Below, one piece after another: positions 1-64,000 of a DNA stretch of 64,000 nucleotides. Source of the stretch: Gammaproteobacteria bacterium (GTDB taxonomy: Bacteria > Pseudomonadota > Gammaproteobacteria > Eutrophobiales > Eutrophobiaceae); contig OZ245888.1 in the NCBI GenBank assembly GCA_965229565.1, forward strand, positions 37,801 to 101,800, in the 5' to 3' direction. The notes below the pieces were generated by a model. It made no database searches and had not been told where the DNA came from. It saw only the letters and a program-made list of their open reading frames with translations. Position 1 is the first letter of the stretch; every line of letters starts with the position of its first letter. Both the position numbers and the translations under genes were made by a program.

Positions 1-1343
1 TCAGATTTAACATCGGCCACAGAACAACAGCCGTTTTCGATTGAACTTATGATCGAACCCTTACTGACATTGTGACAGGAACAAATCGTGGCTGTGTCCG
101 GTAACAGGTCCGGGCCCAGTGCCGTCACATTTCCTTCTGTCGCGGGTAGTATTAACGTTTCCGGTTCGGTCGGTAATTCGATACCGTTCAGATAGTACTG
201 CAACAGGTTGTCGTACTCCGAGGTGTCACCGACCAATACAGCACCCAGTAATTTTTTACCGTCTGGTCTTGTAACGATACTCTTGTATACCTGCTCACGT
301 GGATTGCTGTAGATATATTGCAGGCTGTTTGGCGATTTACCCAATGAGTCCCCGATGGAACCGACCTCAACGCCAAGTAATTTCAGCTTGGTGCTCATAT
401 CTGCACCCTGGAATGAAGCCTTTTCATCAGTGAGTTGGCTAATGGCTACATCGGCCATGCGGTATCCAGGGCCAACGAGCCCCAGTGTCTGGCCTCCCCA
501 GGAAGCACATTCACCGATCGCGAAGATATCGCTATTGCTGGTTCGACAATGGTAATCAATAACAAAGCCACCACGTTCGCCTTTTTTCAAACCTGTCGGT
601 TCGGCCAGTTGATCGTTGGGACGAATACCGGCAGAGAATACGATCATGTCTGTTTCAAGTTCGTTTCCATCTGCAAAACACATTTTCAAACGATGCGTAT
701 CACCTTGCTCAATGGCTTCAGTCAGGGTACTGGTATGCACCTTCACACCCAGTTTCTCGATTTTTTTCTGTAGCATCTGGCTTCCACCTTCATCCAGCTG
801 TACGTTCATCAAGCCTTCAGAAATCTGCACCACGTGTGTTTCAAGTCCCAGGTTCAACAAGGCATTGGCACATTCCAGGCCCAACAGACCACCACCGACG
901 ACGACCCCGACCTTGCTGCTTTGTGCACTGGCCTTGATATCTCCCAGGTCATCAATGGTTCGATAGGTCAGACAATGCGGCCGGTCATGTCCCGGCACAG
1001 GAGGAACAAACGGATAGGACCCGGTAGCAAGTACCAGTTTGTCATAGCTGTACTTCCGGCCGTTTCCGGTAGAGACCGTTTTTTTATCCGGGTCGATTTC
1101 CGTAACAGCATCACCAAAAACAGCAGTGACACCGTTTTCCTCGTAGAACTCTCGAGTTGCCAGTGCCAGATCTTCAGGTTTTTTTCCGGCAAAGTATTCA
1201 GACAAGTGCACACGGTCATAGGCGGGTCTGGGCTCGGCACCAATCACGGTAATACTGTAGTCGAGCTCTTGCTCAAGTAATTTTTCGACATAGTAATGAC
1301 CCACCATGCCATTACCAATCACGATTATTTTTTTCTTACTCAT
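1..1343 (-). CDS. nirB: Assimilatory nitrite reductase [NAD(P)H] large subunit, N-terminal ~447 aa; gene runs off window start
   Basis: Manual translation of the minus strand from ATG at 1343 (MSKKKIIVIGNGMVGHYYVEKLL...). It shows FAD/NAD(P) motifs GNGMVGH and VVGGGLLGLE, then DIFAIGECA and VGPGY, then a BFD-type Cys cluster (CSCHNVSKG). The frame is open to the window edge, so it is absent from the ORF track. It sits downstream of nrtABCD on the same strand. Confidence 0.8.
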   Translation of the reverse strand, partial: MSKKKIIVIGNGMVGHYYVEKLLEQELDYSITVIGAEPRPAYDRVHLSEYFAGKKPEDLALATREFYEENGVTAVFGDAVTEIDPDKKTVSTGNGRKYSYDKLVLATGSYPFVPPVPGHDRPHCLTYRTIDDLGDIKASAQSSKVGVVVGGGLLGLECANALLNLGLETHVVQISEGLMNVQLDEGGSQMLQKKIEKLGVKVHTSTLTEAIEQGDTHRLKMCFADGNELETDMIVFSAGIRPNDQLAEPTGLKKGERGGFVIDYHCRTSNSDIFAIGECASWGGQTLGLVGPGYRMADVAISQLTDEKASFQGADMSTKLKLLGVEVGSIGDSLGKSPNSLQYIYSNPREQVYKSIVTRPDGKKLLGAVLVGDTSEYDNLLQYYLNGIELPTEPETLILPATEGNVTALGPDLLPDTATICSCHNVSKGSIISSIENGCCSVADVKS

Positions 1344-1361
1344 CGTATTTGTTTCCAGGTA

Positions 1362-3041
1362 TCAGTGGTTATCGCATTCGGCGAGGAAGGTTATGAGTTC
1401 TTCTCGATAGCGGTAATAGTCCGGGTGTGAGACCAGTGCCTTTCGACTGCGTGGACGTGGCAGATCAACATCCAGGACCTTACCCACCTTTGCGTTGGGA
1501 CCATTGGTCATCATCACCACACGGTCTGCCAGTAATATCGCTTCATCGACATCGTGTGTAACAACAATGGCAGTGACCTGTGTACGCGCCCAGACTTCCA
1601 TTAAAACTTCCTGTAATTCCCAGCGCGTCAGTGAATCCAGCATGCCAAAGGGCTCATCCAGCAACAGCAGCTTGGGTGATAAAGCAAAAGCACGGGCAAT
1701 ACCGACACGCTGTTTCATTCCATTGGATAATTCCGCTGCTTTTTTATGTAACGAGTCGCCGAGACCAACTCGAGTCAAGTAATATTCGATAATTTCATTG
1801 CGCTCTTTTCTTGAAGCATGTGGATAGACGCTTTCCACACCTAGCGCCACATTTTCTGCGGCTGTCATCCATGGAAACAGGCTAGGTGCCTGGAATACGA
1901 CGGCACGGTCCGGACCGGCACCATCAATCTCATGCTTGTCGAGTACGATACCGCCATCACTAATGTCATTCAGTCCCGCTGTCATGGACAGAACGGTGGA
2001 TTTACCACAGCCGGAGTGACCAATGATTGAAACGAACTCACCCTTCTGCATATTAAGATTAAAGCCATCGACTACAGTCAATGGTCCTTTAGGTGTCGGG
2101 TAAACCTTGGTGACGTTAAAAAATTCCAGGTACTTTCTCTCGCCCGGGTTATTCATATAGGGCTTGAGTGCATTGGGAACTTTATTCTTCTTTCCTTCAC
2201 CACTGCGATCAATTGGCTTGACCGGTGGTAGCTGAATCACGTTGTTGTCTACATCAGCGGTTTCATCGATGCCAATCTGCATCAGGTACTGCGTGATCTC
2301 ACTGCGCAGTTGCTTGAATTGCTCATCATGGTTCATGGCTGTTCTATCGCGTGGTCTATCCAGGTCAACAATAAACTCTGGACCAAACGTGGCATTAGGT
2401 CCCGGGTTGAGGGGAATAACACGGTCAGCCATGATCAGGCCTTCATCCACATCGTTGGTGATCAGGATGACGGTCTTCTGCTCCTGTTCCCAGATACGAA
2501 TGATCTCGTCCTGCAACTTGGCACGTGTTAACGCATCCAGTGCACTTAGCGGTTCATCCAGTAACAACACATCCGGACTCGCCGCGAGAGCCCGTGCAAC
2601 GTTTACGCGTTGACGCATTCCACCGGATAGTTCGGCCGGACGACGATTGACCGCGTGTGATAAACCCACCATCTCGATATATTTTTCGGTGTGGGCACGG
2701 CGTTGTTCACTGGACCAATCGGTATAGATAGCATCGACTGACAATGCAACGTTGCCATACACGGTTAACCAGGGCATTAGCGAGTAATTCTGAAAGACTA
2801 CTCCACGGTCAGGGCCGGGGCCGCTAACCGGCTTGTCTTTTTTGAAGATTTGTCCGGCATCGGCTTTTATCAGACCGGCAATTGCAGAAATGAGCGTGGT
2901 CTTGCCACTACCTGAAAATCCGACTATGGCAACAAACTCACCTTCATTAATTTCCAGATTAATATCCTTCAGGACATGGGTCTGTTTACTGCCCTTGCCA
3001 TAGGACTTGCGGAGGTTTTTTACGCTAAGAAATGACATCAC
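1362..3041 (-). CDS. nrtC: Nitrate ABC transporter ATP-binding protein, fused double ATPase (NrtC/NrtD-like)
   Basis: 559 aa with two ABC ATPase units: Walker [10 protein letters not shown] and [18 protein letters not shown] signature motifs, LLLDEP Walker B. Immediately downstream of nrtB. Confidence 0.85.
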
Positions 3042-3049
3042 TGAACTCC

Positions 3050-4177
3050 CTAGCGGCTCTCGCCGAACGTAAACAGCTTTTGCAGCGTCAACATAACGCG
3101 ATCGAGCAGGAAACCAATAAAGCCAATAGTGAATACTGCCACCATGATCTTGCCCAACGATTGCGAACTGCCATTCTGAAATTCATCCCAGACAAATTTA
3201 CCGAGGCCCGGGTTTTGCGCCAGCATTTCGGCCGCAATCAATACCATCCAGCCCACACCCAGTGACAAACGCAGACCGGTAAATATCAGCGGCAGGGCAC
3301 TTGGTAAAACAATCCTGGTGACAGTCTTCATCCAGCTAAGCTTCAATACCTTCGACACATTCATCAGGTCCTTGTCTATCGATGCCACACCAACCGCGGT
3401 ATTGATCAGCGTTGGCCACAGAGAACACAGCGTCACGGTAATCGCCGAGGTTAAAAATGACTTATCAAACCAGGAATCATCGGTTATCTCATAAGTGGCG
3501 CTCACGACCAGTGTCACAATGGGTAGCCAGGCCAATGGCGACACCGGTTTAAAGATTTGTATTAACGGATTTAACGCAGTATTAATAATATTGCTCAGGC
3601 CGCAGACGATACCAAGTGGTACTGCAACCAGTGTGGCAAGTATGAACCCGGTAAATACGGTATAAAGGCTGGTAAAAATCTGGTCCAGGTATGTCGGCGG
3701 ACCCGTGTATGGTCGAATCTTGACATTGGCATCCGGGTTACTGGCCAGTCTCTTCTCGTTACGCTCTACCTGGCGTTGAATAAAGTCTGATTCTTTTTCG
3801 CGTTCACGGTAATGATCATCCACCAGGTTTCCAGCCTCTTCCCAGACCGCGGCCGGACCGGGGATAGCACCGAGGCTGGTTTCAACCCTGGCCGCAGACC
3901 AGTCCCAGATCATCAGGAAAAAGATAAAGGCGATCACTGGCACACCAATCATTAATAACATTTGCTTGAACTGTTCCTGCGGATCCTCACCGGCACAGAG
4001 CTTGACTACTGGCACGAACCAGTTCAGTCCAACCATCTCAAAAAAATTACCGAGTCGAGTAGAAAATGGTACGCCAGATTGCTGCTTAACTTCGTTTGTA
4101 GCCTTTATTTCCCCGCTTGCTGGAGAATCTGTCGATGTTTCAGGCTGTTCCTGTTTTAGTGCTGTATTTGTTTCCAT
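3050..4177 (-). CDS. nrtB: Nitrate ABC transporter permease
   Basis: 375 aa polytopic membrane protein with a BPD_transp-like permease core. The N-terminal extension is typical of NrtB. It lies between nrtA and the ATPase gene. Confidence 0.8.
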
Positions 4178-4257
4178 AGTCTTTATCTATTCCAATATTT
4201 ATAAAGATCGGCGCCTGCTTTCACAGGCGCCTACCAAATGGCCTATCAGAGGGCTCA

Positions 4258-5616
4258 CTAGTTAACTGTTTCATCTCCCTTCAACCCAATCGGGAATTTA
4301 CTGAGGTAATCATTGGGAAACTTTCCATCAAACGTGATTTCATCGATGAACTCGGTTTGTGCCGGTTTGTAACCATCGGTATCCCACGGGATGTCTTCTT
4401 TCTTAATCAAACCTTCCTCAACCAGTTCCTTTGCCGCTGCCAGGTAGATGTCAGGTCGGTAAACTTTCTTAGCGACTTCGTGATACCAGCTATCCGGCCT
4501 GGATTCTGTAATCTGTCCCCAGCGACGCATCTGTGTCAGATACCAGATCGCATCGCTGTAAAACGGATAAGTGGCAAAGTAACGATAGAAAACGTTGAAA
4601 TCGGGAAGTGAGCGTTTATCACCCTTCTCGTATTCAAAGGTGCCTGTCATGCTGTTGGCAATCACCTCGTAGTCAGCGCCGACGTATTCAGAACGAGACA
4701 GGATCTCGACTGCTTCCTCGCGATTGGCGTCGTTATTGGCATCCAGCCATTGCGCTGCGCGTATTAATGCCTTGACTACAGCCTTGTGGGTATTCGGATT
4801 GGCCTCGGCCCACTCCGCGCTGACACCGAAGACTTTTTCCGGGTTATTTTTCCAGATCTCGTAGTCGGTAATGACTGGCACACCGATCCCCTTGAAGACG
4901 GCTTGCTGGTTCCAGGGCTCGCCCACGCAATAACCGTATATCGTGCCAGCCTCCATGGTTGCCGGCATCTGCGGCGGTGGTGTTACCGACAACAGTGCAT
5001 CGGCACTGATCTGACCGGTAATATCATTCTTTGAGTAATACCCCGGGTGGATGCCACCGGCTGCAAGCCAGTAACGTAATTCGTAGTTATGGGTAGACAC
5101 CGGGAACACCATACCCATGTTGAATGGTTTACCCTCGGCCTTGTACTCATCGACTACTGGTTTCAGGTAGTCGGCCTTAATGGGATGTACCGGCTTACCA
5201 TCTTCACCCTTAGGTACGTATTGTTTCATCTGTTCCCAGATATCATTGGAGACAGTAATTCCGTTTCCATTCAGGTCCATACTGAACGCGGTAATGACGT
5301 CAGCCTTGGTACCAAAACCGATGGTTGCGCCTAGTGGCTGGCCGGCCAGCATGTGTGCGCCATCCAGTTCACCATCAATAACTCGATCCAGTAATACCTT
5401 CCAGTTGGCCTGGGGTTCCAGAGTGACGTACAGACCTTCGTCCTCGAAATAACCTTTTTCATAGGCGATCGCCAGCGGCGCCATATCCGTCAGTTTGATA
5501 AAACCAAACTTGAGGTCTTCCTTCTCCAGATCTTCAAAAGCGTGAGCGTTGCCTGCAAGAAGCAGGGACGCCGCAAGAAAGCTTCTAATTACAGTATTCC
5601 AGTATTTACTACGCAT
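4258..5616 (-). CDS. nrtA: Nitrate/nitrite ABC transporter periplasmic substrate-binding protein
   Basis: 452 aa with a signal peptide ([26 protein letters not shown]) and an NrtA/NMT1-like fold. It is paralogous to the cytoplasmic NasS gene upstream. Confidence 0.8.
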
Positions 5617-5656
5617 TACTTATCTCCAGGTGACAATCCGGTCTTGAAAGACAGGC

Positions 5657-5699
5657 AAAAAAAAACGCCCAGGGAACGATACTCTGTTCCATGGACGCC
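5657..5699 (-). terminator. Rho-independent terminator in the nrtA leader (candidate NasT/ANTAR-controlled attenuator)
   Basis: On the minus strand, a GC-rich hairpin (GCGTCCATGGAAC / GTTCCCTGGGCG, loop AGAGTAT) is followed by a run of 9 T. It sits ~40 nt upstream of the nrtA start codon, inside the 300-nt leader between nasS and nrtA. Confidence 0.55.
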
Positions 5700-5920
5700 T
5701 TTGCCCGTTTACTTAAACCAGTGAAAGTTTACATATACGTGAGGCTAACGGTGCCTCAACTTAAATCTCTAATTATTGTTATCGCAAGAGCTATGCCAAA
5801 AAGCCTGCTCGTATAAAACCATTGTATATCAACATTTCATGAATATTTAGTCGATTAAGCAGGATATTTCGTGCACCAAAAAGATAAAACCGGTGTCAAT
5901 CGTGCACAATTTCAGCGCAT

Positions 5921-7219
5921 CTATCGATTCAGTTTTTCCAATTGTGCCAACTCGACCAGGCAGTTCTCGACCTTGTGCCCGGAGAGATAACTCACCACAT
6001 TGTCCGGATCGAAGACGATGTTATCCATGTATTTATCTGCACCCAGTTTGAAATCCAGGTCGTCATCATCCAGCTTCCATTCACTGCCCTGTTCACCCTC
6101 GGTCTTGTAATTGAAAGACGGGTAAGTCAGACCAAGACGACTGGCGGCCAATCGATACACATCCGGCCGATAAACTGCTTCTGCAATCTGCTTGATATCG
6201 ATGACTTCCTGTAATTGCCCCCAGCGATACATCTGGCTAATGATCCATGTGGCATGTGAACACCAGGGGAAATTGGCCTGGTAGCGATGAAATACATGCA
6301 TATCAGGAATTGACCTGGGTTCAGCATCGGCATGGTTATTAAAGTTGCCCGCCAGCGATGCACGAATAATATCGGGTTCTATACCAATGTACTCATCACT
6401 TGCGAGTACATTGGCAAAACTGTCACGATTATTAGCGTTATCTATCCATGCCGCAGCCTCGATCAAGGCCATTACCAGGCAAAGGTGTGTTTTCGGGTGT
6501 TTCGCGGCCCAGTCCCTTGTAACACCGAACACCTTCTCCGGCGAATTATTCCATATCTGGTAACCACTGGTTAACAGTTTCCCAACACCCATACTCACGG
6601 CACAACTGTTCCATGGTTCACCCACGCAGAAACCATCAATCAGTCCGTCCTTGAGGTTATCCACCATGTACTGAGGAGGAATGACTTTTAGTGCCACGTC
6701 CCTGTCCGGGTTAATCCCGGCGGCTGCCATCCAGTAACGTATCTCATAATTATGATTTGAATACGGGTAAACCATGGCAAAGTTAAGCATAGGCTTTCCC
6801 GCCGCACTGTCCTCCTGCAGAATTTGTTTCAATGCTTTTGCTGAAAGGTTGGGATCATTTTCTATGTTGGCGTCTTTTTCCAGCAATCTTTCATAAAGCG
6901 CTTTTGATACAGTAATTGCGTTTCCATTCAGGTTCATACTGAACGATGTCACCATGGGTTTCTTGTTAAAACCAAGTCCCAACGTCGTTGCGATGGTCAT
7001 GCCCGCCAGCATGTGAGCGCCATCCAGTGCGCCCACGCATACCTTGTCACGAATATTGGCCCAGGAGGCCTCGCGCGAAAGACTCACCTCCAGCCCGTAT
7101 TTTTTAAAGAAGCCCTGTTCCCTGGCTGCTACAAGCACACAGCAATCAACAAGAGGAATAAACCCCAGTGTTAATTCATGCTTTTCCGGTACAGGTAGCT
7201 TGCTTTTTTCAGTCATCAT
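5921..7219 (-). CDS. nasS: Nitrate/nitrite sensor NasS (cytoplasmic NrtA-like binding protein)
   Basis: 432 aa NrtA-like protein with no signal peptide (MMTEKSKLPVPEKHELTLGFIPLVDCC...). Its start overlaps the stop of the ANTAR regulator gene (ATGA), as in the classic nasT-nasS arrangement. Confidence 0.7.
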   Translation of the reverse strand: MMTEKSKLPVPEKHELTLGFIPLVDCCVLVAAREQGFFKKYGLEVSLSREASWANIRDKVCVGALDGAHMLAGMTIATTLGLGFNKKPMVTSFSMNLNGNAITVSKALYERLLEKDANIENDPNLSAKALKQILQEDSAAGKPMLNFAMVYPYSNHNYEIRYWMAAAGINPDRDVALKVIPPQYMVDNLKDGLIDGFCVGEPWNSCAVSMGVGKLLTSGYQIWNNSPEKVFGVTRDWAAKHPKTHLCLVMALIEAAAWIDNANNRDSFANVLASDEYIGIEPDIIRASLAGNFNNHADAEPRSIPDMHVFHRYQANFPWCSHATWIISQMYRWGQLQEVIDIKQIAEAVYRPDVYRLAASRLGLTYPSFNYKTEGEQGSEWKLDDDDLDFKLGADKYMDNIVFDPDNVVSYLSGHKVENCLVELAQLEKLNR

Positions 7220-7821
7220 TATTTTCCCGTTCTCAACAGTTCTGCCGCAGCAATAATGCTGCGAGCCAGGTCAACCAGTTTCATGTTCCTGCTCATGGCA
7301 ATTTTTTGCATTGTTTTATGCGCGGTTTCCTCGTCATAATTTTGCTGCTTCATGACGATGCCCTTGGCCCTCTCGATCAACTTGCGTTCTTCCAGCGTGT
7401 TTTTTGTTTTCTCCAACTCTTCCCTGATTGATTGGTACTCCTTGAAGCGCGCCATCGCGGTTTCCAGGATTGGCATTACTCGTTGTGGATGCATCCCGTC
7501 TACGATGTATGCCGTCACACCAGCCTTCACTGCTTTCTGTATGGTGTCGCTGTCATCATCATTGGTGAACATCACGATCGGTCTTGGTCTCTCTGCACTA
7601 ATACTGTGCATATGTTCGATGGTATCGCGGTCAGGTGAATCCATATCGATAATGATAATGTCTGGCTGGTAACGACTGACAAGTTGCGGAAGGTCATGCC
7701 CTGAAGAGGCGGTGGCCACAATCCTGTGACCCAGGTTGGTCAACAATTTTTCCATCGCCATCGAGCGCTCAGGCAATTCATCAATGATCATAATGTTGAG
7801 TTGTTTATTGTCTCTAGCCAT
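7219..7821 (-). CDS. nasT: ANTAR-domain RNA-binding response regulator NasT
   Basis: REC domain (NIMIIDELP...DIIIIDMD) plus a C-terminal ANTAR domain (ERKLIERAKGIVMKQQNYDEETAHKTMQKIAMSRNMKLVDLARSII). The ORF-track start at 7926 is probably too early. An ATG at 7821 gives MARDNKQLNIMIIDE and a ~200 aa product. Confidence 0.75.
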   Translation of the reverse strand: MARDNKQLNIMIIDELPERSMAMEKLLTNLGHRIVATASSGHDLPQLVSRYQPDIIIIDMDSPDRDTIEHMHSISAERPRPIVMFTNDDDSDTIQKAVKAGVTAYIVDGMHPQRVMPILETAMARFKEYQSIREELEKTKNTLEERKLIERAKGIVMKQQNYDEETAHKTMQKIAMSRNMKLVDLARSIIAAAELLRTGK

Positions 7822-7870
7822 ATTAATTATTGTGTTTTCAATGCTCTTAGCTAATTTTGCTCTTTCATAA

Positions 7871-7903
7871 TAAACAAAAGACCCCCGGCCTTTTTGGCCG
7901 GGG
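7871..7903 (-). terminator. Rho-independent terminator downstream of the porin gene
   Basis: CCCCGGCC-AAAAA-GGCCGGGG hairpin followed on the minus strand by TCTTTTGTTT. It lies between the porin stop (7956) and the nasT start. Confidence 0.5.
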
Positions 7904-7955
7904 ATCCTGTAATTAATCAACAACAAACTGATTATGATTTCTGGTTTATTACTGC

Positions 7956-9218
7956 CTAGTACTTGAAGGTAAAGTACGCCCAGTACTTACTTAAATCAGT
8001 CGATTTCGGGTTACCCACATCCGAAGATGCATCGTATCCTGCATATTTCAGACCAACGGTATAGTGCTTGGCAAATTTTTTGGTAAACCAGATATCCAGT
8101 TCGTCACCATAATCAAAGCCGGCGTTCTCCGCCTCAAGCATATGATAGGAAACGATCAGTTTGGTATCGTAAGCACCGGTCGCGACAACGGTAAAGTAAG
8201 TGTCTTCGATACCAGCAGCCGGGGTGGCGAGGAAATTATCAGCCCAACCCTGGAAGGCGTGACCGGTTGCCAGCGGTGTCTTGAACGCATTGACACCATC
8301 ACCCGCACTTTCAAGCACCTCGTAACTGACCTTGGCCATCAGCGATTTGATAAACATCCCGTCGAACCTGGTTTTAAAACCACCTTCAAACAGGTAATAA
8401 TCCGCGTCATAGCTCGCAGCCGAGTTACCACCTTCTTCCTGCATGGCATACTCGGCGGTATAGATTAACCTGGTTCCCTCTTTAAATATCGGGAAACCAC
8501 CGTCAGCGCGGAGACCATATGTTTCTGTAGACAACCCGGGTAAATCATCAAATTCCAGATCGTAGTAATAACCCTCGAGATTTACATATTTCAGGCCTTT
8601 GTATTGCGCATTCAGGATTGGGGCACTCATATCACGGTCGGTACCGAAGATGGTGTTGTTATTCCAGATATAACCAGCCAACAGCGTGGTATCAGGCAAC
8701 GAGGTGTTGGTAACGGTAATCGAATCCTGGGTCTGCCAGTTTTGACGCCAGAGGACAGTGCCCAGGAAACGATGAAACGGGGCGGCCCTGGGCGTAATAA
8801 TCTGGCGACCAACTTTCACGAGCGTATCATTCATGAAAGTACCACCAAGGAATGCCTGGTTGATTTCGGTTCCACTTGGATCAGCTATTGTAGGCAAAGT
8901 GCCACGACCATTACGGGTATCATTGTACTGGGTATCACTCAAAACATCGGTGGTGTTTTCAAACTGTATGTAGCCAAACACATTATGAAAACTGCCCGTT
9001 TTATATCCCAGCGTTGACCGTACGGTAAACGCATCACCATCGTCAGTCTTCGAGTCATCTTCTACAAATTCGTAACGTGGCCGGAAACTGAAGTCCACCT
9101 TGCCGCTGGTCAATGCTTCCATCAATGCATCGTCAGCCTGAACGCTCATGCTCGTAGCGGACATCCCCATTAAGATGACGCCAGATATCGTCAATTGCTT
9201 ATAAATATTAGTTTTCAC
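7956..9218 (-). CDS. Outer-membrane beta-barrel porin associated with the nitrate assimilation locus
   Basis: Signal peptide (KTNIYKQLTISGVILMGMSATSMSVQA), alternating amphipathic beta-strand pattern, and C-terminal aromatic residues (YFTFKY). The ORF-track start is a TTG at 9254. A GTG at 9218 preceded by GAGGGAGA is the more likely start. Substrate specificity cannot be read from the sequence. Confidence 0.55.
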   Translation of the reverse strand: MKTNIYKQLTISGVILMGMSATSMSVQADDALMEALTSGKVDFSFRPRYEFVEDDSKTDDGDAFTVRSTLGYKTGSFHNVFGYIQFENTTDVLSDTQYNDTRNGRGTLPTIADPSGTEINQAFLGGTFMNDTLVKVGRQIITPRAAPFHRFLGTVLWRQNWQTQDSITVTNTSLPDTTLLAGYIWNNNTIFGTDRDMSAPILNAQYKGLKYVNLEGYYYDLEFDDLPGLSTETYGLRADGGFPIFKEGTRLIYTAEYAMQEEGGNSAASYDADYYLFEGGFKTRFDGMFIKSLMAKVSYEVLESAGDGVNAFKTPLATGHAFQGWADNFLATPAAGIEDTYFTVVATGAYDTKLIVSYHMLEAENAGFDYGDELDIWFTKKFAKHYTVGLKYAGYDASSDVGNPKSTDLSKYWAYFTFKY

Positions 9219-9252
9219 TACTTTTCTCCCTCTGGTACTACTTTTTTGAAAC

Positions 9253-9284
9253 AAAAAAAAACCACGTCAGCGAGCTGAGCGTGG
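9253..9284 (-). terminator. Rho-independent terminator in the porin leader (second candidate antitermination site)
   Basis: On the minus strand, hairpin CCACGCTCAGC / GCTGACGTGG followed by 9 T, ending ~35 nt upstream of the porin start. No ORF lies upstream on that strand, so it acts as a leader attenuator rather than a gene-end terminator. Confidence 0.5.
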
Positions 9285-9843
9285 CTTCATTACCGATTAG
9301 TAAATCTTTTACTTTCTGATTACGCCATTGTAATCAATCGTGATACTGCAAATGTAACAACGTAAATGCAGTTACCACAAAACATGGAAAGCACTAGTGC
9401 AATTAACAGGCCAACATATTACGGGTTTGAATTTATTACGTTTTTGTTAATCCAGCGCGTGAACGGACAAGCGCTATTGCACAACATTAGTTCGAAACAG
9501 GTTTGATTTGCCCGATTTAAGTGCTCGAACAATAAATACACTGCTGCTAAAAGATTTTTACTATTCGTTCTTAACAAGAATTTTATTATCGATACTGACG
9601 TTTATGATCACAAGAAAGAAAATATTTGTTCAATAATGATGCAATGATTCATCAAAAGAGTGCACAAGTTCTCTATTAGAACACCATGTCAATAATATGA
9701 GAGCAACAATAACAAGAACTTATACTGCTATTAAATTATGGCATACATCATGCAATTATCTTTAGCGTTCTAACGTTGGAACTATATGAATTAATAATTT
9801 CGGTTGCTGCACATCAGCGACTTTAATTTCTAAGAGACAAAGG

Positions 9844-9894
9844 CGTCGCTTAGTTGATTGATAGAACTGTCAATCAACCAGCGGCGTTTTTTTT
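9844..9894 (+). terminator. Strong Rho-independent terminator 13 nt upstream of the start codon of the flavoprotein-membrane fusion gene (third candidate antitermination leader)
   Basis: Perfect 9-bp inverted repeat GTTGATTGA (9853-9861) / TCAATCAAC (9870-9878) plus an outer CGTCGC/GCGGCG stem, followed by T8 (9887-9894). A competing upstream pairing GCGAC (9817-9821) / GTCGC (9845-9849) could serve as the antiterminator. Confidence 0.55.
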
Positions 9895-9907
9895 GGACGA
9901 TATTTAA

Positions 9908-11890
9908 GTGAATACAGCCCTAAAGCTGGATAAAAATCTGGCTGAAAAAATACTATCAAGAAGTAACAAGCCGATAGTCATCGTTGGTACGGGACCGGTG
10001 GGCATGCGTTTTCTTAATGATTTGCTTGCCGACGGCATCAATCAGCCGGTAGTTATCTATGGCGGAGAGCCCTGGATGCCCTATAACCGGGTTCGCCTTT
10101 CTTCACTGCTGGCTGGAGAGATCAGCCACCAGGATATCCTGATTCCAGACTCGAATACTGGACCACAATCGCTAATTAAACGCTATAACTGCCGCGTCGT
10201 GCGTATCGATCCTGATAATAAACTGGTTGAAGATGAGCACGGGCAAACACAGGAATACGAAAAATTAATCCTTGCTACCGGTTCCAATGCATTCGTGCCC
10301 GAAATTCCCGGTATAAACATGAGGGGTGTTTACCAGTTTCGGGACCTAAAGGATACCGAGCACCTGATGGCCCGGCGCACAAGCAGTCGCCACACGGTAG
10401 TGTTGGGAGGAGGTTTACTGGGTCTTGAAGCCGCCCGGGCCATGCAACGTTACAGCACGCATGTATCAGTTATTGAACACAACCGTTTCCTCATGTTTCG
10501 ACAATTGGACGAAACCGCAGCAGGCATTTTCAAGCAACATGTTGAATCTATGGGCATCGATGTTTACCTGCAGGAATCAGTTAAACAGGTTCACGGCGAA
10601 GATCGTGTTACTCACATTGAATTACGTTCAGGCAAGGTACTGACCTGTGACACATTAATAGTATCTGCCGGTATTACTCCTAATATTGAACTGGCGAAGC
10701 AGGCCGGCCTGGCCTTTGGTAGAGGGATCAAGGTCAACGATGCGATGCAGACATCCAACCCTGATATATATGCAATCGGTGAATGTTGTGAGCATCAGGG
10801 ACAAATTTACGGCATTGTTGCGCCCGGTTATGAACAGGCCCTGATCGCGGCCATGAACATAGCCAGTAAACCCATGAAATACAAAGGCACGGTTCTGGCT
10901 ACCAGTCTCAAGGTTGTCGGCAAGCCTGTGTTCAGTATGGGTGATGTCGATGACAGTGTTCGTACCTACTCGACCTATACCTATCAAAAGGACGGTTTCT
11001 ATCGTCGCCTTAATGTGTATCGCGGCCGGTTACTTGGCGTTATAGCAATCGGTGAATGGTCGGAACTGATTCAACTCAAGGAACATGTCAAAAAAGGCAG
11101 GTTACTGTTTCCGTGGCAACTGCGACGTTTTACCAGTACTGGTGAGCTATGGGACAGCGATATTTTACAGGAAGTCACCCAGTGGCCTGCCGAGGCCACG
11201 GTTTGTTCGTGTAACGGCATATCTCGTGGGCAGCTCAGCAAGGAAATCAATAGCGGTTGCAGGACGATTTCACAACTTGCTGAAAAAACCGGGGCCTCCA
11301 CGGTTTGCGGTTCTTGTAAACCATTGCTGGTTAATATGCTCGGTCAGAAAGAGATTGAACCGACACGCGGCTGGAAACCATTATTGAAGGGTTCCGTGAT
11401 TGTAGTTGTTATGTGTTTCGTCGCTTACCTGCTCCCGGCCATACCCTATAACGATACGGTCCAGGTATCCTGGCGCTGGGACATGCTGTGGACCGAAAGC
11501 CTGTTCAAGCAGATCAGCGGTTTCACACTTCTGGCCATGTCTGTCCTGGTATTAATCCTGTCATTACGCAAGCGAATCAAATGGATCTCATGGGGAGATT
11601 TTCCAATCTGGCGCCTGCTTCATGCCCTGCTCGGCGGTAGCGCTATTTTTGTCCTGTTAATACATACCGGTTTTCGCCTTGGCGACAATCTGAATTTTTA
11701 TCTGATGATGAGTTTTACGTCGCTGTTATTGGTTGGCGCAATTATCGGTTCCGTGATTGCCATGGAACATAAGCTGGCCGCAAGCACAGTAAGACAGTTA
11801 AGAAATATCGGAACCTGGCTGCACATACTCCTGTTCTGGCCAATTCCAGTGTTGCTCGGCTTTCATATTTTTAAAACCTATTACTTTTAA
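9908..11890 (+). CDS. NirB-N-terminal-like NAD(P)H flavoprotein (FAD/NAD + BFD 2Fe-2S) fused to a C-terminal ferric-reductase-like di-heme-b membrane domain
   Basis: GTG start. Residues 1-~470 align motif-for-motif with the NirB N-terminus: GTGPVGMRF, YNRVRLSS, ATGSNAFVP, VLGGGLLGLEAA, NPDIYAIGECC, VAPGY, and BFD cysteines CSCNGISRG...CGSCKP. The C-terminal ~190 aa has 4-5 TM helices carrying two HX13H pairs (LLHALLGGSAIFVLLIH; WLHILLFWPIPVLLGFH), as in ferric-reductase/NOX heme-b domains. Confidence 0.7.
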   Translation: MNTALKLDKNLAEKILSRSNKPIVIVGTGPVGMRFLNDLLADGINQPVVIYGGEPWMPYNRVRLSSLLAGEISHQDILIPDSNTGPQSLIKRYNCRVVRIDPDNKLVEDEHGQTQEYEKLILATGSNAFVPEIPGINMRGVYQFRDLKDTEHLMARRTSSRHTVVLGGGLLGLEAARAMQRYSTHVSVIEHNRFLMFRQLDETAAGIFKQHVESMGIDVYLQESVKQVHGEDRVTHIELRSGKVLTCDTLIVSAGITPNIELAKQAGLAFGRGIKVNDAMQTSNPDIYAIGECCEHQGQIYGIVAPGYEQALIAAMNIASKPMKYKGTVLATSLKVVGKPVFSMGDVDDSVRTYSTYTYQKDGFYRRLNVYRGRLLGVIAIGEWSELIQLKEHVKKGRLLFPWQLRRFTSTGELWDSDILQEVTQWPAEATVCSCNGISRGQLSKEINSGCRTISQLAEKTGASTVCGSCKPLLVNMLGQKEIEPTRGWKPLLKGSVIVVVMCFVAYLLPAIPYNDTVQVSWRWDMLWTESLFKQISGFTLLAMSVLVLILSLRKRIKWISWGDFPIWRLLHALLGGSAIFVLLIHTGFRLGDNLNFYLMMSFTSLLLVGAIIGSVIAMEHKLAASTVRQLRNIGTWLHILLFWPIPVLLGFHIFKTYYF

Positions 11891-11907
11891 GTGAACCCTG
11901 AAACTGA

Positions 11908-13359
11908 ATGCTCAAAAACAAAAATCTATGGCTATGGTTGATATGGCTTTTACTCACGCTTGCATTTACAACATACCTGGTAATGAAGATTAATAACAAG
12001 GCGGCAGATAAATCAATTTTTCTCCCTGGTGAAACCACGCACGGTCATCATCAAATAGAACTCGCCTGCGGAGCCTGCCATAGCAAATCGTTTGCTGACA
12101 AGGAAGCAATACAGGAGTCCTGCATGAATTGTCATGGCAAGGCATTAAAAGACAATGATGACAAACATCCAAAAAGCAAGTTTACCGACCCACGTAATGC
12201 CGAACGTGTTGCGATACTGGATGCCCGCTATTGCGTCACCTGCCATATAGAACACAACCCGGAAGTTACATTGGAAATGGGCGTGACCATGCCGCCTGAC
12301 TATTGCCACCTCTGTCATGAAAAAATCGCGGAGGAACGCCCCAGTCATGAAGGTATGGCATTTACCACCTGTGCTTCGGCCGGTTGTCATAACTACCACG
12401 ACAACCAGGCACTGTATGAAGACTACCTGATCAAGCATTTACATCAGCCCGATATCCTCGATAAACAGGAATTTCCGCCGGACTTGAACCTTGATGAACT
12501 CGCACCGGTATTACCCGAGTATCCGATCAAGGATTATCCGCTCGAACGCCTGAAACTGGTCGATGCGAATGCGCCACTAAATATTGAATACGACGCCGAG
12601 ATTCTATACGAATGGTTTGACACCACGCATGCCAACTCCGGTGTGAACTGTACTGCCTGCCACCAGCAAACAATTAATGAAAAGACGGTATGGACCGACA
12701 CGCCCGATCACAAGGTTTGTGCAAGTTGCCATGGACCCGAGGTAGATGGCTTCCTGGCAGGCAAACATGGTATGCGCCTGGATAGCGAAAGACTAAAACA
12801 GGAACTCACAGCAATGACACCCGACCTGGCACGTCTCCCGATGAAGAAAGACGTGCAACACAAGGAGCTGGGTTGTAACAGTTGCCATGAAGCACACGAC
12901 TATAACACCACCACGGCCCGGGTAGAGGCCTGCCTGGGTTGCCATGATGATGAACACAGCCTGGCCTATATCGATTCGCCACACCATAAACTCTGGAAAC
13001 AGGAACTGGCGGGTGAACTACCCGAACACAGTGGCGTTACCTGTGCCACCTGTCATATGCCACGAATAGAAAAGGAATTCATGGACGGCATGTTTTACAT
13101 GGGCATCGTGCAACACAACCAGAACGACACACTGCAACCAAATGAAAAGATGCTGCGACCGGTATGCATGGACTGCCATGGACTGGGCTTTGGCATTGAT
13201 GCCCTTGCCGATGAAAAACTGATTCATAACAACTTCGACGGGCAGCCAGGCGTTCATATTGAAAGCATGGACATGGCCGAAGTCCGCATGAAAGAAGCAG
13301 AGGAAAAGAGGAGACGTCTACGCGAGCAGGCTAAAGACGAAAATTCACCAACCCCATAA
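11908..13359 (+). CDS. Membrane-anchored multiheme cytochrome c with 10 CXXCH motifs plus one CX4CH
   Basis: N-terminal TM anchor (LWLWLIWLLLTLAFTTYLV). Heme motifs: CGACH, CMNCH, CVTCH, CHLCH, CASAGCH, CTACH, CASCH, CNSCH, CLGCH, CATCH, CMDCH. Several occur as doubled CXXCH pairs. 483 aa. Confidence 0.8.
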   Translation: MLKNKNLWLWLIWLLLTLAFTTYLVMKINNKAADKSIFLPGETTHGHHQIELACGACHSKSFADKEAIQESCMNCHGKALKDNDDKHPKSKFTDPRNAERVAILDARYCVTCHIEHNPEVTLEMGVTMPPDYCHLCHEKIAEERPSHEGMAFTTCASAGCHNYHDNQALYEDYLIKHLHQPDILDKQEFPPDLNLDELAPVLPEYPIKDYPLERLKLVDANAPLNIEYDAEILYEWFDTTHANSGVNCTACHQQTINEKTVWTDTPDHKVCASCHGPEVDGFLAGKHGMRLDSERLKQELTAMTPDLARLPMKKDVQHKELGCNSCHEAHDYNTTTARVEACLGCHDDEHSLAYIDSPHHKLWKQELAGELPEHSGVTCATCHMPRIEKEFMDGMFYMGIVQHNQNDTLQPNEKMLRPVCMDCHGLGFGIDALADEKLIHNNFDGQPGVHIESMDMAEVRMKEAEEKRRRLREQAKDENSPTP

Positions 13360-13386
13360 AAAAACCAGCACTACAGGAGAAGTAAA

Positions 13387-13971
13387 ATGTTAAAACTGAA
13401 AAAAGTCATGATTACGGCCACACTGGTAGCAGCTTGTGCCCTGCCATTCACAGCATCGTCGGAGATAGCCGATACACCGACGTTTACGCCCAAGCAGTTG
13501 GCCGACTGGCTACACCTGGTTATGTCGACTGACCGGGCGGTTTATACCAAGAAGATTGTGAACAGACTGGTAAAGAAGGACAAGGTCATCAAGGCCAGCG
13601 AGCATTTTGAAGATGACAAGGCCCTGGTATTACCGGCACAGATGTTCCGCTTCGGTGCAGAAGAAGTCGCCAAGAAAACGGACCAGTTTACCTATTCTCT
13701 GCAATCACTATGGCCTATCAACAAGCAGAACGCCCCGCGCACTGAAATAGAAAAGGCCGGCCTCGCCTATGTTAGCGAGAACAAGGGAGAAAACTACTAC
13801 GGTGTTGAAGAACTCGGGGGCACCCAGTATTTCACCGCCGTGTATGCCGACCCCGCTGTTGCGCCTGTTTGTGTCAGCTGTCATAACGAACACAAGGACA
13901 CACCAAAGAGTGATTTCAAACTGGGTGATGTTATGGGCGGCGTGGTGATTCGTATACCTCTGAAGGGCTAA
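13387..13971 (+). CDS. Periplasmic heme-binding protein, DUF3365/Tll0287-like
   Basis: Signal peptide followed by a single C-terminal CVSCHNEH heme motif and GDVMGGVVIRIP. The overall length and motif placement match the DUF3365 family (assignment from memory of family features). Confidence 0.5.
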   Translation: MLKLKKVMITATLVAACALPFTASSEIADTPTFTPKQLADWLHLVMSTDRAVYTKKIVNRLVKKDKVIKASEHFEDDKALVLPAQMFRFGAEEVAKKTDQFTYSLQSLWPINKQNAPRTEIEKAGLAYVSENKGENYYGVEELGGTQYFTAVYADPAVAPVCVSCHNEHKDTPKSDFKLGDVMGGVVIRIPLKG

Positions 13972-13975
13972 CGAA

Positions 13976-14338
13976 ATGCGTTCTGCCATCACATTATCCA
14001 TGACTTTGTGCCTGATGCCTTTTTTCGTACACGCAGACGAAAGCCGGTATCGGGATTTTGACAGCGATCACCTGATTTTTGGCAAAAAAGTCTGGATTGA
14101 AACATGTGAAGGCTGCCACGGCTGGGGAATAGGTGGTGCACCTATTCCCCTCCACTACGACCAATGGGAAGACCGCATCGCCAAGGGTAAAGACATCCTG
14201 TACCAGCATGCTATCGATGGATACTTTGGACCCGATGACAGCATGATGCCCGAGCGTGGCGGTAACCCGGAACTCAGTGACGAAGAAGTCAAAGCTGCCG
14301 TGGATTACATGGTTGAACTGGCAAAAAGTCACCAATAA
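13976..14338 (+). CDS. Monoheme class I cytochrome c (c5/c-553-like)
   Basis: Signal peptide, a single CEGCHG heme motif, a downstream Met ligand region (MMPERGG). 120 aa. Confidence 0.7.
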   Translation: MRSAITLSMTLCLMPFFVHADESRYRDFDSDHLIFGKKVWIETCEGCHGWGIGGAPIPLHYDQWEDRIAKGKDILYQHAIDGYFGPDDSMMPERGGNPELSDEEVKAAVDYMVELAKSHQ

Positions 14339-14358
14339 ACGAGACGAGGAGAATTGCA

Positions 14359-14772
14359 ATGACCCCGAAACAAATTGAACTGGTTAGCGGCACCTGGGAA
14401 ATGGTGTTACCCATTTCAGACCAGGCTGCGGCCATGTTCTATGCCCGGCTATTTGAGATCGCGCCTGAAGTAAAACCGCTGTTTTCCGGTGATATGGAAG
14501 CACAGGGTAAGAAACTGATGCAAATGATCAACACCGCAGTGGATAACATCGAAGATGTGGAAAAGATCATTCCAGCACTTGAAGATTTGGGTAAACGCCA
14601 TGTTGGGTATGGCGTCACAGATGAACACTACGCCCAGGTGGCAGAAGCATTACTATGGACCCTGGAGCAAGGGCTGGGTGACGCTTTTACAGAGGATGTG
14701 AAACAGGCGTGGACGGAAACCTACATGACGCTGGCAGGCGTCATGATTGAGGCTTCAAAGGAAGCTGCTTAA
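14359..14772 (+). CDS. Single-domain bacterial hemoglobin (Vitreoscilla/Cgb-like globin)
   Basis: FYARLFEIAPEVKPLF resembles the VHb helix B/C region FYKNLFAKHPEVRPLF. A proximal His lies in GKRHVGYGVTDEHY. 137 aa, no signal peptide. Confidence 0.65.
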   Translation: MTPKQIELVSGTWEMVLPISDQAAAMFYARLFEIAPEVKPLFSGDMEAQGKKLMQMINTAVDNIEDVEKIIPALEDLGKRHVGYGVTDEHYAQVAEALLWTLEQGLGDAFTEDVKQAWTETYMTLAGVMIEASKEAA

Positions 14773-14839
14773 GTGAGAAACAACGTGACCAGGGACGGTC
14801 ATTACCGTGTACCGCAATGCAACCGTCTGTATACCATGT

Positions 14840-14870
14840 AAAAAAAACCCGCCAATGGCGGGTTTTTTTA
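14840..14870. terminator. Bidirectional Rho-independent terminator
   Basis: AAAAAAAA-CCCGCC-AAT-GGCGGG-TTTTTTTT. It ends the plus-strand redox operon and the convergent minus-strand small gene. Confidence 0.8.
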
Positions 14871-14886
14871 TTTCCTTAACCTGTGA

Positions 14887-15111
14887 TTACTCGGTAATCA
14901 CTACTTCAGCAGAGCCTTCAGCTTCTGAAGACGTACCAAGCTCTGCATTACAGTCCAGGATGAAGTTATCATATTCTTCACCAGCCAGACCAAGTTCTGC
15001 AGCTTCCTGTTCGCAGGTCATATCCACAACCTGGCCTTCCTCTGCAACAGCACGGGAAGAATAAACCATGCCTGACAGGCACAGGATTAGTAGTAGTTCT
15101 AACGATTTCAT
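14887..15111 (-). CDS. Small secreted acidic hypothetical protein (74 aa, 2 Cys)
   Basis: Signal peptide MKSLELLLILCLSGMVYSSRAVA followed by an acidic mature region. No recognisable family. Confidence 0.35.
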   Translation of the reverse strand: MKSLELLLILCLSGMVYSSRAVAEEGQVVDMTCEQEAAELGLAGEEYDNFILDCNAELGTSSEAEGSAEVVITE

Positions 15112-15416
15112 ACGTAAATCCTCAATAACAGTTAACAGTAAATTTCACTAACCATTACCTGGATCCAGCTTCGGCGGGCTTTTGGAGGCTACTTGGAAAG
15201 AAGGGCTTCTATACCAGTCTAGACACTTTACAAACTGCTTGGCAGTTCCAATTATTGGCAGCAGATTTATACGCCTGGCCAATTTACCTGTCAATGGGAT
15301 TTATACGGCGGCAGGCATACCCCGACTAGAAAGCGAATAGTGAGTCCTTTCATGTTCAGCTTCAATTCAGCTTACCTTCCTATACTCCTCCCATCTTTCA
15401 ACTTATTGGAGATTAA

Positions 15417-15776
15417 ATGATGAAAAACAGCAGTAAATACCTGTTAATTGCCGGGGGTATCGCGTTAGGTACCGTGGGCGGTATAACGATTGGCGTCTCA
15501 AGTGCGGACGATTTACATGAAGTCGCCCGGGCGCCACAGGACTTTATCCAGAAGGTAAACGGAAATAGCCCCAAAAAACCACTGTTACCGATTAACAAGA
15601 TCATCGGTCAATACGAAAACGATGGCAGCCAGGTCACGGAAATCGAGCTGGACCGCGAACTGTTCCGGGATGTTTACGAACTGGAACTTGTCGATGCCAG
15701 TGGCCAGGGCTGGGATATCGATGTAGATGCCCGAACTGGAGAGGAATTATCAAAATACAAGGATTGGGACGACTAG
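15417..15776 (+). CDS. PepSY-domain protein (membrane-anchored), BqsP-like
   Basis: N-terminal anchor followed by a PepSY signature (TEIELDRELFRDVYELELVDASGQGWDIDVDARTGEEL). Confidence 0.6.
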   Translation: MMKNSSKYLLIAGGIALGTVGGITIGVSSADDLHEVARAPQDFIQKVNGNSPKKPLLPINKIIGQYENDGSQVTEIELDRELFRDVYELELVDASGQGWDIDVDARTGEELSKYKDWDD

Positions 15777-15838
15777 TTCATTGTCGTATTATAGCCCGGT
15801 AACCTCAGGTTGCCGGGCCAATACCTGAAAAGCTGGAG

Positions 15839-16216
15839 ATGAAAATGAGAAATGTAATACTGATACTTGGAGGCCTGCTACTTATGGCTATTCAGCCCGG
15901 CATGGCAGCAACGAGTGAAAAAGGGCTCTCCCCGTTTGATATTGTACAACTGGAACAGATGGTAATCGTTGCCGAAGCCGATTTCTCGGCCGATGAAATT
16001 AAGCAGTTGAAAGACTCTGGTAACATCATGCCGCTCGAATCCATCCTGCAACTGGTACAAAAGAATTATGAGGGCCGGATCATCGAGGTTGAACTTGATA
16101 AAGAAGACAAAACGTATGTCTACGAAATAGAACTCGTCGATGATAATAATATTGTCTGGGAACTGGAAGTTGACGCGGCAACCGGCAAAGTGCTTAAACG
16201 TGAGCAGGACGACTAA
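15839..16216 (+). CDS. PepSY-domain periplasmic protein, BqsQ-like
   Basis: Signal peptide followed by a PepSY signature (IIEVELDKEDKTYVYEIELVDDNNIVWELEVDAATGKVL). Confidence 0.6.
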   Translation: MKMRNVILILGGLLLMAIQPGMAATSEKGLSPFDIVQLEQMVIVAEADFSADEIKQLKDSGNIMPLESILQLVQKNYEGRIIEVELDKEDKTYVYEIELVDDNNIVWELEVDAATGKVLKREQDD

Positions 16217-16881
16217 TGCGAATATTGCTGGTTGAAGATGACGTAGCACTGGCCAATGATCTGCAAAAAAAGCTACTTCAATCAGGATTCGTGGTAGACG
16301 TTAGCCATGACGGCATCGATGGTAAATTCAGGGCAGATACTGAATCCTATGATGCGGTCATTCTTGACCTGGGTTTGCCCGGCCAACCCGGCATAGAAGT
16401 CTTGCAACAGTGGCGCAACGATAATAATGACATTCCCGTATTAATACTGACCGCACGTGGTGCCTGGCACGAAAAAGTCGATGGCTTCAAGGCTGGTGCC
16501 GATGATTACCTAAGCAAACCATTCCATGTTGAGGAACTCATAGCCCGCCTGCAGGCTTTGATACGACGCCGAAATGGGCGTGCCGGGGCAACGTTAACGG
16601 CAGCCGGCCTCACACTGGATGAAGACACACAGCAACTCACGCTTGCCAACAACAGCAGCGTCGATCTCACCGCCACTGAATTTCGTATGCTCTCGTACCT
16701 GATGCAACATCCGGACAAGATCCTATCCAAATCGCGCCTGATAGAGCATGTACTGGCCAGCGACTCTGCCGGAGATGAAAATCTTATCGAGGTTTACATC
16801 AATCGGTTGCGACGCAAGATAGGCCCTGGGAAGATCGAGACACGACGCGGACAGGGATACATATTAAAGGACACGGATTGA
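16216..16881 (+). CDS. OmpR-family two-component response regulator
   Basis: REC domain (MRILLVEDDVALA...ILDLGLPG) plus a winged-helix C-terminus (RLRRKIGPGKIETRRGQGYIL). Its stop overlaps the kinase gene start. Confidence 0.85.
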   Translation: MRILLVEDDVALANDLQKKLLQSGFVVDVSHDGIDGKFRADTESYDAVILDLGLPGQPGIEVLQQWRNDNNDIPVLILTARGAWHEKVDGFKAGADDYLSKPFHVEELIARLQALIRRRNGRAGATLTAAGLTLDEDTQQLTLANNSSVDLTATEFRMLSYLMQHPDKILSKSRLIEHVLASDSAGDENLIEVYINRLRRKIGPGKIETRRGQGYILKDTD

Positions 16882-18206
16882 AATCATTAAAGGCACGTCT
16901 TGGGATAGAACTGGTTATCGCACTCATCGTTGTGTTCGCACTGCAGTGGGCACTGGTCAGTTATTTTATCAAGTACGTTACAGAAACCTATATCACTTCG
17001 CGTATCGAACATGACATTGATGTACTGCTAGCCAACATTGTTATAAACGAACAAGGCAATATAACGCTGGCCCGAGAACCGGAAGGAAGGTATAGCGAGG
17101 GACCATTTACCGGCCACTATTACGTGATCAGGGCCAACAACGAGATTTTACGCTCCCGCTCACTCTGGGATCAGTCTCTGGATATCAATACTGTTGGTGT
17201 TGGCGCTACATCCCTGCAACGTCTCCGGGGTCCGCTGGAACAGCCCTTGCTGATGGTAACCAAGGGCTTCAACAAGCTGTATACCGATATCAATGTGACC
17301 GTGGCCGAAGACATCACAACCCTGAATAGCGGCATCAAGACAATGCAGTCAGCATACTTGCTATTGTCGTCATGTCTGCTGTTATTGCTGTTATTGTCAC
17401 AACAGTGGATCGTGCATCGAGCATTAAAGTCACTAACTACGACCCGCCTGAACCTTGAGCGCGTCAGTCGTGGAGATACAGACAATTTGTCCGAGGCTGT
17501 TCCTGACGAAGTGTTACCACTGGTTCAGGAAATCAACCTGCTACTTGAATTATTATCGCGCCGTTTGCAAAAAACCCGTACGGCCGTGGGTAATCTTGCG
17601 CATTCGCTAAAGACGCCGTTAAGCCTTTTAAAAAATATAAAAGATGATCCGGCAATAAAAAACGAAACTGAATTATTAACTACCCTGGACAAACAAATCG
17701 AATCGATCCAGGTCACGCTGGAACGTGAACTGAATCGTGCCAGGCTTGCTGGCGATGCCAAATCCGGGCAGCGTTTTCTGCCGGGCAAGGAATTACCAGC
17801 ATTGGTTGAAACCCTGGAGCAAATATATAAAGAGCAGAACCTGGAAATTGTATTGGTCAACCAGCAACAAACCAGTTGGAACGCAGACCGCGAAGATATG
17901 CTGGAACTGTTCGGCAACCTCGCGGACAACGCCTGCAAATGGGCAAAATCAACAGTGACAATCACATTGGGCACTCAGCCTGGCCAGTTCACCATTGAGG
18001 ACGATGGCCCGGGCTTTCCTGCCGACCAGATCGAGTTGCTAAGCCAGCGCGGCCAACGCCTGGACGAATCTATACAGGGTCACGGACTGGGACTATCTAT
18101 TGTTCATGATATCGTGCAGTTTTATAAGGGTACGATTGAATTCGAACCATCTGCCGAGATAGGTGGGTTGCTTGTAAAGGTAAAACTCTTTAATAACCAG
18201 GAGTGA
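16878..18206 (+). CDS. Sensor histidine kinase with two TM helices and a periplasmic loop containing REPEGRYSE
   Basis: TM1, a ~140 aa periplasmic region, TM2 (LLLSSCLLLLLLL), HisKA H-box (LAHSLKTPLSLL) and HATPase_c (GHGLGLSIV). Confidence 0.8.
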   Translation: MKSLKARLGIELVIALIVVFALQWALVSYFIKYVTETYITSRIEHDIDVLLANIVINEQGNITLAREPEGRYSEGPFTGHYYVIRANNEILRSRSLWDQSLDINTVGVGATSLQRLRGPLEQPLLMVTKGFNKLYTDINVTVAEDITTLNSGIKTMQSAYLLLSSCLLLLLLLSQQWIVHRALKSLTTTRLNLERVSRGDTDNLSEAVPDEVLPLVQEINLLLELLSRRLQKTRTAVGNLAHSLKTPLSLLKNIKDDPAIKNETELLTTLDKQIESIQVTLERELNRARLAGDAKSGQRFLPGKELPALVETLEQIYKEQNLEIVLVNQQQTSWNADREDMLELFGNLADNACKWAKSTVTITLGTQPGQFTIEDDGPGFPADQIELLSQRGQRLDESIQGHGLGLSIVHDIVQFYKGTIEFEPSAEIGGLLVKVKLFNNQE

Positions 18207-18324
18207 TGTGTCGCTAGCAGATAATACTTCCAAACTTACATAGTGTTTATTGCTGGTATCTCATTCGTAAGCTATTGTCTGTTTGTCCAATTTTTCAGCA
18301 ACGATCTAAGCTAAAGATACAAAG

Positions 18325-18816
18325 TTAAAAATCATCGTTCTCCGGATCGACTATGTTATTCAACACATATTTCATAGATATCGGTTTTAGCTTTCTTATA
18401 CGCCCTGGTGATAACTGTCCGGATATTGCGTCCAGCGTTTTCGCTGCATTCATGTTGCCCTGTTTATAAGCCGCGTATAACCAAACATAGGCTTGCTCAA
18501 AGTCACGATTGCCCAATACACCAGATTCATAAAGGACACCGAGATTACGTTGCGCCTCGGGATTGCCGGATTTTGCCGATAATTCATACCATTTCAATGC
18601 CTGCCTGATATCACGCCGGACACCCAGACCAAGGTAGTATTGAATACCCAGATAATTCTGGGCCGTGCTATCACCCATCTTTGCTTGCTCTTTCCACAAC
18701 CGGAACGATGTCGCATAGTCGCCCTGGTCAAAGGCCTGCTTCGGGTCTACTTCATTATTACACCCCGTCAGCACTATCAAAAATAATAATACAATTATGT
18801 TGATCTGTTTTATCAA
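18325..18816 (-). CDS. Sel1-repeat (TPR-like) lipoprotein
   Basis: Lipobox LTGC followed by Sel1 repeats (AQNYLGIQYYLGLGVRRDIRQALKWYELSAKSGNPEAQRNLGVLYESG). Confidence 0.7.
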   Translation of the reverse strand: MIKQINIIVLLFLIVLTGCNNEVDPKQAFDQGDYATSFRLWKEQAKMGDSTAQNYLGIQYYLGLGVRRDIRQALKWYELSAKSGNPEAQRNLGVLYESGVLGNRDFEQAYVWLYAAYKQGNMNAAKTLDAISGQLSPGRIRKLKPISMKYVLNNIVDPENDDF

Positions 18817-19078
18817 GATAATTTCCGCTTATAGTCGAGATTAGTAAATCATTGAGTAAGGTTTCTGCCAACTTGATCATTACCTTGCCGATCGTAACAT
18901 TTCTTTTGTTAAGTTGACGCGATTGAAGGCCGAGGAACTCGAACCATGTTCGAAATCAGCGCCGACCATATCAAAACTAATATAAAACAATAACTTGTAA
19001 CGCTAGACTCTATTTATATTAGCTACAATAAGTTACAGTAAGTATGATTAAGCTTCAAAATTAGATATATAACAATAC

Positions 19079-19480
19079 ATGAAAGATTCTCTTACAAGTG
19101 GCACCCATCATATCGGCTTAACCGTATCGAACCTTGAAGAAAGTGCAGAGTTCTTCATATCACTACTTAATTGGCAGGAAGTACGTAGAAATGACGAATA
19201 CCCGGCCTTTTTTGTCAGTGATGGAGAGATTATGCTTACCCTTTGGGCTGTAAAAGATCAGCCCGGCAATTCATTCAACAGAAAATCTAACGTTGGACTT
19301 CACCATTTAGCGCTCACAGTAAGTAACGAAGAAGCTTTGGATATTCTTTATGAAAAATTATCATCCAGTAATATTGAAATTGAATTTGCACCGGAGCTTC
19401 TTAGAGATGGCCCAGCAAAGCATATGATGTGCTATGACCCAAGTGGCATACGCATAGAGTTCATATGGCCCGGAAAATAA
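19079..19480 (+). CDS. VOC/glyoxalase-family protein
   Basis: Two beta-alpha-beta-beta-beta half-domains with HHIGLTV and HHLALTV motifs. Confidence 0.6.
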   Translation: MKDSLTSGTHHIGLTVSNLEESAEFFISLLNWQEVRRNDEYPAFFVSDGEIMLTLWAVKDQPGNSFNRKSNVGLHHLALTVSNEEALDILYEKLSSSNIEIEFAPELLRDGPAKHMMCYDPSGIRIEFIWPGK

Positions 19481-19502
19481 TAGTAATTAGCTAGATAATA
19501 AA

Positions 19503-19602
19503 TGGCGGCCCGGAGGGATTGACTCGCTACATCCCTGCAGCTCGCACTTCGTGCAAACTGCGTTTGCCCAAATCGGCAATCCTACCGATTTGTCGAACAT
19601 CG
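19503..19602. repeat. tRNA-3'-end-derived structured repeat, copy B (family shared with 53957-54067)
   Basis: Begins TGGCGGCCCGGAGGGA, which is the reverse complement of a tRNA-Arg acceptor/T-arm 3' end. It is followed by hairpins that retain pairing through compensatory substitutions relative to copy A. It ends with a CAAATCG...CGATTTG hairpin. Confidence 0.5.
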
Positions 19603-19662
19603 TTCTCGTCCCACCAACAGTAATCCATAAAAAAAACCACCTTGCGGTGGCTTTCTTATGGA

Positions 19663-19739
19663 TGGCGCGCCCGGAGGGACTCGAACCCCCAACCCTCGGG
19701 TTCGAAGCCCGATACTCTATCCAGTTGAGCTACAGGCGC
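19663..19739 (-). tRNA. tRNA-Arg, anticodon TCG
   Basis: Reverse complement GCGCCTGTAGCTCAACTGGATAGAGTATCGGGCTTCGAACCCGAGGGTTGGGGGTTCGAGTCCCTCCGGGCGCGCCA folds as a cloverleaf with a 7-bp acceptor stem and anticodon loop CTTCGAA. A T-run terminator lies downstream on the minus strand (19631-19656). Confidence 0.75.
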
Positions 19740-19827
19740 GGCGTATAACCCGGTGTAGTTGGGCGCCATTCTAGCACAATCCTGCTGGACGAAAATGCCC
19801 CTGTTTGCCGCCCTGCAAGCCAGAAAC

Positions 19828-19841
19828 TTGATCTGAATCAA
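19828..19841 (+). promoter_or_regulatory. Consensus FNR/ANR-type box TTGAT-CTGA-ATCAA upstream of hemN
   Basis: Perfect TTGATnnnnATCAA match centred ~70 nt upstream of the hemN start codon. Confidence 0.6.
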
Positions 19842-19903
19842 TCTGCCAACAGCCCTGCTGGCCTAGTATTACAGACACTCAACTGTGAGACCAGGAAACC
19901 CGC

Positions 19904-21280
19904 ATGTTTAACAGAGAATTAATCGGCCGTTACGATTTATCAGGGCCCCGTTATACCTCCTACCCATCGGCGCTGGAATTCCATGAGCAATTTGGCATGG
20001 ACCAGTACCAGCGACTAACGGAAAGTACTAACGAGGAACTGGTGCCGCGACCGCTATCGTTATATGTTCACTTGCCTTTCTGTAATACCGTCTGCTACTA
20101 CTGCGCCTGCAACAAGATCATCACTGCTAACCGGGAACGGGCCCGCCCTTACCTGGAGGACCTGCACCGGGAAATTGCGATGCAGGGCAATCTGTTTGAT
20201 AAGGATCGCGTGGTTAAACAAATGCACTGGGGCGGAGGTACGCCGACGTTTATTTCAAATGAGCAAACCATCACTCTCATGCAGAAACTATGGCAGCACT
20301 TCAAGTTGCTTAATGACGATAGCGGTGAGTACTCGATTGAGATCGATCCGCGCCAAATTAAACCGGAAAGCATTGGCCTGCTCAGGACGCTGGGCTTTAA
20401 CCGGTTAAGCCTGGGTGTGCAGGACTTCGACCCAGCCGTTCAACAGGCCGTAAACCGTAACCAGTCATATGAACAAACCCTGTTTTCCTTTGAAGAGGCG
20501 CGTAAACATGGCTTTCACTCCGTGAATATGGATTTGATCTATGGCCTGCCCAGACAAACAGTGGATACTTTCAGCGATACCATTGACAAGGTAATTAATC
20601 TCTCCCCCGAGCGGATTGCTATCTACAACTACGCGCATTTACCACACGTGTTCAAGGTACAAAAGCAGATAAACGAAAACGAACTGCCAGATGCCGAAAC
20701 CAAGCTGCAAATACTGGAGCGCGCAATTCGGACGTTAACAGATGCCGGGTATGTCTATATCGGCATGGACCATTTTGCCAAACCGGATGATGAGCTGGCC
20801 GTGGCGCAGCGCGAGGGACACCTCTACCGTAACTTCCAGGGGTATTCAACCAATGCCAACTGTGATGTTGTTGGTCTCGGTGTTACTTCCATCAGCAAGA
20901 TTGGCAACAGCTATTCACAGAATTACCGCACGCTTGAAGACTATCACGCGGCCATTACGCAAGGGCGTATTCCCGTATTCAGGGGTTACCAGCTGGATTT
21001 TGATGACGAATTACGACGTGAGGTTATCTCCCAACTGATCTGTCATTTCAACGTTTACTTCACCGAGATAGAGAAATTATTCCATATCGATTTTCGTGGC
21101 TATTTCGACGATGAGTTATGCAGGCTTACTGGCATGGTTGATGACGAATTGTTATTCATTGATGCCGAGAAAATTAGGGTATTACCCGCCGGTCGTTTCT
21201 TTATTCGTAATATCTGCTCGGTTTTTGACCGTTACATGAACAAGGAAACCTCGACCAGGCGCTTCTCCAGGATGATTTAG
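19904..21280 (+). CDS. hemN: Oxygen-independent coproporphyrinogen III oxidase (radical SAM)
   Basis: MFNRELIGRYDLSGPRYTSYPSALEF N-terminus, radical-SAM CxxxCxxC (CNTVCYYCAC), 458 aa. Confidence 0.85.
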   Translation: MFNRELIGRYDLSGPRYTSYPSALEFHEQFGMDQYQRLTESTNEELVPRPLSLYVHLPFCNTVCYYCACNKIITANRERARPYLEDLHREIAMQGNLFDKDRVVKQMHWGGGTPTFISNEQTITLMQKLWQHFKLLNDDSGEYSIEIDPRQIKPESIGLLRTLGFNRLSLGVQDFDPAVQQAVNRNQSYEQTLFSFEEARKHGFHSVNMDLIYGLPRQTVDTFSDTIDKVINLSPERIAIYNYAHLPHVFKVQKQINENELPDAETKLQILERAIRTLTDAGYVYIGMDHFAKPDDELAVAQREGHLYRNFQGYSTNANCDVVGLGVTSISKIGNSYSQNYRTLEDYHAAITQGRIPVFRGYQLDFDDELRREVISQLICHFNVYFTEIEKLFHIDFRGYFDDELCRLTGMVDDELLFIDAEKIRVLPAGRFFIRNICSVFDRYMNKETSTRRFSRMI

Positions 21281-22602
21281 GAATTGGAATACAAGTCGTC
21301 ACGCCTTAATGGTAAAGGCCAGGGCTGCTTCGCCTTACACGCCAATACCTGGTAAATATTGGTTTCACCCTTGTTAAAGTAATAGGCTGAGCCAGACATA
21401 TATAACAGCCAGAGCCGATACGTCGCCTCACCGGCAAGATGTTCAGCCTGGTCCTTGTTGTTATTTAATGCTTGTAACCAGCTTCTCAAGGTCATTACAT
21501 AATGTGGTCGTAACGACTCGACATCGGCAATTTCAAAACCGCAATTTTCCATTGCTTTCAGCACGGTACTAATCCGTGCCAGTTCACCGTCAGGAAAAAT
21601 ATACTCGTTGATAAATCGACGCTCGGGAGAATCATCCCAGCCAGTGTCATTAGTAATACCATGATTCAGAAAAAGGCCATTATCTTTTAGCAGGCGATTA
21701 ATTAAACCAAAATACAATTCAAAGTTTCTTGTACCTATATGTTCAAACATGCCAACGCTTACAATACGGTCATAACTGGCTGTCTGTTCCAGTTCCCTGT
21801 AATCACGCAACTCAATACGAATATCATCCTGTAACCCCAGCTTTGTAATTCGTTGCTGTGCAAGATCATATTGTTGTTCACTGAGCGTGATACCATGCAC
21901 ACTGACTCCATAGCGTTGGGCAGCGTGTATGGCGAGCCCTCCCCAGCCACAGCCTATATCCAGGACATGCATACCGGGCTGCAACCGTAACTTTCGGCAG
22001 ATATGCTCCAGTTTGTCGCCTTGGGCCTCGTCCAGTGTCTGTTTTGCATCCCTGAAGTAGGCACAGGAATAAACCATTTGTTTATCGAGAAACAGGCGAT
22101 AGAAATCATTACCCACATCATAGTGGTGAGAAATCGTTTCACGACTGTTGTAACGCTTGTCTGATTTCAGCTCGTTGGCGTCGCTGATCCTGGCAGGACC
22201 GGACAGACGTGCCAGGGCCAGTATTAACCTGAACTGGTCAAGCAATGGTATTGAGCAATCACGTAAATAGTCCACCAGACTAAACAGATCCTCGAAATCA
22301 CCCTCGACCTCTACATCACCTTGCAGGTAGGCAACCACCAACCTGGACAAGTCTTTATTCAGGATCAGAATGCGCAGCGGATACTGCTTTTTGAAAATAA
22401 GTGTGCAGCTGGCATACCGCGAACCAATGACAGGCAACCCATCCCATAACTGCAACGCGACAGGCCCACGGTAAGATGAAAATAGAATTCGCAAAACATC
22501 CCGACACAGCGCCAGGCTTTGCTGGCCCTGATGCTTTTCTGCACGGTTCCCTTGCAAATAGTTTGATCGAAAATCCGTGTTGTACTGCCGCGTATTGGTC
22601 AT
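21277..22602 (-). CDS. cfa: Cyclopropane-fatty-acyl-phospholipid synthase family SAM-dependent methyltransferase
   Basis: SAM motif VLDIGCGWGGLAIHAAQRYG and a CFA-synthase-like N-terminal region. 441 aa. Confidence 0.7.
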   Translation of the reverse strand: MTNTRQYNTDFRSNYLQGNRAEKHQGQQSLALCRDVLRILFSSYRGPVALQLWDGLPVIGSRYASCTLIFKKQYPLRILILNKDLSRLVVAYLQGDVEVEGDFEDLFSLVDYLRDCSIPLLDQFRLILALARLSGPARISDANELKSDKRYNSRETISHHYDVGNDFYRLFLDKQMVYSCAYFRDAKQTLDEAQGDKLEHICRKLRLQPGMHVLDIGCGWGGLAIHAAQRYGVSVHGITLSEQQYDLAQQRITKLGLQDDIRIELRDYRELEQTASYDRIVSVGMFEHIGTRNFELYFGLINRLLKDNGLFLNHGITNDTGWDDSPERRFINEYIFPDGELARISTVLKAMENCGFEIADVESLRPHYVMTLRSWLQALNNNKDQAEHLAGEATYRLWLLYMSGSAYYFNKGETNIYQVLACKAKQPWPLPLRRDDLYSNS

Positions 22603-22724
22603 ATTCTACACAATAAGCATAGATCAAATTTTCTACCTGTCATCCCCGGGACGGACACATTTTTCAAAAGAAATGATAATGAATTACCGCAATTTCTTTA
22701 CAATCAAATACTTCACCCCAAGTG

Positions 22725-24044
22725 TTAAGACTGGGTGTCGTTATCCAGGTGCTTTAGCCTCAGAAACACCCTTTCGGCGGTAACTATCAGAGCCATCCCT
22801 ATTATGGCTGCCCATAAAATTAATACATCTGTTTGCGCCTTGACTATCAAGAATGCACAAAGTACGACTACATCCAGCACAATTGCGATGACCAGAATTA
22901 CCGGGTTCGCATTGATGTCCTTATAAAGATAACGTAGCACACCCCAGTGTATGACGATGTCCATAATGATATAAAATATAGCTCCGAGTGATGCAATACG
23001 ACTCAGATCGAAAAACACAGTAAGCAAGATGGCGATGACTACCGTATAAACCAGGGTATGTTTCTGGATGCTACCAGGCATGCCAAAATGGCTGTGTGGT
23101 ACCAGTTTCATGTCTGTCAGCATGGCCAGCATCCTGGAGACCGCAAATACACTTGCTATCACTCCGGATACCGTCGCAATGATTGCAAATCCAACTGTAA
23201 ACCAGAGGCCGTAGTCTCCAAACACAGGACGGGCAGCCTGGGCCAATGAATAATCCCTGGCCTTGACAATTTCATCAATTGACAAGTTGCCACCAACGGC
23301 AAGCGAGACAAGCAGGTAAAGACACACGCAGATGACCAGAGAAATGATAATCGCACGCCCTACATTACGATGCGGATCCTTTATCTCACCGCCACTATTC
23401 GTAATCGTGGTAAATCCCTTGTAGGCAAGAATGCCAAGAGCAACAGCCCCCAGAAAGCCACTTACTGACGTGTCTTCTGGTGTAACTGAAATGCTATCAA
23501 AACTGAAGCCTGATGCATATAACCCTCCGGCAGCCAGGATCACTAACCCACCAATCTTGACGAAGGCCATAAAGAAAGAAAACGTTTGAATAAACTTGTT
23601 GCTAAGAATATTAACCAGGAATGCAAATACCAGTAACGCCACGCCTAGCGCGGGCACAAGCCAGGAGTCAGTTCCCGTATCAAATAGTTGTAACGTATAG
23701 GTGCCGAATGTACGCGCGACAAGACTCTCATTGATGACCATGGAGAAATACATCAACAGTGCAGAGACAGCGGTAACAGCACCCTTGCCATAGGCCTTTT
23801 CCAGGAACATGGCGATGCCACCTGCACTGGGATAGGCATTGGCCATTTTTACATACGAATAGGCACTAAAGCCTGCTACCACAGCCGCCGCAAGAAATGC
23901 CAGGGGGAACCATTCTCTGGCAAGTTCGGCTACCTGTCCCGTTAAGGCAAATATTCCTGCACCGATCATGACACCGGTGCCCATGGATACAGCACCCACA
24001 AGACTAAGGCTGTCCTTATTGTAATGGTTATCGTGATTATTCAT
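22725..24044 (-). CDS. APC-family amino acid permease
   Basis: 12 predicted TM helices with an APC signature near the N-terminus (SLVGAVSMGTGVMIGAGIFALTG). Confidence 0.75.
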   Translation of the reverse strand: MNNHDNHYNKDSLSLVGAVSMGTGVMIGAGIFALTGQVAELAREWFPLAFLAAAVVAGFSAYSYVKMANAYPSAGGIAMFLEKAYGKGAVTAVSALLMYFSMVINESLVARTFGTYTLQLFDTGTDSWLVPALGVALLVFAFLVNILSNKFIQTFSFFMAFVKIGGLVILAAGGLYASGFSFDSISVTPEDTSVSGFLGAVALGILAYKGFTTITNSGGEIKDPHRNVGRAIIISLVICVCLYLLVSLAVGGNLSIDEIVKARDYSLAQAARPVFGDYGLWFTVGFAIIATVSGVIASVFAVSRMLAMLTDMKLVPHSHFGMPGSIQKHTLVYTVVIAILLTVFFDLSRIASLGAIFYIIMDIVIHWGVLRYLYKDINANPVILVIAIVLDVVVLCAFLIVKAQTDVLILWAAIIGMALIVTAERVFLRLKHLDNDTQS

Positions 24045-24108
24045 ATAAATAAGATACTTTAAAATAAGGGTTTAGACATGATTGTCAAATAAAATGTCTG
24101 CATCACTT

Positions 24109-24291
24109 CTATTGGCTACGAATTGAGATTCCCATCGTTACCGGCCGAGGTTTTAACCGAGTGTTTGGCAAAATGGAACCAGTAAAAGTCTTTGCATAAA
24201 CAGGAACCATCATATTTAAACTGGTCATCATCCCTGTCGCAGCCATCAACTTAAGTAACTTCCGGCGTTTTAAATAGTACTTGTCTTGCAT
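24109..24291 (-). pseudogene. 60-codon remnant encoding only a twin-arginine signal peptide
   Basis: MQDKYYLKRRKLLKLMAATGMMTSLNMMVPVYA has a Tat-like RRKLLK n-region and h-region, but the ORF ends after 60 aa in an AT-rich non-coding stretch. Confidence 0.25.
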
Positions 24292-24557
24292 TTTTCACTC
24301 CAAAATAATATAGTTTTGCTTCAACTAGGAAATTAATCATCATTAATATCAAATAACTATCCTCTTTTTAAATTAACATTGGTTAGAATTTGAAGACTCC
24401 AGCCTTCAAGTAAATTTGTATAACATGCAATTATTCGACAATATCAATTACTCCAAGCCTTGTTTATTAAAGTAATATTGAATTCACCTGCTTCTACAAA
24501 AATAGTCCGGTTTTCGTTAGCGCCATACTTAAAAAAGATCCGTTTTAAAAGTTAAGG

Positions 24558-24908
24558 TTAATCTTTTTTGTTATTTCCCTTGGTATTTACAGAAGAAAAT
24601 CCTTGTCTTAATTCATAGCTTATACTTAAACTCAAAACGGTCCTTACCAGGATTACCGATGCCAGTAATGCAATGTGTTCTATGGTGGGAGTATGTATTG
24701 TAGCAAGGATATCTGCTGCTATAAGGAATTCCAGCGCAAAAACCAATCGCTGACAAAATTGTAGACGGAGTGGTTCGACATCATTATTGAGCCCCTTATT
24801 CAACCATGTATGTATTAGATCATACAATGACAAACTGGCCGCTCCGACAATGAACAGGCCCCCAACCCCTTCCAGAATCAATATCATTATATTCAGTAAT
24901 ATTTCCAT
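24558..24908 (-). CDS. Small membrane protein (DUF1622-like)
   Basis: 116 aa with three TM helices. Last gene of the minus-strand redox operon, 17 nt after the cytochrome gene. Confidence 0.4.
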   Translation of the reverse strand: MEILLNIMILILEGVGGLFIVGAASLSLYDLIHTWLNKGLNNDVEPLRLQFCQRLVFALEFLIAADILATIHTPTIEHIALLASVILVRTVLSLSISYELRQGFSSVNTKGNNKKD

Positions 24909-24925
24909 AATGTATTCACCTTATG

Positions 24926-25690
24926 TTAATGATGCTTATACCAACCGATTTTAGGAATATCATTCCAGTCGTTGGTTTTATGACAGATAAAACATTGAGT
25001 GACATCTGCATGTTTCACGTCGGCTACTTTCATTGACACCATCTTGAAATGTTCCATGTAATGGCTGGGCGGTGCCTGATGACATTGGGCGCAATCCGTT
25101 GACTTCGAACTGGGATGGAGAAATTCGGGGATAGTCCATGTGATGGTTGAATGGCATGTAGTACAGTCTGTGCCAAACAGGTCACGATGAGGGTCTTCAT
25201 TGGAATGACAACTAGCGCAGTTTAACCATGTTTCCTGAACTGATATACGTGCATGTGGTGCTGACATCTTTTCCAGATGGAGTTTTTTATCGACCGACAG
25301 CTCATTACTACCAATCCTTGCCAGCGTCACATGGTTCATTTCCGTCGGGCGCCGTTCACTATCCAGATGCTCGATATGACAGCTACGACAATTGCCTATC
25401 TCTGCATGAAAAGCGGTGGATTGCTTACCCAGTAACGTCTGGTTGCTAGCATGGCAGGTGATGCAGTTAAGCGGTTCCGGTCCCTTAACGGCAGTATGGC
25501 AGGCGGCACAGTTATGCTCCAGAAAAGTATGACCTGCCGATAAGGGACCGGGGCTGGCCATGCGTTGCCAGGTATTCGCGTCCAGCCAACCTGTGATCGT
25601 ATCGTCAGGATGTGGCTTTCCATATTGTGCCCACAGTAAGAGAATGCCGACTATCACTATCGAGCACAGCAAATATGGCCAGAGTTTCAT
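24926..25690 (-). CDS. Heptaheme cytochrome c, periplasmic with an N-terminal anchor
   Basis: ORF-track start at 25810 rejected in favour of the ATG at 25690 (MKLWPYLLCSIVIVGILLLWA), which overlaps the upstream gene stop as ATGA. Heme motifs: CAACH, CITCH, CRSCH, CASCH, CTTCH, CAQCH, CFICH, including doubled-CXXCH pairs. Confidence 0.75.
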   Translation of the reverse strand: MKLWPYLLCSIVIVGILLLWAQYGKPHPDDTITGWLDANTWQRMASPGPLSAGHTFLEHNCAACHTAVKGPEPLNCITCHASNQTLLGKQSTAFHAEIGNCRSCHIEHLDSERRPTEMNHVTLARIGSNELSVDKKLHLEKMSAPHARISVQETWLNCASCHSNEDPHRDLFGTDCTTCHSTITWTIPEFLHPSSKSTDCAQCHQAPPSHYMEHFKMVSMKVADVKHADVTQCFICHKTNDWNDIPKIGWYKHH

Positions 25691-26445
25691 GTAAACCACC
25701 TCAGCCCGAAATGTATGCCCCCCCAAATATGCAGAACCAGAAGACCGTAAAGAACAAACGCAATGGTGATATGAAACCTGAGCCACCACTGGAATGCGGA
25801 TTTGAACCATTCATGCATCCTGATTGCATACTCAACCTCGGCCATAGCATCGGCTAGAGCGAGTGCTCGCAAGTGCGGTAAACTTCCTTGCCCAATGTCT
25901 TCCCGTAACAAAATCCGGTTGGCGATCCAGCGTGTGAACAGACCGGAAAACGGACGTACCAGTGCAGCCTGTCCCTGATTGGTAGCCAACTCAGAGGCGA
26001 CCTGACGGTAATTGATTTCCAGTTCGGTAAGTATCTCTTTCTTTTCACTGATAGTTTGCGAAAAACGTTTCAACAAGTAACGGCCTACAAATCCGCTCAG
26101 CACTACCACCAGTGTCATCCCCGTAAGTGCAATACCCAGAGTGCTATCGAATTTGTGGCTTGAATGGATGATTACTAGAATAGGTCCCAGCACCCCGGCG
26201 TAAATATGCCAGGCCAGCAAGGTTCGCATGGAAACAAACTGTGTAACCCAGCGATTAAGTAGCTTAACGCGCTTCACCACAAGATAAACCAATGGAACCA
26301 GCATCAACACTGCACCTGTCACACCAAATACGCCACCCCAAAGACTACCGGCAAATCGCGGAGATTGATGAAACAGGAATCCCAGCCAGAAGATCAGCAT
26401 TAACAAAACTAGCGCTGTGACTATGATCGGTTCGCGCTCCTTCAT
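25687..26445 (-). CDS. Ferric-reductase-domain-like di-heme-b integral membrane protein
   Basis: ~6 TM helices with two HX13H pairs (HIYAGVLGPILVIIH; HITIAFVLYGLLVLH). Translationally coupled to the flavoprotein gene upstream (ATGA) and the heptaheme gene downstream (ATGA). Confidence 0.6.
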   Translation of the reverse strand: MKEREPIIVTALVLLMLIFWLGFLFHQSPRFAGSLWGGVFGVTGAVLMLVPLVYLVVKRVKLLNRWVTQFVSMRTLLAWHIYAGVLGPILVIIHSSHKFDSTLGIALTGMTLVVVLSGFVGRYLLKRFSQTISEKKEILTELEINYRQVASELATNQGQAALVRPFSGLFTRWIANRILLREDIGQGSLPHLRALALADAMAEVEYAIRMHEWFKSAFQWWLRFHITIAFVLYGLLVLHIWGGIHFGLRWFT

Positions 26446-28337
26446 GCTTTCACCAATATGTCGCCGGATGCCTTAGCCTGGCATGCGAGAATAATGTTTT
26501 TCTCCTTATCTCCCGGTTGCAAGCCGTCCTCAACAGCCATGCTGACTTTACCAGCGAGTAATTCCACCCGACACAGACCACACACGCCCGACCGGCAGGA
26601 GAAGTCAATGTCCACTCCCAAATCTTCGGCTACGTCCAGCACCACCTTGTCTGGAGATAGTTGCCCGGCTTTGTTCGAATCCGTAAAAGTCACAGTGGAC
26701 AACTCTTCCGCTGTTGTTTCCAAACCCTCCAGATTCACATTCTGATCAGCTTTAGGTGTCCGCTCCTGTTTACCAAGAGCAGGGCCAAAGGCTTCAGTCT
26801 TGATACGATCAGTCGGGACACCCAGATCAGCCAGCAGCTGTTTTGTAGCCTCCATCATGGGTACCGGACCACAAATGTGTATGTAACGTGTCGGCAGATC
26901 AGGCACGCTTGCAACAATCAGATCTTTGGTAATATGCCCCTTTTGTCCTGACCATTCTGTTCCCTCGCTTTGCCCCACAGTGATAACGACGTGCAGATTA
27001 GCGTGACGGCGCTGCAGGTAGTCCAGTTCTTCACGGAATATGATGTCGGCGGGGCTGCGGCAACCATAAATAAGGAAAATATCGCCATCCCAACTACGAT
27101 CCGTAAGATAACGCAATACACTCATAAGAGGAGTAATCCCGACTCCTCCGCCAATCAGCAAAATGCATTTACATTCACGGCCAGTGAAAACAAGGGAACC
27201 ACTTGGACCTGAAAGATCCAGTAAATCCCCTTCTTGTACTTTCGTATGCAGATGTCCCGATACCTGCCCTTCCGGTGCTAGTTTAACCGTAATTTCAATG
27301 TAATCCCTTTGCGTAGGAGAAGAGGCAATCGTATAGCTTCGACGGTCAATAGATCCGTTGTTTGAAACGGCAACGGTAATAAATTGACCAGGAAGAAAAT
27401 CAAACGGCAGAAAGCCGCCAGCAGGGTTCATGAGTCGGAAAGTCTTGACGTCGGCAGTCTCCTGAAATATACGGCCTACACGCAACTGTCCCGACCAACG
27501 TTTGCCGCTATGTCTGGGAACTGCTGTAAGTATTTTTTCAGGTTGACTATCCGGTTGCTCTGCAAGACGAAAATTTATACCTTGTTCATCATCACGGTTT
27601 ATCTCCGTCAGGTTGTGTAAGAGTTGCGATGCTCGCCGCATCTTTAGAAAGTAGATCCACAGAAAACCCGCAATGAAGACAATCGAACTGAACATAATCC
27701 AGAAATGAAACCAGGATACTCCCAAGATTGCAGACTCTTTCTGAACAGAAACCGGACCGGGAAGTTCCATTTCCCTCCGGAACCAGTCGAGTGCTATTGC
27801 TTGTGGATCATCGATGCCGGAAAGGGCACGATGCGCTGCAAGGCCGCTCTCGAAACGGGCCATGCCCTCATGCAATAGATCTACCGCCTGTTGTATCGTT
27901 TCATAATCATCGGTAGCAACGGAATCAGCAAGACGGTTTAGTCCATCCGTCATTAGTTCAGTTCCACTTGCCATGCGTTCATTAGCTGCAGATTCAACCT
28001 CCTCTCGTTTTTCCTGCGTAAGAACGGCCAGTGTCATGAGTGAAGGGTAAATTTCCTTAGGCGGTGGCACACCCATATTGCGCATCATCTCTCCCATAGC
28101 TTCCATTGGTCCCGGAGCTGTTGCCGGTCCCGGTAAAGATGAGGCAGAGTCCTGTTGTGACATTGATGGAGGACCGGGATGGTGCGCATTATGCTCCTCA
28201 GGCGATACCCCTGCCTGGGTTATTCTTACAGAGAATATAAGCAGCATAAGCAATATTGATAGTGAGACACGGCTGCGTGAATGGAAAAATCTAAAGATGT
28301 TCACAGCTCTCACTTTCTTATGTAGTTGTTTATCCAT
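26442..28337 (-). CDS. Membrane-anchored FNR-type flavin reductase with a C-terminal 2Fe-2S ferredoxin domain and an N-terminal His/Met-rich periplasmic domain
   Basis: - Signal peptide.
- ~190 aa periplasmic region (EEHNAHHPGPP...MEAMGEMMRNMGVPPP).
- One TM helix.
- FAD site RSYTIASSP.
- NAD site LLIGGGVGITP.
- C-terminal CRSGVCGLCRV plant-type ferredoxin motif. Confidence 0.65.
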   Translation of the reverse strand: MDKQLHKKVRAVNIFRFFHSRSRVSLSILLMLLIFSVRITQAGVSPEEHNAHHPGPPSMSQQDSASSLPGPATAPGPMEAMGEMMRNMGVPPPKEIYPSLMTLAVLTQEKREEVESAANERMASGTELMTDGLNRLADSVATDDYETIQQAVDLLHEGMARFESGLAAHRALSGIDDPQAIALDWFRREMELPGPVSVQKESAILGVSWFHFWIMFSSIVFIAGFLWIYFLKMRRASQLLHNLTEINRDDEQGINFRLAEQPDSQPEKILTAVPRHSGKRWSGQLRVGRIFQETADVKTFRLMNPAGGFLPFDFLPGQFITVAVSNNGSIDRRSYTIASSPTQRDYIEITVKLAPEGQVSGHLHTKVQEGDLLDLSGPSGSLVFTGRECKCILLIGGGVGITPLMSVLRYLTDRSWDGDIFLIYGCRSPADIIFREELDYLQRRHANLHVVITVGQSEGTEWSGQKGHITKDLIVASVPDLPTRYIHICGPVPMMEATKQLLADLGVPTDRIKTEAFGPALGKQERTPKADQNVNLEGLETTAEELSTVTFTDSNKAGQLSPDKVVLDVAEDLGVDIDFSCRSGVCGLCRVELLAGKVSMAVEDGLQPGDKEKNIILACQAKASGDILVKA

Positions 28338-28508
28338 AGAACATGCTATTCGAGTATTTAATTAAAATAAGTAACTAAGTTTTTAGCATTAATTTACAGT
28401 TAACAAGCTAAATCAGCTCGTTCAAATTGCACTCCATGCTTATTAACTACCACGAATCAATGACGTGGATATACGCTTTGATAACAACTGCAAAAATTGC
28501 ATCAACAT

Positions 28509-28919
28509 TTACATATGACCCATGCCACCAGACATACCTTTCATTTGCTGCATCATTTGCTGCATCATTTGCTGCATCATTTCCATATTATGATTCATCA
28601 TGTCCATACGCTTATCCGAATCCATTGATTTCGGCTGGAAATTTTTGTTCATGTTATCATTCATCATTTGCATTGCATGTTGCATGGTCGCCATATGCTC
28701 CTTCGTCAGTTGTTCCCGCGTTTCCGGATTTTGTTCTGATTTGATGCGTTCCATCAACCCTGTCATTTTTTCCATTTGTACTTGTAAATCTGTACTTTGA
28801 GATTTTTCTATCTGAGTATTCATACTCTTTGTATCCATATTGTGATCATGCATTTCTGCTGAGAAAGCTGACACAGTGAAAAGAGTCAAAAACCCTATTA
28901 CTATGAAAGTATGTTTCAT
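28509..28919 (-). CDS. Periplasmic Met/His-rich metal-binding protein (SilE/PcoE-like composition)
   Basis: Signal peptide and repeated MxxM/MxxH motifs (MNHNMEMMQQMMQQMMQQMKGM). 136 aa. Confidence 0.55.
   Translation of the reverse strand: MKHTFIVIGFLTLFTVSAFSAEMHDHNMDTKSMNTQIEKSQSTDLQVQMEKMTGLMERIKSEQNPETREQLTKEHMATMQHAMQMMNDNMNKNFQPKSMDSDKRMDMMNHNMEMMQQMMQQMMQQMKGMSGGMGHM
28544..28592. repeat. In-frame 12-bp tandem repeat (4 units, GCTGCATCATTT) encoding (MMQQ)n
   Basis: Four perfect tandem copies inside the Met-rich protein gene. Confidence 0.8.
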
Positions 28920-29041
28920 TATGTTTCTCCTAAGTTGACGCTACGATTGGCAAGTATGTATTAACTTTTTTACCATGTTCATATGTAACCATATCGTGTA
29001 AAAACAATATGTATAGTAACTAGTAGGCTTTATTGATATTA

Positions 29042-29620
29042 CTAATGTCCATGCTCTGCCGAATTTTCACCACGAGCGGTGAGTATCTGGTATTGCGCTG
29101 GTGAAAGTTCTGGCAGGCGTCTGAGGAAGGCGACCATGTTCCAGATACGCTCGTCGTCGTGCCCCGCCCCCCAGGCGGGCATGCCGGAGGCTTTGATACC
29201 ATGCTTGATGATCCAGAACTGGCGCTGCAGGGTGTATTGCCCCCCATCCTGACCGCCATAACCGTGCTCGTGTTCATCCATTGTCAACCTGGGCGGTGAG
29301 GGATAAAGCCCTAATGTAAAATCGCTTTGCTTCATACCCGGTTTCAGATGGCAACCAACGCACATGTCGTTATAGTCAGCACCGCCTTTGAGAAGGCGAT
29401 CAGGCAAGTTCAGATTATCGGGAATAACGATATCGCTTGCCGCCCGTGCGATCGAACGCTCGCGCAAGGTTTCCAGCGCCCAGTAGGTCATTGAATTGTG
29501 TGGGACGTCGGCTCCCATGGGATAGAGACCGGAATAAATTAATACCAGCCCACCGGAGATGGCAATGCCTGCTGCTAGCAGCAGGCATTTGCCACAAGAT
29601 ATAAATTTGCTTACGGACAT
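29042..29620 (-). CDS. c-type monoheme cytochrome in the copper resistance cluster (CopJ-like by context)
   Basis: Single CVGCH motif. Probable start is MSVSKFISCGKCLLLAAGIAISGG (ATG at 29620), not the ORF-track start at 29704. Confidence 0.55.
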   Translation of the reverse strand: MSVSKFISCGKCLLLAAGIAISGGLVLIYSGLYPMGADVPHNSMTYWALETLRERSIARAASDIVIPDNLNLPDRLLKGGADYNDMCVGCHLKPGMKQSDFTLGLYPSPPRLTMDEHEHGYGGQDGGQYTLQRQFWIIKHGIKASGMPAWGAGHDDERIWNMVAFLRRLPELSPAQYQILTARGENSAEHGH

Positions 29621-29768
29621 GTTGCCCCGCGATGTATGGGCCCTGGTGACACCACCATGATTGGTATTTCCTCTTGAATATCGGTAACGGTGCCCGACAG
29701 ACAAATTATCCTTGCCATGCTTCGGATGCTCGGCCTGATGTTGTACAGGATTATCGATCGCATCATCA

Positions 29769-30092
29769 TTACATGTCCTTGTGGTCCATGTCTTCTTGCT
29801 TCATGTCTTTGTGATCCATGCCTTTATGCATCATATCTTTGTGATCCATGTCCATATGCTCCATGCCATCATGCTTCATGTCTTTATGATCCATGCTTTC
29901 CTTGCATTTCTGCATCATGGCCTGCATTACGGGATCGTTTTTGTCCATCTTGCTTTCATCCATGTTTTTCATGGTGGCGCAGTCTGGCTTTTGTGCATCT
30001 TTCATATGCTCTTTGGGATCGTGCGCCTGCGCGGTTACGGCAAACAGCAGAGACTGGATAATGACAAGGGTAGTTAAAGTAATCTGTTTCAT
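29769..30092 (-). CDS. Periplasmic His/Met/Asp-rich repeat protein with (M-D-H-K-D-M)n motifs
   Basis: Signal peptide followed by repeated MDHKDM/MEHMDM units. Composition typical of periplasmic copper-binding proteins. Confidence 0.5.
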   Translation of the reverse strand: MKQITLTTLVIIQSLLFAVTAQAHDPKEHMKDAQKPDCATMKNMDESKMDKNDPVMQAMMQKCKESMDHKDMKHDGMEHMDMDHKDMMHKGMDHKDMKQEDMDHKDM

Positions 30093-30149
30093 TTGACATT
30101 CCTCACGTTAATGGATTATGTGTTAAGACTAAATGCTGTAAATTAAATT

Positions 30150-30995
30150 CTAAAACCAGAATCGCAAACCGGCAACAAAGCGTGTGTCACTGTCATTTTC
30201 TCCGGCAGCGCGCAGGTAATCCGCCGTTTCGCCGAAGGCAGAAGACCACTCTACTCCGATATAGGGCGCAAACTGGCGGCTGAACTCGTAGCGAAGACGC
30301 ACCCCAATTTCAAGATCGGTGAGACCATCACCCAGACCGTTGGCACGATCTTCTTTCCCGTACAGGTTCAGTTCTGTACGTGGTTGCAAAATCAGTCTTT
30401 GCGTTAATAACAGCTCATATTCGGCTTCCAGGTTAACTGCAGTGCGCCCGTTTTCGCCCAGGTAGGCGGTCACATCCAACTCAAACCAGTATGGTGCGAG
30501 ACCCAGGATCCCTAGTGCTAACCAACGGCGATTCTTGCCTTCATCATACTGGTCGAAACGGACGCCGAGCTGCGTGTCGAAAAAAGCATTCACTGCATGC
30601 GACCAGAATACTTCAGTCTGGCTGCTTTCCAGACGGTCATCGACAATGTCACCTTCCGCCTTGACGTAAAACCGGTCAAAGGTGGTGCCATACCAACCCT
30701 GGAAATCATACAGTGTGCTACCATCGCTCTCGCTGTATTCTAGGCGATCACCGAGCACGGCCCAGAAGGCATGTTCATCGGCCAATTTGAGTTGCCTGAC
30801 ACCGGGTTGGGCATAGGGACCCTCGGTCAGGGTGTAGCCATCTGCATAGTCATGGGGATCGCGAGCGTCCTCGGGCGCGCTGCCTCCCTGCATTTGCATA
30901 TTTCCATGCTCCTTTTGCGCCAACGCAGTATCAGTCTGAACTAGGCCAAAAGTCAGCAGCAACAGACTTATCAAAGTTCCTGTTTTAAAATTCAT
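30150..30995 (-). CDS. copB: Copper resistance outer-membrane protein CopB/PcoB
   Basis: Signal peptide, Met/His-rich N-terminal segment (HGNMQMQGG), beta-barrel ending in WF. Overlaps the copA stop (ATGA). Confidence 0.75.
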   Translation of the reverse strand: MNFKTGTLISLLLLTFGLVQTDTALAQKEHGNMQMQGGSAPEDARDPHDYADGYTLTEGPYAQPGVRQLKLADEHAFWAVLGDRLEYSESDGSTLYDFQGWYGTTFDRFYVKAEGDIVDDRLESSQTEVFWSHAVNAFFDTQLGVRFDQYDEGKNRRWLALGILGLAPYWFELDVTAYLGENGRTAVNLEAEYELLLTQRLILQPRTELNLYGKEDRANGLGDGLTDLEIGVRLRYEFSRQFAPYIGVEWSSAFGETADYLRAAGENDSDTRFVAGLRFWF

Positions 30996-32788
30996 GACAC
31001 AACCACCTCGCGGAACATGCCCGCATCCATATGAAACAGCAGGTGGCAGTGCCAGGCCCAGCGGCCCAGATCGTGGGGTGTCGTCAGGAAGCTGATGCGC
31101 TGGGCCGGTTGCACTGGAATGGTGTGACGCCGCACCCGCAGTTCTCCCTGATCAGTTTCTAATTCGCTCCACATTCCGTGCAGATGCATGGGGTGGGTCA
31201 TCATAGTGTCATTCTGCAGAATTATCCTGACGCGCTCATTATGGTGCAGGGACACAGGTGTACTCTGCCCAAATTCCAGACCATCGAAAGACCAGCTGTA
31301 GCGCTCCATATTCCCGGTGAGATGCAGCTCAAGTTCCCTGCCAGGCGACCGAGGATCATCCAGAACCGCGTCGATGGATTTCAAATCCGCCAGCGTTAGT
31401 ACGCGGCGGCCGTTGTCACGAAGACCAATGCCCGGGTCATCGAGATTGGTGCGTGGCGTTTCTACGCGCATGTCTACCGATGGACCGTATTCTGTGCGTG
31501 CGTGACGCACGGTTTGCGATGGCTTGGACAGTGAGCTTTCATCAGCTTGCGACATATCATGCATGCTGTGATCCATGGCCATACCGCCATGCTTGCCGGA
31601 ATGATCCATACCCGTATTATCCATGGCCCCCATCATATCCTTCATAGTCAACCATTCCACCGCATCGGGTTCCGGCACCGGTGCCGACAGGCCCGGCTGT
31701 ACGGCCAGGGTACCGCGAGCGTAGCCGGTTCGTTCCATGCTCTGGGCAAAAATGGTGTAGACATCGTCTCTCGGCTCGACCATCACATCGTAGGTTTCGC
31801 CAGGGCCAAAACGGAACTCATCTACCGTTACCGGCTCCACATCCTGACCGTCGGCCTGGACGACAGTCAGCTTCAAGCCGGGAATACGAACATCATAAAA
31901 GGTGTTACCGGCACCATTAACAAAGCGCAGACGGACGCGATCACCACGTTTGAAAAGGCCCGTCCAGTTTCCTGCCGGGGTGGTGCCGTTCATGAGATAG
32001 GTCAGTGTGGCTGCCGAAAGGTCTGCCAGATCTGTCGGACTCATGCGCATCCGGTTCCACATCTGCCGTTTTTCAAGTGCTCCCTTCAAGCCCATCGCGG
32101 AGACATCGCGGGTAAAATCAAAAAGCGTAAGCTGATTAAAATTAAACGTATCGGATTGTACTTTTAGTTTGCTGAGAACATGCATGGGATCTTCGTCGGT
32201 CCAGTCGGAAAGCTGAACTACGTAATCCTGATCGGCACGATGTCGTTCGCCTGACCTTGGTTCAATGATCATCGCGCCATACATGCCGGTCATTTCCTGA
32301 AAACCCGAATGGCTATGGTACCAGTATGTTCCACTTTGTCTGAGCGTGAAACGGTAGATAAAAGTCTCACCTGGCGCGATGCCGTCAAAGCTGATCCCGG
32401 GTACACCGTCCATCTGGTAGGGCAGTAAAATGCCGTGCCAATGAATGGAGGTGCTTACCGGCAAGCGGTTGGTCACCTTTATCGTCACGTCATCGCCCTC
32501 GCGTAAACGTAACGTGGGGGCCGGGATGGAACCATTTATCGTCGTGGCCATACGAGCCACGCCAGTATAGTTGACCGGCGTTTCAGCAATGACAAGATCG
32601 ATTTCCTGCCCACTCAATACCGGGGCGGAACCCAGCAATGTTTCATCTTTTTCCCTGGCCAATAACCAGGGGGGTGCTGCGGCTAAAACCCCTCCGGCGA
32701 CCAAACCCTGTACAAAACGGCGGCGGCCAAAGTCAACGGCGGGTAATAAAGGTTGTGGAAATTGTCTAGTCACTAATAGTGCCTCCAT
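30992..32788 (-). CDS. copA: Multicopper oxidase CopA/PcoA
   Basis: Tat signal (RRRFVQGLVAGG), Cu-site motifs HWHGILLPY and HCHLLFHMDAGM, and an internal Met-rich insert (MKDMMGAMDNTGMDHSGKHGGMAMDHSMHDM). Confidence 0.85.
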   Translation of the reverse strand: MEALLVTRQFPQPLLPAVDFGRRRFVQGLVAGGVLAAAPPWLLAREKDETLLGSAPVLSGQEIDLVIAETPVNYTGVARMATTINGSIPAPTLRLREGDDVTIKVTNRLPVSTSIHWHGILLPYQMDGVPGISFDGIAPGETFIYRFTLRQSGTYWYHSHSGFQEMTGMYGAMIIEPRSGERHRADQDYVVQLSDWTDEDPMHVLSKLKVQSDTFNFNQLTLFDFTRDVSAMGLKGALEKRQMWNRMRMSPTDLADLSAATLTYLMNGTTPAGNWTGLFKRGDRVRLRFVNGAGNTFYDVRIPGLKLTVVQADGQDVEPVTVDEFRFGPGETYDVMVEPRDDVYTIFAQSMERTGYARGTLAVQPGLSAPVPEPDAVEWLTMKDMMGAMDNTGMDHSGKHGGMAMDHSMHDMSQADESSLSKPSQTVRHARTEYGPSVDMRVETPRTNLDDPGIGLRDNGRRVLTLADLKSIDAVLDDPRSPGRELELHLTGNMERYSWSFDGLEFGQSTPVSLHHNERVRIILQNDTMMTHPMHLHGMWSELETDQGELRVRRHTIPVQPAQRISFLTTPHDLGRWAWHCHLLFHMDAGMFREVVVS

Positions 32789-32834
32789 ATATGATTAAAT
32801 TTACAGTAATGTAGATACATGAACTGAACGACTC

Positions 32835-34199
32835 CTACGCTATTCCATAAGCAAGCATTGCATCTGCAACTTTTACAAAGCCCGCGATATTGGCACCATC
32901 AACATAATTAATTTTTCCGTCGTCACCATTCCCGTACTGTAAACATTGACTATGTATATGCTTCATAATTTGCTTTAATTTTTCATCAACTTCTTCTCTA
33001 GTCCAGGCAAGTCTTAATGCATTCTGACTTTGCTCAAGCCCGGACACGGCAACTCCTCCAGCATTCGCTGCTTTTGCTGGAGCAAATAGAACTTCATTAT
33101 CTTGAAATAACCTAACAGCCTCTAATGTTGTTGGCATGTTAGCGCCTTCTGCCAAGGCTATTACTCCATTGTCAATTAAGGCTCTAGCGTGATTTAAGTC
33201 TAATTCATTTTGAGTAGCACAAGGAAAAGCCAGGTCAGATTTAATAACCCAAGGTCGTTGATCAGGAAAATATTCTGCTGAAGCGTATCTATTGACATAT
33301 TCTCTAATACGACCTCGTTTGACAAACTTTAACTCTCTAACCCAGCTTAGCTTTTCACCATCAATACCATCAGGATCATGAATAAATCCGCTTGAGTCAG
33401 AAAGTGTTAATACTGTTACTCCTTCATCTATCAATTTTTCTGCACAAAATAAGGCAACATTTCCTGAGCCGGAAATGACAGCACTTTTCCCGTCCAATCG
33501 CATATCATGATATGTAAGCATCTGTTTAGTAAAATATACAACGCCATACCCTGTTGCCTCGGATCTAATTAAGCTTCCACCAAAAGATAGACCTTTACCT
33601 GTTAATGTCCCGACAAAACGATTATTTAGCCTTTTATACTGTCCAAACAAGAAGCTAATCTCTCTTGCTCCCACACCAATGTCACCAGCAGGAACATCTG
33701 TATCCTCTCCAATATGGCGAGATAATTCAGTCATTAATGATTGGCAAAATCTCATTACCTCTCTTTCACTTTTACCTTTGGGATCGAAATTACTTCCACC
33801 TTTAGCACCACCCATTGGAAGTCCTGTTAGCGCATTCTTATAAACTTGCTCAAACCCCAAGAACTTTAGAATACTTTGTGTAACTCCCGGGTGAAATCTA
33901 AGGCCGCCTTTATAAGGACCAATGGCGTTATTAAATTGAACTCGCCAGGCACGATTGCAACAGATATGTCCGTCATCGTTTTCCCAACATACTCGAAATA
34001 TCACAATTCTATCAGGCTCAGTCATTCGTTCGAGAATGTGACCATCAGCATATTGTTCATTGTTCATGGCGAAAGGCATGACTGACTCTGTAAACTCTCT
34101 AACAGCCTGATGAAATTCATACTCTGCAGGATTTCGCTCAGTCACTCCCTGGTTAAATAATTCGGTTTCATGTTTAATATTTTCATTGTTATATATCAT
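32835..34199 (-). CDS. gdhA: NADP-specific glutamate dehydrogenase
   Basis: GLPMGGAKGGS catalytic motif with the Glu/Leu/Phe/Val dehydrogenase N- and C-domains. 454 aa. Confidence 0.85.
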   Translation of the reverse strand: MIYNNENIKHETELFNQGVTERNPAEYEFHQAVREFTESVMPFAMNNEQYADGHILERMTEPDRIVIFRVCWENDDGHICCNRAWRVQFNNAIGPYKGGLRFHPGVTQSILKFLGFEQVYKNALTGLPMGGAKGGSNFDPKGKSEREVMRFCQSLMTELSRHIGEDTDVPAGDIGVGAREISFLFGQYKRLNNRFVGTLTGKGLSFGGSLIRSEATGYGVVYFTKQMLTYHDMRLDGKSAVISGSGNVALFCAEKLIDEGVTVLTLSDSSGFIHDPDGIDGEKLSWVRELKFVKRGRIREYVNRYASAEYFPDQRPWVIKSDLAFPCATQNELDLNHARALIDNGVIALAEGANMPTTLEAVRLFQDNEVLFAPAKAANAGGVAVSGLEQSQNALRLAWTREEVDEKLKQIMKHIHSQCLQYGNGDDGKINYVDGANIAGFVKVADAMLAYGIA

Positions 34200-34331
34200 G
34201 GTATTAACTCACTAGCGTTAACAGGCCCTTTACTGAAAATAGTCCCTCAATAATTGGAAAATTATATTTTTTCTTACCATTATTGTTTAAACTTGTTTAT
34301 ATATACTCAATCTTAGATTACAAAAAACTAA

Positions 34332-34985
34332 TTACGTTTCTGCCTTAAATCGCGTCCAATCGGGTAAAAATGCAGGTGTAGCTTGCATATAATTTATGTA
34401 TTTATCGCCAAAAGTTAAAATTGCGTTTTCCTCTTCGCGTTTAGCCAAACGAATATAGATATATACAAGTATTGGAAACATAATGAGTGTAGGCAATGTA
34501 GGCCATTGCAACAAAAAACCAAACATGATGATAATAAAGGCTACGTATTGCGGATGCCGAATATAGGAATAAGTACCACTGCAAGCGAGTGTTCTATCCT
34601 TTTGAGATTTGTAGAGAACATTCCACGATGAAGCAAGTAACCAAAATCCTAGAATGATAAAGACGTAACTTAAAATATGCAGGATATCAAAATGTGCATT
34701 ACCCCCTAGCCCCAACAAGGTATGCCATAAATGACCATTCTCATGCGATAGGAAATCAACACCTGGATAATTTTGTGTAAGCCACCCGGACAATAAATAG
34801 ATGGTTAATGGAAAGCCATACATTTCAGTGAACAATGCCACAATGAAAGCCGAGTACATGCCAAATGAACGCCAATCTCTTTTTGTCTGTGGTTTAGCAA
34901 AACTAAACGCAAAAATAATAAATATGGTCGAATTGATAATTACTAATGACCAAAGCCCATAGTCTGAAGCAGTTCCATGATCCAT
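34332..34985 (-). CDS. Membrane methyltransferase-family protein (ICMT/PEMT/NnrU-like)
   Basis: Multi-TM protein with an RHPQY motif. Confidence 0.5.
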   Translation of the reverse strand: MDHGTASDYGLWSLVIINSTIFIIFAFSFAKPQTKRDWRSFGMYSAFIVALFTEMYGFPLTIYLLSGWLTQNYPGVDFLSHENGHLWHTLLGLGGNAHFDILHILSYVFIILGFWLLASSWNVLYKSQKDRTLACSGTYSYIRHPQYVAFIIIMFGFLLQWPTLPTLIMFPILVYIYIRLAKREEENAILTFGDKYINYMQATPAFLPDWTRFKAET

Positions 34986-34987
34986 GA

Positions 34988-35218
34988 TTATTCCTCCTTA
35001 TGAAGTGAATGGTCATCATGCGAACCATGGCTATGACCATGACTACCATGCATGAAAAAATGCATTAATGGACAAAGTAAAAATATCAAATAGGGTAAGT
35101 ATGGAACTATATGCGCCCAATGTTCAGTGATTAAAAGATAAGCAACAAACCCCATAAAGACCCACATCACAGAATTGTGCTTTTTTATTTGTTTGGCATG
35201 CGTATCGTGTTCATTCAT
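34988..35218 (-). CDS. Small membrane protein with His-rich C-terminus (DUF2933-like)
   Basis: 76 aa with two TM helices followed by HGSHGHSHGSHDDH. Confidence 0.45.
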   Translation of the reverse strand: MNEHDTHAKQIKKHNSVMWVFMGFVAYLLITEHWAHIVPYLPYLIFLLCPLMHFFMHGSHGHSHGSHDDHSLHKEE

Positions 35219-35251
35219 GATGGCATCCTCGATAAATAAATATTATTAGCG

Positions 35252-35527
35252 TCAACATGAACCAGATTTGGTATTTTTTGAAACTACGTAGTTATAAATC
35301 GGAACCCAAATTAAAGCGAAGTACCAACCATAGGCATAACTTTCTATTGCCCCTATAAAAAAACTTTTCCAGTTAATAAACTCAAACCCTGGCAAAAGAT
35401 CTTGCCATGCCTTAAACATGGCATGTTCAGGGAATAATAAATCAAACGCAACGCAGATTGAAAAAGTAAACAACAATAACAAACTCGTTGCATGACCAAA
35501 TGCCAATAGCGATAGTCTTCTGTTCAT
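35252..35527 (-). CDS. Small integral membrane protein, hypothetical
   Basis: 91 aa, 3 TM helices, no recognisable motif. Confidence 0.35.
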   Translation of the reverse strand: MNRRLSLLAFGHATSLLLLFTFSICVAFDLLFPEHAMFKAWQDLLPGFEFINWKSFFIGAIESYAYGWYFALIWVPIYNYVVSKNTKSGSC

Positions 35528-35602
35528 ATGGCTATTCCTTATTTAACAAATTGTGTCTCGAACATGCATGTTGTTAATCACACACATCCGAGACACTTTT
35601 AT

Positions 35603-35926
35603 TTAATGATGTTTTCTAGGGTCAAGCCTCCAGACTTTACCCTCATCAATCATTACCTTGCCACCGTCCTTCAGTTCCATTGGCGGATGATGTCGTCTGG
35701 GATCCAGACGCCATACATTCTTGTTTTTCATCATAATTAATGTGCCATCTTCCAACTCCATTGCAACACCATCTTTCATTTTAATAGAGTTACCGTCTTT
35801 ATCCTCCATCCTCATTGTTTCATCATCATTAATAATCAAATAAGAACCATCTTTTAATGACAACTTTTCAGCTGCCATTGCAGAGAAACTTACCATTAAT
35901 AACAAAATGTATATTAATTTACGCAT
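35603..35926 (-). CDS. Periplasmic Met-rich copper-binding protein, CopK-like
   Basis: Signal peptide followed by LKDGSYLII..MRMEDKDGNSIKMKDGVAMELEDGTLIMMK, with an internal duplication VWRLDPR(R/K)HH. Confidence 0.45.
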   Translation of the reverse strand: MRKLIYILLLMVSFSAMAAEKLSLKDGSYLIINDDETMRMEDKDGNSIKMKDGVAMELEDGTLIMMKNKNVWRLDPRRHHPPMELKDGGKVMIDEGKVWRLDPRKHH

Positions 35927-35966
35927 TACTTTTCTCCTTTTAATTAAAAAGTAAACATGCTTTTTT

Positions 35967-36248
35967 TCACAGAACTTCTTTGTCTTCCTCCTTTAGGTTG
36001 AGATATTGTTCCGGATTATCATCAAATTTATCCAGACAATTTTTTGAACAAAATCGATAAAGCTGACTCTCATATATTTTTCCATAGCCCTTATCAGGTT
36101 CGACATGCATGCCGCAAACAGGATCAGCATGATTTGGTTGACTATGCGAGTGAGTGTGAGAGCCATGAACCATATGAGCACCACAACCAAAACGCATCAT
36201 CAAGTAAAAGAATAATGCGAATAACAAAAATGAACCTAAACCTTCCAT
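35967..36248 (-). CDS. YHS-domain membrane protein with His-rich segment
   Basis: TM helix, HGSHTHSHSQPNH, and a YHS motif (DPVCGMHV...YRFCSKNC). Confidence 0.55.
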   Translation of the reverse strand: MEGLGSFLLFALFFYLMMRFGCGAHMVHGSHTHSHSQPNHADPVCGMHVEPDKGYGKIYESQLYRFCSKNCLDKFDDNPEQYLNLKEEDKEVL

Positions 36249-36306
36249 AACGTTACCCTCATGCTTAACCTGTTTTAAAGCATTAAAAATTCTTCCTCAT
36301 ATAAAT

Positions 36307-38829
36307 TTACTCAACACCAAGCTTTGCCCGTTTAAGTAAGATGGAGTTGCCAATAACGGATAATGAACTTGTCGTCATAGCAATAACGCCGATCATGGGA
36401 TGTAACAAACCAATGGCGGCAATAGGAATGGCGGCAAGATTATAAAACCAGGCCCAGAAAAGATTTTGCACTATCTTGTTAAAGGTAGATTTCGAAAGAC
36501 GAATAGCCTCAACTACTTTGGTTAACTCACCTTTAACCAATGTCACATCAGCTGCTTCAATTGCGACATCGGCACCTGCACCAATTGCTATTCCAACATT
36601 GGCCTGTTTTAAAGCTGGCGCATCATTAATACCATCACCTACCATGGCAACCTGTTCGCCATATTTAGATTGTAAATTTCTTACCTCATCGACTTTTCCT
36701 TGAGGTAAAACTCCGGCAAGTACTTCATCGATATTAACTTGTGTTGCAACATGTTTTGCTGTGCGTTCATTGTCACCAGTAATCATGACCACGCGTATAT
36801 CCATTACGTGTAAAGCAGCTATGGCCTCTTTTGAATCAGCCTTAATCGTATCTGCAACGGCCACAATGCCTGCTGCTTGATTGTCGATGGCAACAAGCAT
36901 GGCAGTCTTTCCTTCGGATTCGAGTCGCACCATGTCTTTTTCTAAACCGTTAAGTGAAATACTTGACTCTTGTAACAAGCGCCGATTGCCTACTAGTACA
37001 TTTTGATTCTCTACTACACCCTGAACACCACGTGCCGTTAATGCTTTAAAGTTTTCCACAGTTGGAATAGATAATCCTTTCTCCTTTGCACCGATCACAA
37101 TTGCTTGCCCTAAAGGATGTTCCGATCCTGCTTCAATTGCAGCTGCTGCTTTTAATACAGAGTCTTCATCAAAACTACTTGTAGTTATAATGTCCGTTAA
37201 TGCCGGTTTACCTTCAGTAATAGTCCCTGTCTTATCAAGTACAACAACCTTAATATCTTTGAGTGTTTGAATGGCTTCACCAGATCGAATTAATACACCT
37301 CTTTCTGCGCCCAAGCCTGAGCCCACCATGATGGCTGTTGGTGTTGCTAATCCCAATGCACAGGGACATGCGATTACTAATACAGATATAGCTGCCAATA
37401 TGGCTAGCATAATGGGACTTAAATCTGGATCGACCCAGGGCAGAAATGATTCACCCCATATCAATATGGGATTCAATGCATCAGCAAATAACAGCCATAT
37501 CAGGAAACTGGCTGAGCTTATGACAATAACTGCCGGAACAAATTTCGCAGTAACTTTATCGGCAAATTCTTGAATGGGTACTTTTGAACCCTGTGCTTCT
37601 TCAACCAGTTTTATGACTTGTGAAAGAAATGTATCTGCACCTACTTTAGTTGCCCGTATCTTTAACATTCCCTCTTTATTAATTGTGGCCCCAATAACCG
37701 GTTCTCCGGCCCCTTTCTCGACTGGAAAAGATTCGCCGGTTGCCAATGATTCATCCAGATGGCTATTTCCTTCAATGATTTCTCCATCTGTAGGTACTTT
37801 TGCACCCGGACGTACAACCATCAGATCACCTACAATCAATTCTGAAATCGGGATATCAACCTCTTCCCCGTCTTTGATAACGGTTGCAGACTTTGCACCC
37901 ATCTTAAGTAATTTTTTTATGGCTTGTGAGGCACGTCCCTTTGCGCGGGTTTCAAGATAACGCCCTAACATATGAAACGTCATAATAGTGGAAGCCATTT
38001 CGATAAATGAAGTCATCGGATAAAAGAAACCCACCAAACCAATACAGTAAGGTGGCAAACTTCCCATAGAGATCAACACATCCATATTAGCCGTTCGATT
38101 GGTTAGGGAGCGCCAGGCTGATACATGGGTAGACCAACCGCCATAGAGAAAAACAACAGGGAAAGCCAATAAAGAAATTATTGCGAGATAAGCGGGAATC
38201 GGTTTCCAGAACATTTCAAACCCCATTAATATCATGATTAATGTTGTTGGAACGCCTGCTATCCAAAGTCGATGCCATGCCTGTTTCAAGTATCGTTCTT
38301 CAATCTCACCTTCATCGACTTGATTAGATTTCGAAGTTTTTATTTCATCTACGGCAGCAACATCATAACCCGCATGAACAATCGCTTCTTTAATTGTAGA
38401 TACATCAACTTCATTTGATAAAAACCGGACTGTTACACGATGATTACTAATATTTGTACTGATACCGATAATGCCGGGTAAACGTTCTATTGAACTGGAT
38501 ACCAGCCCGGCACAATGATCACTTCCCATACCTGGAACAATAATTCTTATCTCACTATCTTTAGTATCTACTTCCTTACTCTTAACATCAGCAACATCAT
38601 AACCTGCATTAATAATGGCAGACTTTACAGCCTCAAGAGATATCTCATTATTATCAAAGTCAACTTCAACATGATGGTTAGCAATGTTTGTTTTTACGGA
38701 ATTGATTCCATTTAACCGTTTTAACGACGTGCTTATAATTCCGGCACAATGATCGCTGCCCATGTTTGGCACAATAAACAATCCATGATTGCCAATCACT
38801 TTATCAGTTGAAGTTGATTGATTCATCAT
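36307..38829 (-). CDS. P1B-type heavy-metal (likely copper) translocating ATPase with two atypical N-terminal metal-binding domains
   Basis: DKTGT, CPC (ACPCALG), GDGINDAP and HP motifs. Both N-terminal HMA-like domains carry GMGSDHCAG in place of the canonical GMxCxxC. Confidence 0.85.
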   Translation of the reverse strand: MMNQSTSTDKVIGNHGLFIVPNMGSDHCAGIISTSLKRLNGINSVKTNIANHHVEVDFDNNEISLEAVKSAIINAGYDVADVKSKEVDTKDSEIRIIVPGMGSDHCAGLVSSSIERLPGIIGISTNISNHRVTVRFLSNEVDVSTIKEAIVHAGYDVAAVDEIKTSKSNQVDEGEIEERYLKQAWHRLWIAGVPTTLIMILMGFEMFWKPIPAYLAIISLLAFPVVFLYGGWSTHVSAWRSLTNRTANMDVLISMGSLPPYCIGLVGFFYPMTSFIEMASTIMTFHMLGRYLETRAKGRASQAIKKLLKMGAKSATVIKDGEEVDIPISELIVGDLMVVRPGAKVPTDGEIIEGNSHLDESLATGESFPVEKGAGEPVIGATINKEGMLKIRATKVGADTFLSQVIKLVEEAQGSKVPIQEFADKVTAKFVPAVIVISSASFLIWLLFADALNPILIWGESFLPWVDPDLSPIMLAILAAISVLVIACPCALGLATPTAIMVGSGLGAERGVLIRSGEAIQTLKDIKVVVLDKTGTITEGKPALTDIITTSSFDEDSVLKAAAAIEAGSEHPLGQAIVIGAKEKGLSIPTVENFKALTARGVQGVVENQNVLVGNRRLLQESSISLNGLEKDMVRLESEGKTAMLVAIDNQAAGIVAVADTIKADSKEAIAALHVMDIRVVMITGDNERTAKHVATQVNIDEVLAGVLPQGKVDEVRNLQSKYGEQVAMVGDGINDAPALKQANVGIAIGAGADVAIEAADVTLVKGELTKVVEAIRLSKSTFNKIVQNLFWAWFYNLAAIPIAAIGLLHPMIGVIAMTTSSLSVIGNSILLKRAKLGVE

Positions 38830-39036
38830 CTCTCCTTTATTTAAACGTTATTCATTAATATTCTGTCCATGCATATGTTCCATGTCTTTTATCATGGCAC
38901 CAATAATAAAATAAGGATATTCCAGTCCGTCTGAAAGATGATATTTAAAGTCAAAGTATGTCCTGCATAAAATATCAATACGCCTATTAAAAACGCAATA
39001 TTTCCTAGAAAAGCCGCCAATTCGCACCATGTATAA

Positions 39037-39474
39037 CTAAGTAATACTCTCTATCAAATGACATATGGAGTCGCCAACCGGAATAGAATCGTCCATGTTT
39101 TCCCATTGCCGTAATGCTTTTTCCATTCTTTTTTGTAATACCATTGCTTCATTAAATTGATTTTTATTCTTTTCTATCCTTTTCTTAATTATATCCCTCA
39201 CCAATGGGCAAGGGCTTTCGCTTTTTTCACTTGCTATAATAATCTGCTTAATTTCATTAAGCGTATATCCCAATATTTTTGCTTTTCCTATAAATTTCAA
39301 GCGAATCAGATCTGCATGACTGTACATCTGATAATTATTGGTTTTATTTCGTACTGGCTTTAGTAATCTCTTTTTTGTATAAAATCGGACCGCGTCAGTT
39401 GTCACATGGGCTGCATCAGCAAGTTCCTTAACCTGATAAAAACTTATTTTTTTACTATACACTTCTGAATTCAT
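39037..39474 (-). CDS. MerR-family transcriptional regulator
   Basis: N-terminal HTH (VKELADAAHVTTDAVRFYTKKRLLKP) and a coiled-coil dimerisation region. Likely start is MNSEVYS (39474) rather than the ORF-track 39504. Confidence 0.65.
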   Translation of the reverse strand: MNSEVYSKKISFYQVKELADAAHVTTDAVRFYTKKRLLKPVRNKTNNYQMYSHADLIRLKFIGKAKILGYTLNEIKQIIIASEKSESPCPLVRDIIKKRIEKNKNQFNEAMVLQKRMEKALRQWENMDDSIPVGDSICHLIESIT

Positions 39475-39690
39475 TAGCATCGACACCAAAAATGTTTCAT
39501 ACACGTAATTACTCTATTAATTCATCAGTCTAAAACATAGGTCTTAGACACAGGTCAAGCCTGACTTTGATTTTATATAATTCCCATAACTCTGTCTCAA
39601 CCACTACCATATTATTTTTAAATTTTCTCATGTCTATATCTATTCTAATTTTATTATTCATAAATAGTTTGGTTTCTATATATCTAGAAG

Positions 39691-40008
39691 CTATTTATTT
39701 TTTATACTGTCATTATTAATCTTAATCACATCATCAACAGGTGAAATTGATATGAAGCCATCATCATATGTGCCCGCATATGCATTGGTAACAATACAGT
39801 CAGTAATTTTTTTTATGCCTTCTTCTTCTGATACTATTTCTACACGTATATGTGTAATTAGGTCTGGCATTTCAAATAATCTGTGTGGGTTTTCGTAACC
39901 ACTCACACCAACAGTAGTGATATGTGGCACATTCAATTCTTTAAGTTTTGTTTTAATCTGCGCGAGCATTTCGCTGCGGATCACGGCAGTCACTTTTTTT
40001 AGCCTCAT
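39691..40008 (-). CDS. P-II (GlnB)-like small protein adjacent to the RND pump
   Basis: 105 aa with a P-II-like N-terminus (MRLKKVTAVIRSEMLAQIKTKLKELNVPHITTVGVSGYE). Confidence 0.4.
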   Translation of the reverse strand: MRLKKVTAVIRSEMLAQIKTKLKELNVPHITTVGVSGYENPHRLFEMPDLITHIRVEIVSEEEGIKKITDCIVTNAYAGTYDDGFISISPVDDVIKINNDSIKNK

Positions 40009-40058
40009 AATTTCACCTGTTATTTATTTTTTGATAACTTTAAATGAAAATTTACAAG

Positions 40059-43000
40059 TCAAAATTTCAGCGCATAGTTCTTCCATACAAAATAAACAAC
40101 TGGAATTACGATCAATGTTAAAGCTGTCGCACTTATCATCCCTCCGATCATGGGTGCTGCGACACGCGTCATAATTTCAGAGCCTGATCCTTTTATAAAC
40201 ATGATTGGAAGTAAGCCGGCAACGGTCGAACATGTTGTCATCATGATAGGTCTGACACGTTGGCTTGCAGCATCGATAATATTGCTAATCAACTTTTCTC
40301 TACTAATCTTTTTTTCTGGTGAATCAATAGATTTATTTAGAAACTCAAGCATAACAACGCCAGACTCAACTGCGATACCTGCTAATGCGATAAAACCCAC
40401 GCCGACAGCTACAGATAAATTATAATTTAAGAGATATAAAAACCATGCCCCCCCACCAAGCGCAAAAGGCAAAAAGCCCATGATTAAAAATACATCACCT
40501 AATTTTTGAAAGTTAAGATAAAGCAAAATAAATATAATGACTAAGGTAATTGGCACAACGATAGTTAACCGCTCCATTGCCCTTAGCATATATTCATATT
40601 GTCCGGACCAACTTATAGAATAACCTGAAGGTAAATCCACATTTTTTGCAACATGTTCTCGAGCTTCATTCACGTAACTGCCCAAATCACGACCTTTTGT
40701 ATCAACGAATATCCAGCCATTTATTCGCGCATTTTCGCTTTTTATCATTGGTGGGCCATCTGTTATATTTACAGATGCTACATCCTCTAACGGGACTCTC
40801 GCACCAGATGGCGTCACTACGGGCAATAAACGTAATTGTTCCAGTGAGTCACGAAGTTCATGTGGATAGCGGATATTTATTGGATAACGCTCCAGTCCCT
40901 CTACTGTTTCAGCAACATTCATCCCGCCTACTGCAGTACGAACAATGTCCTGAATATCACTGATATTAAGCCCCAATCTAGCGGCATCAATCCTATTAAT
41001 ATCCACAATAAGGTAGCGTCCGCCTGCAACTCGCTCCGCATAAACCGAAGCAGTACCTGGAACATCTTTAAGTGCTTTTTCAATCTGACGGCCGATATCT
41101 TCAATAACTTCAAGATCTGTACCGGCAATTTTTATACCAACAGGAGTCTTTATACCGGTAGCTAACATATCGATACGTGTTTTAATTGGCATTACCCATG
41201 CGTTAGTAATTCCAGGCAATTTTACTAAAGCATTAAACTCTGCTTTTAGTTTTTCAAGTGTCATACCCTCACGCCATTCATTACGAGGTTTAAAACGAAT
41301 AAGTGTTTCAATCATTGTTAGAGGAGCTGGGTCAGTTGCTGTTTCAGCACGGCCAATCTTTCCAAATACGGTATCAACTTCCGGGACAGTACGAATCAAT
41401 TTATCCGTCTGCTGTATAATTTGCTGCGCCTTGCCAATGGAAATAGCAGGCAATGTTGTCGGCATATACATCAAGTCGCCTTCATCCAGATCCGGCATAA
41501 ACTCACTACCTAACTGAGTGAATGGCCAGAGTCCGATAACCATGATCAATAATGCAACAAATACTGTTGAAATAGGGAAATGAAGCACGAATCGTATGAT
41601 TGGCTCATAAAAAATATTTAATAAACGGGTTATAGGATTTTTTTCCGAGGATATGACCCGGCCTTTTACAAAATATCCCAGTAACACAGGCACGACAGTA
41701 ACAGCAAGAATGGTTGCTGATATCATTGCATAAACCCAGGTAAATGCCAGTGGTGAAAACATACGGCCTTCCTGCGCCTGTAGTGTAAAAATAGGTAATA
41801 CACTTAGTCCGGTTATGAGCAAGGAAAAGAACAATGGCGGTCCCACTTCTGTTGTTGCCTTCATAATAACTTTCCAATGATCAGCATCATCATTATTTCG
41901 TTCAATATGTTTATGAACGTTATCAATCATGACGATTGCAGCGTCAACCATGACGCCTATTGCAATAGCAATTCCTCCCAAAGACATAATATTGGCATTG
42001 ATTCCCTGAATATTCATAATGATAAATGCCATTAATATCCCAAGAGGGAGACTAATAATAACAACCAAGGCGGACCGAAAATGTAGAAGAAAAAAGATAC
42101 AAACCAACACCACTAAAAGTAGTTCCTGTAGCAATGCATCTTTTAACGTTTTAATTGCCCGTTCAATTAAGCCGGAACGATCGTAGGTTTCAACAATTTC
42201 GACGCCATCTGGCAATCCTTTTTTCAGCTCGTTTAACTTTTCTTTAACGGAATCGATTACTCTTTTAGCATTTTCACCCCAGCGCATTACGATAACGCCA
42301 CCAACTACTTCTCCCTCACCATTAAGTTCAGCTATACCACGGCGTAACTGTGGGCCGATTCGTACTTGTGCTACGTCTTTGAGTAAAATCGGCGTTCCTC
42401 TGACATTGACACCTAACGGAATATTACGTAATTGTTCAAGACCGGTAATATAACCGGTAACCCTGACCATATATTCAGCTTCTGCCATTTCAATAACAGA
42501 TGCCCCTGCTTCTTGATTGGCTTTTTTAATAGCATTGCTAATTGTTGAAATGGGAATATCGTAGGCACGTAACTGATTAGGATCGACAATTACCTGGTAT
42601 TGTTTGACCATTCCACCAATAGTGGCAACTTCAGCAACACCTGGAACAGTTTGTAATTCATATTTCAGGAACCAGTCTTGCAATGATCGCAATTGTGATA
42701 AGTCATGATTCCCTTTTCGATCAACCAAAGCATATTCATAGACCCAACCTACTCCTGTAGCATCAGGACCAAGTTCAGGCTTAGCACCTGGAGGTAATCT
42801 ACTCGTCACCTGACTTAAGTATTCAAGTACTCTGGATCTTGCCCAATATAAATCCGTTCCTTCTTCAAAAATGACGTAGACATATGAATCACCAAAAAAA
42901 GAATATCCCCTGACAGTAACAGCATAAGGAACAGATAACATTGCAGTGGTTAGTGGGTAGGTAATCTGATCTTCAACAACCTGCGGCGCCTGCCCCGGAA

Positions 43001-43157
43001 AAGGTGTTTTTATTATGACTTGCACATCAGAAAGGTCCGGTATTGCATCTACTGGCGTCTGCTTAATGATATATACGCCACTAATCATGACAACGACAGT
43101 AGCAAGTATAATTAAAAATCGATTATTGATTGACCATTTTATGATCTGCTCTATCAT
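40059..43157 (-). CDS. cusA: Heavy-metal efflux RND transporter, CusA/CzcA family
   Basis: 1032 aa with the 12-TM RND topology and an HME-type N-terminus (PVDAIPDLSDVQVII...). Confidence 0.85.
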   Translation of the reverse strand: MIEQIIKWSINNRFLIILATVVVMISGVYIIKQTPVDAIPDLSDVQVIIKTPFPGQAPQVVEDQITYPLTTAMLSVPYAVTVRGYSFFGDSYVYVIFEEGTDLYWARSRVLEYLSQVTSRLPPGAKPELGPDATGVGWVYEYALVDRKGNHDLSQLRSLQDWFLKYELQTVPGVAEVATIGGMVKQYQVIVDPNQLRAYDIPISTISNAIKKANQEAGASVIEMAEAEYMVRVTGYITGLEQLRNIPLGVNVRGTPILLKDVAQVRIGPQLRRGIAELNGEGEVVGGVIVMRWGENAKRVIDSVKEKLNELKKGLPDGVEIVETYDRSGLIERAIKTLKDALLQELLLVVLVCIFFLLHFRSALVVIISLPLGILMAFIIMNIQGINANIMSLGGIAIAIGVMVDAAIVMIDNVHKHIERNNDDADHWKVIMKATTEVGPPLFFSLLITGLSVLPIFTLQAQEGRMFSPLAFTWVYAMISATILAVTVVPVLLGYFVKGRVISSEKNPITRLLNIFYEPIIRFVLHFPISTVFVALLIMVIGLWPFTQLGSEFMPDLDEGDLMYMPTTLPAISIGKAQQIIQQTDKLIRTVPEVDTVFGKIGRAETATDPAPLTMIETLIRFKPRNEWREGMTLEKLKAEFNALVKLPGITNAWVMPIKTRIDMLATGIKTPVGIKIAGTDLEVIEDIGRQIEKALKDVPGTASVYAERVAGGRYLIVDINRIDAARLGLNISDIQDIVRTAVGGMNVAETVEGLERYPINIRYPHELRDSLEQLRLLPVVTPSGARVPLEDVASVNITDGPPMIKSENARINGWIFVDTKGRDLGSYVNEAREHVAKNVDLPSGYSISWSGQYEYMLRAMERLTIVVPITLVIIFILLYLNFQKLGDVFLIMGFLPFALGGGAWFLYLLNYNLSVAVGVGFIALAGIAVESGVVMLEFLNKSIDSPEKKISREKLISNIIDAASQRVRPIMMTTCSTVAGLLPIMFIKGSGSEIMTRVAAPMIGGMISATALTLIVIPVVYFVWKNYALKF

Positions 43158-43160
43158 GAT

Positions 43161-44468
43161 TTATTCCTCGCCCATATCCATTTGTTCCATTGAGTTATTA
43201 CTCATGGGTTCTTCAACGGATTGCATTCGACTCAGACTGGCTTTGAGATTTGATTCGGAATCAATCAAAAATTGTGAAGAGGTAACAACATTATCTTCTT
43301 TGTTTAATCCCGAAATAATTTCCACCCTATCTCCACTTTCAATACCTGCTACAACTTCCTGCGCATGGAAACGACCATCACCAAGCATTTTAATAACTCG
43401 TTGCTGTTTAGCATCTCGTATCAAGGCTTCACGTGGAATACTTAATGCCTCCTTTTTTTCTCCAGCATAAACAGTAACGTGCGCGTACATATTCGGCATT
43501 AATTTTTCTTCGGAGTTATCAAAACGTAACCGAATGCGTAACGTCCGTGTAACAGGATCAAGATCAGGGTAAATATATTCAACTTCACCTTTCCAGATAA
43601 CACCCGGCATTGAAGGTAATGTAGCTTCTGCACTTTGACCTATTTCAACCCAATTCGCTTGTCGTTCAAATACTTCAGCTAACAACCAAATCGTATCAAG
43701 ATTGGCAATACTTAATATCTGGGTCTCCGGTTTGATATACATTCCTTCACGTACACCAAGATTTATTAACACACCTGATTGTGGCGCATAAAAACGAATA
43801 TTCTGGGTAACTCTTTTTTCTTTTTCCAATCTATCAATCTGAGACTTTGAAATACCCAATGCAGAAAGCTTCTCTTTCGATGCTTCTGCCAGTGATCGAT
43901 TGCCACCCGCTAATGCCTGTAAGTATTCTTCCTGTGCATTTACCAATGGTGGAGAATAAAGCTCAAATATAAGTTGCCCACGTTTAACCTCTTCTCCCTC
44001 AGCACGAACTTGTAGTTTTTCTATCCAACCTTCTGTTCTTGTATGAATATGATTAATTCGTGTTTCGTCGTAATCAATATAACCAACCGTACTTATTCTT
44101 TTCCATAGAGGTCCGAGTTCAACCCTGGTTGACCGTACGCCCAGATTATTGATCACCTCTGGACTTATTTTGACTACAGATGTCTCCTCATCCATGTTCT
44201 CTTCACTGCCTTCATAAACAGGAATAAGGTCCATGCCCATTGGAGACTTTCCAGGTTCATCCCGACGATAGCCTGGATTCATAGGAGCAACCCAATACAT
44301 TATTTTCTTCTCTTTTGATTCAGAGTTTGAATGCCCCGTATGCCCATCCGGATTCATGTCCATATTGAACTTGAACACTAGTTGCGAGGTATCAAATTTC
44401 TTTTCAATGAAAGCGCCAACTAAAATCCCGATGGCAAGCAGAATTAATATCTGAATTATTTTTTTCAT
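43161..44468 (-). CDS. cusB: RND periplasmic adaptor (membrane fusion protein), CusB-like
   Basis: N-terminal anchor with HlyD/biotin-lipoyl-like and beta-barrel domains. Overlaps the cusC stop. Confidence 0.75.
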   Translation of the reverse strand: MKKIIQILILLAIGILVGAFIEKKFDTSQLVFKFNMDMNPDGHTGHSNSESKEKKIMYWVAPMNPGYRRDEPGKSPMGMDLIPVYEGSEENMDEETSVVKISPEVINNLGVRSTRVELGPLWKRISTVGYIDYDETRINHIHTRTEGWIEKLQVRAEGEEVKRGQLIFELYSPPLVNAQEEYLQALAGGNRSLAEASKEKLSALGISKSQIDRLEKEKRVTQNIRFYAPQSGVLINLGVREGMYIKPETQILSIANLDTIWLLAEVFERQANWVEIGQSAEATLPSMPGVIWKGEVEYIYPDLDPVTRTLRIRLRFDNSEEKLMPNMYAHVTVYAGEKKEALSIPREALIRDAKQQRVIKMLGDGRFHAQEVVAGIESGDRVEIISGLNKEDNVVTSSQFLIDSESNLKASLSRMQSVEEPMSNNSMEQMDMGEE

Positions 44469-45730
44469 ATCGTTTCTCTTACGTAATACAATAGATTGGC
44501 TTGTGACTTGGCACGATCAACACGAATCTTCAACATATCTAGTTGTGTATTTAACTCAGTTAATCGAGCACGCATTAATGTTGTAAAGTCAGTTAGATCA
44601 TTTTGATACGCTTTTAACGTGGATGATGAATTTTGCTCGGCATCAACCATTGCTCTTGTTTCATATAATTCAAGTCGTTTACCAAGACGTATCCAATTCG
44701 CATATTCCTTTTCCAACGACTGTCTGAATTCCAGTAAACGATCGCTGCGCGCGAACTGTGAGGCCGCGTGATCCAGCTTGCTCGCAGATAGGCGTTTATC
44801 CTGTCTTTTATTCGTGAAGATAGGCAGATCGACCAGGATCATGGCCGAGGCAAAGTCATCCCTACTACTACCATCCAGATTATTACCTGACCGGTTACCG
44901 TAGGTGAGATCAAGCATCCAACCCGGCTTGTATTGCTGTTCAGCAAGATTAATATCCTTCTCGTTAACCGCAATCATGGCATCTTCAATTTGAATTCTGG
45001 GATGTCGAGGTAATTCCTGGACCAGTTGCTGTAAATCTCTTATCGGCGTTAAGAAGGGAAAGTTGTCGCTTACCCTGTCAAATTGAATACTGTTACCGAG
45101 CCAACGTTTCAACTCGGCCAGTGTCATGGCATGCTTGCCCTGAACCTCTACCAGGCGGTCATCAACCAATGACAGTTCAAGTTGTGCACGCAGCACATCA
45201 TGCTGGTTATCTCGCCCCACTGCATATTGCCTTTCGGTCACTTCCAGTAACTGGCTGAACAAATCACGATTTTCGAGTAATAACTTTTCTGTCTCCTGGC
45301 TAAGGTAAACATCCAGGTAATTGCTGCGTACTGATAACAAGACATTGCGGGCCTGTAACCTTGCTCGTGCGGCATCAATGTCTGCATAATGCCCGGTCTT
45401 TTCCTGCCGCAGTTCTAACGTGTCGCCACGCGGAAAAGACTGCTGTATTCCAACCTGTACCTGCGTCATTGGTTCCTGACTTCGATCGAAACTGTTTATT
45501 GGTAGATTCATCATGCCAAACTTCATAACGGGATCAGGCAATTGGCCTTCAGCAACAGCTAATTCATCATATTTTTCAGCCGTTACTTCAAGCTTCTTGA
45601 TGGTCAAATCAGATGAAAGAGCAAACTCTTCTGCTGCTTGCAACGTCAATTCATTTGCAAATAATTGCGTAGAAACAATGGCAGATAAAATAATCAGAAA
45701 TAATTTATTTAGTATGGATAGGCCCATCAC
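44465..45730 (-). CDS. cusC: Outer-membrane efflux protein (TolC family), CusC-like
   Basis: Signal peptide and two OEP repeats. 421 aa. Confidence 0.75.
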   Translation of the reverse strand: MMGLSILNKLFLIILSAIVSTQLFANELTLQAAEEFALSSDLTIKKLEVTAEKYDELAVAEGQLPDPVMKFGMMNLPINSFDRSQEPMTQVQVGIQQSFPRGDTLELRQEKTGHYADIDAARARLQARNVLLSVRSNYLDVYLSQETEKLLLENRDLFSQLLEVTERQYAVGRDNQHDVLRAQLELSLVDDRLVEVQGKHAMTLAELKRWLGNSIQFDRVSDNFPFLTPIRDLQQLVQELPRHPRIQIEDAMIAVNEKDINLAEQQYKPGWMLDLTYGNRSGNNLDGSSRDDFASAMILVDLPIFTNKRQDKRLSASKLDHAASQFARSDRLLEFRQSLEKEYANWIRLGKRLELYETRAMVDAEQNSSSTLKAYQNDLTDFTTLMRARLTELNTQLDMLKIRVDRAKSQANLLYYVRETI

Positions 45731-45801
45731 ACACCTCGTTTATTAAAAATAAGACGAACTTTTGATCTGTGAATACAGATCAATAATAAAGAGGGTGGTG
45801 T

Positions 45802-46251
45802 TTAAATCAGGAGTTTGTTATAGAGAGAAACAGGTGAGTTTTGAGCAAGCGCAGACGACCTGTCTGGAACAACATGCTCTATGCAGAAATTGAAAGTGTA
45901 GCCGGATTTTTTATGAATAATATAAACAATATCAGGGGAAAACTTGTAACTGTTCTTTTCTTTATTTTGTTCCTTGGAGTGCATCAGAATGGTGCTTTCA
46001 TCGCAATCACAAACGCCAGTACAATGTTCTTCAGTTTCGTAATTCTGTGTCAGGTCGGCTTGCTGCGAATCATCATGACAGTGTTCCAATTCAACAACTT
46101 TATCATGCAGCGCTGCACTATTGACTTCATCATTCGCAAAACAAGACTGGCACAATAACAATAACCAGGCGCCCATAAACAACGATAAGGTTGCTATGGC
46201 CATGGTTTGTTGCCTTTTTCTAATTAGTGCGAACATTGATATTCCTGTCAT
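45802..46251 (-). CDS. Secreted Cys/His-containing hypothetical protein
   Basis: Signal-peptide-like MAIATLSLFMGAWLLLLCQSCFA. Mature region contains HCHDD...EEHCTGVCDCDE. No confident family. Confidence 0.35.
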   Translation of the reverse strand: MTGISMFALIRKRQQTMAIATLSLFMGAWLLLLCQSCFANDEVNSAALHDKVVELEHCHDDSQQADLTQNYETEEHCTGVCDCDESTILMHSKEQNKEKNSYKFSPDIVYIIHKKSGYTFNFCIEHVVPDRSSALAQNSPVSLYNKLLI

Positions 46252-46332
46252 TTAACAGATTAAATATCGCCCGATTTGACTTGGAAATCAATAGCAAGTA
46301 AAGAAATGATAGGGGAAAAAGCATCATTTATT

Positions 46333-46761
46333 TTAATGCTGGACATGACTGGCATCCGCCAGTGTATCTACGGTGCTCCAGATCAGCTTGCTTTTGTAGG
46401 TCACCATGCTGGGGGCAGATGAAATATGAAACAGGTGGTTAATCATCAAATCATGAATATCCTTGAATTCATGGTCCATGATCAGGCGCATACCCCAACC
46501 TGTGAATTTTCTTTGCTCGATATCATGCCGGATATAGTGTGTGATTCGATGACGGTTATCCCGGTAAATGGAATCAAACAGTTGTTGTAAATCCGTCTCT
46601 TCACTCTCGATGTACTGGATAAAGCGGTCTTCGCTATCGTAGGAAAGGTAACCGGTAATATTGTTATTTTTGTTCCTGGCTGCGGCAGTTTGTGCCAATT
46701 GTGTCAATTCATCTTCTGAAAAAGGATTTGTTGCCCTACTTATATAAACCAGACCTTTCAT
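46333..46761 (-). CDS. BLUF-domain blue-light FAD photoreceptor (short, stand-alone)
   Basis: LVYISRA...ITGYLSYDSEDRFIQYIESEE...LFDSIYRDNRH matches the BLUF signature Y-x-S...ITG-L-Y...F-Q-x-E...D-x-RH. Confidence 0.7.
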   Translation of the reverse strand: MKGLVYISRATNPFSEDELTQLAQTAAARNKNNNITGYLSYDSEDRFIQYIESEETDLQQLFDSIYRDNRHRITHYIRHDIEQRKFTGWGMRLIMDHEFKDIHDLMINHLFHISSAPSMVTYKSKLIWSTVDTLADASHVQH

Positions 46762-46828
46762 CTATTTCTGCTTATGAACTATTAAAGTTTTTGTTTAATT
46801 ATTTTAGTCAACATTAAATAAATGTCAC

Positions 46829-47695
46829 TTAAATATTAATGGCGAGAACCTGACTCAGGTCAATGCAGTTGGAAGCGTGAGGAATAGTGTTACAGGTAAC
46901 GACCCTGGCTGCACCTGCCTGTTTAATCTGCTGCCATGCAGCATCGGCAAATACAGCGTGGATTCCAATGCATACCGGGGCTGAAAGCCCTGCCGCAAGT
47001 AAATGCTTAATGGTTTCTATCATAGTTTTACCGGTAGAAATAATATCATCAAATAATACTGGCGTGCAGTCTGTCCATTTTTCAACCTGCGGCACAATCA
47101 CTTCCACATCCCGGTCGCCTCGCCTTGTCTTTTCCAAAACTAAAAATGGTGCGCCACTGTTTTTTGCCAACTTTTTAACCCACTGTGCGCTTTCACTGTC
47201 GGGGCCTATAATGACCGGCGAACTAACGTTAGCTTTTAACCAATTACTGACGGCAGGTGCAGCCCTGACCAGTTTTGTTTCAATAGAATATATATCAGCC
47301 AGATCGTGGATTCGGTGCAAATGAGGATCTACAGTAACCAATTTATCAAAACAGGATGATAAGAGTCTGGCATAGTAACGGGCCGTAACACCTTGCCCAC
47401 TTTTGAAAATCTTATCCTGCCGCATGTAGGCAAGATAAGGCGCAACGAGTGTGATGTGCTGCACTCCATAGTCACGTAGTGTATGTGCAAGAAAAAAAAG
47501 AGGCAGCGTGATATTATCAGGTTGCACCAGGCTAGCGTAAACAACACAAGAATCGGCAATCAGCTCTGGTTCGATTTGAATACAACTCTCGCCATCCGGG
47601 AAACGATGACATTCAACGATACTGCAGGCCGTTCCCAGTTCTGTAGCCAGTGCCTGGGCAGGTTCTTGCTGCTGTGCAAATGCAAAGACAGTCAT
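46829..47695 (-). CDS. Ribose-phosphate pyrophosphokinase (PRPP synthetase)-like PRTase-fold protein
   Basis: PRPP-binding loop VLFDDIISTGKTM with the two-domain Prs-like organisation. 288 aa, with a divergent N-terminus. Confidence 0.6.
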   Translation of the reverse strand: MTVFAFAQQQEPAQALATELGTACSIVECHRFPDGESCIQIEPELIADSCVVYASLVQPDNITLPLFFLAHTLRDYGVQHITLVAPYLAYMRQDKIFKSGQGVTARYYARLLSSCFDKLVTVDPHLHRIHDLADIYSIETKLVRAAPAVSNWLKANVSSPVIIGPDSESAQWVKKLAKNSGAPFLVLEKTRRGDRDVEVIVPQVEKWTDCTPVLFDDIISTGKTMIETIKHLLAAGLSAPVCIGIHAVFADAAWQQIKQAGAARVVTCNTIPHASNCIDLSQVLAINI

Positions 47696-47707
47696 TGATA
47701 TAACAAT

Positions 47708-49219
47708 TCAGTTCGGGTTGATAACAATGATATCTTCCTGCGCGTTGATATAGTCGAGGGCATAGGCCAGTTCCCCTGCGGATTCGGCATGGAGTGTAAA
47801 TAGCGGCTGGTTGTTGTCCACTGATTGTCCCTGTCTTATATGAAGATCGATCCCGGCCGCTGCGGCCAATGGCGCACCCGCGAGCTTGGCACAGAGTGCC
47901 AGCCGCCTGTTGTCGATACTTTGTACAGTTCCCGCCTGGCGGGCCAGATGTTCATGCTGGAATCTTGCAAGTTTCAAAGTGCGCATACCGCCCTGTGCCT
48001 CGCAGATAGCCTGGAATTTATTCCAGGCTGTACCGTTGTTTAGTATGTTCTCGGCGATCACAAAACCTTCATCGCTGGCTACTTTGCCCGAAAATTCCAG
48101 GATTTCACCAGCTAGCACCAATGCCTTTTCCCGAAGGTCTTGTGGCGCATCCGGATCGTTTTGCAAAACCTGTAGCACATCCCTTGCCTCCAGCGCTGGT
48201 CCAATTCCACGACCAACAGGTTGCTCACCCACAGTGAGCTTGACGCGGACATTCATATCAATTTCGGAGCCTATATCGACCAGCGTATCCGCTAGTTGTC
48301 TGGCCAGGTTCATGGAACGGACCTTTGCTGTCTCCCCCACGGGAACATCAATCAGTACATGCGTGGAACCTGCCGCAGATTTTTTAGAAAGCACCGATGC
48401 GATCAACTGCCCCTCACTATCTATATCAAGCTGTCTTTCGACCGATATCAAAATGTCATCTGCGGGACTGATTTGCATGGCGCCGCCCCAGACGATGCAG
48501 CCATTTTCCTGGTATACAACACGTTGCATCTGTTCAATAGTGAGATTGACCGGTGCCAGCGTCTCCATGGTATCTGCCGTGCCAGCCGGCGAAGTGATGG
48601 CACGTGATGAGGTTTTAGGCATAATCAGTCCAAAGGCAGCAATGATAGGTACCAGGATGATAGTCGTGCGATTACCAGGTAGCCCACCAACACAATGTTT
48701 ATCCACCACGATATCACTGTCCCAGTAAAGGCGGGTACCGGCATTAATCATGGCGCGGGTAAGCGACACAATTTCATCCATGTTCAGTCGGTTACCTGCA
48801 CACGCCGTAATGAATGCAGACAGGTGAATATCATCAAAATTTCTGGCGACAATATCCTGAATGATGGCATCAAATTGCCATTGTTCCAGTGCGCGACCAT
48901 GGATCTTGGCACGCACATAGGAGAGTGACTGCATCGGTTCGGGATGAGATAGAAAAGCAATGTCATCTTCCTGTGCATGTAATATTTCCCAGGCCGCATC
49001 GGACAAACCTAACTCCCCCGAACGCAGGATAGAGTCCCGGATTATATGTAAGGTCGCGATTATCGATCGTTCCCTGATGCGCACATTGATCCGTGAAAAC
49101 GCTTCAAAGCCCTCGATTCGACAAATTGGGCAATCGTGACGCATATAGATGACTGCCTGTCGGTAGGTATCAATACCGATACGTTTTACCCGCATGGTAT
49201 TTTTATTCTTGTTATCCAT
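47708..49219 (-). CDS. Thymidine-phosphorylase-family protein, long form (putative thymidine/AMP phosphorylase-like)
   Basis: Glycosyltransferase family 3 (nucleoside phosphorylase II) core preceded by a ~90 aa N-terminal extension. 503 aa. Confidence 0.65.
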   Translation of the reverse strand: MDNKNKNTMRVKRIGIDTYRQAVIYMRHDCPICRIEGFEAFSRINVRIRERSIIATLHIIRDSILRSGELGLSDAAWEILHAQEDDIAFLSHPEPMQSLSYVRAKIHGRALEQWQFDAIIQDIVARNFDDIHLSAFITACAGNRLNMDEIVSLTRAMINAGTRLYWDSDIVVDKHCVGGLPGNRTTIILVPIIAAFGLIMPKTSSRAITSPAGTADTMETLAPVNLTIEQMQRVVYQENGCIVWGGAMQISPADDILISVERQLDIDSEGQLIASVLSKKSAAGSTHVLIDVPVGETAKVRSMNLARQLADTLVDIGSEIDMNVRVKLTVGEQPVGRGIGPALEARDVLQVLQNDPDAPQDLREKALVLAGEILEFSGKVASDEGFVIAENILNNGTAWNKFQAICEAQGGMRTLKLARFQHEHLARQAGTVQSIDNRRLALCAKLAGAPLAAAAGIDLHIRQGQSVDNNQPLFTLHAESAGELAYALDYINAQEDIIVINPN

Positions 49220-49248
49220 ATCTGGGCAAAATTACGGCTTCCAGGTTT

Positions 49249-50619
49249 CTACTTAATTACCACAGACTGTCCATGCACCGGGATTTCTACATTCCATCCC
49301 AGTTGATTAACCAGATAGCTACGAAATGCATCCTGGCTCTGTGGCTCACCATGAACAATATAAGTCATCCGAGGCCGCCCAGGCATGGTTGCCAACCAGT
49401 CGGTCAACTCCTGGTAATCGGCATGTGCTGACAGGCAATCTATTGATGTCAGTTTCGCCCGTACCGGGTAATACTCCCCGTGGATCTTGATTCGGTCCAT
49501 GCCTGCCAGCATGTTTGCACCACGAGTTCCTTCTGCCTGATAGCCTACAAAGATTATCGTGTTGCGATTATCACCAAGGTATACTTTCAAATGATGTAGA
49601 ACCCGGCCACCAGTCAACATCCCGCTCGCGGACAGGATTATCTTCGGTACTGACTGAAACTCGATTCCCTTCGACTCCTCGACAGCAGGTGTAAAAGTCA
49701 CCAGTTGGCCAAGTTTATGACACTCATCTTCACTGAGTTTGTGTAAATCCTTGTGGCGGAAAAAGATATCGGTTGCATCAATCGCCATTGGGCTATCGAG
49801 GTATATCGGTACCCTGGGTATCCTTTTTTCAATAATCAATTTTGTGATCACGTGTAACAGACTTTGTGCTCGACCCACAGCAAAGGTGGGTATCAACACG
49901 GCTCCACCCTTGCCAAACGTGCTATTAATAACTTTTTCCAGCAATTCAAATGGATCGGCTTCAGGGTGTCTGCGATTTCCATAGGTTGATTCGATCACCA
50001 GGAAATCTGCATTGGGTAATGACTCCGGCGCATGCATCACTACATCATCAGGTCGTCCTACATCACCGCTGAACAGGATACTCTTTTCACCATCATGCAC
50101 ATGGACACAGGCAGCACCAAGTATATGGCCGGCATTAGTCATTGATACCTTGATACCTGGCACTGGTTCGAAGGACTGGTGATAGGCAACTGGAAAAAAT
50201 TGTTCCAGTGAACGATAGGCATCCATTTCGGTGTAGATTGGCAGGGCTGGATGGTGTTTCGTATAGCCGTATCGGTTGGCGCGATCCGCTTCTTCCTCTT
50301 GCAAATGTCCTGCATCCGGTAACAGGATTCTGCAGAGATCCATCGTCGCATGCGTGCAGTAAATTTTACCTTTGAAGCCTTCTCTGCAAAGAGCCGGTAT
50401 AAAACCACTGTGGTCAAGGTGAGCATGGGTTAACACAATGGCATCGATAGTGCCTGGCTCAACAGGAAATGGTTGTCTGTTCCTGATCCGAATCTTTTTT
50501 ATCCCCTGGAAAAGTCCACAATCAATGAGTATCCGTTTGTCGTCTTTTTCCAGCAGAAACCTTGAACCGGTAACTGTTTCGGCCGCACCCCAGAATGTCA
50601 GCTTACAGCCCACAGGCAC
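49249..50619 (-). CDS. MBL-fold metallo-hydrolase of the beta-CASP family
   Basis: HxHxDH motif (LTHAHLDHSG) followed by downstream beta-CASP motifs. 456 aa. Confidence 0.7.
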   Translation of the reverse strand: MPVGCKLTFWGAAETVTGSRFLLEKDDKRILIDCGLFQGIKKIRIRNRQPFPVEPGTIDAIVLTHAHLDHSGFIPALCREGFKGKIYCTHATMDLCRILLPDAGHLQEEEADRANRYGYTKHHPALPIYTEMDAYRSLEQFFPVAYHQSFEPVPGIKVSMTNAGHILGAACVHVHDGEKSILFSGDVGRPDDVVMHAPESLPNADFLVIESTYGNRRHPEADPFELLEKVINSTFGKGGAVLIPTFAVGRAQSLLHVITKLIIEKRIPRVPIYLDSPMAIDATDIFFRHKDLHKLSEDECHKLGQLVTFTPAVEESKGIEFQSVPKIILSASGMLTGGRVLHHLKVYLGDNRNTIIFVGYQAEGTRGANMLAGMDRIKIHGEYYPVRAKLTSIDCLSAHADYQELTDWLATMPGRPRMTYIVHGEPQSQDAFRSYLVNQLGWNVEIPVHGQSVVIK

Positions 50620-50896
50620 CTCTCTTTCGGTTTTATTGTAAGCGTTATAACAATCGCAACATTTATTGACGAGTACAGGTCAGAAGCAATGCGCCGGACT
50701 GTCCTGCTGTCAATTGTTATTATTATAGTTGACTTAACTTTATAATGGACTACAAAAAATACTTGATATTATTTTATACACTGCTATTGCATTGGTAGTC
50801 AGCGTATTAGAACATTCAAACAGGTATAGTATTAATAACCAATAACGATAAACAGACTGAATAGAGAATCTAGCTGGTGTCATTCCAGGCAGAAGT

Positions 50897-50995
50897 GAAC
50901 ATTCCAGTTAAAAGAATCCTGGTAACCGGTGCAACCGGTTACATTGGCAGGCACGTGGTGAAGAAACCGGGTGACCATACCATGTTCTCATGAGT
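50897..50995 (+). pseudogene. 33-codon remnant of an NAD(P)-binding SDR/epimerase N-terminus
   Basis: Encodes VNIPVKRILVTGATGYIGRHVVKKPGDHTMFS then a stop, overlapping the hydrolase start as ATGA. Confidence 0.3.
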
Positions 50996-51907
50996 AGTGA
51001 CTCACTTAACCACGCCCTGCCGGGTCAACGCCGGGAGCTAAAAAGTAATGCGGGCATTATTAGTTACTATACTGATGCGCCTGCAAATACTGACAACAAC
51101 ACACCTTTGCTGTTAATACATACGATTAATGCGGCCGCCGGCGCCCATGAAGTGCGCCCCCTGTACGAACAATATCGACAGACGCGCCCGGTCTATGCGC
51201 TGGACTTGCCCGGTTATGGTTTTTCGGAGCGCAGTGACAGGGATTACACGCCACGGCTGATGACAGATGCCATTCACAACATCGTAGCGGAAATACAAAC
51301 AATTCATGGGGACGTAGATATTGATGCTTTGGCCGTGTCCACTTCCTGCGAGTTCCTGGCACGGGCCGCGCATGAAAACACCTCAAGCTTTCGTAGCCTG
51401 GCACTGGTAGCGCCGACCGGTTTCAGCAGAATGTATCCCTACAAGGGAGAAGAATTAAGTAACAGGGGTATGCCAGGTTTTCTCAAGTTCCTGAAACTAC
51501 CTTTTGTCGGTGGAGCTTTATTTAACCTGCTTACATGCAGGAAAAGCGTTCGATTTTTCCTGCAAAAAACCTGGGGCTCAAAACAGATCGATGAAACCAT
51601 GTACGAGTATTCATGGCAGACGACACGACAACCCGGTGCGCGCTTCGCACCTTTTTACTTTTTATCCGGTTATCTATTCAGCCAGGACATCAATGCCATT
51701 TACGAGGACTTGTCTGTTCCCGTATGGATGAGTCATGGTGTGCGTGGTGACTTTACGAACTATTGCTGGAAGGAAACACTGAAAGATAATAGCAACTGGA
51801 ACTTTAGCGTGTTTGAAACAGGTGCATTATCGTATTACGAGGTGTTGAATGATTTCTGCCAGAATTACGATGCATTCCTGTCATCGCTGGCAGCAAAAAA
51901 CAGCTAG
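50990..51907 (+). CDS. Alpha/beta-hydrolase fold protein
   Basis: 305 aa with an alpha/beta-hydrolase core. The nucleophile motif is not clear-cut. Confidence 0.55.
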   Translation: MSSDSLNHALPGQRRELKSNAGIISYYTDAPANTDNNTPLLLIHTINAAAGAHEVRPLYEQYRQTRPVYALDLPGYGFSERSDRDYTPRLMTDAIHNIVAEIQTIHGDVDIDALAVSTSCEFLARAAHENTSSFRSLALVAPTGFSRMYPYKGEELSNRGMPGFLKFLKLPFVGGALFNLLTCRKSVRFFLQKTWGSKQIDETMYEYSWQTTRQPGARFAPFYFLSGYLFSQDINAIYEDLSVPVWMSHGVRGDFTNYCWKETLKDNSNWNFSVFETGALSYYEVLNDFCQNYDAFLSSLAAKNS

Positions 51908-51910
51908 AAG

Positions 51911-52129
51911 TCAGGCGCAATCCTCTTTTTCTTCCTCTTTTTCCAGGTGCTCGGCAAGCTGTTCCAACACGAGTTTGGCCGAATACTGGAGATCGACCAG
52001 GCGAACCTGTGTCAATTTGCTCAATTCATTAGCGAGCCTGACATCCTGTACATCAGACATCAGTAACTCAATCTTATGCATGAGCTCAGCGAGCTGCTGA
52101 TCGCTATCAAATTTATTTTTTGCGTCCAT
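51911..52129 (-). CDS. Small acidic coiled-coil hypothetical protein
   Basis: 72 aa, predicted helical, no recognisable motif. Confidence 0.3.
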   Translation of the reverse strand: MDAKNKFDSDQQLAELMHKIELLMSDVQDVRLANELSKLTQVRLVDLQYSAKLVLEQLAEHLEKEEEKEDCA

Positions 52130-52491
52130 CTAATACATCGAGGCCTTGCTGCAATGCACAAAGTATAAACCTTCAAGCTGTAATTGCAAGGCGAGTAATA
52201 TTATTAATATTCAATCATTTATCTAAATAAAATAGTAAATCTTACTTAGCTGTTTGATTTAAACCGCAAACCTTAATAAATTCATTTATATAACGCTGTG
52301 ATAATCAGGGGAAACCTCCCTGATACTTCAAAAGAAGGTTAAAGGGTTGTTTTTAAGAGATTTAATTTAAACAAGTGCAGATGCACCAAATTGAGCGCAT
52401 CGCGCCTAAATGCTGCAGTCAAGCTGCATTACAGTTGTCGATGTCTGGTTTGTTAGCCTTATAGCAAGTATTAGCCACGTTTGGCGCTATT

Positions 52492-53748
52492 TCAGGAGAA
52501 AGTCATTGTTCTCTCGGTGGGTAGTTCATCGATATCCCCTGCCATGATGCGGTTACGAACATAAACACTGATTCGGTAGCGTTCCATATCCTGAAGGTCA
52601 TGAAAACTTACACCGATAGAGATATCGTCCTGATCCTCGTTGAGGTCTTTCCATAACACTGTCGCATTCGTGGTGACCTTGAGGTAATCATCCTCGGAAT
52701 CAGATGGAATATAAAATTCCAGGAAAAGTTTACTCCCCAGTTCGATGTCAGAGGTAACACGCAGGTTGGCACCGCTGACGGAAAGATTCACTTTCTCTGC
52801 AAAGATAAAACCCTCATCAGGCTGACATTGAATTCTTACCTTGAGTGTCACAGCGGCACGATGATCCCAGCGCAATTCTTTATCCATATCTTCTATGTTG
52901 CAATCGATACCCATTGCTTTTTCCAGGGCCAGTGCAAACTCACGACAGGAATGGAAACGTTTACGCGAATTCTTTTCCAGTGCCTTCAGTACCACCTTGT
53001 CAACTTTCTCGGGAATATCCTTGACCAAGCTTGATGGTTTATTAACCGGTGTTTCCTGATGACTTTTGAGCATCTCGCTGACAGTGCTGGCTTTTGTAAA
53101 AGGATGTCTGCCGGTCAACATCTTGTAGAGGATGATCCCAAGCGAATAAATATCTGCACGGGCATCCATGTGCTGGCAATTGATATGTTCCGGTGACATG
53201 TAACCCGGTGTACCGTTGGGTTTACCTTCAAGGAAAGACTGTTCTTCAAGAAATTTGGCAATACCAAAATCCATAATCAACACTTCACCACTGAGACTGA
53301 TGCGGATATTGCCGGGCTTCAAGTCGAGATGAACAATACCAAGGTTGTGTGCATATTCCATTGCCCACAGTATCTTTTGCATGATCTTTAGCGCCTGGCT
53401 TACCTTGAATGGTTTTTTTTGATTGGCAAGTATCTGATCCAGGTCGCCACCGCTGATCAGGCGCATAACGATCAGTACCGATTTCTTATAATCCAGGATG
53501 TCGTACACGGGGACAATATTGGAGTGTTCTGCCAGCGCGTGTATGCGGGCCTCGCGGATGATGGATTCCTTGTTGAATTTCCTGTTCACCAGGTCAGTTG
53601 AACGGACCTTGATCGCGACATATCGCTGTAGCTCATGGTCATAGGCCTTGTACACGTCTCCGAAGGTGCCACTGCCAATGACGTCCTTAAGCTCGTACCG
53701 GCCTATCCTTGTTCCCTCTAGCGTCACTGGTTTGGTCTTCGCGAACAT
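52492..53748 (-). CDS. Hanks-type Ser/Thr protein kinase fused to a C-terminal PilZ (c-di-GMP-binding) domain
   Basis: - Kinase motifs: GSGTFGDVYKA, VAIK, HLDLKPGNI, DFGIAK, SPE.
- C-terminal ~130 aa carries RWDHR (RxxxR) and, 27 residues later, NLSVSG ((D/N)xSxxG). Confidence 0.6.
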   Translation of the reverse strand: MFAKTKPVTLEGTRIGRYELKDVIGSGTFGDVYKAYDHELQRYVAIKVRSTDLVNRKFNKESIIREARIHALAEHSNIVPVYDILDYKKSVLIVMRLISGGDLDQILANQKKPFKVSQALKIMQKILWAMEYAHNLGIVHLDLKPGNIRISLSGEVLIMDFGIAKFLEEQSFLEGKPNGTPGYMSPEHINCQHMDARADIYSLGIILYKMLTGRHPFTKASTVSEMLKSHQETPVNKPSSLVKDIPEKVDKVVLKALEKNSRKRFHSCREFALALEKAMGIDCNIEDMDKELRWDHRAAVTLKVRIQCQPDEGFIFAEKVNLSVSGANLRVTSDIELGSKLFLEFYIPSDSEDDYLKVTTNATVLWKDLNEDQDDISIGVSFHDLQDMERYRISVYVRNRIMAGDIDELPTERTMTFS

Positions 53749-53931
53749 GTCGATAAATTAAATTCTAGTATAAAAAGCCCTGTCCAGGCATCTCACCGTT
53801 CTGGACATACAGATACCTGACTGCAGCCATCACCTCTATATCGGACGATACAGATTGTTCTTGAGAAATGATTGTTAGATCGTGTATTCGAGAATTAGTC
53901 GAACTGCGCTTTCATCCTGCTGAAAACAATC

Positions 53932-53956
53932 CATAAAAAAACCTGCACATGGCAGG
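53932..53956. terminator. Hairpin plus A/T runs (AAAAAAAA-CCTGC-ACATG-GCAGG-TTTATTTAT)
   Basis: Follows the 3' end of repeat A on the minus strand, and the kinase gene on the plus side. Confidence 0.45.
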
Positions 53957-54067
53957 TTTATTTATATGGCGCGCCCGGAAGGACTGACTCGCGACGTCCT
54001 GTCGCTCGCACTGCGTACAGACTAGCGTCTGCCCAAATCGTCTATCCTGACGATTTGTCGAACCGAC
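53957..54067. repeat. tRNA-Arg-3'-end-derived structured repeat, copy A (degenerate tRNA-like unit)
   Basis: Begins TGGCGCGCCCGGAAGGA, identical to the reverse complement of the adjacent tRNA-Arg 3' end. The rest is ~80% identical to copy B (19503-19602), with compensatory changes in three hairpins. There is no 5' acceptor strand. Confidence 0.55.
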
Positions 54068-54145
54068 TTGTTTATTGTCGGAGGGTCAAATTCATGCAAC
54101 TCCATAAATAAAAAAACCCGCACAAGGCAGGTCTGTTTATTTATA

Positions 54146-54222
54146 TGGCGCGCCCGGAAGGATTCGAACCTCCGACCCCCTAGTTCGTAGCCAGGTACTC
54201 TATCCAACTGAGCTACGGGCGC
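54146..54222 (-). tRNA. tRNA-Arg, anticodon ACG
   Basis: Reverse complement GCGCCCGTAGCTCAGTTGGATAGAGTACCTGGCTACGAACTAGGGGGTCGGAGGTTCGAATCCTTCCGGGCGCGCCA, with anticodon loop CTACGAA and a T-run terminator downstream. Confidence 0.85.
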
Positions 54223-54272
54223 GTTGCAAAATTTGAGCGGCGAATAATATCTGACTTGCGTATTTAGTCAAA

Positions 54273-54378
54273 TGGCGGAGAGAGAGGGACTACAAAATAC
54301 ATCCTGTATTTTGCCCTGCGGGCCAGCCTGCGGCTGTTCCGATTTGTTCCCGACAAATCGGTCAAACCCTCTTCTCGG
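54273..54378. repeat. tRNA-Ser-3'-end-derived structured repeat, copy C
   Basis: Begins TGGCGGAGAGAGAGGGA, which is the reverse complement of the tRNA-Ser 3' end. Followed by hairpins GCCCTGCGGGC, CAGCCTGCGGCTG and CCGATTTGT-TCCCG-ACAAATCGG. The tail CCCTCTTCTC can pair with the head. Confidence 0.5.
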
Positions 54379-54442
54379 CTATCGCATCTACCTTTCGTGA
54401 ATCATTCAAATATTCATATCATTAATATGAATATTTGAATGA

Positions 54443-54534
54443 TGGCGGAGAGAGAGGGATTCGAACCCTCGATACGGGATAAACCGTATACTCCCTTAGC
54501 AGGGGAGCGCCTTCAGCCACTCGGCCACCTCTCC
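54443..54534 (-). tRNA. tRNA-Ser, anticodon GCT
   Basis: Reverse complement GGAGAGGTGGCCGAGTGGCTGAAGGCGCTCCCCTGCTAAGGGAG...GGTTCGAATCCCTCTCTCTCCGCCA, with a long variable arm and anticodon loop CTGCTAA. Confidence 0.85.
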
Positions 54535-54567
54535 TAATAAACTACTATGATTTATAAATTCTTTTCA

Positions 54568-54686
54568 CTGGCGCTCCTGTCGCGCCCTACTCCGGGCATC
54601 CTGCCCTTCGCCCTTCGGGCCAGTCCACTTCGTGGACTGTTCAAAATCGTTTCCGACGATTTTGTCAGCAATTACAGCTTCCTCTC
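54568..54686. repeat. Structured repeat, copy D (homologous to copy C)
   Basis: Shares GCCCTTCGGGC, CAGTCCACTTCGTGGACTG and AAAATCGTTTCCGACGATTTT hairpins with copy C, with covarying stems. Lies between tRNA-Ser and csrA. Confidence 0.45.
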
Positions 54687-54806
54687 CGAAAAAAACACGG
54701 CTTAACGCCGCGAGTATTGTAATGATTTAGCGAGCAAAATGCTCAGAAATATCAGATAAAAAGCATAACCCTGCAGCGAGGCAGGGTAAAGTCCCGGGGT
54801 GGACTG

Positions 54807-55004
54807 TTACTCTGAAGCTTCTGACGGTACGTCGTCAGATTGCTCTTTCTGTATTCGGTCGTAGATTTCTTCGCGGTGTACGGCGACGTCCTTGGGGGCG
54901 TTCACACCAATTCTCACCTGGTTTCCTCTGATACCCAGTACGGTAACGTTGACCTCGTCACCGATCATGAGCGACTCACCGACTCTTCTGGTCAATATCA
55001 ACAT
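54807..55004 (-). CDS. csrA: Carbon storage regulator CsrA/RsmA
   Basis: [48 protein letters not shown] is near-identical to canonical CsrA. Confidence 0.95.
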
Positions 55005-55125
55005 CTCAATTCTCCTGTTGCTTCCTTAGTCTTAATAATATCTTTTCCTTAATTATAGCCACATGTAGCGTTGTGCTCGCCTATTATTTGCACGACCGCT
55101 GCACTCGGCATCCTCTCCCCGTTAT

Positions 55126-56355
55126 CTATTCTGCCAATGCGCCGTTTTCCAGCCCAAAGGCCGCATGCAGTGTACGAACTCCCAGCTCTAGGTATTTTTC
55201 GGCCACAACCACAGAAACCTTAATTTCGGAGGTGGAAATCATCTGGATATTGATACCTTCATCCGCCAGCGCCTTGAACATTTTGCTGGCAATACCGGCA
55301 TGAGAGCGCATACCAACACCCACTACCGAGATCTTGGCGATCTTGTTATCACCCGTGACGGCCTTGGCCTTGATGTCCGCGGCCGTAGTTTTCAGGATCT
55401 TCATGGCCTGGTCGTAATCGTTACGGTGCACCGAGAAAGTAAAGTCGGTGGTGTTATCCACGCCGACGTTTTGCACGATCATATCGACCTCGATGTTCGC
55501 ATCGGCAATGGGGCCCAGTATTTGCGAGGCAATACCGGGTTGATCGGGCACGCCGACAATAGTCAGCTTGGCCTCGTCACGGTTGTGGGCAATGCCTGAA
55601 ATCAGTGCCGCTTCCATATTTTCATCCTCATCTGTTATCAGTGTACCCGGCCCGTCCTTGAAACTGGAGAGCACGCGGAGATTTACATTGTATTTTCTGG
55701 CAAATTCTACGGATCGTATCTGCAGTACCTTGGAGCCTAGACTGGCCATTTCCAGCATTTCCTCGTAGGTAATGCGGGGCAGGCGCTGGGCATCCTCGAC
55801 AATACGGGGATCGGCGGTGTAAACGCCGTCTACATCGGTATAGATCCGGCATTCGTCGGCATTCAGTGCCGCTGCCATGGCCACCGCCGTGGTATCTGAG
55901 CCACCTCGACCCAGCGTGGTGATATTGCCTTCCTCGTCGATACCCTGGAACCCGGCGATCACGACGACCTTGCCCGCATCCAGTTGTTTATGCACACGTT
56001 CTGATTCGATATCAAGGATGCGTGCCTTGCTATGCGCATTATCGGTACGGATATGGACCTGGCCACCGGTAAATGAAACGGCCGGCTGGCCTTTCTCAGA
56101 CAGCGCCATGCTGAGCAGCGCGATGGTGACCTGTTCACCGGTCGATAACAGGACGTCGAGTTCCCTTGCGGGCATTTCGTTGGAAATACTTTTTGCCAGC
56201 CCCAGCAACCGATCGGTCTCGCCGCTCATGGCCGATACCACGACCACCACCTGGTGCCCCTGGCCAATGGTCTTAATAACCTTGTCGGCAACGGCCTGGA
56301 TACGCTCGATTGTACCTACCGACGTACCGCCATATTTTTGAACTATAAGCGCCAT
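55126..56355 (-). CDS. lysC: Aspartate kinase (monofunctional, ACT-domain regulated)
   Basis: MALIVQKYGGTSVG N-terminus, kinase core and two C-terminal ACT domains. Confidence 0.85.
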   Translation of the reverse strand: MALIVQKYGGTSVGTIERIQAVADKVIKTIGQGHQVVVVVSAMSGETDRLLGLAKSISNEMPARELDVLLSTGEQVTIALLSMALSEKGQPAVSFTGGQVHIRTDNAHSKARILDIESERVHKQLDAGKVVVIAGFQGIDEEGNITTLGRGGSDTTAVAMAAALNADECRIYTDVDGVYTADPRIVEDAQRLPRITYEEMLEMASLGSKVLQIRSVEFARKYNVNLRVLSSFKDGPGTLITDEDENMEAALISGIAHNRDEAKLTIVGVPDQPGIASQILGPIADANIEVDMIVQNVGVDNTTDFTFSVHRNDYDQAMKILKTTAADIKAKAVTGDNKIAKISVVGVGMRSHAGIASKMFKALADEGINIQMISTSEIKVSVVVAEKYLELGVRTLHAAFGLENGALAE

Positions 56356-56538
56356 GCAGCGATCCTGTTAAAAAGCGCGGGATTCTAGCCGATTCACCGG
56401 CTTTAGGAAAGAAAAGTGGCTTGTATGGCTTTGCTATACAAGCCATCCCGGGCATTAGCGAGGGGCCTTTTGTTGACTGGATTTCTCGGCTAGCGCTCGA
56501 AATGACAGCGTTAGTAGCTTCGAAAAGACGAGATTATT

Positions 56539-59142
56539 TTAGAGCTGACTCCGGATCCAGTCGGGAACCTGTTTTAATGCGGCTTCCAGTGCGGTCGGAT
56601 CATTACCCCCGGCCTGGGCCATATCCGGGCGACCACCACCGCGACCACCCACCTGCTCGGCCACGAAATTCACCAGGTCGCCAGCCTTGATACGGTCAAC
56701 ACTGTCCTTGGTCACACCGGCCACCAGGCTCACCTTGGAATCGTTCACTGTGGCCAGTATAAGCGCGGCCGTACCGAGCTTGTTCTTGAGTTGGTCAACG
56801 GTATCACGCAGCGTTTTTGGATCGGCACCATCCAGTGTCTTGGCTATCACCTTGATACCGTCAATCACCTCGGCTTCATCGGCCATGTTGGTACCGGCAC
56901 TGCTGGCGAGTTTACCCTTCAACTGTTCCAGTTCCTTTTCCAGTTTCCGGATGCGGTCGACCTGCTGTGACAAACGACTATCGACGCTATCGATATCTGT
57001 CTTTAATAACTCGGAGACATGTTGCAATTTGCCTTCCACGTTTTCAGCCCAGTTCAGCGCACCGATACCGGTAACGGCTTCCACCCGGCGTACACCAGCG
57101 GCAATACCGGTCTCGGAGATAATCTTGAATAAACCAATATCGCCGGCTCGCTCCACGTGCGTGCCGCCACACAATTCTTTTGAAAATTCACCACCGATGC
57201 TGAGTACGCGTACCGTATCGTCATACTTTTCACCGAACAGCGACATGGCACCGGACTCTTTTGCTTTTTCCAGTGGCATTACCTGTACCAACGTTTCCTC
57301 GTTGGCCAGTATCTGTGCATTGATCATTTGTTCCAGTTGCACGATCTCTTCACGGGTTAATGGATCGTTATGGGAAAAATCAAAACGCAGGCGATCATCG
57401 GCAACCAGCGAGCCCTTTTGAGTCACATGATCGCCAAGTACCTTGCGCAGTGCCGTGTGCAACAAGTGTGTAGCAGAATGGTTGCGCATGATGTGTTCAC
57501 GGCGCGACGCATCAACGGAGGCATTCACGATATCGCCGACATGTAACTCGCCGGTACGTAACACACCAAGATGAATATGTGACTTGCCCTGCTTCTTGGT
57601 GTCTTCAACTTCGAAAAAGACATCACCTTCAAATAACTCACCGCGGTCACCTACCTGGCCACCCGACTGCGCGTAAAAAGGTGTTTCCAGTAATATGACG
57701 CCACCGATATCACCCTGCTTCAAGGTCTGTACGTTACGGCCATCCTGGTAGAGTCCGGTGACAGTGGTCTTCTGCTGTGTTCTTTCATAGCCGGTAAAGT
57801 TGGTAACAAGGTTGTCGTCGGCACTGACCATAATGCCCGCGTCAAACTTGCTGGCCGCACGGGCCCGTTTGCGCTGTTCGGCCATGGCCTTGTTAAAGCC
57901 ATCCATGTCGACACCTAAGCCGCGTTCGCGGGCGATGTCAGCAGTGAGATCAACCGGGAAACCGTAGGTGTCGTAGAGTCGAAATACATCATCACCGGCA
58001 ATCTGTTTATTTTTACCAAGTTCCGCGATGACCTCGTCCAGTACTTTCAGCCCCTGCTCCAGTGTCTCGGCAAAACGCTCTTCTTCTGCCAGCAGCACAC
58101 GCTCTATATGTTGAAGGGCTTTACCCAGTTCCGGGTAGGCGGCACCCATCACCTGTTCCAGCGGCACAACCAGTTTATGAAAGAACGGCTCCTTGAATCC
58201 CAGCTTGTTACCATGACGGATAGCACGACGAATGATACGCCGTAACACGTAACCACGACCCTCGTTAGCGGGAATTACACCATCGGTTATCAGGAAGGCA
58301 CAGGAACGGATGTGGTCTGCAACGACACGACTGGATGTCAATTCCAGTTCATCATTGCCTGCAAGATCTTTCGTTGCATTGATCAGATGCTGAAACAGAT
58401 CGATGTCGTAGTTGTTGTGGACGTGTTGCATAACCGCGGTAATGCGTTCAAGACCCATACCGGTATCCACCGAGGGATGCGGGATAGGTTTAAGTTCACC
58501 ATCCGATCCACGATCAAACTGGGTAAAAACCAGGTTCCAGATCTCGATATAACGATCCAGTTCGGCATCGGCGCTTCCGGGCGGACCACCAGGGACGTCT
58601 TCGCCATGGTCATAAAAGATCTCACTGCACGGACCACAAGGGCCGGTATCACCCATGGACCAGAAATTGTCTTTTTCGCCGCAACGACTGAAACGATCTT
58701 TCGATACACCGATTTCCTTTAACCAGATATCAGCGGCTTCATCGTCGTCCTCGAACACCGTGACCCAGAGTTTTTCTTCCGGTATTTTCAATACGTCTGT
58801 CAGGTATTCCCAGGCAAAACCGATTGCCTCTCTTTTGAAATAGTCGCCGAAGCTGAAATTACCGAGCATTTCAAAAAAGGTATGGTGACGCGCAGTGTAA
58901 CCCACGTTTTCAAGGTCGTTATGCTTACCACCGGCACGCACACAGCGTTGCGAACTCACCGCCCGCTGGTAGTTACGCTTCTCCCTGCCAAGAAACAGGT
59001 CCTTGAATTGCACCATGCCGGCGTTGGTAAATAAAAGGGTCGGGTCGTTACTCGGTACGAGCGAACTGCTGGGCACCTCAGTGTGCCCTTTCGATTTAAA
59101 GAAATCGATAAATGACTGGCGGATATCGTTACTGCTTTTCAT
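56539..59142 (-). CDS. alaS: Alanine--tRNA ligase
   Basis: 867 aa with class II aaRS motifs, editing-domain HxxxH/CxxxH, and a C-terminal DHHA1-like region. Confidence 0.9.
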
Positions 59143-59558
59143 TCTTTCAGGACGAGACTGATCTGTTCCGATGTAAAACCGCGACTATATAGGAAACGCG
59201 ACTGTTTTGCCTTATTTTGGTAGTCGCGTGGAACGTCACTGCCGAATTTTTTTACCCTGGTTTGCTCGGCCAACGCCAGCCAGTCCAGCTGATCGGCATT
59301 CAGACAATCTGCTATCAGCCCGGTGTCTATACCACGCTGATTCAGTTCCTGTTTGATCTTGAGTGGGCCCTGTCCCTTGTTGTAACGCTGTTGCACAAAA
59401 CTCTCTGCAAAGCGGGCATCGCTTTGTAGCCCCTCTGCAGAGAGTTTATCCAGTAGCTCTTCGATTAATTCATCGTCTTTACAGTTGCGAGACAGCTTTT
59501 GCCGCAGTTCCCTGCGGCTGTGCTCACGTCTTGCCAGGAAGTCGCAGGCTTTCTGCAA
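59139..59558 (-). CDS. recX: RecA regulator RecX
   Basis: 139 aa three-helical-repeat protein between recA and alaS, with a RecX-like repeat pattern. Confidence 0.7.
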
Positions 59559-59578
59559 GACTTCCTGGCGTTCTGTGA

Positions 59579-60643
59579 TCAGGCTACTACCTCTTCATCC
59601 GGGGCGTCCTCGGCCACGTCTTCTTCAGTGACCGGTAACACGGTGGGGAGTAATTGTGCGCGAATCTTTGCCTGTAGTTGATCCGCGATTTCCGGGTTTT
59701 CTTTCAGGTAGGTTCGTACATTGTCCTTGCCCTGGCCGATGCGCTCATCGCCGTAGCTGTACCAGGCACCGGCCTTGTCGATCAGCCCCAACTGCACGCC
59801 GAGATCGATGATCTCACCATGACGGGAGATGCCCTCACCGTAAAGAATATCAAACTCGGCCTGCTTGAACGGGGGTGCTATCTTGTTCTTGACGACCTTG
59901 ACGCGGGTCTCGTTGCCTACTACTTCATCACCCTTCTTGATGGCACCGATACGGCGAATGTCGAGTCGCACACTGGAATAAAACTTCAGTGCATTACCAC
60001 CGGTTGTCGTTTCCGGGTTACCAAACATAACACCGATCTTCATACGGATCTGGTTAATAAAGATGACGCAGCAATTGGCGCGCTTGATGTTACCGGTCAG
60101 TTTACGTAGTGCCTGTGACATCAGGCGTGCAGCCAGACCCATGTGCGAGTCACCCATTTCACCTTCAATTTCTGCCTTGGGTACCAGTGCCGCTACCGAG
60201 TCGATGACGACCAGTTCTACCGCGCCACTGCGAACCAGCATGTCGCAGATTTCCAGTGCCTGTTCGCCCGTGTCCGGTTGCGATACCAGCAGTTCATCAA
60301 TATCCACGCCCAGCTTTTCAGCATAGATAGGGTCCAGTGCATGCTCGGCATCGATAAAGGCGCAGGTTTTACCCTGTTTCTGTGCCTCGGCGATGGCCGA
60401 CAGGGTCAGCGTGGTTTTACCAGAGGATTCCGGACCGTATATTTCAACGATACGACCATACGGTAAACCGCCTGCGCCCAGCGCAATATCCAGTCCCAGG
60501 GAACCGGTACTGACAGTCGGAATTGCCGCAACCGGCTGGTCTCCCATTTTCATGACCGAGCCCTTGCCGAACTGTTTTTCGATCTGGCCCAGTGCCATAC
60601 TCAGTGCACGTTTCTTGTCGTCATCTACCTTTGCTGTTGCCAT
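59579..60643 (-). CDS. recA: Recombinase RecA
   Basis: GPESSGKTT Walker A, L1/L2 loops, canonical length (354 aa). Confidence 0.95.
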
Positions 60644-60677
60644 CGTAATATCTCCTTATCCAGTTTATCGATGCCTG

Positions 60678-60697
60678 TCGTTCCCCCTCGAACGACC
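60678..60697. promoter_or_regulatory. Perfect 7-bp inverted repeat GTCGTTC-N6-GAACGAC in the recA upstream region; candidate operator
   Basis: Located 35-55 nt upstream of the recA start, in the divergent intergenic region shared with the WYL regulator gene. I found no CTGT-N8-ACAG LexA box by inspection of 60644-60812. Confidence 0.35.
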
Positions 60698-60812
60698 AGT
60701 TGCCGATAGAATAGGCAATACTTTTTTTGATGTCAATATTTTTTATTACCTTTATATTTTTTACTATGTAATAAATTCTATCGAGGTATTTTCATTTCGG
60801 TATACTTTGACC

Positions 60813-61682
60813 ATGTTGAATGAAATCAAGTGGGCCACCCGCCAGCGGCTGCAGTTTATAGAAGTAATGGCTTACTACACAGGTGTGGTCACACGCAGCG
60901 ACGTGGCACGGGCCTTTGCCATTTCCGACGCGGCCGCGACAAAGGACCTCAAGTACTACGGGGATATTGCCCCTGGCAACCTGAACTACAAGCACAGCGT
61001 GTTCGGTTTCGTTCCTACGGCCGATTTCAGCGCCGTATTCGCCGATCTGTCGCCCACCACCGTATTACCCATGCTGGAAGCCAACCTGACCGTGGTTGGC
61101 AGTCCTGACCCGGATGAACCGGTATTTGGCGTTGCCTCGGAAAACCTGGTGTTGCCCAACCGTTTGCCCGGCCAGGAGGTACTGAGCCAGATTACACGGG
61201 CCATCCATGGTAGCAACAGGCTAAAAGTCAGCTATCACTCACTATCTGAAAATTCAAATATTGAAAGGATTATTGAGCCACATGCCCTGGTGAACACCGG
61301 TTTTCGCTGGCACGTACGTGCCTACAACGAGGACAGTTTTGATTTCCGGGATTTCGTTCTGTCACGTTTCGTGGAGGCCACCTGTCTCGAGGAAGCGGCC
61401 GAATCCAGTGCCCGCTACGACGAGGACTGGATAGAATTCGTGGTATTGAAGCTTGGCCCCCACCCAGCTCTGAGCCAGAAACAGAAGGCTAGCCTGCTGA
61501 TCGACTACAAGGCAGAAAAAGAGATCATTGAAATACGCATTCGCCGGGCACTGATCGGCTACCTGTTACGACAGTTAAGCGTCGATACCAGTGCAGACCA
61601 TTCGCGTGACCCGATACAGTATCAACTGGTGGTATTGAACCGCGACGAGATCGAGCCGTTTGCGAGTTGGGCGTTTAACTAA
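60813..61682 (+). CDS. HTH-WYL domain transcriptional regulator (PafBC/DriD-like architecture), divergent from recA
   Basis: The ORF-track 5' extension overlaps recA and is rejected. ATG at 60813 gives MLNEIKW... N-terminal wHTH (RQRLQFIEVMAYYTGVVTRSDVARAFAIS), central WYL-like segment (IIEPHALVNTGFRWHVRAYNEDSFDFRDFVLSRF), and a C-terminal extension. Confidence 0.6.
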   Translation: MLNEIKWATRQRLQFIEVMAYYTGVVTRSDVARAFAISDAAATKDLKYYGDIAPGNLNYKHSVFGFVPTADFSAVFADLSPTTVLPMLEANLTVVGSPDPDEPVFGVASENLVLPNRLPGQEVLSQITRAIHGSNRLKVSYHSLSENSNIERIIEPHALVNTGFRWHVRAYNEDSFDFRDFVLSRFVEATCLEEAAESSARYDEDWIEFVVLKLGPHPALSQKQKASLLIDYKAEKEIIEIRIRRALIGYLLRQLSVDTSADHSRDPIQYQLVVLNRDEIEPFASWAFN

Positions 61683-62187
61683 ACAGCCAGGACTTTAAAA
61701 CGCGGTACGTCACCCCACCTGGCCCTGATTCGGAAACGATCAGTGCAAAACGATTTATATGCCAATCGATAGAAAATCGATTTTTAGCAATGATGTTTTG
61801 TTTGACCTTTCTGGCAAAGGTCACGTGTGGTTTATAGCGACGTTTATCGGGCTTGATGCCATGCGGTTTCAGTATTACAGCGATAGCTTCGACAAGATCT
61901 AACAACTGTGGCGGGTGCTGTTCCGGCCCAAGCCAGGCAATACGGGGTTTTTCCCACCAGCCAACGCGCGTGAGTGTCAGCGTAAACTGTTTAGCCTTTA
62001 TTGATGCCGCATCCCTGGTCACTTCCTTTTGAACATGTTCGGAAACCTCGCCGAGAAATGCGAGTGTCATGTGCAGGTTTGATTTTGCTACCAGTCGAAC
62101 AGGCTCATCTTGAAACTGCGTCGCAACCTGGTAAAGCTGGTCACGCGTTTCATCATCCGGCCACAAGGCAAAGAACAGGCGCGACAT
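61675..62187 (-). CDS. thpR: RNA 2',3'-cyclic phosphodiesterase (2H family, LigT/ThpR)
   Basis: Two HxT/S motifs (HMTLAF, HVTFAR). 170 aa. Confidence 0.75.
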   Translation of the reverse strand: MSRLFFALWPDDETRDQLYQVATQFQDEPVRLVAKSNLHMTLAFLGEVSEHVQKEVTRDAASIKAKQFTLTLTRVGWWEKPRIAWLGPEQHPPQLLDLVEAIAVILKPHGIKPDKRRYKPHVTFARKVKQNIIAKNRFSIDWHINRFALIVSESGPGGVTYRVLKSWLFS

Positions 62188-62192
62188 GACTG

Positions 62193-63359
62193 TCAGGAAG
62201 AAATGGTAACCATGACCAGCGTCTGGTCATCCTGTTCATTGGAATTACTGACGTGCTGATGATAAGTATCCATGAAGTTTGACATTAACAACTCTGCCGA
62301 GCCGGCCGGGCTTTGTTCCAGTACCGATTTCAAACGATCAAAACCAAACTGTTCACCGGAGATCGATTCGGCCTCGGTAATACCATCGGTATATAAAACA
62401 ATGGTATCGCCCTGCTCGAGCTGCGTGGTTTCCGTAGTCCAGCTATAGTCGCGTTCTATGCCAATCGGTATGCCGGTTTTACTTTGCAGTACGCTGACGT
62501 GGCCTTCATGGTGCTTGATCAATATTGGCAGATGACCGGCAGAGGCGTAGGAAAAAATATCTGTCGATGCATCATAGTTACAAAGAATACCGGTACTGAA
62601 GCCACCGCGATATTCGCGCGTGAAATAATACTTGTTGACGTATTTCAGCACATCGCCGGGGCCGGAGCCGGCCTGGTACTCGTACGTACGCAGGATGGCA
62701 TCGACCATGGCGACCTCTACTGCGGCACCTGGACCATGGCCCGAGACATCCATCAGCCCGACTCCCCAGATCAATGGCGGATTTTCAACCCCGGCGCGTT
62801 TACGAGATGGACGCAGGTCAATCACATCGAAGTAATCGCCGCCGCCGCCAACACTGGGACGGTAATAGGTTGCATAGTCCAGGCCCTCGATACGATGACC
62901 TTCAGATGGCAACAGCTTTTCCTTGATGGTTTTTACTTCACGGATATAGTCCTGGTATTTCTTTTCTTTCCTGTCATTTATTTTTACCAGTCGATCATTT
63001 TCAACCAGTGCATCAACCAGGTTTAATAATAGTTGCGGCTCATAACTATCCATCACTTTTTTACCGGGTGCGGCAGCAAGCAGGTAGTGAGCCCTGGGTT
63101 GTAGTTGCAAGGGAGACAAGATCACGTCATCACAGTCAGTAAATAGTCCCTGCAATACTTCAGGTAAATTTTCAATGGCAAGATACAGGCTGTGGTTATT
63201 ATTAGTTGGTACTTCGAATGGTGCATCGAGCTGTATGTCTTTCTCGTTTCCAAGTACATGCTGCACACCGTCGACTGTGGTCAATTCATACACAGTCATG
63301 CCGGGTAATGCCTGCAGGACCCGCTGCATAAGTGAGGAATAGGCAGAGCCCGTTTTCAT
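62193..63359 (-). CDS. PP2C-family (SpoIIE/RsbU-like) Ser/Thr phosphatase with N-terminal sensory region
   Basis: GLMDVSGHGPGAAVEVAM, LYTDGITEA and DDQTLVMV metal-binding motifs. Confidence 0.65.
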   Translation of the reverse strand: MKTGSAYSSLMQRVLQALPGMTVYELTTVDGVQHVLGNEKDIQLDAPFEVPTNNNHSLYLAIENLPEVLQGLFTDCDDVILSPLQLQPRAHYLLAAAPGKKVMDSYEPQLLLNLVDALVENDRLVKINDRKEKKYQDYIREVKTIKEKLLPSEGHRIEGLDYATYYRPSVGGGGDYFDVIDLRPSRKRAGVENPPLIWGVGLMDVSGHGPGAAVEVAMVDAILRTYEYQAGSGPGDVLKYVNKYYFTREYRGGFSTGILCNYDASTDIFSYASAGHLPILIKHHEGHVSVLQSKTGIPIGIERDYSWTTETTQLEQGDTIVLYTDGITEAESISGEQFGFDRLKSVLEQSPAGSAELLMSNFMDTYHQHVSNSNEQDDQTLVMVTISS

Positions 63360-63856
63360 TCAAGTTCCTGGCTGGTTATGTCAATCAAACCCTGCAAGGC
63401 AAGTAAACAGGCCTGTTCCCTGACCTGCTGTCGATCACCATTGAATTGCACCCGCGTTGTTTTTATTTCACCGGTTGCACCATACCAGCCAAAACAAACC
63501 GTACCCACCGGCTTGTCATCTGTCCCTCCATCAGGCCCGGCAATTCCGGTAACAGACACGCCAAACTGCGCGTGGCTGTTGGCCAGTGCACCGGCCACCA
63601 TCTCTGCAGCAGTTTGCTCGCTGACAGCGCCGAACTGTTCGAGTGTTTCCCGGGAGACGTTCAGCAGTTCCACCTTGGCTTCATTTGAATAAGTCACGAA
63701 ACCGCGATCAAACCATGCCGAACTGCCGGCGATGCTGGTCAGATGCTCCGCCAGGCCGCCGCCAGTACAGGATTCCGCTGTTACCAGCGCGGCTGACAGC
63801 CTGGTCAGGTTTTCAGCCAATTGTTCAACCGTATTAATAATGTTTGGATTTGGCAT
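63356..63856 (-). CDS. CinA-family / NMN amidohydrolase PncC-like protein
   Basis: CinA C-terminal domain signature (ESCTGGGLAE...VSVTGIAGPDGG). Overlaps the phosphatase start. Confidence 0.7.
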   Translation of the reverse strand: MPNPNIINTVEQLAENLTRLSAALVTAESCTGGGLAEHLTSIAGSSAWFDRGFVTYSNEAKVELLNVSRETLEQFGAVSEQTAAEMVAGALANSHAQFGVSVTGIAGPDGGTDDKPVGTVCFGWYGATGEIKTTRVQFNGDRQQVREQACLLALQGLIDITSQELE

Positions 63857-64000
63857 ATATTCAGTTATTCAAACCATGATAATACCCCAGGTACTAAACC
63901 TGGTTTCTCTTCTTCCTGAAAAACCCTTGAATAAGTGTCTTACTCTCGTCTTCCATAACGTTAGTGGTAATCCCGGTTCTGTGATTAAGCTCGTCTGATT

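Follow-up and report, generated by a model that had tools for sequence, protein, structure and literature searches.

A BrxR/CapW-type WYL regulator paired with recA as a candidate substitute for LexA control in Beta- and Gammaproteobacteria

Introduction

The induction of recA in bacteria without LexA is an acknowledged open question (PMC7617703, PMC13010146). The known answers, PafBC, DriD and DdaA, are WYL activators of other clades, and the locus described here, from a 64-kb stretch of gammaproteobacterial DNA (hereafter the window), suggests a different solution. In it, recA is divergent from a gene for a WYL-domain protein of the BrxR/CapW type, a kind of regulator that otherwise turns on phage-defence genes upon sensing single-stranded DNA (ssDNA). 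Sequence comparison indicates that at this locus the regulator has probably replaced the LexA/SOS switch in the control of recA. More specifically, we favour, with a probability of roughly 0.55, a CapW-like protein that would repress recA-recX and its own gene and would be released from DNA by ssDNA. Here, we describe the locus, the protein and the conserved DNA between the two genes, and weigh this reading against activation by the regulator, a constitutive recA, a divergent LexA motif and a palindromic operator.

The recA locus and its conservation

The presumed regulated gene, recA (59579-60643, minus strand; Pfam RecA, 1.2e-144), is followed 20 nt on its 3' side by recX (59139-59558, minus strand; Pfam RecX_HTH1-3). 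According to the ORF coordinates the recX stop codon overlaps the alaS start at 59139-59142, which makes a single recA-recX(-alaS) transcription unit probable. The WYL regulator is encoded on the opposite strand (60813-61682, plus strand; ATG at 60813; 289 amino acids), and the 169-bp intergenic region (60644-60812) is common to both genes. Beyond the regulator, Pfam identifies genes for a LigT/ThpR protein (61675-62187) and a SpoIIE-type PP2C protein (62193-63359), as well as cinA (63356-63856, minus strand; CinA/PncC-type domain, Pfam CinA 5.5e-57), in agreement with the identities originally given to these neighbours. cinA has the same orientation as recA and is regarded as genomic context, with no regulation by the WYL protein implied. 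Within +/-10 kb, where the neighbours are recA, recX, alaS, thpR, PP2C and cinA, no defence genes (BREX, CBASS or other islands) were found, and PADLOC returned matches at the locus only to generic WYL signalling models. Pfam likewise revealed no other repair genes among 30 further ORFs of the window, whose products are instead concerned with transport, cytochromes, copper resistance and the like.

Across 80 species-level genomes of Beta- and Gammaproteobacteria, recA is divergent from the WYL regulator in 77; two further loci end at a contig edge, yet carry the conserved promoter block described below, which brings the pairing to 79 of the 80. recX follows recA in most of these loci. The rest of the neighbourhood is kept less uniformly: cinA lies 3' of the WYL gene in 66/80, thpR in 20/80 and PP2C in 4/80, so that the nucleic-acid-stress neighbourhood of the original prediction reduces to cinA as its one widely kept member. 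The regulator orthologs, at 61-92% identity over two proteobacterial classes, are vertically conserved, and across loci the identity of the WYL protein rises and falls with that of RecA (Spearman 0.61, p = 2.5e-8), which is consistent with joint vertical inheritance. One of the loci (L073) belongs to Thiobacillus denitrificans, a cultured species. A homolog search seeded with its protein returned only Thiobacillus-like sequences and is silent on isolates of Nitrosomonas and the Chromatiaceae. Taken as comparative evidence, these observations make a strong case for a functional link between the regulator and recA.

The regulator: family, fold and ssDNA pocket

Judged by sequence and by predicted structure, the regulator is a wHTH-WYL-WCX protein of the BrxR/CapW clade, with a three-domain architecture of ~290 amino acids. 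The WYL call, which had been considered weak, is robust, since PF13280 scores 53 bits (cut-off 21.8) and is covered over 69 of its 70 profile positions; the accompanying remark that the canonical W-Y-L residues are replaced is correct, W-H-V standing in their place within an RWHVR motif (R165-R169). RWHVR is a hallmark of the BrxR/CapW clade (PMC11662680). The precomputed Pfam record for the identical protein reads WHD_BrxR, WYL and BrxR_CTD, and NCBIfam holds no model for it. In phmmer searches, residues 2-288 were aligned to five solved BrxR/CapW chains (E 6e-37 to 7e-30), with BrxR 7t8k as the best match (6e-37), the others being BrxR 7qfz and the CapW chains 7tb5, 7tb6 and 9c5g (5e-34 to 7e-30, ~30% identity). 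An AF2 model of the protein (pLDDT 76) gave the same picture, the top 15 Foldseek matches all being BrxR/CapW proteins (1e-19 to 1e-23). Foldseek E-values to the PafBC, DriD and DdaA clades are 1e-9 to 1e-7 at 13-18% identity, and phmmer matched PafBC over the WYL region only (1e-6) and did not find DriD. The divergent gene thus encodes an HTH-WYL protein, as first proposed, with the wHTH-WYL-WCX arrangement extending over its full length; the PafBC/DriD-type architecture then assigned to it gives way to that of BrxR/CapW (E 1e-30 to 1e-37, against 1e-7 to 1e-9 for the structural matches to those other clades).

The residues by which Rl CapW contacts ssDNA are S144, R164, R168 and R184 (PMC11662680), and alignment places S143, R165, R169 and R185 of the regulator at the equivalent positions (PMC11662680). 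Across 35 orthologs, S143, R185 and the residues of RWHVR do not vary, except that V168 shows at least 90% conservation. Conservation is highest in the wHTH domain, whose recognition helix, I37-SDAAATKDL, is at least 98% conserved among orthologs. Comparison with the DNA-contacting residues of known members gives a mixed result: the equivalents of CapW R32 and S42 are kept as R28 and S38, CapW Q45 and S47 are replaced by A41 and T43, and the base-contacting SRQQ of BrxR reads SDAA in the regulator (D39-A40-A41 for R-Q-Q). Such alterations imply a different DNA specificity on the same fold, and the binding mode of BrxR and CapW is not simply transferable, which counts against the CapW-like model.

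A conserved block spanning two divergent promoters

The intergenic region contains an ungapped 76-bp block (60707-60782; 18% G+C), a putative promoter/operator segment common to both genes, which aligns without gaps and nearly without variation across 77 distinct beta- and gammaproteobacterial intergenic regions whose flanks cannot be aligned. On the recA side, a promoter scan found TTGACA-17-TATTCT (10/12 matches), with a -35 element (TTGACA, or TGTCAA on the plus strand; 60731-60736, minus strand) that is near-invariant in the 77 regions and a -10 element (TATTCT; 60708-60713, minus strand) that lies in conserved columns after a 17-nt spacer and reads TAnAGT in most relatives. From the position of this -10 element, recA transcription is predicted to start at ~60701. 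On the other side, the regulator has a -10 element TATACT (60801-60806, plus strand), and TATAAT or TATACT occupies this position in 75 of the 77 regions; since the element ends 6 nt before the ATG, the regulator mRNA is probably leaderless in the source genome.

Several related boxes lie within the block. Box 1, a TA-N5-TA sequence (TAGGCAATA; 60712-60720), falls inside the recA -10/-35 spacer, where block columns 25-33 are conserved, and stands in an 18-bp direct-repeat register with box 2. RNA polymerase does not require a conserved spacer sequence, and for this reason box 1 is suspected to be a protein site. The candidate operator element E-left (AATA-TTTTT-TATTACCT; 60735-60751, plus strand; inverted repeat I1), with the consensus AATA-W5-TATCACnT, overlaps the recA -35 element and the region just 5' of it. 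Its mirror, the candidate element E-right (60766-60782, minus strand), lies over the -35 region of the regulator promoter and is overlapped by a minus-strand PSSM match at 60764-60780. In the symmetry register of this pair, a mean of 9.6 of 17 positions are complementary across the 77 regions, against 4.1-7.5 in adjacent registers. Between the two lies a central TA-W5-TA dyad (box 3; 60755-60763), with spacings of 18 and 17 bp to the two outer dyads. The best direct-repeat shift in the block is 18 bp (16 columns with at least 70% identity, with PSSM cross-matches among the boxes), and no dominant palindrome was found in it, so that it is best described by a direct repeat at a shift of 18 bp and by a single mirrored element of 17 bp, and both readings fit. 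The conserved elements are AT-rich and include no single strong 19-25-bp palindrome like the BrxR site, which counts against the repressor model discussed below; the mirrored elements and the dyads overlap both -35 regions.

Because conservation spans the promoter spacer as well as ~45 bp 5' of the -35 element, it exceeds the needs of a promoter and supports an operator function, and the pattern of conservation makes it likely that the 76-bp block is an operator. This bears on the strongest alternative, which we nevertheless consider unlikely, namely that recA is essentially constitutive, that the regulator controls only itself or acts elsewhere, and that the adjacency is frozen synteny; the block would then combine a strong recA promoter, an A/T-rich UP element and the regulator's own operator. 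The A/T tracts directly 5' of the -35 element do resemble UP elements, and at one locus (L027) the regulator gene persists apart from recA and retains only the portion of the block proximal to itself. A block PSSM, moreover, finds a single site in the window and, in the other loci, the WYL-upstream site only; no extra copy that might hint at a regulon was detected in the 64-kb window or in ~600 kb of fetched loci. However, neither UP elements nor spacers are normally conserved base for base across two proteobacterial classes, and in Betaproteobacteria the W tracts switch from T to A with the flanking TA steps fixed, a behaviour more in keeping with a protein or DNA-shape site than with an UP element. 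The mirroring of E-left at the regulator's promoter, its overlap with the recA -35 element and the retention of the pairing in nearly all genomes also speak against a regulator without a role at recA.

A model of ssDNA-released repression

Characterised members of the BrxR/CapW clade repress bidirectional promoters and are freed by ssDNA (PMC9122588, PMC9122589, PMC11662680), and in CapW it is the binding of ssDNA that releases the protein from DNA (PMC11662680). With allostery of this type, the DNA-bound form corresponds to the undamaged state, which is sensible for recA only if binding represses. Proteins of this family are typically domain-swapped homodimers, and their site is a pseudo-palindrome of 19-25 bp that overlaps the repressed promoter. 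In the proposed model, a regulator dimer would bind the mirrored AATA-W5-TATCAC elements, and probably the related TA-N5-TA boxes too, thereby covering the -35 region of each divergent promoter and repressing recA-recX together with its own gene. Upon DNA damage, ssDNA would occupy the WYL-domain pocket (S143, R165, R169 and R185) and, as in CapW, push the two wHTH domains apart, so that the regulator leaves the DNA. The near-consensus recA promoter (TTGACA-N17-TATTCT) could then fire without LexA or RecA co-protease activity, and repression would return once RecA loading and repair have cleared the ssDNA. In this scheme the binding of the elements, the sign of regulation and the role of ssDNA as the signal are inferred from the clade and the layout of the promoters, and autoregulation is suggested by the shared promoter region.

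Activation of recA by the same protein, with ssDNA-bound regulator recruiting RNA polymerase at the dyad ~40 bp 5' of the start, is a clearly less probable version of regulator control. Two observations count in its favour and against the repressor model: E-left has its W5 centre at about -40.5 from the predicted recA start, a classical position for a class II activator, and PafBC, DriD and DdaA, the WYL regulators with demonstrated action on recA to date, are all ssDNA-stimulated activators (PMC7617703, PMC13010146). The conserved elements also lie mostly 5' of the -35 element. On the other hand, the protein is far closer to the repressor clade (Foldseek 1e-23 versus 1e-7 to 1e-9), its phmmer similarity to PafBC is confined to the WYL region, and ssDNA binding by CapW frees the DNA. 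The recA promoter has no activator-dependent signature such as a weak or absent -35 element; instead, its invariant consensus TTGACA and 17-nt spacer are not activator-dependent in look, which favours the repressor sign, and the conservation of the spacer suggests occupancy of the core promoter. The DriD and DdaA motifs (CGAC-N7-GTCG and CGWCA-N5-TGWCG) occur exactly in 0/78 intergenic regions; with one mismatch the DriD motif is found in 2/78 and the DdaA motif in 0/78, and the window has neither even with two mismatches.

Control of recA by LexA through a divergent, unrecognised motif, with the WYL protein as an accessory, is improbable to a still greater degree. Some lineages do have LexA proteins with non-canonical motifs (PMC3108266), and dual LexA/WYL control of recA is known elsewhere (PMC7617703). 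In the window, however, no SOS box (CTGT-N8-ACAG, at most one mismatch) is present in 60644-60812, and 77 of the 78 orthologous sequences upstream of recA lack the Beta/Gamma SOS box, the remaining one having CTG-N10-CAG; these scans bear out the earlier statement that recA has no LexA box upstream. The conserved block, too, is without a LexA-like dyad, and tblastn with E. coli LexA gave no credible match when run against the 64-kb window and the 80 loci. The Nitrosomonadaceae and Chromatiaceae, which fall in the same taxonomic range, are reported to have no LexA homolog (PMC3108266); a search of the literature on LexA in Thiobacillus denitrificans found nothing informative. The lack of SOS boxes and of DriD and DdaA motifs leaves no competing system at the recA promoter.

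The 7-bp palindrome as a probable recA leader hairpin

The original prediction had WYL-type control of recA-recX run through a palindrome, GTCGTTC-N6-GAACGAC, and of this a functional link between the regulator and recA is supported by the conserved pairing and the near-invariant block, whereas the palindrome route is not. The inverted repeat is a perfect 7-bp one, as described, and lies at 60677-60696 (arms 60677-60683 and 60690-60696, minus strand), one base to the left of the 60678-60697 first given. In recA-sense RNA it would form the hairpin GUCGUUC-GAGGGG-GAACGAC, extendable to 60674-60699, which begins ~4-7 nt after the predicted start. By itself the palindrome is only modestly unusual: when the 169-nt intergenic region is shuffled, 6.9% of the resulting sequences contain a perfect inverted repeat of 7 bp or more (3-10-nt loop), and for the 64-nt leader the figure is 1%. 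In the window's gamma clade (the window and loci L001-L030), 26 different hairpin sequences occur among 29 distinct leaders. Compensatory and G·U substitutions preserve the stem; G·U accounts for 35 of the 188 stem pairs, and such pairs form only in recA-sense RNA, as illustrated by L003 (-11.5 kcal/mol in the sense strand versus -2.0 in the antisense). Thiobacillus loci, with leaders of 25-28 nt, have no hairpin, and the recognition helix of their regulator is identical. Rfam found no family at gathering score in the recA leader (the one weak match, to GibS, is at chance level, with E = 0.39 and 23.4 bits where the cut-off is 115 bits).

The palindrome thus behaves as a 5'-terminal stem-loop of the recA mRNA, which most likely affects the stability or translation of that mRNA, a role suggested by its position and pairing. 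As a DNA operator for the WYL protein it was rejected and is, on this comparative evidence, very unlikely, for although it is a perfect repeat in the right intergenic region and its GTCG/CGAC tetramers recall DriD sites, it sits 3' of the predicted start, varies in sequence with RNA-type pairing, is missing from Thiobacillus and differs in orientation and spacing from CGAC-N7-GTCG.

Comparison with known systems

CapW (CBASS-associated; PDB 7TB5, 7TB6 and 9C5G) shares with the regulator the same three domains, RWHVR and the four ssDNA-contact residues, and is likewise divergent from the operon it controls (here putatively), with a shared bidirectional promoter region. It differs in its partner, a phage-defence operon rather than recA-recX, in the placement of its site, which lies over the -10 element whereas the candidate sites here lie over -35 regions, and in its distribution, CapW being scattered in defence islands and the regulator vertically conserved across two classes. 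BrxR (BREX; PDB 7T8K/7T8L and 7QFZ) is the best match in both sequence and fold (6e-37; Foldseek 1e-23). Its operator consists of two half-sites around an A:T-rich 5-bp centre (PMC9122589), a geometry that the TA-W5-TA dyads of the block resemble. In contrast to the 25-bp near-perfect palindrome of BrxR, the block has three or four related boxes spaced 17-18 bp apart; the base-contacting SRQQ is changed to SDAA as described above, and no BREX or other defence genes are near the regulator.

DdaA (Moraxellaceae), DriD (Caulobacter) and PafBC (Actinobacteria) are likewise WYL ssDNA sensors that control recA without LexA cleavage, and DdaA took over where its lineage had lost LexA (PMC13010146). 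They belong to other clades and are activators, whereas the regulator is a proposed repressor without their motifs; the accounts of them consulted here do not describe their genes as adjoining recA. In its logic the proposed system parallels LexA itself, an autoregulated repressor of the recA promoter that is relieved when ssDNA builds up. The regulator differs in having no S24 peptidase, RecA-mediated cleavage or CTGT-N8-ACAG site, and would read the signal directly.

Concluding remarks

A full-text literature search found no description of a recA-linked member of the BrxR/CapW clade. The model is open to direct testing, given a compact, clearly delimited block, known pocket residues and a carrier species in culture. 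The broader proposition, that a branch of the BrxR/CapW clade has been fixed as a vertically inherited chromosomal damage sensor which acts as a direct repressor of recA until ssDNA releases it, is one we hold tentatively, at a little under even odds. If true, a single protein would substitute, independently of RecA, for the LexA/RecA switch in sulfur-oxidising and related Beta- and Gammaproteobacteria, some of which are reported to be LexA-less, and the WYL damage responses would gain their first repressor-type example. It would also tie a housekeeping sensor of DNA damage to the regulators that control BREX and CBASS, and the pairing of the regulator with recA bears on the origin of the defence-island regulators BrxR and CapW.

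recA and its divergent neighbour

The regulator gene (60813-61682, plus strand, starting with ATG and encoding 289 aa) and recA (59579-60643, minus strand) diverge from a 169-bp intergenic region. recA is followed by recX (59139-59558, minus strand) and alaS, and the 4-nt overlap of the recX stop and alaS start (59139-59142) suggests that these two are translationally coupled; csrA (54807-55004) closes the recA-recX-alaS-lysC-csrA string. Past the regulator gene lie thpR/LigT, a SpoIIE-type PP2C phosphatase and cinA, convergent with the regulator gene and in recA orientation, and the gene calls contain every item of the locus inventory in the original prediction. The regulator gene and thpR share 8 nt where they converge at their 3' ends (61675-61682). 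The phosphatase (62193-63359) has a 198-aa N-terminal region without a domain assignment and, together with a Ser/Thr protein kinase-PilZ fusion (52492-53748), flanks the csrA-recA-cinA cluster. A metal-resistance cluster (30150-45730; CopB, the multicopper oxidase CopA, an HMA P-type ATPase and CusCBA-type RND efflux) is unrelated to the finding described here.

An ortholog scan with one genome per species yielded 80 loci with protein identities of 61-89%, carried by Gammaproteobacteria (MAGs labelled Thiotrichaceae, Ectothiorhodospiraceae, Thioalkalispiraceae and Chromatiales) and Betaproteobacteria (Thiobacillus, including the isolate T. denitrificans RG, and Hydrogenophilales/Burkholderiales MAGs). 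Six loci (L005, L014, L017, L020, L022, L023) and one protein (P0159) carry implausible taxon labels (Gemmatimonadota, 'uncultured Enterobacteriaceae', Thermoplasmatota archaeon), and their contigs have RecA, AlaS and WYL genes typical of the gamma/beta group; these are likely binning or labelling errors in public MAGs. The divergent upstream neighbour is recA in 77 of the 80 loci, and in two of the other three the contig runs out some 170 bp ahead of the WYL gene, with the conserved block described below still present. The two genes have become uncoupled in L027 (3600-4870) only, where a rearrangement breakpoint inside the block truncates it near alignment column 78 and keeps the regulator-proximal part; a PilT-like ATPase and a TauE-like membrane protein are now the upstream neighbours in this natural 'uncoupled' variant.

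Among the 80 loci, 66 have cinA downstream of the WYL gene, 20 have thpR and only 4 have the phosphatase. The proposed nucleic-acid-stress neighbourhood, poorly conserved beyond cinA, thus boils down to the common cinA-recA linkage with an oppositely oriented, inserted WYL gene. WYL and RecA identities correlate (rho 0.61, p = 2.5e-8) and no defence genes were found near the regulator gene, which argues for a vertically inherited housekeeping gene rather than a defence-island passenger.

A CapW-like fold and sensor pocket

The WYL assignment, previously considered weak, is secure: PF13280 scores 53 bits (cut-off 21.8) over the full profile. The canonical W-Y-L residues are indeed not conserved, because the clade of BrxR (BREX regulator) and CapW (CBASS-associated regulator) has RWHVR in their place (PMC11662680), here R165-W-H-V-R169. 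Residues 2-288 align in phmmer with five solved BrxR/CapW proteins (7t8k, 6e-37; 7qfz, 3e-34; 7tb5, 5e-34; 7tb6, 1e-33; 9c5g, 7e-30), whereas the PafBC match is confined to the WYL region (1e-6) and DriD gives no phmmer match. The precomputed Pfam record for the exact sequence reads WHD_BrxR, WYL and BrxR_CTD, and the top 15 Foldseek matches of an AlphaFold2 model (pLDDT 76) are all BrxR/CapW (E 1e-23 to 1e-19), with PafBC and DriD ranking below (1e-9 to 1e-7), so that the PafBC/DriD-type architecture first proposed gives way to a BrxR/CapW one.

The residues with which Rhizobium leguminosarum CapW contacts ssDNA (S144, R164, R168, R184) correspond in the 9c5g alignment to S143, R165, R169 and R185, all four invariant among 35 orthologs. 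The recognition helix retains R28 and S38, but BrxR SRQQ is replaced by SDAA, and CapW Q45 and S47 by A41 and T43, so that fold and sensor are CapW-like while DNA specificity must differ from that of BrxR/CapW. Structure and sensor thus place the regulator within this family, whereas defence association and recognition residues do not.

The shared control region

In an alignment of 77 distinct intergenic regions anchored on one motif, 76 bp (60707-60782, 18% G+C) are gap-free in all 77, flanked by unalignable sequence. The block contains the recA -35 (TTGACA, 60736-60731) and, after a 17-nt spacer, the -10 (TATTCT, 60713-60708; TAnAGT in most relatives), both on the minus strand; a promoter scan independently gives the same promoter (10/12 matches), with a predicted transcription start near 60701. 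Unusually, conservation extends to the promoter spacer, TAGGCnATAC(A/T)TTT, and to some 45 bp beyond the -35 on its upstream side. In these parts, TA-N5-TA boxes lie at alignment columns 25, 50, 68 and 85 (period 18/17 bp), the best direct-repeat shift is 18 bp (16 columns at at least 70% identity), and the symmetry register of the window's 17-nt inverted repeat (60733-60749/60768-60784) is kept in all 77 regions (mean 9.6/17 complementary, against 4.1-7.5 in adjacent registers). The repeated candidate element is AATA-W5-TATCACnT, of which copy 1 lies over the recA -35 and a mirror copy over the -35 region of the promoter serving the regulator gene itself. In Betaproteobacteria the W tracts change from T to A and the flanking TA steps are unchanged, as would be expected if a narrow-minor-groove spacer separated two half-sites; BrxR bound to DNA shows this layout, its 10-bp half-sites flanking an A:T-rich 5-bp centre (PMC9122589). 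Across 79 distinct orthologs the recognition helix shows at least 98% conservation, within the most conserved domain (the wHTH), which matches the invariance of the block DNA. A PSSM of the block found no second copy, either in the window or in the remainder of the fetched loci.

Some relatives (L028, with a 471-nt intergenic region, L074, L007, L055 and L059) have insertions to one or the other side of the block: L028 carries a unit of about 25 nt (…TTCGGGATGACAAACCGGG…) repeated three times in tandem between block and regulator gene, and others have recA leaders of 128-199 nt. In no relative is the block itself interrupted. The regulator -10 (TATACT, 60801-60806, plus strand; TATAAT in 58/77 regions) ends only 6 nt before the ATG (60801-60815), which makes a leaderless regulator mRNA probable in this genome. 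This distance is 6-9 nt in 5/77 regions, most relatives have leaders of 38-53 nt, and the betaproteobacterial genes have a GGAG Shine-Dalgarno sequence and an N-terminus longer by 7 codons (296 aa).

A model for control of recA-recX

Characterised BrxR/CapW proteins are homodimeric repressors on pseudo-palindromes over bidirectional promoters (PMC9122588, PMC9122589, PMC11662680), released when ssDNA in the WYL pocket splays the wHTH domains (PMC11662680). The regulator shares their architecture, ssDNA pocket and divergent arrangement, and we propose, with a probability of roughly 0.55, that it is a CapW-like, ssDNA-released repressor of recA-recX and of itself. In undamaged cells it would be DNA-bound, repressing recA-recX and its own gene; ssDNA would bind it directly, and its release would derepress recA-recX.

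A purely autoregulatory or otherwise-targeted protein beside a constitutive recA is an unlikely reading; against it stands copy 1 over the recA -35. An activator of recA at a class II position, as a site over the -35 might suggest, is more doubtful still: CapW-type allostery makes the DNA-bound form the undamaged state, so that repression alone is biologically sensible for recA, and the invariant consensus recA -35 also points to repression.

LexA and other damage motifs

Cryptic LexA control of recA is improbable. The absence of an SOS box upstream of recA, as originally predicted, holds in the window for CTGT-N8-ACAG with up to one mismatch, and CTG-N10-CAG occurs in just 1/78 orthologous recA upstream regions. 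The sole perfect CTGT-N8-ACAG in the 64-kb window, CTGTGTCCGGTAACAG (92-107), is GC-rich at its centre, which real SOS boxes are not; one is observed and about one expected by chance, and the 26 matches with up to one mismatch lie within expectation (shuffles, 20.5 +/- 4.7). Neither the window nor the fetched loci yielded a lexA, and the window has no further repair genes with which a regulon could be probed. Nitrosomonadaceae and Chromatiaceae, which overlap the taxonomic range of the carriers, are reported to have no LexA homolog (PMC3108266). DriD and DdaA motifs occur in 0/78 intergenic regions.

A stem-loop in the recA leader

The palindrome GTCGTTC-N6-GAACGAC, originally proposed as the regulator's site, is a perfect repeat at 60677-60683/60690-60696, one base left of its earlier placement. 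Taken alone it is only mildly improbable (an equivalent arises in 6.9% of intergenic-region and 1% of leader shuffles), and it is placed 4-7 nt past the predicted transcription start of recA. Of 74 distinct leaders, 57 form a 5'-proximal hairpin with a fold energy of -5 kcal/mol or better, variable in sequence; in the gamma clade of the window, stem positions 4 and 5 alternate between G-C, A-U and G·U, and G·U makes up 35/188 stem pairs, possible only in recA-sense RNA (L003 folds at -11.5 kcal/mol in sense and -2.0 in antisense). That the palindrome is the operator is scarcely credible, given 26 hairpin sequences in 29 gamma-clade leaders and Thiobacillus orthologs whose 25-28-nt leaders have no hairpin despite the same recognition helix; sequence variability, G·U pairs and this absence instead indicate a 5'-terminal RNA stem-loop in recA mRNA.

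5'-terminal stem-loops act in mRNA stability or translation, and the recA stem-loop likely does too. Rfam returned no family at gathering score for the leader, the sole match being a chance-level GibS. The hairpin loops (60684-60689) are G/A-rich, often GGA (UUC-GGA-GAA in L003, L006 and L010), and a second GGA lies about 35 nt downstream in the AAGGAGA Shine-Dalgarno sequence (60650-60656); these motifs recall paired CsrA/RsmA sites, and csrA stands at the end of the gene string that recA begins, although a connection is speculative.

Relation to known WYL regulators

LexA-independent WYL control of recA is known from PafBC, DriD and, since 2025-2026, DdaA (Moraxellaceae), all activators from clades other than BrxR/CapW with GC-containing CGAC-type motifs. 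BrxR/CapW proteins are so far known solely as phage-defence regulators; a term count in the BrxR-family survey (PMC9122601) gave 0 occurrences of recA, and full-text literature searches turned up no account of a member linked to recA. The recA-linked regulator, whose function is predicted, departs from its BrxR/CapW kin in not being defence-associated and in its altered recognition residues.
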